IMG/VR virus record: IMGVR_UViG_3300006467_001879
DNA: 20,000 nucleotides
Source of the DNA: an uncultured virus (IMG/VR IMGVR_UViG_3300006467_001879)
Taxonomy: Duplodnaviria > Heunggongvirae > Uroviricota > Caudoviricetes
Direction: 5' to 3' (one strand)
Shown here: one piece after another, positions 1 through 20,000 of the stretch
Layout: the number at the start of each line of letters is the position of its first letter
How positions within the stretch are numbered: the first letter of the stretch is position 1
Made by a program: the position numbers and the translations under genes
The notes under the pieces: model-generated
What the model was told of the DNA's origin: nothing
The model's database searches: none
The model's input: only the letters and a program-made list of their open reading frames with translations

Positions 1-125
1 ATGTGGCTTGTAGTAGGGCTAAAGAAAGCTTAGCTATTGTTGCATATACTGATAACCCTGAATCGCTTAAAAGCAATGTAGTGAATTATGGTTGGTTTAC
101 AAATGAGGAGGTTGAGATACTATAA
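1..125 (+). CDS. 3' end of a UvrD/Rep superfamily 1 helicase, possibly GajB-like (partial; not in the ORF track)
   Basis: Frame from base 3 reads VACSRAKESLAIVAYTDNPESLKSNVVNYGWFTNEEVEIL* (TAA 123-125). (Y)VACSRAK matches SF1 helicase motif VI (YVAxTRA). Confidence 0.8.
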   Translation, partial: VACSRAKESLAIVAYTDNPESLKSNVVNYGWFTNEEVEIL

Positions 126-127
126 TC

Positions 128-745
128 CTATTCAATTTTCAACTTTTTGATAATATTCTCCAAAGCCTCTTCTTGTTTGTCGGTGAGCTTTCCTTTTTTT
201 TCACAGCTTTTTTTGAGGCTATGGATGAATGATGTGTCAAACCAATCGTTTTTTTCAGCCCATTTTAAAACAAGATTAATTCGGGTAAAATTTGAGTTGG
301 ACTCATAGCTTGTAAAGTCAAGAAGCTTTTGGTTGATTCGCTCTTTAATATTGAGCTGTTTTCCTGATAGGTTTCGTTTTCTTATGATGTCTTGATAAAA
401 GTCGTATTCAAAATCGCTAAGTAATTTCTTATCCTTCATAAATTCAAGTACTTCGGCACTCATGCTTTTTGAAATATCTTCTTTTAACCGTTTGATTGAT
501 GTAAAGATCTTGTTGCCGTCATCAATGTTCAAGAATTTATTTACGCAACAATTTCCGACTTCGGTTATAGTGCCGTTGATTCTATTCTTAATAACACAGA
601 TATTCTTTATTGGGTAATGACCACATAAACACGATTCAAGCTCTTCACTGTAATAAGCGTAGTCAAAATCCCATTCAAACTTGGCATCCGTCCAGTTGTT
701 GGATTCACTTCTATCAATTATTTCAGTTATGAGTTTATATTCCAT
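128..745 (-). CDS. Hypothetical protein with putative Zn-binding Cys/His cluster
   Basis: 205-aa ORF with CLCGH...C...VGNCCV, and two C-terminal helical segments sharing L[ST]xKQ. Starts 3 nt after the upstream stop. Confidence 0.75.
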   Translation of the reverse strand: MEYKLITEIIDRSESNNWTDAKFEWDFDYAYYSEELESCLCGHYPIKNICVIKNRINGTITEVGNCCVNKFLNIDDGNKIFTSIKRLKEDISKSMSAEVLEFMKDKKLLSDFEYDFYQDIIRKRNLSGKQLNIKERINQKLLDFTSYESNSNFTRINLVLKWAEKNDWFDTSFIHSLKKSCEKKGKLTDKQEEALENIIKKLKIE

Positions 746-748
746 AAG

Positions 749-2554
749 CTATAAATTTCTCCAATGCTCCCAAATAATCACCATGGCAAGCGTATCGAGT
801 TTGCAATAACGTAATAAAGCCTCTTTGTAGGCTTTTTTTATTTCGGGTTGGTGTTTGCTGATACCAAAGAGCATATCTTCATAGGCTCGCATGGCTCCGG
901 TTCCTTCGTTTACCTTTTCTGCATTTTCCAACAGGTCGATGGGTGGTAAATGTTTGTAGGGGTTCTCGATTATTCCGTCTTCGCCACGGTGCAATAAATT
1001 GATGCCTTCGTCAAAATTCGATAGCCAGTTTTCGGTGCGTTTGGAATTATTGGCAGCCAAAACAGCCGGAAGGGTTACTTTAATACTGGTACGCCCTTTC
1101 ATTACAGGGTGGAAATAGTGTTTCAATGCCAAATCGTTCATGTCCACAAAGGCTCCTGCACCATTTTTATCAAACTTCACAACGTATTCCAACCATCGCT
1201 TTAATCCCGGAATGGATTGATTGTACTCTTCCATTTGGTAATAGATGTTTCGCAAGGTGGTGTTTTCATGTGAGCTCCACATCAAAAGTGTACCATCATA
1301 TCCGACCTTATTCATCAAACTTTCAGCAAAAGCAAAGCTTGGGAATTTAGGATCGGTATTGAGCCATTCATTATGAATAGGTTCAGCTCCGGGTTGTTTA
1401 ATGGTATGGCAACTCCATTGAAAAGCACTCATTTCATACGGTCGCATACCTTTATGAAAAGGCAATGCCGTAATACAGGTTTCAAAGTCAATAAAATGCA
1501 GCGGATATTTCCACGAGTTGATTTCCTCTTTCAATTCCCTTGCTATCCATTCCGATTGAGCTTTAGTATTGTTGATCTGTATCAATCTGCGTTCACCCCA
1601 AACACCTTCAAACGCTTTTTCAGGCAAGGCATCTACATCTAGTTTCTTTTCTCCAATTAAGGCGTTAGCAACGGATTCCTTATTTTCTTTGATATTCCCC
1701 AAACGGTACACATCTTTGATATGTAATTCCGGTTCCGGCATTCCTTTCCAACATTCATGGTAGCCGTTTTTATCTTCTCCGGCATTGTATTCACAAGAGA
1801 AGCAACCAATATTCAAAGGTTCCTGAATTTTCTCTCCCTTCTCTAAGCTCTCTGAATAAACTTTGATGGCGTTCTTAATGATGGAGCTACGTTTTTTCAC
1901 TTCATCGTTTACACCCACCTTTACCATTAAATCATCCTTACGAATAAGTTCAGGATCACCAATAAACTCAATCTCGTAAAACTTAAACTGATTGTGAGCT
2001 TCTACTTCTTTCAATTCAAACAAAGCGTTTAAGCCATCTATTTGAGTGCGCTTCGCTTTATCCGGAACAAACAGAAAACAGTCGATATGGGCATCTGGAA
2101 ATACTTCTTGTAGAAGCTCCTTTTGAAAAGCAATATCCTCTAAATATTCATCCCAACCTTTGTCAAACTTCGGGTTATCGGAATCAAAGCCTTTGGACTT
2201 TACTTCAATAATTTCAAACCGATTGCCTTGCTTAACTAAAATATCAATGGCAGCGACTTTGCCTTCAATCAATAAAGCTGGTTCAAAAAGAACTACATTT
2301 TCTTTTTGCAGCTCTTCTTTAGTTTGAGCTATGGCACTCTCCAGTCCGAGTTCGTTTTGTATGCGAATACCTTCCGGAAAATGAAGTGTAGCCAATTTAC
2401 CAACCGCATAACCACCTTCCGCAAGGTACTCCATGTATTCGTTGCCATCATTGGCAGATGGATAGCCATTTTTCTTGTAATACAACTTGGTCGGACAGCT
2501 ACGAGCTACCTTAAAATCGGACTTAGATAATATTTTTGAAAAGTCGGTTTTCAT
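749..2554 (-). CDS. DUF2779-family protein: N-terminal Cas4/RecB-like PD-(D/E)xK domain plus C-terminal RNase H-like DEDD domain
   Basis: LSKSDF...CP at the N-terminus; IDILV...IIEVKS nuclease motif; CFSC...C cluster; HFIDFET, PYE..AFQWSCH, SIKVTLP and LRYCKLDT motifs. Confidence 0.8.
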   Translation of the reverse strand: MKTDFSKILSKSDFKVARSCPTKLYYKKNGYPSANDGNEYMEYLAEGGYAVGKLATLHFPEGIRIQNELGLESAIAQTKEELQKENVVLFEPALLIEGKVAAIDILVKQGNRFEIIEVKSKGFDSDNPKFDKGWDEYLEDIAFQKELLQEVFPDAHIDCFLFVPDKAKRTQIDGLNALFELKEVEAHNQFKFYEIEFIGDPELIRKDDLMVKVGVNDEVKKRSSIIKNAIKVYSESLEKGEKIQEPLNIGCFSCEYNAGEDKNGYHECWKGMPEPELHIKDVYRLGNIKENKESVANALIGEKKLDVDALPEKAFEGVWGERRLIQINNTKAQSEWIARELKEEINSWKYPLHFIDFETCITALPFHKGMRPYEMSAFQWSCHTIKQPGAEPIHNEWLNTDPKFPSFAFAESLMNKVGYDGTLLMWSSHENTTLRNIYYQMEEYNQSIPGLKRWLEYVVKFDKNGAGAFVDMNDLALKHYFHPVMKGRTSIKVTLPAVLAANNSKRTENWLSNFDEGINLLHRGEDGIIENPYKHLPPIDLLENAEKVNEGTGAMRAYEDMLFGISKHQPEIKKAYKEALLRYCKLDTLAMVIIWEHWRNL

Positions 2555-4605
2555 TACAATTCAGCTTCCTCCTTAACAAGCATGAATTCCAATCCTAGTA
2601 TTTTGTATTTCGTTTCAATAGGAATTGAATTGAAATCTTCATTTATATAATCACACAAAAAGCTCAGTATTTTTAAACCTCTTTCAACGATGGTCTCCGG
2701 TGTCCATTCTGTTTCATTGGCAACTATCATGGCACTCATGGAATCGTATTTATAGCCTCTTTTAGGGTATCCTTCTCCTTTATTGCTTTGATCTACTTTG
2801 AAAGGGAATTTGTCATTTTGAAGTGAAGAGTTGGCACTCTTTGATAACGCCAAAAGATTGCCAAGGCTATTAGCAAAATTTCTACGTTGTTCAGGTGTGT
2901 ATTTTGTGAAGTGACTCCAGTCGTTTTGGATTTTATTATAAGCATCTTCAACTTCAATTGGTTCTTTTCCTTTGTGTTGAGCATAAGTTTCCAAACTCAC
3001 TGTGGCACTTTGAGGATAAATGTGCTCAATACTATCGTTCTTAACAAAATCAGTCCATTCTATTACACTACTCTCGCTTGAGTTTTTGTTAATTTTTCTA
3101 AGGTGTTTGTCATACTGATACAGTAAATAAAACCTCCCTGACCATTTGTAGAACCCGGTTTTGTGTCCCAATTCAAATAGTTCATAACTCTGATTTACAA
3201 ATAAGTTGAATCGGTAATACCAGGAAGTATATAGTTCCAGTTCTGTTTTGGTTTCGGCACTATCCTTTTTGCCTTTATATACCTCGTAAGCAAGGCTGTA
3301 TATTTTACTATCACCTGTATTTCCTCGTTTATCGGAAAGGTCAAATAGTTTGAAGCTGTATTTTTCCAGTGTTTTAATCGAATCAACAAAATCATTTCTA
3401 TCATCCCTACTTAAAATAGCAAGTAATATAGGCTTAAAAGATGCTTTCAGACCTACGTGATGCACTCCCTGAATAGCTGTTCTAATTACCTTTTCATCCT
3501 CATTAAAATACTTGATGTAATGTAGTTTATTCCACCATATTGAACAGACCTGTAAAGATTTAATGTAGGTCTCAATATCGGTACGTTTTAACTTCCCATT
3601 GTAAACATTATCAAGGCTAAAATGCTCATCAAACAAAAAGTTGGCATACACATTGGCTTCATCACGGCTATACTTATTGAAGTAAGCTATCCAATGATTT
3701 TTGATGAAATCTTCATCATCTAAAGGGTATTGTTTGTTTTGACCTAATGATTTGTAGATCGTAATCCATGCTTTATTTATTGATTTTTCTAATTCAGTTT
3801 TTTGAGCTTCATTTAGATTAAATACTTCCTGGGAATCCTCTGATACATGGTATTTATCATTGAGATAAAGAAGCCTGTTTTTTAGCTTTTCAAGTTGAGA
3901 TAATGGTTTTCCTCTGTTATTCATCGTCTCGAATACAACATACTCGTCCAGTTCTTCGGGAAGGATATATTCGTTTAGCCTCAATTGGTTGGTAACCTTA
4001 TTAAAGAGTTGCTCAATAGTATTTCCTTCTTCTCGGAGGTATAGGTCAACCATTGCCTCAAAGAAATTCTTCGCCTTTAAAAGGTTTTCGGTATATGTAC
4101 TTTCTTCGCTATCATCTTCTATTTCATTCAATGATAAGATGTGCTTCCTGAAAAACTTATCACTTGGATTGTCTTCGTCATATCCGAAAATATAGGCGTT
4201 AACACCTTTATTGATAAAGAGATATTGCATTTCCGCATCCCCTTCACGAATACCTAAAATCACATTTTGCTTTTGAGCCTCTCTAATAATCACACTCAGT
4301 AAAATCAATACAGAAGTGATTCGCTGCTGCCCATCTACAATAGAATACTGCTTGAAATTGTGCAACCAGTTATAATCACAAGGTTTTACTTCAACTAATG
4401 TTAGCAATCCTGTATAGTGCCATTTGCCTTCAGGAATATTAATCAAGTCATCCCATAGATCCTTTAATTGACCTTTCACATTCTTTAGAGGCTCTTTATT
4501 GTCAACCTTAATAGATTTATTGTTGGTCCAAGCATAACCACGCTGATAAGCTGGTATCCTTAATATTCTATTGGTGAAAATTTCGTGTATTGATTTTAAA
4601 TCCAT
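2554..4605 (-). CDS. gmrSD: GmrSD-type (DUF262 + DUF1524/HNH) restriction endonuclease
   Basis: IPAYQRGYAW, IVDGQQRITS and FETMNNRGKPL (DUF262); SIEHIYPQ and LGNLLALSKSANSSLQN (DUF1524). Confidence 0.9.
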   Translation of the reverse strand: MDLKSIHEIFTNRILRIPAYQRGYAWTNNKSIKVDNKEPLKNVKGQLKDLWDDLINIPEGKWHYTGLLTLVEVKPCDYNWLHNFKQYSIVDGQQRITSVLILLSVIIREAQKQNVILGIREGDAEMQYLFINKGVNAYIFGYDEDNPSDKFFRKHILSLNEIEDDSEESTYTENLLKAKNFFEAMVDLYLREEGNTIEQLFNKVTNQLRLNEYILPEELDEYVVFETMNNRGKPLSQLEKLKNRLLYLNDKYHVSEDSQEVFNLNEAQKTELEKSINKAWITIYKSLGQNKQYPLDDEDFIKNHWIAYFNKYSRDEANVYANFLFDEHFSLDNVYNGKLKRTDIETYIKSLQVCSIWWNKLHYIKYFNEDEKVIRTAIQGVHHVGLKASFKPILLAILSRDDRNDFVDSIKTLEKYSFKLFDLSDKRGNTGDSKIYSLAYEVYKGKKDSAETKTELELYTSWYYRFNLFVNQSYELFELGHKTGFYKWSGRFYLLYQYDKHLRKINKNSSESSVIEWTDFVKNDSIEHIYPQSATVSLETYAQHKGKEPIEVEDAYNKIQNDWSHFTKYTPEQRRNFANSLGNLLALSKSANSSLQNDKFPFKVDQSNKGEGYPKRGYKYDSMSAMIVANETEWTPETIVERGLKILSFLCDYINEDFNSIPIETKYKILGLEFMLVKEEAEL

Positions 4606-4617
4606 ATTCTAATATTC

Positions 4618-5673
4618 TTAATTCAACGCCTTATACCAATAGAAAAATGCTGCTTTGTCTCTCGATTTTTTGAGCTTGTTCAGGAAGTTTAGCTCACCGG
4701 AAATTTCCAGATTACTGATGTCCTGACCGTTAAATTTCTCTATCGCTGAATGGTCTTTGTTCTTTAATTGTTTGGCGAGGTAAGCTGCTTTACCTGCTGC
4801 AAGTATGGCATCTTCAATTTTGAAGTTTTCAGCGATCAAAAAGCCTTCAAACCTGCGTATTCCGGTAGTGAGTTCGGTAAACCTAGTTTTGTCTGGCTCC
4901 ACGGTATTTTTGGTTCGTTTGGCTATGAGTAAAGAAGTGGTGAAAATATCATCCAGTATCTCTGTTAAGCCAATTTCCAGTTCACGATAGTTGATTTCCT
5001 TAGCACCAATTTTCTCAAAACTCAACGCAATTTCTTCTACGTTTTCTACTTCGTCAAAGAGGCATCCAATATCAAAGAGTTGCTTAATAATTTCCTGTTC
5101 TTTGTCCTTGCCGTAAAGGATTCCAACGGTGTTTGGTGCAAATGCCGTGAGTTTGTCTCCTAAAATAGATTCAATAGAGGGAACAGCTACTTCCAATACT
5201 TCTTCGGATTCAATCCACTCCGATTGGATAGGAGCTGATAATAATCTTGGGTAATCGGTTTGCTCAAATAGAATATCCAATAACACAAAATGAGCACTTT
5301 GATTCAGGCTCGATTCATAATCAAATTCGTAATGAGCTTTGGGTACACCTTCTTTGTAGCTTCTTCTATCTTGTAGATCCCATTTATTGAAATGTGAGTT
5401 AGCCACCACTTTGTCCAGGATTGCTTCAACTTCCTCTCTGCTTTGAGTGGTAATAATATCAATATCTACCGAAAACCGTCTCGATTTGGAAAGCAACAAT
5501 ACCAAACTCGTACCGCCTTTAAAAGTAAACTCCAGACCATGAGCTTTGAGCTGCTGCAACAAGGAAAGAGCGTGTATCATTTTCTCCAATATTGGAGGAT
5601 TGATACGCTTCAAATGCTTTTGCTGCTTAAAGCCGTTGATCCATTCTTTGGTAAAACAATGTGCTTTTATCAT
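4618..5673 (-). CDS. abiEii: AbiEii/AbiGii-family nucleotidyltransferase toxin (type IV TA)
   Basis: FKGGTSL, RFSVDIDI, GDKLTAF and KQLFDI motifs; ATGA overlap with the upstream antitoxin-like gene. Confidence 0.9.
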   Translation of the reverse strand: MIKAHCFTKEWINGFKQQKHLKRINPPILEKMIHALSLLQQLKAHGLEFTFKGGTSLVLLLSKSRRFSVDIDIITTQSREEVEAILDKVVANSHFNKWDLQDRRSYKEGVPKAHYEFDYESSLNQSAHFVLLDILFEQTDYPRLLSAPIQSEWIESEEVLEVAVPSIESILGDKLTAFAPNTVGILYGKDKEQEIIKQLFDIGCLFDEVENVEEIALSFEKIGAKEINYRELEIGLTEILDDIFTTSLLIAKRTKNTVEPDKTRFTELTTGIRRFEGFLIAENFKIEDAILAAGKAAYLAKQLKNKDHSAIEKFNGQDISNLEISGELNFLNKLKKSRDKAAFFYWYKALN

Positions 5674-6440
5674 TCTAAAATATCTTTTAATAAATCGCCA
5701 AAATACTCACTCATGTAAGCCTTCAATTGCGGTTCTTTTTTTCGTCTCCTTGCATAGTTCAGCATTCGGCTAAAATTAACATGATACCTTTTTAAGGCAT
5801 TTTCAAACAGTGTTTCCATTTCACTTCCTTGAACCGTGTAAAAGGTTATTGGATCGCAGAATATATCCACCAACATTTTTTCTAAAGTCGGAACCTGAAT
5901 TTTATCCTTTGCCTTTGGTTTTATGGAAACCTTTTGTTTAGGCGAACGGCTAATAAGCGGTTTTATAACGATGGAAATTTCACTTTCCACATACCTTTCC
6001 ATGATGTCCTCATTAGGATCGAGATACACTCGGTATTGTTTGGATTCGGAATAGGCGTTGAATACTTCTTCCACAAAATCCCTTTCTACCTCTAATAAAT
6101 AGAAGAAAGTCCCCATTTGATGTCTTGTAAAGTCATTAAACCATTCAGTACTCCATAAGCAGTAATCTAGGTTGTCAAACTCCTTAGCGACAATTTTTGA
6201 GAGCTTTACAAGTTTATCAGAAATGGCAGGAACATACTTCTTACTGTTTGAAATACTGTAAACCCCTCGTTTTACGGATTTAATGATATTCTTATTTAGT
6301 AAGTCATGGATACGCCATGATAAAGCCGTTTCGGTCATTTCCGGATCGAATTGCTTTAAAAAGGCGAATAGCTCATCCCGATCGAATTGAGTTACGTCCT
6401 TAAAAGTCTCTATTAGCTGTTTCTCTATGAACTTTGTCAT
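5670..6440 (-). CDS. abiEi: AbiEi-like antitoxin / transcriptional regulator (DUF6577-like)
   Basis: N-terminal winged-helix pattern (LSWRIHDLLNKNIIKSVKRGVY); C-terminal PTLEKMLVDIF and YARRR; directly upstream of and coupled to the AbiEii gene. Confidence 0.8.
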   Translation of the reverse strand: MTKFIEKQLIETFKDVTQFDRDELFAFLKQFDPEMTETALSWRIHDLLNKNIIKSVKRGVYSISNSKKYVPAISDKLVKLSKIVAKEFDNLDYCLWSTEWFNDFTRHQMGTFFYLLEVERDFVEEVFNAYSESKQYRVYLDPNEDIMERYVESEISIVIKPLISRSPKQKVSIKPKAKDKIQVPTLEKMLVDIFCDPITFYTVQGSEMETLFENALKRYHVNFSRMLNYARRRKKEPQLKAYMSEYFGDLLKDILE

Positions 6441-6443
6441 TGT

Positions 6444-6576
6444 CTATAATTAACCACTAAACCTTATTTAGTGGCGTTATTTAGTAAAATTATAATTAGC
6501 CACCGATACAAATATAGTGGTTATTTTTGAAATTACTATAATTAGCCACCAAAATCCGTTTAGTGGCTAATTATAG
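6444..6576. repeat. Three tandem palindromic operator-like units with a 46-bp period
   Basis: TATAATTARCCAC at 6445, 6491 and 6537, each followed by 13 nt and then GTGG. The third unit is a perfect inverted repeat, CTATAATTAGCCAC-N13-GTGGCTAATTATAG (6536-6576). Confidence 0.9.
6509..6516 (-). promoter_or_regulatory. Putative Bacteroidota sigma-A -7 element (TATATTTG) for the abiE operon
   Basis: Minus strand reads TATATTTG, matching TAnnTTTG, about 70 nt upstream of the abiEi start and inside the spacer of repeat unit 2. No clear -33 element seen. Confidence 0.55.
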
Positions 6577-6625
6577 GTTATTGTCTTTTCCTTTGAATTT
6601 ATCCCCTACATAAATTCCAATACCC

Positions 6626-6654
6626 ATTTAATTTATACCTAGGATAAATTAAAT
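6626..6654. repeat. AT-rich inverted repeat, 11-bp arms with 7-bp centre
   Basis: ATTTAATTTAT-ACCTAGG-ATAAATTAAAT. Confidence 0.7.
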
Positions 6655-6839
6655 CACTTCCTTTTTTGTACCGAAATATTCCAAGTTTTTGCCTTAAAGT
6701 TTGTCGATAAACAAACACTCACCAAAGGACAATTTTTGCCCTTTTTATCGGCTTGTTTTCCCCTGACCTTAGCATCTCAATTGGTTTAAAAACCGCACAG
6801 TTCAATTCGGAAGATTTAAAAATTTAAAACGATAAAAAA

Positions 6840-6995
6840 ATGAAAAATACTGATTGGAAATCAATTGGCATTATGGCAGGAGTTTCACTAGGAGTTTTTG
6901 TGATTGGTACAATCCTAACCAAAAAAGTGATTGACCCTGCTATGGAGAAAGCAAAAGCTAAAAAGTTAGCAGAAAGCAGCGAAACAAAGAAGTAG
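6840..6995 (+). CDS. Small membrane protein, 51 aa (not in the ORF track)
   Basis: MKNTDWKSIGIMAGVSLGVFVIGTILTKKVIDPAMEKAKAKKLAESSETKK*; A-rich sequence before the ATG; one TM followed by a Lys-rich tail. Confidence 0.75.
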   Translation: MKNTDWKSIGIMAGVSLGVFVIGTILTKKVIDPAMEKAKAKKLAESSETKK

Positions 6996-7049
6996 TTCCA
7001 TGGTGGGGCTACCTGAATTTAGTTACAAACACTTAAAAAAGCATTCAAA

Positions 7050-7937
7050 ATGAATCCATATAACGATGAGTTGATGGCATACGAAGATGATGCCGAAGAC
7101 AGATACGATGACTACGATGGGTATGAAGAAGATGACTTCGATACCGGTTTTGAAGGTCATGAAGACAGTTATTACGATGAGGATGAATACTACGATGAAG
7201 AAGTAGAATACATTCCTGCCGATGATGACGACATGTACGATAGTTACAAAACAAATTCTATCGGACGTATTGACCCTAACGACCGAACCCTGACCGTAGT
7301 AGTGAAAAATACTTCCGGAGCTGATGCAGAAGCCATTCTGTTTGGAGCAAACGAAGAAGCAGCACAACCTGCCGGTGTAACGGTAAGCGTTGAAGAGAGT
7401 TCACACAAAGAAGTAAGGGAGGAATCAAAAGCCAACCCATTCAAGATTGTGGGAATGAAAATGTCGGTTTCCAATCCATTGCAATTTGACAATGTATTGA
7501 AGATCAATAAAAGGACAGCGACAGGAAGCAATTCGGTAAGAGTTTACCAACCAAGAAATGCAACTTCTCCACAAAACTTCACTCAAGGTTTGATTGATGA
7601 CAACAACTTTGAAGTGGACGTTACCGGACAAGACAGCATTAGATTATTGCTTAAAGATGGTGTAACGGTGGTATTCACCTTCACAATCAAGGCAAGAGCC
7701 AACATGGGTAACTTATTGGACGGTAAAAATGTTGCCGAGCTTTCAACTGCTCCTAGAACAACTGGTCTTCCACAATTAGACTTAATCAGAAGTAAAAAGC
7801 CGACAGCCTTTGGTTTGAAGCCTAAGAAACTGGTAAAGAAGATTGTCAGAAAGAGACCTAGTCCTGTTAAACGCAGACGTGGTATTTCAATGAGAAGACG
7901 ACCTGGAGGAAGAGGATTCTTACGCAGAAGAAGATAA
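7050..7937 (+). CDS. Candidate major capsid/structural protein: acidic N-terminus, beta-sandwich core, basic C-terminus
   Basis: About 65 aa of D/E/Y-rich N-terminus; about 140 aa of alternating beta-strand pattern; K/R-rich tail ending RRRPGGRGFLRRRR; no TM; followed by a terminator-like hairpin. The ORF is solid, the function is inferred. Confidence 0.55.
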   Translation: MNPYNDELMAYEDDAEDRYDDYDGYEEDDFDTGFEGHEDSYYDEDEYYDEEVEYIPADDDDMYDSYKTNSIGRIDPNDRTLTVVVKNTSGADAEAILFGANEEAAQPAGVTVSVEESSHKEVREESKANPFKIVGMKMSVSNPLQFDNVLKINKRTATGSNSVRVYQPRNATSPQNFTQGLIDDNNFEVDVTGQDSIRLLLKDGVTVVFTFTIKARANMGNLLDGKNVAELSTAPRTTGLPQLDLIRSKKPTAFGLKPKKLVKKIVRKRPSPVKRRRGISMRRRPGGRGFLRRRR

Positions 7938-7983
7938 GAACCTATGCAAGCTGTAAAAGGCTCATAACAGGGACAATTTAAAG

Positions 7984-8020
7984 CAGCCAAAGTCAGCGTG
8001 ATAGCTCTTTGGCTGTTTTT
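7984..8020 (+). terminator. Intrinsic terminator-like hairpin
   Basis: CAGCCAAAG (7984-7992) pairs with CTTTGGCTG (8007-8015), followed by TTTTT. Confidence 0.7.
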
Positions 8021-8043
8021 GTAAAAACTCAAATTGAAATACG

Positions 8044-8676
8044 ATGCAAAAAAGTTTAACAAGGTCGAAATACGCACAAAATCGCATTGCCTACATCGTG
8101 TATGGCAATCCGGATGGGGCACGCAAGTTTTTGTTTGACCAAGGGTATCATGCTCCAAAGAACATTCACGATTTAGTGAAGGCAACTAAGGAACTGGTGA
8201 AAACGGAAGGCAAAAGCATTGTTCCGCACTTGTTAACTATTCATCCGGAAAAAGATTTGATTTTGAAACTAAACCAACCAAAGGAAGATAGCTTTTGCGG
8301 TTCATGTGGCAGCAGCTCTTTTAATCCTGAATCCAACTTTTGCGGGGCTTGTGGCAACAGCAATTTTGGTGGTGATTCCAACTTGGATGTAGGCGACTAC
8401 ATTGATCAAATGGTGGATATGACCACTTCCCAATTGGAAAAACATTATCAGGAAGTATTGGCAGCCTCCAATAAAAAGCCGGAAGACTTATCCCTTATGG
8501 AAGAAGTTCAACTGGTTTGGAATGAATTAAGACAGCGAAAACTAACTGCTGAATCCCCAAAAAAGGAAGAACCCAAAGACAAAGACCGCTTTTCTGTTTC
8601 AAAAGACGGATTAGTGATTTTGGGGTTAACACTGGTAGCCGGTGTACTCATCGGATCCTCCATAAAAAGCAACTAA
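8044..8676 (+). CDS. Hypothetical protein with two FCGxCG repeats and a C-terminal TM
   Basis: DSFCGSCG and SNFCGACG; C-terminal GLVILGLTLVAGVLIG. Confidence 0.8.
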   Translation: MQKSLTRSKYAQNRIAYIVYGNPDGARKFLFDQGYHAPKNIHDLVKATKELVKTEGKSIVPHLLTIHPEKDLILKLNQPKEDSFCGSCGSSSFNPESNFCGACGNSNFGGDSNLDVGDYIDQMVDMTTSQLEKHYQEVLAASNKKPEDLSLMEEVQLVWNELRQRKLTAESPKKEEPKDKDRFSVSKDGLVILGLTLVAGVLIGSSIKSN

Positions 8677-8677
8677 G

Positions 8678-9247
8678 ATGATTAGAATAGTCAAAGAGGA
8701 AAATACACAGGTACTCAATCAGCAATCCAAGGCTGCTCTATCCTTAATTGGTGTAGCCGTAGCTAAAAATCCAAAGCCCTATAAAATGCTTTTGGATAGA
8801 TATGGCATTCAGGTTCCAACAAGCGATAAAATATCTCTAGCTAATGGATTGGTTGAAGGTTTAGCCCTTCAAAACAAAACATTCAATCGGGAGCTAACCG
8901 AGCTACTCAGTAATATGGTAGAATCGGAAACCGCCTATAATCCTGATGAAGATGAATACCATTATGTACAAGCCATAGCCGGAGCAATTGCCGGAATATC
9001 CGGAGCTGTGGGAAGTATCGTTGGTGGCAAGAACAAGCAGAAAATGGCAAAGGAAGAAGCTCGCAGAGAAATGCTGAATAACATGCTTGCCATGAAAGCC
9101 CAGGAACAACAAGCTGCTGCCGAAGAACGCAAGTTGGCAGGCAAGAAAAGCCTATACCTCATAATCGGAGTGTTGGGCTTACTAGGGATCATCGGCTTCT
9201 TCTACTTCCGGCAAAGAAAAAATTTAATCAATACAAATCCTTCATAA
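8678..9247 (+). CDS. Hypothetical membrane protein with Gly/Ala-rich helix, coiled coil and C-terminal TM
   Basis: AIAGAIAGISGAVGSIVGG segment; LYLIIGVLGLLGIIGFFYF followed by RQRK. Confidence 0.8.
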   Translation: MIRIVKEENTQVLNQQSKAALSLIGVAVAKNPKPYKMLLDRYGIQVPTSDKISLANGLVEGLALQNKTFNRELTELLSNMVESETAYNPDEDEYHYVQAIAGAIAGISGAVGSIVGGKNKQKMAKEEARREMLNNMLAMKAQEQQAAAEERKLAGKKSLYLIIGVLGLLGIIGFFYFRQRKNLINTNPS

Positions 9248-9257
9248 ACGATAGATC

Positions 9258-9677
9258 ATGGAAATAAGCAATTATAACTACGGAATAAGTGGTCAGCCTA
9301 CAAACGAGTGGGACAACTTTTTATGCTTTGGTAGAAAATGTAAGCAAGGAAAAGCCGAAAGGCATAAGCTTAGAATGGAAAAGCGAAAGCTAAAAAATGA
9401 CCAAAGGCGTGCTGAGACAGAATCTATGAGAGCAGAAACAAGCTTAACGAAGCAATTGGCTTCGCCAACATCTACTCCAACTCCGCAGATGGCTCCACAA
9501 ATGATGATGCAACAAGCACCACAACCAACATCAACGGCACAAGCTCCAGCTCCACAAGTGCAAAAAGCAGGTATGGGAAGTCCGGTAATGATTGTCATCG
9601 GTTTGCTTGTAGTTGGAGGTTTAGTGTATCAATCCATGAAGAAAAAAGAGGCTGCTGCTCCAGTACAAACTGCTTAA
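9258..9677 (+). CDS. Hypothetical protein: basic tract, P/Q/T linker, C-terminal TM
   Basis: EWDNF, then K/R-rich helix, low-complexity linker and VMIVIGLLVVGGLVY. Confidence 0.8.
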   Translation: MEISNYNYGISGQPTNEWDNFLCFGRKCKQGKAERHKLRMEKRKLKNDQRRAETESMRAETSLTKQLASPTSTPTPQMAPQMMMQQAPQPTSTAQAPAPQVQKAGMGSPVMIVIGLLVVGGLVYQSMKKKEAAAPVQTA

Positions 9678-9687
9678 AATTTAAGTT

Positions 9688-10236
9688 ATGATAGCTGCAA
9701 ACCCGATATATGAATTACAGTTTTATGGAGGTCTTTTAGAAGAGGAAGACAACTTTGTTGATGGCTTAGGAAATGAATTTGAGTACGATGAATTCATTGG
9801 TAAGTGGATCAAAAAAAGAAAGGAAAAGCGAAGCCAAAATCCTAAAGTCATTGCTCGAAGAGAAAAAAGGGATGAAAAACGAATTGCCAAAGGCAGAAAG
9901 CCTAGGTTTAGTCGTCCTGCTCCGGTGCGAACTTCCAAACCGGTAGTAAAGCAAGTTGCTCCCGATTTACCTCCAAAGAAGGAACCAATATTGAGTGAAC
10001 CACAAGTGAAAAAAGCTATGGTGGAGAGCTCTTCTAAATCAGAAGAACCAAGCACTAAACCGATGGAACAAACCGAAACAATTGCTTCGGAAAGCACTAC
10101 GAATTTAACAGCCGAAAACACAGAAAACCAACCACAACAAGCCTCTATGCTGCCTTTTGGCATGAGCAAGAAGACCTTGGTTTTTGTGGGTGTTGGTGTG
10201 GCTGCATTGGTAGTAATTGGAATAATCAGAAAATAA
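9688..10236 (+). CDS. Hypothetical protein: acidic leader, basic tract, linker, C-terminal TM
   Basis: EEEDNF...EYDEF, then KWIKKRKEKR...; terminal LVFVGVGVAALVVIGII. Confidence 0.8.
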   Translation: MIAANPIYELQFYGGLLEEEDNFVDGLGNEFEYDEFIGKWIKKRKEKRSQNPKVIARREKRDEKRIAKGRKPRFSRPAPVRTSKPVVKQVAPDLPPKKEPILSEPQVKKAMVESSSKSEEPSTKPMEQTETIASESTTNLTAENTENQPQQASMLPFGMSKKTLVFVGVGVAALVVIGIIRK

Positions 10237-10245
10237 TGAATAAGC

Positions 10246-10473
10246 ATGGACATACTCGCTCAAATAACGGAAGAAGAAGCAACAACCAACGGAAACTTAC
10301 CCCAAGGTTTTCTCTTCGCCTCCATCAAGAACGTGGGAACAAGCACAGCTCTTGTGAACAATGTGCCTTTGCCTCCGGGAGAAGCCAAAAGCTACCCCTT
10401 TGTAGGAAAAGGTTATCAGGCGGTAAACTATGAGCCACAAGGTTCTACACTTAGAATATTAAGAATCCTATAA
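10246..10473 (+). CDS. Small all-beta protein (possible minor virion/vertex protein)
   Basis: 75 aa, beta-rich, ASIKNVGTSTALVNNVPLPPGEAKSY; fits the operon spacing. Confidence 0.65.
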   Translation: MDILAQITEEEATTNGNLPQGFLFASIKNVGTSTALVNNVPLPPGEAKSYPFVGKGYQAVNYEPQGSTLRILRIL

Positions 10474-10562
10474 ACAGGCAATGCCTGAGATAATTATTGA
10501 GAGACTTTGGCAATTCTAATAAAGTGAGAAGCAAATAGCAACAACATCAAAATAGCGAAACA

Positions 10563-10982
10563 ATGATTGCAGGAGAAACAGAATATATCATACATGGTGG
10601 AGAAGATAATTACGATTACTTCTTGAAAAACCTGTTTAAGAAAGATCCCAACAAACAGTCAAAACCCAAACGTACTGCCGAAGAAAAAGCAGCTCGAAAA
10701 GAGCAACGCCAACAATGGTGGGGAAAGCAAAAAGAAGGTTTTCAAAAAGCCGGAGGTGTGGAAGGTATTACCAGTACCCTAGGAAATATTGTAGGCTTTT
10801 TTAAAGACGATACACCAACGGATTATGATGTTTCCATGGGTGGACAGCCTGCCCCTGAACCTGAGAAAAAAGGCATTTCAAAAGAAGTAATGATTATCGG
10901 AGGAATAGCCGTGCTAGTGATTGCTGCATACGGCTTTTCAGTCATGCAAAAGAATAAGAAAGTACAAATCCAGTCCGCTTAA
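10563..10982 (+). CDS. Hypothetical protein: acidic leader, basic tract, amphipathic helix, C-terminal TM
   Basis: EDNYDYF, then KNLFKK...KPKR; VMIIGGIAVLVIAAYGF; TAATG coupling to the next gene. Confidence 0.8.
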   Translation: MIAGETEYIIHGGEDNYDYFLKNLFKKDPNKQSKPKRTAEEKAARKEQRQQWWGKQKEGFQKAGGVEGITSTLGNIVGFFKDDTPTDYDVSMGGQPAPEPEKKGISKEVMIIGGIAVLVIAAYGFSVMQKNKKVQIQSA

Positions 10983-11788
10983 TGTTAGTACCAGTACCAA
11001 CACATAACAATCGTTTTGTTTTGAAGGTAGGAATTAAAGCCCTTCGACCGGTCATTATTGCCCTTAAAGGTTATGATGCCCACAGAGCTAATTCCTATTA
11101 TTTCAGAAGAAAGGTTCCTTTCAAGCCCTCGGCAATGAGAGACGGCATGAATTACAAGGAAATCTCTATTCCAATGCCTTTGTCTCCTGAAACTTTGTTG
11201 GTTGAAATTTACAATAGCGAGTCCGGTGAAGACAATGGCTATGTAATTGAAAAGTTTGAATTGGAAAAACTGGATGCTTCTGAGGTTTGGGCTCAACCTG
11301 CCATGCATCGCTTCATTGACTTTGCTCAAAACTTTGCGAAGTATAGTGGTACATACAAGCCCGGATTTTTCGATTCACCCGACCATGAATTTTTGATTCA
11401 GTTACTACCAGTCATTAAAGACCAGTTTGGCAATACCATGGTAACGCCTGCTAGAACCAACCGTCAGACCGGTAGAATACAGGTCTCAAATCAGGCATTC
11501 AAACACTTTACCATTCCGGTAAGGATGTTTGTGTTATTGCATGAACGCCAACATTTTCAAATACCGACACGAGAAGAACGTCCGGCAGACCTTGCTGCAT
11601 TAAAGCTCTATTTGGATCTACAATACCCAAAAATTGAGGCGGTGTACGCTGCTACAAAAGTATTTGCCATGCACCCTGAAACCGTGGGAAGTCAGCATGT
11701 AACAAGAGCTCAGGACATTATCAATTTCATTGACAGGTATCGCAATACCCAAGAAATTATGTTAAACCACAAAGCCAAAGCCGTATGA
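10982..11788 (+). CDS. Putative zinc metalloprotease (HExxH) with N-terminal beta domain
   Basis: FVLLHERQHF followed by EERPADLAAL, an ExxAD third-ligand motif as in M48/M78-like zincins. Confidence 0.65.
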   Translation: MLVPVPTHNNRFVLKVGIKALRPVIIALKGYDAHRANSYYFRRKVPFKPSAMRDGMNYKEISIPMPLSPETLLVEIYNSESGEDNGYVIEKFELEKLDASEVWAQPAMHRFIDFAQNFAKYSGTYKPGFFDSPDHEFLIQLLPVIKDQFGNTMVTPARTNRQTGRIQVSNQAFKHFTIPVRMFVLLHERQHFQIPTREERPADLAALKLYLDLQYPKIEAVYAATKVFAMHPETVGSQHVTRAQDIINFIDRYRNTQEIMLNHKAKAV

Positions 11789-13521
11789 ACAGCAAACAGA
11801 AAATAGGGTTATTGGGAGCTTTGGCGGTGGTTGGCACAGGTTATTTCCTTTTCAAAAATGACAAGGATGAAAAGACAATAAGCACCACAGACAAAGAAAC
11901 TAAGTTGCACGGTGATGATACCGAAAGCAACTTTATTGGTATTTCCAATGCTCGTATTCATCAGGCATTAATGGCTCAAAACCCCAACTATGCTAAAGCG
12001 TATAAAAAGGACTTAAAAACATGGGGAACAGTATCGGGCGTGATAGATGTTTCCAATGACTTTGATGAAGCCAAACGCAAGAAAAAGAAATTAAAAGCCT
12101 TTGCCCAAAAAGCATTGGAAGTTCAGAAGAACTACAAGGAAAAGGCTGCCTATTTACCCGAAATATCCAAAACACAAATTTCCCTTACCAATAATGGGAC
12201 TTCAGTTAGAACCGTCAATTTATGGGGAGCTAATATGGCTACTTCTATCAGTAAGCCATTACCCGAAGATGTTCAGGATCACAAGGTAAATCAAGAAGTA
12301 CAAACAGGCATACATCCTCAAAATGTAGGCTTCAATTCGTTCAATGGATTACTGTATGTAGCCAATCAGTTGAGCGATAGTATTACTATCATGGATAAGT
12401 CGGGAGCAATTGTAAAAACCGTTGCTTTGGGTAGTGTTTATCCCGGATTTGTTTCTCCGGTGGATGTTGCCTTTAACCCTTCTAATGGGGAAGCATGGGT
12501 AGTATGTTCGGTTGAGAATACAGTTAAAATATTGGATGCTACGCATAACATCATTCAAACCATTCCAGTAGGCAATCGACCAACTTCCATTGCTTACAAT
12601 CCTGAAAATAGCTGTTTTTATGTGAGCAATTTATTGGATGATACGCTTTCCAAAATTGACAGTACTAGCTACAATGTAGTAGTGACTTTAAATACCGGAG
12701 AAGATCCAAGAACAGTTTCGGTATGGACTGAACAAGGAACGGTTTGGGTAAGCAATTCAAGTTCAGATTCAGTTAGTGTTTTTGATGCAGCCGATAATCT
12801 GCTAAATGAAATAAATGCCACAGGAGATTATCCTACGGAGTTTACCACAACAACAAGCAGCCTGTTTTTGATAACCAAGAACAGCAAAGAGTTACTGGAA
12901 CTCAATCCGCAAACGCAAAATATTGAAAACACCTATCCACTAGGGTTTCAACCAAGTGGATTGGTCTATAATCCGGTTAATGGATTTTTATACGTGTTGA
13001 GCAGTCAAACTGGCTTAACCTATATTTATTCCACTACCGGAACACGTTCAGAGACTTTGTCGCTAAACAATGCACCAAACATTGGAATAGCTGCCTTACC
13101 AAATGGCGAGGTATTTACAACCAATACAAGTGGTGGCAACCTTGCTTTTATCGGTTATTCCGAAAGCAGTAGCGACATTACAATAAATGAAAGTTACCCT
13201 GAAAAACGAGCGGAATTTCAGTTCAAACCTGCATTGGTTAAACATGCCAAGTTTGTGTTTTCGGATGAAAACCGAGCAAGTGGCTTAAAACTGATTCACC
13301 AAAGTCCAACAGGGAAACAACACGTTACCCCGATTTCATTCAACAATTACAAAAGTCCACAAAACTACCTCGATGTAGCGGAAGTAACAGCCGTTCGTGG
13401 TGATGTGATTGATGGAAAATCAACATGGGAGTTTAAGATAGCTCCTGGACAGACCATTACCATTTTGGTCTATTACAAACAGCTTCAATTCAAATATTTA
13501 ATACCAACAATTAAAATTTAA
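11785..13521 (+). CDS. Membrane-anchored YVTN/YncE-type beta-propeller protein, with the propeller inserted in a domain paralogous to ORF 7050
   Basis: N-terminal TM; repeats LYVANQLSDSITIMD, FYVSNLLDDTLSKID, VWVSNSSSDSVSVFD and IPVGNRPTSIAYNP; flanking segments align with ORF 7050. Confidence 0.85.
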   Translation: MNSKQKIGLLGALAVVGTGYFLFKNDKDEKTISTTDKETKLHGDDTESNFIGISNARIHQALMAQNPNYAKAYKKDLKTWGTVSGVIDVSNDFDEAKRKKKKLKAFAQKALEVQKNYKEKAAYLPEISKTQISLTNNGTSVRTVNLWGANMATSISKPLPEDVQDHKVNQEVQTGIHPQNVGFNSFNGLLYVANQLSDSITIMDKSGAIVKTVALGSVYPGFVSPVDVAFNPSNGEAWVVCSVENTVKILDATHNIIQTIPVGNRPTSIAYNPENSCFYVSNLLDDTLSKIDSTSYNVVVTLNTGEDPRTVSVWTEQGTVWVSNSSSDSVSVFDAADNLLNEINATGDYPTEFTTTTSSLFLITKNSKELLELNPQTQNIENTYPLGFQPSGLVYNPVNGFLYVLSSQTGLTYIYSTTGTRSETLSLNNAPNIGIAALPNGEVFTTNTSGGNLAFIGYSESSSDITINESYPEKRAEFQFKPALVKHAKFVFSDENRASGLKLIHQSPTGKQHVTPISFNNYKSPQNYLDVAEVTAVRGDVIDGKSTWEFKIAPGQTITILVYYKQLQFKYLIPTIKI

Positions 13522-13525
13522 AACA

Positions 13526-14020
13526 ATGGGAAAATTAAACTATCTGGTCATTCACTGTACCGCAAGTCCTGAAGGCAAAGAGCTTACTAAGGACGATATT
13601 ATTCGCATGCACACTAACCCAAAACATTTGGGAGGAAGAGGTTGGAATCGTCCGGGATATTCCGACATCGTGTACCTCGATGGAGAGCTTGTAAACATCA
13701 TACCATTCAACCAAGACGATCAAGTGGATCCATGGGAAATATCCAATGGAGTACGTGGCATCAATGGTAATTCAAGGCATGTGGTGTATGTAGGTGGTGT
13801 TGATGAAAGTGGAGAAAAGCCAAAAGACACAAGAACTAAAAAGCAAAAAGGCACTTTAGAAACCTATGTAAAGTTCATGGTATTACGTCATCCGCATATT
13901 CAGGTTTTAGGACATAATCAAGCTCCCGGAGCAAGCAAGGCTTGTCCAAGTTTTGATGTTCCTAAGTGGTTGGAAAGCATCGGTATTTCAGAGGTAAACA
14001 TTTACAAAGAAGAAGACTAA
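13526..14020 (+). CDS. N-acetylmuramoyl-L-alanine amidase (Amidase_2, T7 lysozyme-like)
   Basis: YLVIHCTA, GW..PGY, YVGG, LGH and KACPSFDV motifs. Confidence 0.92.
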   Translation: MGKLNYLVIHCTASPEGKELTKDDIIRMHTNPKHLGGRGWNRPGYSDIVYLDGELVNIIPFNQDDQVDPWEISNGVRGINGNSRHVVYVGGVDESGEKPKDTRTKKQKGTLETYVKFMVLRHPHIQVLGHNQAPGASKACPSFDVPKWLESIGISEVNIYKEED

Positions 14021-14205
14021 TGAGAACGGTAATCACATTGGCAATAGGCTTTTGGCTAGGCAGGCAAATCTACATTAAGTTCGACAAACAAACGGCTCTT
14101 AAAAAGGAAGAGCAAATCAAAAAACGCTTGAAGTCCTTTTTGGAAGATAATGGCTTAACCAAAAGTGAAGTGAAAGAAACCACGGAAGAAATTATAGGCA
14201 TATAA
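14020..14205 (+). CDS. Small protein with N-terminal hydrophobic anchor (start revised from 13966)
   Basis: ATG overlaps the amidase stop (TAATG); MRTVITLAIGFWLGR..., 61 aa. Confidence 0.7.
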   Translation: MRTVITLAIGFWLGRQIYIKFDKQTALKKEEQIKKRLKSFLEDNGLTKSEVKETTEEIIGI

Positions 14206-14228
14206 ATCAATCCCAAAAATCAGAAAAC

Positions 14229-14702
14229 ATGGTAGGAGCAGTTGCAGGAGCAAAAGCCGTTGAAGGCTTATCACAAAACAAGGCTACCCCTTACATCATA
14301 GGGGGAATTATCCTCGTGGGTATTGGCATTACTTATTTTGGAGTGATACGCCCGATTCTTTGCAAAACTGGAATAGCCGACTGTAAAAGCAGCAAGAAGA
14401 TTCGAGACATTATGAGCTACAAAGGCTTTGATCCGAATTATGCTCGTCCTGAAAAAATCACGCTTTCCCACGATAGAGCAAAACAACTGGCTACCCAAAT
14501 TTATGATGCCGGTTCCTGGTATAATGATGATGAAGGAGCGATTTATTCTGCTTTGGAAGAAACCGGAAGTGCTGATAACCTTTCCCTGATTTCTCGAATG
14601 TTCAGTGCCATGAAATATGGCAGTTTGGCTGAATACATCACTTATTACCTAGATGATCCCGATGAAGTGGCACGAGTAAAAGACATTTTAGAAAGCTATT
14701 AA
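14229..14702 (+). CDS. Membrane-anchored protein with an annexin-like repeat
   Basis: TM YIIGGIILVGIGITYFGVI. AKQLATQIYDAGSWYNDDEGAIYSAL...ISRMF...YGSLAEYI resembles the annexin repeat (A..L..A..G.GTDE.AI..IL...Y...YG.SL). Confidence 0.6.
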   Translation: MVGAVAGAKAVEGLSQNKATPYIIGGIILVGIGITYFGVIRPILCKTGIADCKSSKKIRDIMSYKGFDPNYARPEKITLSHDRAKQLATQIYDAGSWYNDDEGAIYSALEETGSADNLSLISRMFSAMKYGSLAEYITYYLDDPDEVARVKDILESY

Positions 14703-14713
14703 CCTTTAGAATT

Positions 14714-15121
14714 ATGGATGCAAAGACAAAGAAATATTTAATCATAGGTGGCGTAGCAACGGTCGTTGTAGCACTTGCAGGATTTGGAGTTCACAAGTTT
14801 ATCAAGAACCGAAAAAACCGCACTACAAGTGGCAAACAAAAAGAACGAGAAGAACAAAAGCTCATTGGTAAAAAGGTGCATTACGGATCGGAAGGTTATG
14901 TCAATGTAAGAAGCTCTGCCAAAGTGGATAATGAGAACTGGACTACTATGGATTTCTCGCACAACCTATTAACACAAGCAGAAAGTAATCCTGTGGGAAC
15001 CATTTTAGAACGCCTCAAAGGTGAAGATGGCTATTACTGGTACAAGATAAAACTGACCAAGCCTGTGGGAAGCAAAACCGAAGGCTATGTGCGTGAAGAT
15101 GCAGTTGTTGTTCAATATTAA
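14714..15121 (+). CDS. Membrane-anchored SH3b-like domain protein
   Basis: N-terminal TM; YVNVRSSA...GYYWYKI...EGYVREDAV. Confidence 0.75.
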   Translation: MDAKTKKYLIIGGVATVVVALAGFGVHKFIKNRKNRTTSGKQKEREEQKLIGKKVHYGSEGYVNVRSSAKVDNENWTTMDFSHNLLTQAESNPVGTILERLKGEDGYYWYKIKLTKPVGSKTEGYVREDAVVVQY

Positions 15122-15133
15122 ACCCTAAAAGAC

Positions 15134-15514
15134 ATGAAGAAAGAGACAATTAAACTGGATAATAAAATGCTATGGATCGGAGCTGGACTGGCAGTTACAG
15201 CAGCCGGTTTTGGCGTATGGTATTTTCTGAAAAAACGAAAAGAGAAACAGCAATTTGCTGCAAGCATTAAAGGAACAACCACTTCGAGCAGTTCTTCAGG
15301 AGTTCGCTCATTTAGTTGCATGTATTCCGATAGCAGCTTCCCATTGAAATTCGGAACCTGTGGAACCAATGTGAAGAAGCTCCAAAACTACCTAAACTCA
15401 AAAGGATCAGGAATAGATACAGATGGCAAGTTTGGTCCGAAAACAGAAGCAGCAGTTCAGAAGGTATTTGGCACTAAAACGGTGTCTCAGGAGAAATTCA
15501 AAACGATAAGCTAA
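15134..15514 (+). CDS. Membrane-anchored peptidoglycan-binding (PG_binding_1) protein
   Basis: N-terminal TM; PLKFGTCGTNVKKLQNYLN...DGKFGPKTEAAV. Confidence 0.85.
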   Translation: MKKETIKLDNKMLWIGAGLAVTAAGFGVWYFLKKRKEKQQFAASIKGTTTSSSSSGVRSFSCMYSDSSFPLKFGTCGTNVKKLQNYLNSKGSGIDTDGKFGPKTEAAVQKVFGTKTVSQEKFKTIS

Positions 15515-15518
15515 TACT

Positions 15519-15719
15519 ATGGAAACAGAAGAAAGAACAGGCATAAAAAACTATTTGGACAATGTGTTTAGCGATGATGGATTAAAAACCGACATCAAAA
15601 TCACAATGACCGATGAGACATTGAGAAAGACAAGCTTGTACCTAGTGGGTTCAGGCTTGGTGATTACGCTCATCGTTTTTGGTATTCGAGGAATTGTAAA
15701 AAATATGGAAGCTCAGTAA
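15519..15719 (+). CDS. Small protein with C-terminal TM
   Basis: 66 aa; LYLVGSGLVITLIVFGI; TAATG coupling to the next gene. Confidence 0.75.
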   Translation: METEERTGIKNYLDNVFSDDGLKTDIKITMTDETLRKTSLYLVGSGLVITLIVFGIRGIVKNMEAQ

Positions 15720-16066
15720 TGAATAAGAAGGTTGTTGCATTATTCGCTATATCCGTTTTTGCCGGAGCCGGTTATGTGGCTTGGGCGTATTCTCCTTTGG
15801 GAAAAACGATCATTTCTAAACGCCTATTAATTCGTTGGGAAAAGGATTTAAAAGTGGACAAGGCAAATAAAGATCTTCTTGAAAAAGAGCTCAAAGTATT
15901 GGATTACGAACAGCATGTTTTACTATGGAATTTAACTCGATGGCATTTAGCCAAACCTTCCGAGAGGAAAGAGAAAAAGCTCAAAAATTTGGCTTTGCAG
16001 CTAAACGAATCGGGTATAGAAAAGCATGCAGCCCTCAAACAGATAACAGATATGCTCCAATCATAA
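15719..16066 (+). CDS. Hypothetical protein with N-terminal TM
   Basis: MNKKVVALFAISVFAGAGYVAWAY followed by a helical, charged region. Confidence 0.75.
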   Translation: MNKKVVALFAISVFAGAGYVAWAYSPLGKTIISKRLLIRWEKDLKVDKANKDLLEKELKVLDYEQHVLLWNLTRWHLAKPSERKEKKLKNLALQLNESGIEKHAALKQITDMLQS

Positions 16067-16077
16067 ATGCAAGAATT

Positions 16078-16497
16078 ATGGATACAGGAATTATTACAGA
16101 AATAGCGACACAAATTATGGGATATGTGAAAAGCCTTGATTGGGCTTTCATTCTCACTTTTATCATTATCGGATATGGTATCAACTCAGAAAAGTTCACC
16201 AATCAGATCAAGCAGAAAACCAATATTTCTTCCAAGCGAAGATACCGAACGGCATTGGTGGGGTTAGTCTATGCCGTGATTCTGTATTTCATTCGAGGAT
16301 ATGAAATTAAGCATATTGAAGTACTGTTTCAATCCTTCGTATTTGCCTTTGTTTTTCACAAACTCATTTTGGATGGTTTAGTCCGCTATATAACTGGTAA
16401 AAGAACGGATTACAAAACGCTAAAGGAAAATGAAACTTCAGAGAAGTTCCATCAGACCATTGAAAAAACAAAGCAAACTGATGAAAATGCGACTTAG
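16078..16497 (+). CDS. Multi-pass membrane protein, holin candidate (start revised from 15925)
   Basis: ATG at 16078, just after the upstream stop at 16066; three hydrophobic segments and a charged C-terminal tail. Confidence 0.55.
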   Translation: MDTGIITEIATQIMGYVKSLDWAFILTFIIIGYGINSEKFTNQIKQKTNISSKRRYRTALVGLVYAVILYFIRGYEIKHIEVLFQSFVFAFVFHKLILDGLVRYITGKRTDYKTLKENETSEKFHQTIEKTKQTDENAT

Positions 16498-16846
16498 CCA
16501 TGCAGTCTTGTTGCTTTGGCTGATGACCATAATAGGTTTTGTATGGTATTGGAGCTCAAAGGATAGGTCGGCTAATCTAAACCCCAATTACGAGCAAACC
16601 ATCAAGAAACTGGAACAGCAAAACGACAGCCTCTTAGCAATCAATCAAGGTTTGCAAGAGCAAATTGTTGAGCAACTGGAAAAACAAGAAGGCATAAAGG
16701 AAGAACTAAAAAAACGAAACAAGGATTTAAAACAACTCAAATACAGAAAAAGTGAAAAGATTAGGGCTATTGGTGATTATGATAATGATGAGCTGTATCG
16801 GTTTTTCGCAGAATTTGAAACCGACAGTTTACACCATTCAGAATGA
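16481..16846 (+). CDS. N-terminal TM plus coiled coil, i-spanin-like (start probably 16481 or 16487)
   Basis: AVLLLWLMTIIGFVWYW followed by a long heptad-rich region; 3' end overlaps the next gene by 95 nt. Confidence 0.55.
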   Translation: MKMRLSHAVLLLWLMTIIGFVWYWSSKDRSANLNPNYEQTIKKLEQQNDSLLAINQGLQEQIVEQLEKQEGIKEELKKRNKDLKQLKYRKSEKIRAIGDYDNDELYRFFAEFETDSLHHSE

Positions 16847-17183
16847 TACACTTTTCTGCTTTACAGTAAGTCAGGCAAAAGTAATTGCTATTGAACTGGA
16901 AGGCAAAAAGTATCTGGATAGCATTACAGTTGAGCAAAATACACAACTGGCTTTGCAAGATTCTTTGATTCAGCAGCAGGATTCAACTATTAAGTTGCTC
17001 CATAATCAAGCGATCAACTATCAAAGCATCATTACCAATAGTAAAGAGGTAAACAATGAGGTAAACCTGCAATTGGGCTATCTAAAAACAGAAGTGAAAC
17101 GACATAAACGAGATAAGATATTCCTAGGAACCGGGCTTGGAGTAAGCATTGGAATCATAGGAATCTTAGCCATACTTAATTAA
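16752..17183 (+). CDS. Exported coiled-coil protein with C-terminal TM, spanin-like partner
   Basis: GTG start; signal peptide MKRLGLLVIMIMMSCIGFSQ; Q-rich coiled coil; terminal IFLGTGLGVSIGIIGILAIL. Confidence 0.55.
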   Translation: MKRLGLLVIMIMMSCIGFSQNLKPTVYTIQNDTLFCFTVSQAKVIAIELEGKKYLDSITVEQNTQLALQDSLIQQQDSTIKLLHNQAINYQSIITNSKEVNNEVNLQLGYLKTEVKRHKRDKIFLGTGLGVSIGIIGILAILN

Positions 17184-17189
17184 AGAATT

Positions 17190-18530
17190 ATGAGTGCAAT
17201 TGGTGGATATAGCAGTGATGTAAACCTAAACGATTTAAACTATGTGGGTGATTTTCCGGTGGAAAATAGCCTCGGTGGTTTTGGTGTTACAACTGGTGGA
17301 ACAGATGACTATGTGTTAGAATTAGATCCTGCATTGAAAAATGCTTACCGACAAGGATTGAGCATTCAAGTGAAATTCAATCAAGGAAATACAGGTGTTT
17401 CCACAATCAATATTAATGGTAAAGGAGCGGTTCCAATAATGAAAGCTGTGAACGGTTTATTGGTGGACTTAGCAGCCGATGATTTGGGAACCATCAATCA
17501 TTATTTATTACTATTTGATGGGACTTGTTTTCAAGTAGTAGCCGGTCTAAAATCGAGTATTGAAACGGCATCGGAAACCGTTGAAGGAAAAGCGAGAGTT
17601 GCCACGATTGAAGAAGTCAATGCAGGAACAAGTAACTCAACTTTTGTTACCCCTCAAAAGCTTGCAAGCTATGTAGCTGATAAGGTAACAGGACTTTGGG
17701 AAAACAAAGGAACTATTGACTGCTCAACGAATCCTAATTATCCGGCAGCCTTAGCCGGAGATGCTTATACGGTAAGTGCCGGAGGTAAAATTGGTGGAGC
17801 TGCCGGAGAAGATGTTCAGGAAATGGATGTAATTGTTTGTTTAGTTGACAATGCCGGAGGTGATCAGGCAAGCGTTGGAGCTTCATGGAATGTGATTCAA
17901 AGCAATGTTTCGCAAGCAACCGAAACTATTGCAGGAATAATCAAAGTGGCTTCACAGGCTTTGGTTAATGGTGGAATAGATGATTTGAGTGCCATTACCC
18001 CTTTGAAACTGAAAACACTTTTGGATTCAAGACTGGCGACCGAAACACTTATCGGCTTAATTGAAATTGCTACTCAGGCAGAAACCGATTTAGGAGCTGA
18101 TAACCAAAGAGCTATTACGCCATTGAGATTGAAAACTCGATTGGATAATTACCTTAATAGGGAATCACTCCTTACCATCACGGCTGAACAGATAGGAACG
18201 ACCATGTATCATACACCGGGAAGAAATCGCTATTCAGTAGTAAATGGTAATATGATACTGATTAAAGACATTCGATTAAAACGTACCGGTGGAACTGGTT
18301 CTGTTGCTGCATGGGTAATGAATTTCCCAAAGCCTAATAACAGTCCAACTGGAGCTTTATCAGGGACTTTAACTAGTAATCAAGGTGAAACTTTCTTTTA
18401 CAACATTGATGGTAATGGAAGGGTATCAATATTTGGAAATTTTATAGATCCGAACGATGAATTGCTTTTCAATATTCATCCTTATATCGCCAAATACCCA
18501 ATTGAATACGATGCTACTTCACCTGCTTAA
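17190..18530 (+). CDS. Phage fibre/spike-like protein
   Basis: NTGVSTININGKGAVPI domain, three A[ST]ET..G....A[ST]......G......[VI]TP.[KR]L repeats resembling T4 gp34/gp12-type fibre repeats, and a beta-rich C-terminal tip. Confidence 0.8.
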   Translation: MSAIGGYSSDVNLNDLNYVGDFPVENSLGGFGVTTGGTDDYVLELDPALKNAYRQGLSIQVKFNQGNTGVSTININGKGAVPIMKAVNGLLVDLAADDLGTINHYLLLFDGTCFQVVAGLKSSIETASETVEGKARVATIEEVNAGTSNSTFVTPQKLASYVADKVTGLWENKGTIDCSTNPNYPAALAGDAYTVSAGGKIGGAAGEDVQEMDVIVCLVDNAGGDQASVGASWNVIQSNVSQATETIAGIIKVASQALVNGGIDDLSAITPLKLKTLLDSRLATETLIGLIEIATQAETDLGADNQRAITPLRLKTRLDNYLNRESLLTITAEQIGTTMYHTPGRNRYSVVNGNMILIKDIRLKRTGGTGSVAAWVMNFPKPNNSPTGALSGTLTSNQGETFFYNIDGNGRVSIFGNFIDPNDELLFNIHPYIAKYPIEYDATSPA

Positions 18531-18533
18531 ACG

Positions 18534-18869
18534 ATGACTATGGAACTATGGAAAATAATAACGCTGATTTTAGGAGCTACCGGATTTTGGAAGCTGCTTG
18601 AAATCCTTGTTCGCCTACGTACCGACAAAAAAGTGAAGTTAGCAGAGGCTATTAACCTGCATGCACAGGCAGAAAATCAGATTGTTGCAAATTGGATACA
18701 GTGGTCGCAAATGTTAGAAAAGAGAATCAAAGAATCGGAGGAACATACAGAAGCATTACAAAAAGTAATAGAGAACCAACGCAAACGCATCCAAGATTTG
18801 GAGAAAAAAGTGGTTCACATGGAAAAACAGAATAAGGAATTAATTAACGAGCTAAAACGCATAAAATAA
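18534..18869 (+). CDS. N-terminal TM plus coiled-coil protein (holin-like/phage membrane protein)
   Basis: IITLILGATGFW, followed by a long C-terminal coiled coil. Confidence 0.7.
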   Translation: MTMELWKIITLILGATGFWKLLEILVRLRTDKKVKLAEAINLHAQAENQIVANWIQWSQMLEKRIKESEEHTEALQKVIENQRKRIQDLEKKVVHMEKQNKELINELKRIK

Positions 18870-18876
18870 GTACGTC

Positions 18877-19026
18877 ATGAAGGAGAATAAAACAATGAAC
18901 ATCTTGTTTGCAACATTTATGGTATTGTCCATTGCAAACATTTCAATCAATCTTTTGAGAATGAAAAAGAGCTGCAAATGCCAAAGCGGTGAAAGCGGTG
19001 GTTGTAGTTGTCAAAAACAAGCATAA
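18877..19026 (+). CDS. Small membrane protein with Cys-rich tail, 49 aa (not in the ORF track)
   Basis: MKENKTMNILFATFMVLSIANISINLLRMKKSCKCQSGESGGCSCQKQA*; fills the gap between 18869 and 19030. Confidence 0.7.
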   Translation: MKENKTMNILFATFMVLSIANISINLLRMKKSCKCQSGESGGCSCQKQA

Positions 19027-19029
19027 TCA

Positions 19030-19566
19030 ATGGCAGTTCAGGTAGATAAAAAGGTAGTCTTTATGGGGGTTGGTATCCTTGTGGGTGTCATTGGTATTGC
19101 TATTGCAAGTCGTTGGCTTTACAAGAAATTGGATATTCAAACCAAGTTAAAGCTCCGTCAACTTCGACCTGAAGTAAGAAAGAAGGTCGAGAAGTTTCTT
19201 ATCAAAGCTCAAAAGGCAGGCATCCCACTTAAAGTCACCAGTGCTTACCGTGATTGTGAAGAGCAAAACAAACTCTATGCACAAGGACGAACAGCTCCCG
19301 GAGGAATTGTCACCAATGCCAAATGCGGACAGTCGGATCACAATGTAGGAGTAGCAATAGATATTGTTCCTATTGTGGATGGACGAGCGAATTACAAAGT
19401 GCCTGAATCGGTATGGAATACCCTTGGAGTTATTGGTGAAAGTGTTGGTCTTTCCTGGGGAGGTCGATGGACTTCTTTTAAAGACCGTCCACATTTTTAC
19501 GACCGAGGTGGTAAATCCATTGCACAGCTTTGGACTGAACAACAAAACTTAGCAAACCTAGCATAA
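19030..19566 (+). CDS. M15-family (CwlK/Ply500-like) peptidoglycan endopeptidase with N-terminal TM
   Basis: SAYR..EEQ..LYAQGRT, SDHNVGVAIDI and WGGRW..FKDRPHF motifs. Confidence 0.92.
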   Translation: MAVQVDKKVVFMGVGILVGVIGIAIASRWLYKKLDIQTKLKLRQLRPEVRKKVEKFLIKAQKAGIPLKVTSAYRDCEEQNKLYAQGRTAPGGIVTNAKCGQSDHNVGVAIDIVPIVDGRANYKVPESVWNTLGVIGESVGLSWGGRWTSFKDRPHFYDRGGKSIAQLWTEQQNLANLA

Positions 19567-20000
19567 TGAGCGAAGCAACCAGAGTACATAAAAACGCCTA
19601 TCGAAATGGCAATGCCTCTTCCATGTTGGATTATTTGGAAGAGTTAATACTGATTCAAAGTGGTGAAAACGGAAGGCTAACCATTCCTGAAACAGAGCAA
19701 GGTTATGAAGACCTGACTGTTTCTGATGCGGAAGTGGCTCAATTAAGTGTTCCTGAAAATGCTATTTCAGCAACTATTTCCATTGAAGCCGATACAAGTG
19801 TAACGGATAAAATAAGAGTGATTCGTTTCAAAGAAAACGGTAGCAATCCAAGTGCAAATTCCGGTATTGCTTTAGGCGATAACGACCTTTATGAAATTAC
19901 CGGTCGATGGAATTTAGAAAGCTTTCGAGTTATCGGAGTTGAGGCAGGGAAAAGCCATGTTTTAAGAGTGCAATATTATCAATCTCCAAATAACACATGA
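19566..20000 (+). CDS. Beta-rich hypothetical protein (possible single jelly-roll vertex/spike protein)
   Basis: GYEDLTVS...VP..A.SATISIE...IRFKENG.NPS...GI.L...LRVQYY pattern; TAATG coupling; stop at 19998-20000. Confidence 0.6.
   Translation: MSEATRVHKNAYRNGNASSMLDYLEELILIQSGENGRLTIPETEQGYEDLTVSDAEVAQLSVPENAISATISIEADTSVTDKIRVIRFKENGSNPSANSGIALGDNDLYEITGRWNLESFRVIGVEAGKSHVLRVQYYQSPNNT

Follow-up and report, generated by a model that had tools for sequence, protein, structure and literature searches.

Genes and features of the locus

The window, i.e. the whole stretch of 20 000 nucleotides analysed here (uncultured virus IMGVR_UViG_3300006467_001879), carries cargo genes on the minus strand, followed on the plus strand by a structural arm and lysis genes. 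The following features were distinguished.

128-6440, minus strand: variable defence cargo (GmrSD nuclease, DUF2779 protein, AbiEii toxin and DUF6577 partner)
6840-6995, plus strand: 51-aa single-TM protein with a basic C-terminus; it opens the structural arm and is conserved ahead of the jelly-roll gene
7050-7937, plus strand: single jelly-roll protein of 295 aa, candidate major capsid precursor
7050-7247, plus strand: acidic, Tyr-rich leader of that protein (aa 1-66), with an N-terminal helix, a disordered tract and the end motif YDSY
7248-7790, plus strand: its conserved core (aa 67-247), an eight-stranded jelly roll and short C-terminal helices
7791-7934, plus strand: its disordered Arg/Lys-rich arm (aa 248-295), net charge +22
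7983-8020, plus strand: conserved intrinsic-terminator-like hairpin (7983-8016) and U-run (8016-8020)
8044-9247, plus strand: two membrane-anchored proteins (210 and 189 aa, C-terminal TM) with loose D-x-F motifs only
9258-9677, plus strand: 139-aa protein with an acidic leader ending WDNF, a basic segment and a C-terminal TM; motif in 10/10 orthologues
9688-10236, plus strand: 182-aa protein with an acidic leader ending YDEF, a basic segment and a C-terminal TM; motif in 6/6 orthologues
10246-10473, plus strand: conserved 75-aa beta-rich protein of no family
10563-10982, plus strand: 139-aa protein with an acidic leader ending YDYF, a basic segment and a C-terminal TM; motif in 11/12 orthologues and 4/4 further genomes
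10982-11788, plus strand: 268-aa zincin-type metallopeptidase (HExxH...ExxAD), candidate maturation protease
11785-13521, plus strand: 578-aa jelly-roll paralogue with an inserted beta-propeller (probability 94.9, E 4.8e-8)
13526-14020, plus strand: Amidase_2 endolysin-like protein
14020-16497, plus strand: run of small, mostly single-TM proteins
15134-15514, plus strand: peptidoglycan-binding domain in one small protein of that run
16493-17183, plus strand: overlapping Rz/Rz1-like spanin pair, the first with a weak PHROG match, the second deduced from the layout
17190-18530, plus strand: 446-aa fibre-like protein with tail-fibre/collar repeats
18534-19566, plus strand: holin-like 111-aa protein and M15 peptidase endolysin with an N-terminal TM

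A hydrophobic segment was found in 15 of the 24 ORFs of the structural arm. The jelly-roll gene was the most conserved gene of the arm (median 67%), and the 75-aa beta-rich protein, a candidate penton or cement protein, came second (median 63%). The share of C-ending codons, compared over 15 genes of the window, was highest in the jelly-roll gene (0.54 vs 0.28-0.45), a weak sign of high expression. Neither the 75-aa protein nor a 144-aa beta protein matched the jelly-roll profile, and they are not detectable paralogues. The propeller of the 578-aa paralogue is inserted into its barrel, which suits a vertex spike; this protein is a candidate vertex spike or receptor-binding protein.

In the protein encoded at 8044-8676 (plus strand), two CxxC pairs were seen at aa ~80-105, each after D/N-S/N-F. 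Most orthologues retain them, though some have them lost or halved; they form a possible metal site or repeated processing signal. The AbiEii toxin and its DUF6577 or similar partner lie directly upstream of the structural arm (window 4618-6440, minus strand). Such a pair occupies the same spot in loci L001, L002, L004-L009, L056 and L069-L071, while the other cargo varies. It may stabilize the provirus.

Charge layout of the jelly-roll protein

A tract of D, E and Y, YYDEDEYYDEEVEY, was found near the N-terminus of the ORF at 7050-7937. Residues 1-65 contain 31 D/E and 11 Y and have a net charge of -30. Residues 66-247 have a net charge of 0. Residues 248-295 contain 22 K/R and zero D/E, giving +22. 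The protein is thus laid out as described in the earlier note, with an acidic N-terminal tract, a central beta-strand domain of ~140 aa (strand-rich core at about residues 79-217, within a conserved domain spanning 66-247) and an Arg/Lys-rich C-terminus. The extreme charge polarity (leader -30, neutral core, tail +22) proved to be a trait of the close family. A leader charge of -10 or lower was combined with a tail charge of +10 or higher in 122 of the 124 close homologues with a locatable core. Neither charged end was present in 131 of 146 distant homologues, whose ends were mostly uncharged, and uncorrelated. Since the charged ends are mostly missing in distant homologues, the polarity appears to be a clade-specific elaboration, dispensable for the basic role of the fold. 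A copy at L016 1506-2075, identical in its first part, stops at 189 aa and is broken or misassembled in one assembled genome.

Fold and family searches

Homologues of similar length numbered 361, the named ones being from Bacteroidota, and the core profile retrieved 265 representatives (50% clustering). In the full-length model, residues 3-19 formed a helix, residues 33-74 and the tail were disordered, and the strand-rich core was modelled with confidence. The helix at 3-19 of the leader is conserved. The core-only model, built on an alignment of 139 sequences, had eight main strands with a pLDDT of 95.1 and a pTM of 0.88. Structure searches (Foldseek, VIA) were run with both the full-length and the core models. 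Solved jelly rolls were aligned to the core over ~100 residues with an rmsd of 3-4 Å and a Z of about 6. In these predicted structures the core is a single jelly roll, its topology being taken from the structural matches and not read off the coordinates. The jelly-roll core expected in the earlier note was therefore recovered in the monomer as one eight-stranded barrel.

The viral matches were PR772, phiCjT23, FLiP, STIV turret and SPV1 chains (Z 4.6-6.1). They included a 124-aa PR772 chain, which we take to be the penton. All structural matches were jelly rolls, but generic ones: none reached a Z of 8, and the viral chains scored no higher than Ena pili and the cores of nucleoplasmin pentamers. 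The fold by itself therefore cannot name the role of the protein. No helvetiavirus capsid protein was among the structural matches listed by Foldseek and VIA.

The protein matched no family, non-structural or other, in Pfam, PHROGs or NCBIfam, and no sequence among the solved structures of the PDB. The 139 members of the alignment gave nothing substantial in PHROGs (three single-member matches, E 0.002-0.008), and the ESM Atlas returned scores below 0.9 only.

Hairpin and U-run after the gene

The hairpin and T-run that had been proposed to follow the gene lie at 7983-8020; five T follow the hairpin and the next start codon is at 8044. When the 108-nt gap was folded, z was -2.54, and 3 of 200 shuffles were as stable. 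The hairpin at 7983-8016 was not listed by a simple terminator scan, probably because its loop region exceeds the limits of the scan. Of 18 related loci read by eye, 17 had a hairpin followed by a T-run (short in one case) between the gene and its downstream neighbour. In the eighteenth, that of genome G044, both lie within the first codons of the next gene (L049 949-1000). Several related loci have quite different stem sequences in the same gap. An alignment of 11 rows, picked for alignability, had all 110 stem cells paired and two-sided changes in 4 of 10 pairs; its stem score was reached by 0 of 500 shuffles. The structure is thus conserved with compensatory changes.

Leader and tail charges vary together

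If the leader masks the tail, the two charges are expected to co-vary, and they do. Over the 117 close homologues in which both boundaries could be located, leader and tail charge were correlated with a rho of -0.92. The relation held in tree-corrected contrasts (r -0.67), with lengths controlled (partial r -0.81) and after thinning to 11 representatives with <80% core identity (rho -0.96). Informative sister pairs shifted in the predicted direction in 14 cases out of 17. The correlation with core charge was much weaker than that between leader and tail, and no link of charge matching to the GC content of the locus was found. The leader contains ~1.4 acids per tail base (10th-90th percentile 1.32-1.52). 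The net charge of the precursor is -8 in the window protein and -12 as the family median, for which the leaderless form would be at about +24.

The acidic leader therefore probably masks the basic tail, as had been suggested. The accompanying label of a DNA mimic did not hold as well: the leader is more convincing as an internal counter-ion to the tail of the same protein than as a DNA look-alike directed against host enzymes. Charge matching is a clade-specific device.

A motif at the leader end and a zincin in the operon

The motif [YWF]-D-x-[FY] closes the leader three residues ahead of the core in 100 of 104 close homologues. In the window protein the candidate cleavage site is YDSY, after Tyr66. 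Three further, unrelated membrane-anchored proteins encoded in the operon likewise have an acidic leader that ends in the motif and is directly followed by basic residues; in the orthologues of the four unrelated genes it was present in 12/12, 10/10, 6/6 and 11/12 cases. As background, 1 of 446 proteins had the motif together with an acid-to-base switch in its first 110 aa, a comparison to be read with the motif having been defined on these very sequences after viewing, and forming easily in a D/Y-rich leader. In four genomes fetched later, it was found in the capsid gene (4/4), in the orthologue of the gene at 10563 (4/4) and in a further basic TM protein (3/4). It was loose or missing in the 210-, 189- and 578-aa proteins (0/12, 3/13 and 3/9). 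The clade formed by L053-L055 is devoid of [YWF]-D-x-[FY] and has [YF]-x-N-[AG] in 7/12, 3/4 and 4/5 ORFs. In L055, nine such motifs were observed across structural genes for 1.1 expected.

The zincin has an HExxH motif and a conserved downstream acidic ligand. H187, E188, H191, A202 and D203 are invariant in 11 of 11 members, and E199 is present in at least 90%. The same pattern occurs in minimal forms of 115-120 aa. Family searches named nothing beyond a SprT-like match (E 0.018, in one of 11 members) and an atlas lead at 0.86. The zincin was matched in 13 of 22 genomes, to which G044 was added by a script. Four small elements (G044, G852, G901 and G911) combine a zincin with acidic or aromatic leaders. 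Five others (G814, G890, G962, G1007 and G1083), two of them on short contigs, have neither such a leader nor a zincin near the jelly-roll gene in the fetched DNA. In L055 a zincin is present, yet the leader is neutral.

In the small elements the zincin has shrunk to ~115-120 aa (L049 2239-3180; L060 12690-13049; L062 12681-13028; L058 ~14850-15170). The shrunken zincin of G044 is fused to a basic TM protein, and that of G911 has no ATG start.

On these patterns of motif and gene content, chances are about even that the leader is cleaved by the operon zincin. The cleavable leader imagined in the earlier note has gained a candidate site, [YWF]-D-x-[FY], and a candidate enzyme. The same virus and the same capsid role are also compatible with a leader that is never cut and stays in place as counter-ion or scaffold, the motif serving as a docking signal and the zincin acting on a substrate elsewhere (a host repressor or an envelope protein). 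Charge matching needs no cleavage, the first helix of the leader is conserved and the zincin gene is 3 kb downstream, all of which would suit an uncut leader. Such a leader is nevertheless unlikely, because in four unrelated proteins the motif coincides with the switch from acid to base, because it changes as a block between clades, and because the small elements with a leader have the zincin while the leaderless ones lack it in the fetched DNA near the gene. Both the activity of the zincin and its substrates are predictions from the motifs and from gene co-occurrence.

The element reconstructed from relatives

The ATPase and integrase belonging to the window fall outside it and were deduced from relatives. 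The structural arm is 92-98% identical at the DNA level to L001 (uncultured Flavobacteriales) and L005 (Formosa), and the copy of L006 (Polaribacter) is 81-98% identical. Five genomes have one layout: an integrase, a regulator, a wHTH replication-like gene, a glycosyltransferase, large DarB-type methylase and helicase proteins and a P-loop ATPase come with variable defence cargo, a structural arm headed by the jelly-roll gene, and lysis genes. In close relatives this integrated Bacteroidota element measures 54-64 kb. Direct att repeats at tRNA ends bound 57.5 kb in G001 (14 bp) and 58.3 kb in G004 (35 bp). The gene content spans ~64 kb in G002 and ~54 kb in G005, with no clear repeat: the search for att repeats gave none for G003, G005 or, by BLAST, G002, where only a 9-bp repeat was noticed by eye.

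The ATPase matched Zot weakly, and one member passed the Pox_A32 cut-off (24.2 vs 22.8 bits). Its conserved motifs, which we take to be Walker A, Walker B and R-H...Q, place it in the relatives with the FtsK-HerA/A32-type ATPases. A weak match (E 1e-5 to 1e-7) to part of the terminase-labelled phrog_2666 was also obtained. Terminase (PF03237) and portal (PF04860) were found in 0 of 5 genomes, the controls being positive. The relaxase (PF03432) and the coupling protein VirD4 (PF02534) were found in only one of the five genomes, G002, at more than 1.8 Mb from the element, so that for these two families the pair that marks an integrative conjugative element is missing from the element itself. No capsid, portal or tail-tube family was detected in the 58 ORFs scanned out of 62 listed for the G002 element, the other four being short or partial. 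Among the large proteins of the related elements are methylases and SNF2 or Strawberry-notch helicases, some with ART-PolyVal, DarA_C or LPD domains.

The cargo of three of these genomes was labelled partly from N-terminal sequence, and is presumably as follows: an arsenic-resistance-like block inside the right end of the G001 element (L019 12240-16930), a BREX-like kinase/methylase/ATPase block in G002 (the whole of L024), and, in G003, genes with a CRISPR-associated look that precede the second copy (L026 38-8162, with L037).

Wider family and distribution

The deep profile, run on sets of 401 genomes, matched 3 in the phylum of G002, 6 in its family and 14 in the order of G044. In G044 the match belongs to a 21.7-kb provirus with a 17-bp repeat at a tRNA-Arg gene. 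This provirus carries a rolling-circle-like initiator (a weak Rep_trans/CRI-like match), an ATPase, the jelly roll 0.7 kb downstream of it, a zincin, a lysozyme and an integrase. The ATPase thus still stands beside the jelly-roll gene in relatives of 22 kb. Of the 22 genomes with a jelly-roll match, 18 also had the ATPase, in every case on the contig of the jelly-roll gene and often <3 kb from it; of the four misses, three concerned contigs of <10 kb and one a spurious match (G048). That G048 match (E 1e-4) was rejected since no ORF corresponds to it. The two weakest of the 14 matches, G1024 and G922, were excluded from the ATPase and zincin counts.

The ATPase and the jelly roll, the latter by selection, were the only families universal in the 11 elements compared. 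The only genes of 230-500 aa common to G002, G004 and G005 encode the SJR, the zincin, the ATPase, a glycosyltransferase, part of a fibre and an acidic protein of 277 aa, and no other beta-rich gene of this size was common to the 11 elements. Profile searches retrieved one plain SJR per element, the second match being a propeller-bearing paralogue of 510-650 aa.

L055, a 135-kb metagenome contig that was read in part, has at least five jelly-roll paralogues (2149-4081, 16339-17970 and 18994-19560), and one of its ORFs, of 435 aa, apparently contains two tandem barrels. Three distinct copies of the capsid gene are listed for one genome of Kordia algicida (P0050, P0051 and P0093) and two each in G003 and G583. 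Several copies per genome suggest multiple related proviruses per host.

No relatives were found among 50 697 phage records (INPHARED), nor in pattern scans of IMG/VR with the core, a distant homologue, the protease and the ATPase, scans that need conserved exact stretches. A single short IMG/VR match was spurious. No free virus genome has thus been seen in these collections. Supplements such as the PMC5894146 and PMC5512222 gene tables and most subscription papers aside, no published description of the group was found in the literature. The accessible text of PMC9502842 does not mention the element, and the 4-kb element described in the accessible part of bioRxiv 2025.08.03.668216 is unlike this one. 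Named records include cultured carriers, so induction is feasible.

Comparison with known virus groups

The Helvetiavirae have an internal membrane and proviral forms. In the accessible text of PMC8812541 they are described with two SJR capsid proteins and an FtsK-HerA ATPase, and according to that of PMC12451622 they now form the realm Singelaviria. Their members (Sphaerolipoviridae SH1, Matshushitaviridae P23-77, Simuloviridae) resemble the present elements, as far as these sources go, in the SJR capsid and the FtsK-HerA ATPase. However, their two SJR capsid proteins are different proteins, whereas a single SJR is common to all the elements compared here, and its usual paralogue is broken by a propeller insertion. 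A second plain SJR major capsid protein was not retrieved by profile search in the elements, L055 having further paralogues. The Helvetiavirae also differ in host phylum, zincin, leaders and DarB-like proteins. No sequence link to proteins of the Helvetiavirae (SH1, P23-77) or of SPV1 was found in the PDB or PHROGs.

The portoglobovirus SPV1 likewise has a single SJR major capsid protein, in its case with no packaging ATPase (PMC8812541, accessible text). The elements differ by their ATPase, present in 11 of 11. SPV1 moreover has an archaeal host, and its chain, aligned over 121-126 residues (Z 4.6-4.8), is tied with unrelated folds and has no advantage over unrelated jelly rolls.

Like the elements, FLiP, phiCjT23 and the FLiP-group prophages (Ainoaviricetes) have Bacteroidota hosts and are tail-less. 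One domain of the FLiP and phiCjT23 capsid proteins aligns with the core (Z 5.4-6.0), and the weakly matched Rep_trans/CRI-like initiator of the 21.7-kb relative is a further resemblance. As described in the accessible part of PMC5894146, this group differs in its two-barrel (double jelly roll) capsid protein, its ssDNA genomes of up to 17 kb and its lack of a packaging ATPase. The PM2/PRD1-type viruses (Vinavirales, Tectiviridae) share with the elements many small TM genes, lysis genes, proviral forms and, in the compact relatives, an ATPase next to the capsid gene. They differ by their double jelly roll and by genomes under 20 kbp, the size given for prokaryotic double-jelly-roll viruses in the accessible text of PMC8812541. 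The protein studied here has one barrel, as opposed to the double barrel of the Bamfordvirae and Abadenavirae, and no double-jelly-roll candidate common to the elements was found.

In adenoviruses, virophages and poxviruses, one viral protease, mainly of the cysteine type, trims several virion proteins at a short motif. The putative maturation system is similar in its one protease, several virion proteins and short common motif. It differs in that those viruses have eukaryotic hosts and cysteine proteases, whereas a candidate zincin and acidic leaders occur here. The related elements further carry methylase and helicase proteins of the kind of P1 DarB and the polyvalent proteins. Phages with polyvalent proteins are, in the accessible text of PMC5512222, of the terminase-portal class with no internal membrane, whereas these elements have no terminase and no portal. 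The terminase, portal and HK97 capsid of Caudoviricetes were not found, although a fibre-like gene and the weak, ATPase-only matches to phrog_2666 were. The element resembles in its predicted working a membrane-containing vertical-jelly-roll virus, yet it departs from each named group in the capsid feature that defines that group. An icosahedral particle with vertical barrels and an internal membrane would be in keeping, indirectly, with a gene content rich in TM proteins.

Role of the jelly-roll protein

Conservation, universality, codon share, the propeller paralogue and linkage to the ATPase together make the gene behave like a major capsid gene, and the protein is likely to be the major capsid protein. 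The earlier view of a major structural protein is upheld in so far as no gene of the structural arm is better conserved and, together with the ATPase, this one is universal; the protein probably builds the shell and is less likely to be a penton or an internal nucleoprotein.

The protein could instead be no shell protein but a penton or a pentameric, nucleoplasmin-like nucleoprotein, with the DNA enclosed in a membrane vesicle or pleomorphic particle made of small TM proteins; the 51-aa TM protein could then be the coat. Nucleoplasmin cores have acidic tracts and basic tails, and they stand with the PR772 chain among the top structural matches. The frequency of hydrophobic segments in the structural arm (15/24), the resemblance of the ATPase to Zot and the range of element sizes, from 22 to 64 kb, would also fit. 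On the other hand, the Z differences are ties, the jelly-roll gene is universal whereas the TM proteins are not, the vertex role is already suited by the propeller paralogue, and a full lysis set is present, unlike in extruded or budding particles. This reading is quite improbable. A defence island or otherwise-moved integrative element, whose jelly-roll operon would be a domesticated (GTA- or tailocin-like) particle or a relic, would account for the large variable defence cargo and for the absence of relatives from virus collections, but it is very hard to reconcile with the patchy occurrence (6/401 in the family and 3/401 in the phylum of G002), the 92-98% DNA identity between copies in different families, the intact reading frames, integrases and att repeats, and an element that has no relaxase or coupling protein (PF03432, PF02534).

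Proposed working of the virus and its meaning

On balance, we favour the gene as that of the capsid precursor of an undescribed, tail-less, temperate Bacteroidota virus with a probable internal membrane, matured by the zincin. An element of 54-64 kb would integrate at tRNA 3' ends and encode an FtsK/HerA-type packaging ATPase. One vertical single jelly roll would make up its shell, which would assemble on a membrane organized by the many single-TM proteins, and the propeller paralogue would form the vertex spikes. In the near-neutral precursor, the leader would shield the Arg/Lys arm from early binding to the nucleoid, the ribosome or the membrane. After assembly, the zincin would cut at [YWF]-D-x-[FY] in the capsid protein and in at least three membrane-anchored basic proteins. 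The cut would expose about +22 per subunit and so give a grip on anionic lipid or DNA. The terminator would stop most transcripts after the capsid gene and thus keep the capsid protein far above the minor proteins, in line with the high stoichiometry first suggested. The ATPase would package the DNA, perhaps with DarB-like proteins, and the lysis genes would free the particle.

New here are the charge tracking, the leader-end motif in four operon proteins, the operon zincin and the motif of the sister clade. Signs of an electrostatic pro-peptide are rare at the level of sequence, and the near-linear match between leader and tail charges is one of them. The group would also be one that phage catalogues and profile libraries miss entirely. 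More tentatively, these elements may be unclassified, widespread temperate viruses of Bacteroidota of 22-64 kb, combining a membrane-lined shell of one SJR with an FtsK-type pump. In such viruses several proteins would lose charge-matched acidic pro-peptides to a zincin cutting at a four-residue signal that is specific to the clade, and the particle would deliver DarB-like polyvalent proteins thought to be confined to tailed phages. The known prokaryotic vertical-jelly-roll viruses come, in the accessible text of PMC8812541, in three forms: with a double barrel, with two single barrels, and with one single barrel but no pump. If the reading is true, one SJR with an ATPase would be the state that lies, in the published scenario, between the portogloboviruses and the helvetiaviruses. 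A lineage of this kind, whose genomes reach three times the usual size, would fill a gap in the scheme.

Follow-up and report, generated by a model that had tools for sequence, protein, structure and literature searches.

The window, the whole stretch of 20,000 nucleotides that was analysed, carries a structural module, rich in membrane proteins, that belongs to an element integrated in Bacteroidota genomes. All of the genes and sites described here are on the plus strand. The first gene, 7050 (7050..7937), encodes a putative major capsid protein with an acidic leader (aa 1-65, net charge -30), a single jelly-roll-like core at approximately aa 70-220, and an Arg-rich tail; its family comprises 267 representatives. 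The AlphaFold model of 7050 is a beta-sandwich (mean pLDDT 62.7), the core being one sandwich of about 150 residues. Jelly-roll structural matches reached Z 6.8 and were generic, being shared with cellular folds, and Foldseek returned weak matches, mostly to small-virus capsids. Gene 8044 (8044..8676) encodes a helical N-terminal domain, a Cys-rich tandem unit, and a C-terminal transmembrane segment, and 8678 (8678..9247) combines an 8044-like helical domain with a Gly/Ala-rich segment, a coiled coil, and a C-terminal transmembrane segment. The products of 9258 (9258..9677; 20-aa leader), 9688 (9688..10236; acidic leader), and 10563 (10563..10982; 19-aa leader) each continue with a Lys/Arg tract and end in a transmembrane segment, with a linker before it in 9258 and 9688. 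Gene 10246 (10246..10473) encodes a conserved 75-aa protein present at 74 loci. It is followed, after 10563, by a predicted zinc metalloprotease, 10982 (10982..11788), and by 11785 (11785..13521), a putative vertex/spike protein with an N-terminal hydrophobic segment and a 7050-like jelly roll bearing an inserted beta-propeller; an 11785 orthologue matched the capsid profile at E 1.5e-10. The remainder (13526..20000) encodes an amidase, peptidoglycan-binding and small membrane proteins, a spanin-like pair, a fibre-repeat protein (17190), and an M15 peptidase.

Seven neighbouring proteins (7050, 8044, 8678, 9258, 9688, 10563, and 11785) share a four-residue motif, [Y/F/E]-[D/S]-x-[F/Y], which is placed at domain junctions, is a genuine conserved signal, and broadens in distant relatives to aromatic-x-N-[F/Y/A]-x-G. 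In 7050, the YDSY site at the boundary between leader and jelly roll (aa 63-66; 7236..7247) had Y63 or F in 119/119 aligned rows, D64 in 116/119, and Y66 in 119/119. Two further sites, YDDY (aa 19-22; 7104..7115) and EDDF (aa 27-30; 7128..7139), had been overlooked in the sequence-only reading and were conserved as strongly (D20, D28, and F/Y30 each in 119/119), with varying adjoining residues; YDDY is the counterpart of a family-wide AxxxFxNxxG. Tandem copies occur in the capsid leaders and in 8044, where EDSF, SSSF, ESNF, and NSNF alternate with two CxxC pairs (8284..8367); 8044 also contains a 45-nt tandem duplication at 8292-8381. The 8678 site, EYHY (8954-8965), was below the profile threshold, yet aligned with ESNY, YDSF, and EDSF of its orthologues. 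A sub-threshold Pfam T7_gp14 match in 8678 (aa 102-151, E 0.0078) begins right after the motif. The remaining sites are WDNF in 9258 (9309-9320), EDNF (9745-9756) and YDEF (9784-9795) in 9688, YDYF in 10563 (10611-10622), and ESNF in 11785 (11923-11934). The strings quoted in the sequence-only reading were all present in the ORFs to which it assigned them, and nine of its ten sites are part of the conserved motif; the tenth, NDFDE in 11785, has F in 1/25 homologous repeats and is not an instance.

Codons at the conserved motif positions vary synonymously (TAT 34/TAC 27, GAT 63/GAC 24, TTT 64/TTC 23), indicating that the constraint acts on the protein and not on the DNA. A motif at the DNA or RNA level was excluded on two grounds, this variation and the lack of a DNA repeat common to the sites (the 8044 tandem unit excepted). 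The 8044 sites overlap invariant cysteines, so that structure could account for part of their conservation.

Enrichment was assessed with a profile trained on the other families, 8044 being held out, and counts were compared with composition-preserving local shuffles. A site was found in 29/35 dereplicated 8044 orthologues versus 5.5 expected (47 sites versus 6.1). The pattern [YE]DxF, picked after inspection of the data, occurred in 29/51 proteins of the 9258/9688 type versus 3.2 (three mis-binned rows having been removed from 54), in 33/37 of the 10563 type versus 3.0, and in 23/33 of the 8678 type versus 1.3 (2000 local shuffles each). ESNF, likewise picked after inspection, was present in 28/43 of the 11785 family versus 2.5 expected; the whole-protein profile test of this family gave no enrichment (9/44 versus 9.7). 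Out of sample, the motif was found in 42/52 newly collected metagenomic upstream membrane proteins versus 4.3 expected, and distant capsid leaders carried it in 41/129 cases versus 1.3. The proposal of a signal shared among these proteins and their homologues thus withstood comparison with shuffled controls. No enrichment was found in cargo and host proteins (39 sites versus 46.6 expected), in new metagenomic downstream membrane proteins (0/18 versus 0.9), in the rest of the module (13526..20000), or in the 10246 family, which served as an internal negative control (0/23); the tag is restricted to the genes running from capsid to spike. Apparent sites in the protease itself (11/22) are a conserved YLDYG stretch of the folded domain and were left out of the counts.

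The proteins had been described as otherwise unrelated. This is correct for three groups of distinct architecture, whereas within each group similarity was detected by hhalign (7050/11785, 96%; 8044/8678, 83-96%; 9258/9688/10563, 91-97%). Such likeness could mean that paralogous duplication and Asp/Tyr/Phe-rich low complexity produced the motif with no common reader, an explanation to which the very acidic 7050 leader, the chance scoring of 6.2 of 11 proteins, and the single site among three tandem paralogues in L198 would lend weight. However, composition-preserving local shuffles yield about a tenth of the observed counts, near-invariant motif columns are flanked by variable positions, and the motif lies within non-homologous segments of three unrelated architectures, across which it is conserved at the protein level. 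This explanation is largely refuted, and we give it hardly any weight. A test for motif flavour changing in concert within the same element fell short of significance (p 0.074, 18 elements).

A common grammar of acidic leader, motif, and basic tract had also been proposed. The charge does flip in 9258 (-2 to +6), 9688 (-6 to +7), and 10563 (-5 to +6), but 8678 (-6 to 0), 7050 (-7 to +1), and 11785 (-3 to +1) show no such flip, and the grammar applies to three of the seven proteins. Masking of charge as the main purpose of the leaders is not supported, because their median charge of -5 is too low against +14 in the following 40 residues, and because some leaders of distant relatives are too short, at 6-11 residues; many distant leaders are short or non-acidic.

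The candidate reader of the motif is 10982, which consists of an N-terminal beta-sandwich and a gluzincin-like domain with HExxH at 11540-11554 and E199 and D203 downstream. In an alignment of 95 sequences, H187, E188, H191, and D203 were invariant and E199 was conserved in at least 90%; HExxH is kept in distant minimal forms as well. We infer that E199 is the third zinc ligand. The predicted structure (pLDDT 94.6) aligned moderately with BepA (Z 8.6, rmsd 3.4, 117 residues), and proabylysin and ZMPSTE24 each gave Z 6.5; HExxH and a downstream Glu are common to these M48-like gluzincins and 10982. Unlike them, 10982 has no membrane segments, carries an extra beta-sandwich (missing from minimal 115-aa relatives), and had no Pfam match (E up to 0.05), Peptidase M48 included, and none to a PHROGs or NCBIfam family. 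Neither the capsid protein nor the protease had a solved relative by sequence. Judged from these residues, the gluzincin-type site is intact, and proteolytic activity on the motif is predicted. The earlier suggestion of 10982 as the reader is therefore plausible: HExxH is invariant, the fold is that of a zinc protease, enzyme and motif co-occur, and some relatives have the protease fused to a protein that bears the motif. The fusion, of the protease to a long C-terminal part, was seen in 4/26 protease ORFs, and in L100, L116, and L198 a motif-like site lies between the two parts.

With genome-wide protease checks, the capsid-leader motif was present in 20/21 protease-bearing elements and in 0/7 protease-lacking ones. 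Membrane proteins of protease-bearing elements had 75 sites versus 35.2 expected, and those of protease-lacking elements 11 versus 8.4. Individual departures were L182, with a protease and no capsid-leader motif; L190 and L108, with motif-like leaders in fragmented genomes that yielded no protease; and the protease-lacking L203, with a motif-like FSDW site in its 8678-like protein. Mapped onto the capsid tree, the co-occurrence requires three label changes, with protease-lacking capsids on long branches, and may have a single evolutionary origin.

A host enzyme or insertion machinery might cut or recognise the motif instead of 10982. Many carriers are tail-anchored membrane proteins without a signal peptide, and the phage ejection protein P22 gp7, which is processed by the host, provides a precedent. 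Against this, the soluble capsid protein also bears the motif, enrichment is absent from host and cargo proteins, and the motif tracks the protease of the element and not simply the host group; we regard a host reader as very unlikely.

We think it rather probable that the motif serves 10982 as a tag for recognition and cleavage during maturation of a tailless and probably membrane-containing particle. Precursors would assemble at the cytoplasmic membrane, where the tag probably also recruits them. 10982 would then cleave them, most likely immediately N-terminal to F/Y, a position taken from the preference of thermolysin-like gluzincins, which typically have a hydrophobic residue behind the cut. 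Cleavage would remove the acidic leader of 7050, detach the spike protein 11785 from the membrane anchor at its N-terminus, and split the helical domain of 8044 and 8678 from the membrane-anchored halves. The new N-termini in the 8678 group, Gly-rich or amphipathic, could act in membrane penetration or DNA ejection, and the strongly basic ones of 9258, 9688, and 10563 could bind DNA or anionic membranes. In an 8678 paralogue, the 18 residues from the motif F onward are amphipathic (hydrophobic moment 0.34 versus 0.17 +/- 0.01). This reading gives exact cut-site predictions for seven proteins; the new N-termini would include F20 in 10563, F36 in 9688, F21 in 9258, Y96 in 8678, F50 in 11785, and Y66 in 7050.

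Alternatively, the motif may be a docking tag that is not cleaved, its aromatic-x-N/D-aromatic-x-G form fitting a pocket on the jelly-roll protein or the helical domain of 8044/8678 and so linking capsid, spike, and membrane proteins, with 10982 acting on another substrate. The tandem copies in capsid leaders and 8044 are consistent with docking, as are leaders of 6-11 residues, which are too small to mask a basic tract; the co-occurrence with the protease may be one event, and in adenovirus the N-terminal peptides of pVI bind the same hexon pocket as those of pVII (10.1101/857581). Docking leaves unexplained why the post-motif half of 8678 is a stand-alone gene, starting at the motif end, in L121, L122, L179, L181, L182, L185, and L188 (E 9e-8 to 0.036), why the protease precedes a motif-bearing protein in the fusions, and why the motif is absent from protease-lacking elements of the same capsid family. 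We regard docking without cleavage as unlikely, although it deserves more weight than any other alternative considered here.

Gene content points to a tailless, virus-like provirus of marine bacteria. The element family was found in 119 genome stretches, with cultured hosts among the named records (for example the marine Formosa and Fulvivirga strains of L004 and L013). Lysis genes are part of the module in the window, relatives carry a packaging-type ATPase and an integrase, and a replication-initiator-like gene was recognised as well. The ATPase, of the FtsK/HerA type, lies outside the window, 14-36 kb from the structural genes, and was present as one copy in 5/5 related genomes; its best full-length PDB match was STIV B204 (E 1e-6, over most of the profile length). 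The hallmarks of Caudoviricetes (HK97 capsid, portal, tail tube, two-domain terminase) were not found; PHROGs searches of 42 ORFs (24 in the window and 18 upstream in G001) gave no capsid, portal, or tube family. Two observations run the other way: 17190 has fibre repeats, and a PHROG labelled 'terminase large subunit' matched 9/10 of the ATPases over about 160 of 555 positions. Pfam, PHROGs, and NCBIfam did not recognise the element family, and a literature search, conducted mostly without subscription papers, found no description of the element or the motif.

Even if motif and protease are real, the product could be a domesticated or vesicle-like transfer particle in place of an icosahedral virion. 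Pattern- or BLAST-limited searches gave no match in IMG/VR (capsid, protease, and ATPase) or in isolated-phage collections, the capsid fold match is generic, the ATPase is distant from the structural genes, and attachment repeats were found neither around the G001 element nor for four large elements. The packaging, integration, replication-initiator-like, and lysis genes argue against a transfer particle, as do a 17-bp direct repeat flanking the G044 element and the atlas clusters nearest the protease, in which 54-73% of the members that have a record are viral. We consider such a particle quite improbable.

The sequence-only reading had linked the motif to adenovirus and NCLDV maturation. In adenovirus, one virus-encoded protease, AVP, processes several virion precursors; the cut in pVI immediately precedes an amphipathic membrane-lytic helix, and N-terminal peptides are removed from the basic core protein VII (10.1101/857581). 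The scheme proposed here, with one virus-encoded protease and several virion precursors, resembles this, but the link stands as an analogy only, because the protease is a zinc enzyme and the host a bacterium. AVP-type enzymes are Ulp1-like cysteine proteases, and the account in PMC4405056 places their acquisition in eukaryotic lineages and their absence in tectiviruses. The module has no Ulp1-like enzyme; its ORFs matched no cysteine-protease family, the one exception being a CHAP lysin seen in relatives. The element further differs from adenovirus in its single jelly-roll capsid core and its mostly membrane-anchored putative substrates. Slightly short of an even chance is, in our estimate, the fuller proposal that an undescribed, widespread Bacteroidota lineage of tailless single-jelly-roll proviruses independently evolved adenovirus-style maturation, in which one zinc protease would read a tag of four residues carried by capsid, spike, and membrane proteins, free the spike from its anchor, and expose membrane-penetrating and DNA-binding N-termini, and protease-less sister lineages would encode already-trimmed versions. 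If true, a bacterial lineage with an unrelated zinc enzyme would represent convergent evolution of virion maturation.

Short shared motifs are also known from tailed phages. In T4-like and jumbo phages, whose prohead proteases include SPN3US gp245, several head and ejection proteins have A-X-E in their N-terminal propeptides, with repeats inside a propeptide, and T4 propeptides serve in targeting too (PMC10052503). Like SPN3US propeptides, which are cut more than once (PMC10052503), one leader of the element can contain several motif copies. These are HK97-fold, portal-bearing phages; PHROGs searches of the 42 element ORFs recognised no such genes, and both the motif and the enzyme class are different. 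Sphaerolipoviridae/Helvetiavirae encode capsid proteins of the single jelly-roll type together with a packaging ATPase of the FtsK/HerA class; the known hosts listed in PMC8328091 are haloarchaea and Thermus, and these viruses have two major capsid proteins. The element has an ATPase resembling STIV B204, and its putative capsid protein, which has no sequence match to solved capsid proteins, may share the single jelly-roll fold with them and with STIV-like viruses. It differs in residing in Bacteroidota and in pairing a plain jelly roll with one that contains a propeller, 11785 being paralogous to 7050; many relatives show one jelly-roll gene only.

The pattern [YE]DxF, picked after inspection and counted with three mis-binned rows left out, was found in 33 of 37 dereplicated proteins of the 10563 type, 29 of 51 of the 9258/9688 type, and 23 of 33 of the 8678 type, all membrane-anchored at the C-terminus, compared with 3.0, 3.2, and 1.3 in local shuffles. 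In most proteins of the 10563 and 9258/9688 types, the acid-to-basic switch, located without the use of any motif, fell on D-x-F. Motif codons varied synonymously, indicating that constraint acts on the protein. A motif profile was trained on these three classes and on distant capsid leaders and then run on unseen families. It detected a site in 29 of 35 proteins of the membrane-anchored 8044 family (5.5 in shuffles) and 22 sites in the putative major capsid protein, 7050 (8.4 in shuffles); by protein, the strong acidity of the leader left 7050 with a small excess (9/11 vs. 6.2). In the putative vertex/spike protein 11785, a site lay directly behind the N-terminal hydrophobic segment in 28 of 43 cases versus 2.5 expected, with a pattern chosen post hoc, confirming the ESNF site proposed earlier. 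The second site proposed there, NDFDE, was rejected as a motif instance, since its F was present in just 1 of 25. As side observations, the motif of 8044 lies within a tandemly repeated unit of 15 residues whose CxxC pairs are invariant (window 8284-8381), and CGC adjoins it in distant relatives; these cysteines could form a zinc site or regulate the protease. Homologues of 11785 carry one to several copies of a short unit around GT..GVIDV followed by lysines (window 12022-12090).

In a metagenome test, 56 of 61 loci had a recoverable protease ORF, and 188 upstream membrane proteins were cut to 52 non-redundant ones with <60% identity to any earlier sequence. A site was present in 42 of these 52 (4.3 expected) and in 0 of 18 downstream membrane proteins (0.9 expected). 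None of 22 other element families without training overlap exceeded the shuffle maximum (protease left aside, whole-length 11785 included), and 220 cargo or host proteins showed no motif excess (39 sites vs. 46.6). Among 129 distant capsid leaders, [FY]-x-N-[FYA]-x-G occurred in 41 (1.3 expected). Median leader charge was -5, versus +14 over the next 40 residues; many distant leaders were neutral or basic, and some had only 6-11 residues. What is conserved is the tag, not acidity. The shared motif noticed in the sequence-only reading was largely real, enriched in homologues over shuffled controls, and wider in reach than described. The acidic-to-basic flip held for 9258, 9688, and 10563 but not for the other motif proteins, and the seven "otherwise unrelated" proteins formed three paralogue groups, which reduces the number of unrelated architectures sharing the motif from seven to three.

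H187, E188, H191, and D203 were invariant in the HExxH zinc protease, 10982, whose confident predicted structure gave moderate matches to BepA, proabylysin, and ZMPSTE24. Capsid-profile searches of genome samples yielded 36 loci from distant elements, of which 8 were left out (two early-ending contigs, two truncated capsids, one false hit, one duplicate, and two of the training clade). The capsid-leader motif score was at least 6 in 20 of 21 protease-bearing elements and at least 8 in 15 of 21, versus 0 of 7 protease-lacking elements at either threshold, absence of the protease having been checked genome-wide in draft genomes. The exceptions were L182 (protease but no capsid motif), L203 (motif-like site but no protease), and the fragmentary L108 and L190. 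The capsid tree needed three label changes; because it is still compatible with a single origin and protease-lacking capsids form long branches, this co-occurrence is one line of support, not statistical proof. Within elements, motif flavour showed no significant tendency to change in concert (p = 0.074). The protease-free sister group (L115, L117, L120-L123, and L203) shares capsid family and ATPase with protease bearers and encodes many short membrane proteins without leaders or strong basic tracts. Genome G1084 (L182, L185) contains jelly-roll matches, two with one in-frame stop each, possibly decaying copies.

Evidence independent of the capsid tree came from gene architecture. In seven distant elements, some with and some without the protease, the portion of 8678 that follows the motif is encoded as a separate gene. 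The protease carries a long C-terminal fusion in 4 of 26 cases; in three that were examined, a motif-like site lies at the junction. An 8678 paralogue whose post-motif segment is strongly amphipathic (L008:8621-9328) occurs in many relatives and is absent from the window; its 18 residues from F onward had a hydrophobic moment of 0.34 versus 0.17. We consider it fairly probable that 10982 recognises and cuts the motif, and the earlier interpretation as a maturation signal is supported in part. Thermolysin-like enzymes favour cleavage on the N-terminal side of hydrophobic residues; given this preference and the amphipathic segment, the cut would fall just before F/Y. From the site positions, cutting would remove capsid leaders, free the spike from its anchor, and uncover basic or amphipathic N-termini. 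The main rival, docking at the motif without cleavage, seems rather unlikely. In adenovirus, peptides of pVI and pVII occupy one hexon pocket, and both undergo cleavage (10.1101/857581), so docking and cleavage can coexist.

Cleavage by 10982 would resemble the working mode of adenovirus AVP and, in the consulted portion of PMC10052503, of the SPN3US/T4 prohead proteases, but enzyme class and capsid differ, placing the proposed system in neither group. In the accessible portions of the sources, tectiviruses are without an Ulp1-like protease (PMC4405056), single-jelly-roll viruses with packaging ATPases are confined to haloarchaea and Thermus (PMC8328091), and PMC11161782 deals with eukaryotic lineages. 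The word "protease" is absent from the main text of PMC5894146 as consulted, and the viruses of Bacteroidetes treated there are those of the double-jelly-roll FLiP group. Charybdis elements, as far as the consulted part of 10.1101/2025.08.03.668216 describes them, are far smaller and have another hallmark protein. A literature search confined to main texts listed no description of this element.

The cluster of about 24 plus-strand ORFs (window 6840 to end) most plausibly forms the structural and lysis module of a provirus without a tail, which presumably produces virions. Synteny of the cluster was kept in the 80 best of 119 genome stretches that a search with the 10982 alignment retrieved, nearly all recorded as Bacteroidota. 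The predicted fold of 7050 comprises an acidic leader, a jelly-roll-like core, and a basic tail; 11785 is its paralogue with an inserted propeller, followed downstream by amidase, M15 peptidase, and spanin-like genes. Flanks beyond the window were taken from relatives (L002 is 88-98% identical to the window over aligned blocks). A single ATPase lay upstream of the cluster in shared orientation in 5 of 5 related genomes, and its profile matched STIV B204 (positions 7-165 of 192, E 1e-6). Further upstream, G001 carried DarB-like methylase/helicase genes, a replication-initiator-like gene, and a serine integrase adjoining tRNA-Leu. The corresponding module of large elements (L087:1761-13272, L091:4898-13496) contains a serine integrase beside tRNA-Leu, an initiator-like HTH protein, a glycosyltransferase, and two giant ORFs for a DarB-like methylase and helicase. 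A smaller relative in G044, flanked by a 17-bp direct repeat, had a weak Rep_trans initiator match, ParB, and an integrase-like gene identified by reading the sequence. Minus-strand defence cargo of the window (128-6440; DUF2779, GmrSD, and an AbiEii pair) fills a variable slot between the ATPase and the structural module, where relatives hold other restriction and AbiE-type genes. Three 32-nt palindromic repeats at 46-nt spacing (window 6444-6576), upstream of the minus-strand DUF6577/AbiEii pair, are probably antitoxin operator sites. Window 17190-18530 encodes a tail-fibre-type repeat protein, possibly a vertex fibre, though the element shows no tail genes.

Follow-up and report, generated by a model that had tools for sequence, protein, structure and literature searches.

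A propeller in a jelly-roll loop

We show, by comparing protein families, that P0001 carries a split jelly roll paralogous to the core of a second protein, P0002, and that a complete beta-propeller occupies the loop after jelly-roll strand 2. P0001 is a protein of 578 residues encoded on the plus strand at positions 11785..13521 of the window, the whole 20,000-nucleotide stretch of DNA that was analyzed, and its start codon shares an ATGA with the stop codon of the ORF upstream. P0002 is the un-inserted paralogue, a protein of 295 residues encoded on the same strand by ORF 7050 (7050..7937). The pair is a clean natural case in which a small jelly roll holds an entire propeller in one of its loops, and both the un-inserted paralogue and un-inserted forms resembling orthologues survive for comparison.

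From its N terminus, P0001 consists of a weak hydrophobic anchor, a helical linker, two beta strands, the propeller, and a final part of seven strands and a helix; its homologues have identities of 29 to 94%. Before the propeller, residues 128 to 150 (12166..12234, plus strand) form jelly-roll strands 1 and 2 (residues 128 to 136 and 142 to 146) and a WGAN turn. The pLDDT of this stretch is 81 to 90, and N136 and W147 are invariant across 28 aligned sequences of the P0001 family. The propeller spans residues 165 to 459 (12277..13161, plus strand). The remainder of the jelly roll follows at residues 462 to 572 (13168..13500, plus strand), with strands at residues 465 to 467, 483 to 492, 501 to 506, 512 to 517, 530 to 534, 546 to 552, and 557 to 566 and a helix at residues 471 to 480. 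The order of strands and helix is identical in the AF2 models of P0001 and P0002, and pLDDT and homology together suggest that strands 128 to 146 pack against residues 465 to 566.

The preliminary description named the inserted domain a YVTN propeller, and that assignment holds. TIGR02276 matched at 49.2 bits (cut-off, 27.85), and Pfam families Lactonase (33.4; cut-off, 21.7), YNCE (31.9; cut-off, 27.1), and NHL (26; cut-off, 20) also matched above their cut-offs. In the model, residues 166 to 458 hold 28 strands (pLDDT of 84 to 97), arranged as seven four-stranded blades of the YVTN/YncE type. VIA aligned the propeller with E. coli YncE (3vgz; Z of 36.9, rmsd of 1.8, 282/321 residues aligned), with the Lp49 antigen (Z of 36.2), and with an archaeal S-layer YVTN protein (Z of 36.2, 23% identity), and Foldseek matched it to 1l0q (E of 3.6e-19). 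The propellers 1l0q, 3vgz, and 3bws (Leptospira Lp49) share the fold and the repeat family of the P0001 propeller, with Z of 36.2 to 36.9 and rmsd of 1.7 to 2.4. They are surface or periplasmic, non-enzymatic propellers. These known propellers are free-standing or fused head to tail, whereas the P0001 propeller is nested in a loop of another domain. The VIA alignments span P0001 residues 159/167 to 459, and thus the propeller is complete without strands 128 to 146. The matches listed in a wide VIA search with the whole P0001 model were all propellers and thus do not bear on the jelly-roll part; among the best 50 matches listed by Foldseek and VIA, none also covered the jelly-roll parts.

Three ungapped pairings of P0001 with P0002 had been proposed, and both the pairings and the ORFs were confirmed at the places given for them. 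Pairing 1 sets P0001 residues 132 to 150 (nucleotides 12178-12234) against P0002 residues 83 to 101, pairing 2 sets residues 470 to 494 (13192-13266) against residues 118 to 142, and pairing 3 sets residues 501 to 528 (13285-13368) against residues 150 to 177. Shuffled P0001 sequences reached the observed score in 541/2000 cases for pairing 1, 230/2000 for pairing 2, and 1/2000 for pairing 3; when single sequences are compared, pairing 3 alone exceeds chance. A profile test was made with hhalign, in which 44 sliding 40-residue segments of the P0001 family alignment were compared to the P0002 family alignment, and only two regions rose above background. Segments covering P0001 residues 120 to 169 matched P0002 residues 81 to 104 (E of 7e-5), and segments covering residues 470 to 540 matched P0002 residues 120 to 178 (E down to 5.5e-7). 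Propeller segments, including residues 430 to 469, and the reversed-profile control gave E of 0.013 or worse against the P0002 family. When whole alignments were used, hhalign paired P0001 residues 464 to 558 with P0002 residues 111 to 207 (probability of 86%, E of 4.9e-6), and about 125 columns of the two families aligned nearly gap-free in MAFFT. Finally, an HMM of the post-propeller part matched 145 of 5347 ORFs, which were 79 of the 80 P0002 homologues and 66 P0001 homologues, and no other ORF among the 5347 was matched.

Relatives that lack the propeller point to the same site. An HMM of the pre-propeller strands matched 5 of 8 un-inserted relatives (i-E of 1e-8 to 8e-5), always at a place that immediately precedes the jelly-roll remainder, and HMMs of blades 1, 6, and 7 matched none of the 8 (best i-E of 0.56). 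Moreover, P0227 (132 bits) and P0257 (115 bits) are members of the P0001 family in which the first strands are followed by a linker of 16 to 32 residues and then by the jelly-roll remainder. That the propeller lies inside a paralogue of ORF 7050, as was claimed at the outset, is borne out, as the flanking parts match P0002 collinearly and relatives without the propeller exist. The related claim that the propeller takes the place of a short loop also stands: approximately 313 residues of P0001 (151 to 463) are found instead of a loop of roughly 10 residues in P0002 (residues 99 to 109; 7344..7376, plus strand), which lies between model strands 93 to 98 and 110 to 117.

The same comparisons bear on whether there was an insertion at all. 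P0001 might instead be a propeller followed by a P0002-related C-terminal domain, with the likeness ahead of the propeller due to chance or to a "velcro" strand. In BLASTP (E of 0.009), the partner of the first P0002 strands was the last propeller blade, and when inserted and un-inserted forms were aligned globally by MAFFT, the first strands of the un-inserted proteins likewise fell on the last blades. Pairing 1 by itself was not significant, and the pre-propeller HMM was weak on close P0002 homologues (2/80 at E <=0.01). Both the BLASTP and the MAFFT placements fail the segment and blade-HMM controls, however: last-blade segments were at background while the pre-propeller segment matched at the collinear place, and un-inserted relatives were matched by the pre-propeller HMM and not by the blade HMMs. 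Moreover, P0227 and P0257 retain strands and remainder without a propeller, and the 28 propeller strands are all present without residues 128 to 146. Without those two strands, the C-terminal part of P0001 would have seven strands versus nine in P0002. We consider it very improbable that there was no insertion.

P0002 and the jelly-roll family

P0002 is the first gene of a conserved module and the most conserved protein in it, being present in 80/80 loci with a median identity of 79%. The protein has an acidic N-terminal tail (residues 1 to 66), a jelly-roll core (about residues 75 to 219), and an Arg/Lys-rich C-terminal tail (residues 246 to 295). Its AF2 model is mediocre (pLDDT of 58), and the core of that model aligned to many jelly rolls at a modest Z of 5.6 to 7.3, which supports a jelly-roll fold, although VIA rates even the best of these matches as common. 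Among the matches listed were Ena1B (Z of 7.3), the capsids or pentons 2y26, 6q5u_O, 4ind, and 2buk (Z of 7.0 to 7.2), AlgX and nucleoplasmins, which tied with the capsids and pentons, and also TNF-like proteins and spore-appendage subunits. The best Foldseek match was the CMV capsid (E of 1e-3). ORF 7050 had been described as capsid-like, and P0002 is at most a candidate capsid protein: the fold matches are generic (Z of at most 7.3, Foldseek E of at least 1e-3) and no capsid family matched by sequence. CRESS-type capsids came top for P0002 in a Foldseek search of BFVD and were discounted (TM of 0.14 to 0.26, rmsd mostly >12), because disordered P0002 tails drive those poor superpositions. 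ESM Atlas scores for P0002 reached at most 0.83 and are leads only.

Searches of Pfam, PHROG, and NCBIfam gave no match for P0002 or for the jelly-roll parts of P0001, and PDB sequence searches with P0002, the P0001 jelly-roll parts, and P0295 returned only chance-level rows. Judged by these sequence searches, the P0001/P0002 family, which comprises 362 representatives when clustered at 50% identity, is without a relative in Pfam, PHROG, NCBIfam, or the PDB. No paper on the family was found in the part of the literature that our search reached.

Some relatives carry more than one jelly roll. Six of 142 representatives have two or three jelly rolls of the P0001/P0002 kind per chain, and in P0307 and P0305 the first of these carries a propeller. 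Every jelly roll in the tandem proteins scores nearer to the P0001 family than to that of P0002, and thus the tandem proteins are not a clean fusion of P0001 and P0002. The tandem chains indicate that jelly rolls of this kind do work side by side. Metagenome scans for the P0305 and P0314 contigs found nothing.

The element that carries P0001

P0001 and P0002 sit in a conserved, one-strand module of approximately 13 kb that contains membrane proteins, lysins, spanin-like genes, and a fibre. The module encodes an amidase (phrog_822, 4e-40), an M15 endolysin (phrog_2649, 6.5e-33), a tail-fibre-like protein (phrog_910, 1.5e-29), and an Rz-like gene that overlaps a lipoprotein gene, and proteins that span the membrane once are numerous in it. 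The module is the right arm, for morphogenesis and lysis, of an integrative element of about 50 kb that resides in Bacteroidota chromosomes, often in several copies. Marine Bacteroidota carry up to three elements per chromosome, and the chromosome of Kordia algicida OT-1 has three copies, two of which are 97% identical. A Formosa strain (locus L005) encodes a P0002 that is 98% identical and a P0001 homologue of 578 residues. Conserved genes account for approximately 27 kb of the element, to which is added a large slot for defence cargo, where the islands are large and exchangeable. The flanks were read from a relative (L001/G001) of 92 to 97% DNA identity. The left arm encodes a large methylase, a helicase of the SNF2 or Strawberry-notch type, and a serine recombinase, and in a relative a large serine recombinase adjoins tRNA genes at the far end. 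The only candidate ATPase of the element is a Zot-type P-loop ATPase that matches Pfam Zot and AAA_22. We note that a 311-residue protein adjoining the ATPase scores 0.91 to 0.96 in the ESM Atlas to unnamed clusters labelled mostly viral, a lead rather than evidence.

Within the module, P0001 is an accessory rather than an obligatory part. A P0001 homologue is found 3.7 to 6.2 kb after P0002 in 65 of the 68 informative loci, defined as those with at least 7 kb downstream of P0002, and it is accessory because it is missing from the other 3. Immediately upstream and translationally coupled through the ATGA overlap is an ORF of 268 residues with an HExxH motif (10982..11788, plus strand); the gene is present in 72/80 loci, and the motif is kept in 71/72 homologues. 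Immediately downstream lies the amidase gene, and P0001 and the amidase are lost together in two loci (L019 and L028).

Whether the element is a virus bears on how both proteins are read. The element might not be a virus, and P0002 might act in an integrative element, possibly competent for transfer, as a nucleoplasmin-like chaperone or as a protein that coats DNA. The P0002 core would then be a jelly-roll oligomer with acidic and basic tails, and P0001 would be a cell-surface adhesin or an exclusion protein built on the same oligomerizing scaffold. Cores of the nucleoplasmin family do align to the P0002 model over nearly their full length (7vrr, Z of 6.5, 92/94 residues; 8as5, Z of 6.2, 87/87 residues; 1nlq, Z of 6.1, 100/105 residues), and an acidic tract and a basic tail are present in P0002. 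The likeness to nucleoplasmin and nucleophosmin thus consists of a small jelly roll that covers almost the whole target and sits beside strongly acidic tracts, but nucleoplasmins are eukaryotic histone chaperones, they have no sequence similarity to P0002, and they match it no better than capsids and pentons do. As for gene content, a methylase, a helicase, and a serine recombinase as found in the left arm are common in integrative elements, and no virus hallmark family was found: Pfam, PHROG, and NCBIfam searches of both arms returned no capsid, portal, terminase, or FtsK/A32-type ATPase family. Moreover, scans of IMG/VR with the P0002 family, the P0001 family, and P0305 found no relatives, and a tblastn search of INPHARED (50,697 phage records) found nothing for P0002. 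For P0001, the INPHARED search gave one weak match, which was restricted to the propeller and was rejected. Against a non-viral element are the phage-type lysis genes and the fibre in the right arm, and the arms that were scanned yielded no relaxase, coupling protein, or Tra family. The lysins, spanin-like genes, fibre, Zot-type ATPase, serine recombinase, and multiple copies speak for a virus genome, and the missing hallmark families and virus-collection relatives speak against one. We think it rather unlikely that the element is something other than a virus.

What P0001 might do

We tentatively favor P0001 as an accessory structural protein of an integrative, probably viral, Bacteroidota element of about 50 kb, a reading in which we place slightly less than even confidence. 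P0001 may serve as a subunit for surface display on a virus-like particle that has yet to be described. P0002 would form ring- or lattice-like jelly-roll oligomers, with its basic C-terminal tail facing DNA and its conserved acidic N-terminal helix serving as a peptide for docking or masking. In such an assembly, a P0002-type position would be occupied by the jelly-roll half of P0001, from which the propeller would project outward as a binding module that evolves fast; the loop can accommodate a propeller because the two ends of the propeller are adjacent. The propeller is the fastest-evolving part: its median identity to the proteins of this DNA is 30%, whereas that of the P0001 jelly roll is 44% and that of the P0002 core reaches 79%.

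The variable N-terminal linker of P0001 might tether the protein to a membrane during assembly, with an anchor in about half of the homologues. An N-terminal transmembrane tether had been proposed, and part of that proposal stands, as residues 7 to 23 (11803..11853, plus strand) form a possible anchor of 17 hydrophobic residues with lysines on either side. The anchor is not a feature of the family, however, as a hydrophobic N terminus occurs in 31/67 homologues; the pLDDT of residues 7 to 23 is <30. Farther along, the family alignment reveals a conserved linker motif of the KDLKxWGTxxGVIDVSND type (residues 73 to 92; 12001..12060, plus strand), which is present in 19/67 homologues, is duplicated in some, and is absent from all other ORFs of the loci examined.

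Alternatively, the propeller might be an enzyme or a periplasmic binding protein for lysis or entry, acting for example on envelope polymers, and the jelly roll would anchor or oligomerize the propeller and belong to no shell. The lactonase-type Pfam match, the VIA match to virginiamycin B lyase (2z2n, Z of 35.2), and the Foldseek match to 2qc5 are consistent with such a role, as are the position of P0001 directly before the amidase with which it is lost and its coupling to the HExxH protein. The best matches of the propeller, however, are the non-enzymatic surface and periplasmic proteins YncE, Lp49, and the archaeal S-layer YVTN protein, and the residues invariant in the family are positions of the repeat framework, among which no catalytic set was recognized. 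Moreover, the rapid evolution of the propeller fits binding better than catalysis. We regard an enzymatic or periplasmic propeller as unlikely.

The display reading of P0001 can be compared with known viral systems. In PRD1 (Tectiviridae), the spike protein P5 can sit in the vertex because one of its domains is a jelly roll akin to that of the base protein, the penton P31, and its display part comes after the base domain. PRD1-type chains are among the P0002 matches (6q5u_O, Z of 7.1; 1yq5, Z of 5.6, Foldseek E of 6.8e-3), but the display part of P0001 sits inside the base domain, and there is no similarity in sequence. Two paralogous vertical single jelly rolls, one plain and one with a tower domain, build the capsids of membrane-containing, tailless viruses of the former Sphaerolipoviridae (VP16/VP17 of P23-77 and VP4/VP7 of SH1 and HHIV-2). 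P0001 and P0002 are likewise two jelly-roll paralogues, with the propeller as the added domain, in a module rich in membrane proteins. In contrast to the sphaerolipovirus type, a distance of 3.8 kb separates the P0001 and P0002 genes, a propeller of 295 residues makes up the extra domain, and P0001 is possibly membrane anchored. Moreover, a system of the sphaerolipovirus type requires both proteins and encodes a packaging ATPase of the FtsK/A32 type, whereas P0001 is dispensable in 3/68 loci and the candidate ATPase matches Zot/AAA_22. The P23-77, SH1, and HHIV-2 proteins were not among the best 50 P0002 matches listed, which does not imply their exclusion. More generally, the P domains of tombusviruses and caliciviruses, the hexon towers of adenoviruses, and the insertion loops of microviruses all place extra material outermost on a jelly-roll shell. 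In the portion of the full-text literature that was available, we found no case of a seven-bladed propeller, complete and independent, that forms a loop insert.

Taken further, the element might represent an unrecognized lineage of temperate, tailless, membrane-containing Bacteroidota viruses, with a shell of single jelly-roll paralogues in which P0002 is the main protein and P0001 the turret, a proposal that we regard as doubtful. Metagenomic relatives such as P0295, P0307, and P0305 have two or three of the jelly rolls fused in one chain, and in this proposal the family would hold a living series of structural proteins with one, two, and three jelly rolls that arose independently, outside the known kingdom of double jelly-roll viruses. 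If P0001 and P0002 do build a particle, they would add a virus group missed by standard virus finders, and the transition from single to tandem jelly rolls would be open to direct study within one family. If they do not, P0001 and P0002 still define a new oligomerizing scaffold of a widespread mobile element.

Other domains may have entered the same loop. The preliminary description had suggested a survey for alternative inserts, and P0311 and P0308 are possible cases with non-propeller inserts, although no Pfam family matched either protein. Our impression is that the insert of P0311 may be lectin-like.

A propeller nested in a jelly roll

The preliminary description placed a YVTN propeller inside a domain of P0001 (578 residues; ORF 11785-13521, plus strand) paralogous to P0002 (295 residues; ORF 7050-7937, plus strand), and this split domain is borne out by collinear profile windows, reciprocal HMM searches and a joint MAFFT alignment. 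A search with P0001 gave 58 matches, including 27 homologues with the full architecture, which were aligned with it as A1. Comparison of A1 with A2, an alignment of the listed P0002 homologues, paired P0001 464-558 with P0002 111-207 (probability 86%, E 4.9e-6). When A1 was cut into 44 windows of 40 residues, each compared with A2 and, as a control, with its reverse, only two regions rose above the rest: windows 120-169 matched P0002 81-104 (E 7e-5 to 1e-4), and windows 470-540 matched P0002 120-178 (E down to 5.5e-7). All propeller windows, including the region 430-469 favored by BLASTP, and all reversed controls gave E 0.013 or worse. Both matches are collinear, and P0001 151-463 stands opposite a loop at P0002 99-109. 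Moreover, when 5347 ORFs from 80 related loci were searched with a post-propeller HMM, the 145 matches all belonged to one or the other family: 66 were P0001 homologues and 79 were P0002 homologues (about 1e-5), all but one of the 80; reciprocally, the P0002 HMM matched 11 P0001 homologues. Finally, 38 post-propeller domains and 9 P0002 cores aligned nearly gap-free across ~125 columns at 16-21% inter-family identity, with NP, TG, SPQN and a later glycine common to both. We conclude, on strong grounds, that a propeller is very probably nested in a P0002-type jelly roll.

The three ungapped pairings reported earlier were found at the positions claimed. In 2000 shuffles of P0001, the scores were equalled 541, 230 and 1 times, respectively, and thus the third alone is significant by single-sequence statistics. 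The BLASTP link was weak (E 0.009) and set the first strands of P0002 against P0001 439-463, immediately N-terminal of the C-terminal domain, a pairing that would imply the absence of any insertion. That reading is ruled out for practical purposes by un-inserted relatives and blade-HMM controls. P0227 and P0257, which score as members of the P0001 family (132 and 115 bits), consist of the first strands, a linker of 16-32 residues and the remainder of the jelly roll; P0227 also carries an N-terminal hydrophobic anchor. An HMM of the pre-propeller stretch matched five of eight un-inserted proteins (i-E 1e-8 to 8e-5), in each case immediately ahead of the remainder, and HMMs of blades 1, 6 and 7 matched none of the eight (best i-E 0.56). 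Close P0002 homologues were recognized weakly by the pre-propeller HMM, with 2 of the 80 reaching E 0.01 or below. Within A1, the pre-propeller stretch is among the best conserved parts, with N136 and W147 invariant and Q131, L146 and N150 almost so.

The relatives came from a search of 1.84 billion representatives with a combined profile, A3, in which 362 proteins scored E 1e-3 or lower and 145 of these 1e-10 or lower. Among the 142 representatives newly listed and mapped, 82 have first strands, propeller and remainder in that order, 12 seem 5'-truncated, and 6 have propeller and remainder without a first-strand match. The remainder stands alone in 31 (mostly P0002-like, 220-300 aa), follows the first strands directly, without a propeller, in 5, and occurs two or three times per chain in 6. 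These last, metagenomic proteins (P0295, P0307, P0305, P0291, P0303 and P0314) are tandem jelly rolls encoded on contigs of 6-25 kb; several hold the propeller in the first jelly roll, and P0295 (336 aa) is simply a double jelly roll. In P0311 (441 aa) and P0308 (538 aa), the 230-360 residues before the remainder match neither propeller HMM nor Pfam and could be other inserts occupying the same loop.

Predicted structures give the same anatomy. The AF2 model of P0001 from A1 (pLDDT 78) has pre-propeller strands at 128-136 and 142-146 (pLDDT 81-90), 28 propeller strands from 166 to 458, and then a strand at 465-467, a helix at 471-480 and strands at 483-492, 501-506, 512-517, 530-534, 546-552 and 557-566. 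The model of P0002 from A2, with a pLDDT of just 58 (core ~55-80), has strands at 79-87, 93-98 and 110-117, a helix at 120-128 and strands at 131-140, 149-155, 161-166, 181-191, 196-201 and 206-214. Since the two element lists agree, the proteins share the order of two strands, a break, a strand, a helix and six strands. We infer that 128-146 packs directly against 465-566. The termini of a propeller are generally adjacent to each other. As modeled, the propeller is complete on its own. It resembles YncE (Z 36.9, rmsd 1.8, 282 residues, model 167-458), Lp49 (Z 36.2) and an archaeal S-layer YVTN domain (Z 36.2), and the YVTN repeat model and three Pfam propeller families exceed their cut-offs on P0001. 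That the propeller serves as an enzyme or has a periplasmic role seems rather unlikely.

A conserved gene module

P0002 opens a module conserved in 80 loci of Bacteroidota chromosomes. Conservation begins exactly at P0002 in all 80, and each window gene upstream of it occurs in just 0-8. Downstream recur a 210-aa protein (78 of 80), an HExxH protein (72) and P0001 (67). A P0001 homologue is present in 65 of the 68 loci having at least 7 kb downstream; its absence from L017 is part of a larger deletion, and from L019 and L028 it is missing along with the amidase. The P0002 core is by far the most conserved part, with a median identity of 79%, compared to 44% for the P0001 jelly roll, 30% for the propeller and 33-51% for the other module proteins compared.

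From 7050 to the window end, every gene lies on the plus strand. The five proteins after P0002 are each anchored by a C-terminal membrane segment. The first, the 210-aa protein (8044-8676), matched no family and carries at least two CxxC pairs, a feature of 73 of 78 homologues. Next, 8678-10982 holds a run of small proteins that vary from locus to locus, with Lys/Glu/Pro/Gln low-complexity linkers and a single C-terminal membrane helix. Here, the 75-aa frame at 10246-10473 is the real gene, as it is found in 63 loci and the overlapping 65-aa frame (10236-10433) in just 5. The 268-aa protein (10982-11788) matched no family, keeps HExxH in 71 of 72 homologues and could be a maturation protease; its stop overlaps the P0001 start (ATGA).

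After P0001 come an Amidase_2 protein (13526-14020), several small membrane proteins, a PG_binding_1 peptidoglycan-binding protein (15134-15514) and an Rz-like gene overlapping a lipoprotein gene (16430-17183). The Rz-like product has a membrane anchor and coiled coil, and the product of the overlapping 143-aa ORF combines a signal of lipoprotein type, in which Cys follows a hydrophobic stretch, with a membrane helix at the C-terminus; we take the pair to be a spanin-like arrangement. A 446-aa protein with phage tail-fibre repeats (17190-18530; phrog_910, 1.5e-29; phrog_972, 2.3e-26) is a further candidate for a binding protein. An M15 peptidase (19030-19566) brings the cell-wall enzymes or binders in the module to three, two with an N-terminal membrane anchor. 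The last module gene (19566-20000; 160 aa at L082 19428-19910 in a relative with 92-97% DNA identity to the window) is beta-rich, matched no family and was found in 1 of 80 loci, in most of which the 10 kb flank limit conceals it. In that relative, the module ends one gene past the window and an arsenic-resistance operon follows.

Likeness and possible role of the P0002 jelly roll

By its model, P0002 has a jelly-roll fold. Model residues 75-219 matched many solved jelly rolls at Z 5.6-7.3, in a search where Z 7 to 8 was flagged as common: a Bacillus spore-appendage subunit, a nepovirus capsid domain, a PR772 chain, the STIV turret protein, STNV capsid, PRD1 P5, phage cement proteins, TNF/C1q domains and nucleoplasmin cores, the latter covered nearly in full. 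The best PDB row in Foldseek was the cucumber mosaic virus capsid (E 1e-3). As such matches are generic and include non-viral jelly rolls, the term "capsid-like" applied earlier to ORF 7050 is fair for shape but does not amount to identifying a capsid. Neither a sequence family nor a solved relative of the jelly roll was found in Pfam, PHROG, NCBIfam or PDB. A P0002 search gave 361 matches, and the best 120 (63-99% identity) are all Bacteroidota and all unnamed "hypothetical" proteins, with no Pfam domain among them.

How P0001 and P0002 act together can be read in more than one way. The likeliest, at somewhat short of even chances, is that P0001 is an accessory, outward-facing subunit of a virus-like particle, in which its P0002-type jelly roll would join P0002 assemblies. 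This tentative reading draws on the paralogy of the two proteins, their linkage, their unequal rates of change, and the lysis and fibre genes of phage type. The tandem jelly-roll relatives add to it, and PRD1 P5/P31 and the sphaerolipovirus two-protein system may be parallels to the pair. In P0002, a conserved acidic helix at the N-terminus precedes a DDFDTGFEG-type motif, and an Arg/Lys/Pro tail of 50 residues closes the chain. With an acidic N-tail and a basic C-tail, P0002 would be as suited to act as a shell protein facing the DNA as to be a chaperone of nucleoplasmin type, and the latter fit speaks for a non-viral function of the element, which we consider unlikely. Head, portal, terminase, tail-tube and conjugation families were not seen in the element ORFs scanned, no P0001 or P0002 relatives were found in IMG/VR or INPHARED, and titles and abstract openings revealed no literature on the family.

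The element and its defence slot

The module belongs to a larger element. At its far left in the relative, tRNA-Leu and tRNA-Gly lie beside a large serine recombinase of 535 aa (PDB matches: resolvase, 7e-13; TP901-1 integrase, 6.5e-10), which puts the element at ~52 kb. The relative's left arm encodes a glycosyltransferase, methylase, SNF2-type helicase and Zot-type ATPase. Kordia algicida has three copies, two of them 97% identical, and pairwise DNA comparison resolves a left arm of ~13 kb, a variable slot and a right arm that ends sharply; additional shared sequence lies further left.

The slot, between the Zot-type ATPase and P0002, carries defence cargo (window 128-6440, L010 4912-9286, L089 161-12773). 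In the window, it is a minus-strand island of DUF2779, GmrSD, AbiEii and DUF6577 genes, and the GmrSD stretch (2555-4600) has no counterpart in the relative. In the relative, RmuC, a type I restriction system and McrBC occupy the slot, and after them come the defence genes of the window itself; the Kordia slot holds PIN and HEPN/AbiV genes. Besides an AAA_5 ATPase and HTH proteins, the Kordia left arm encodes a large N6 methylase, a helicase of Strawberry-notch or SNF2 type and a Zot-type P-loop ATPase. Adjoining the last is a 311-aa protein (L083 12187-13122) whose nearest ESM Atlas clusters (0.91-0.96) are unnamed and labelled mostly viral.
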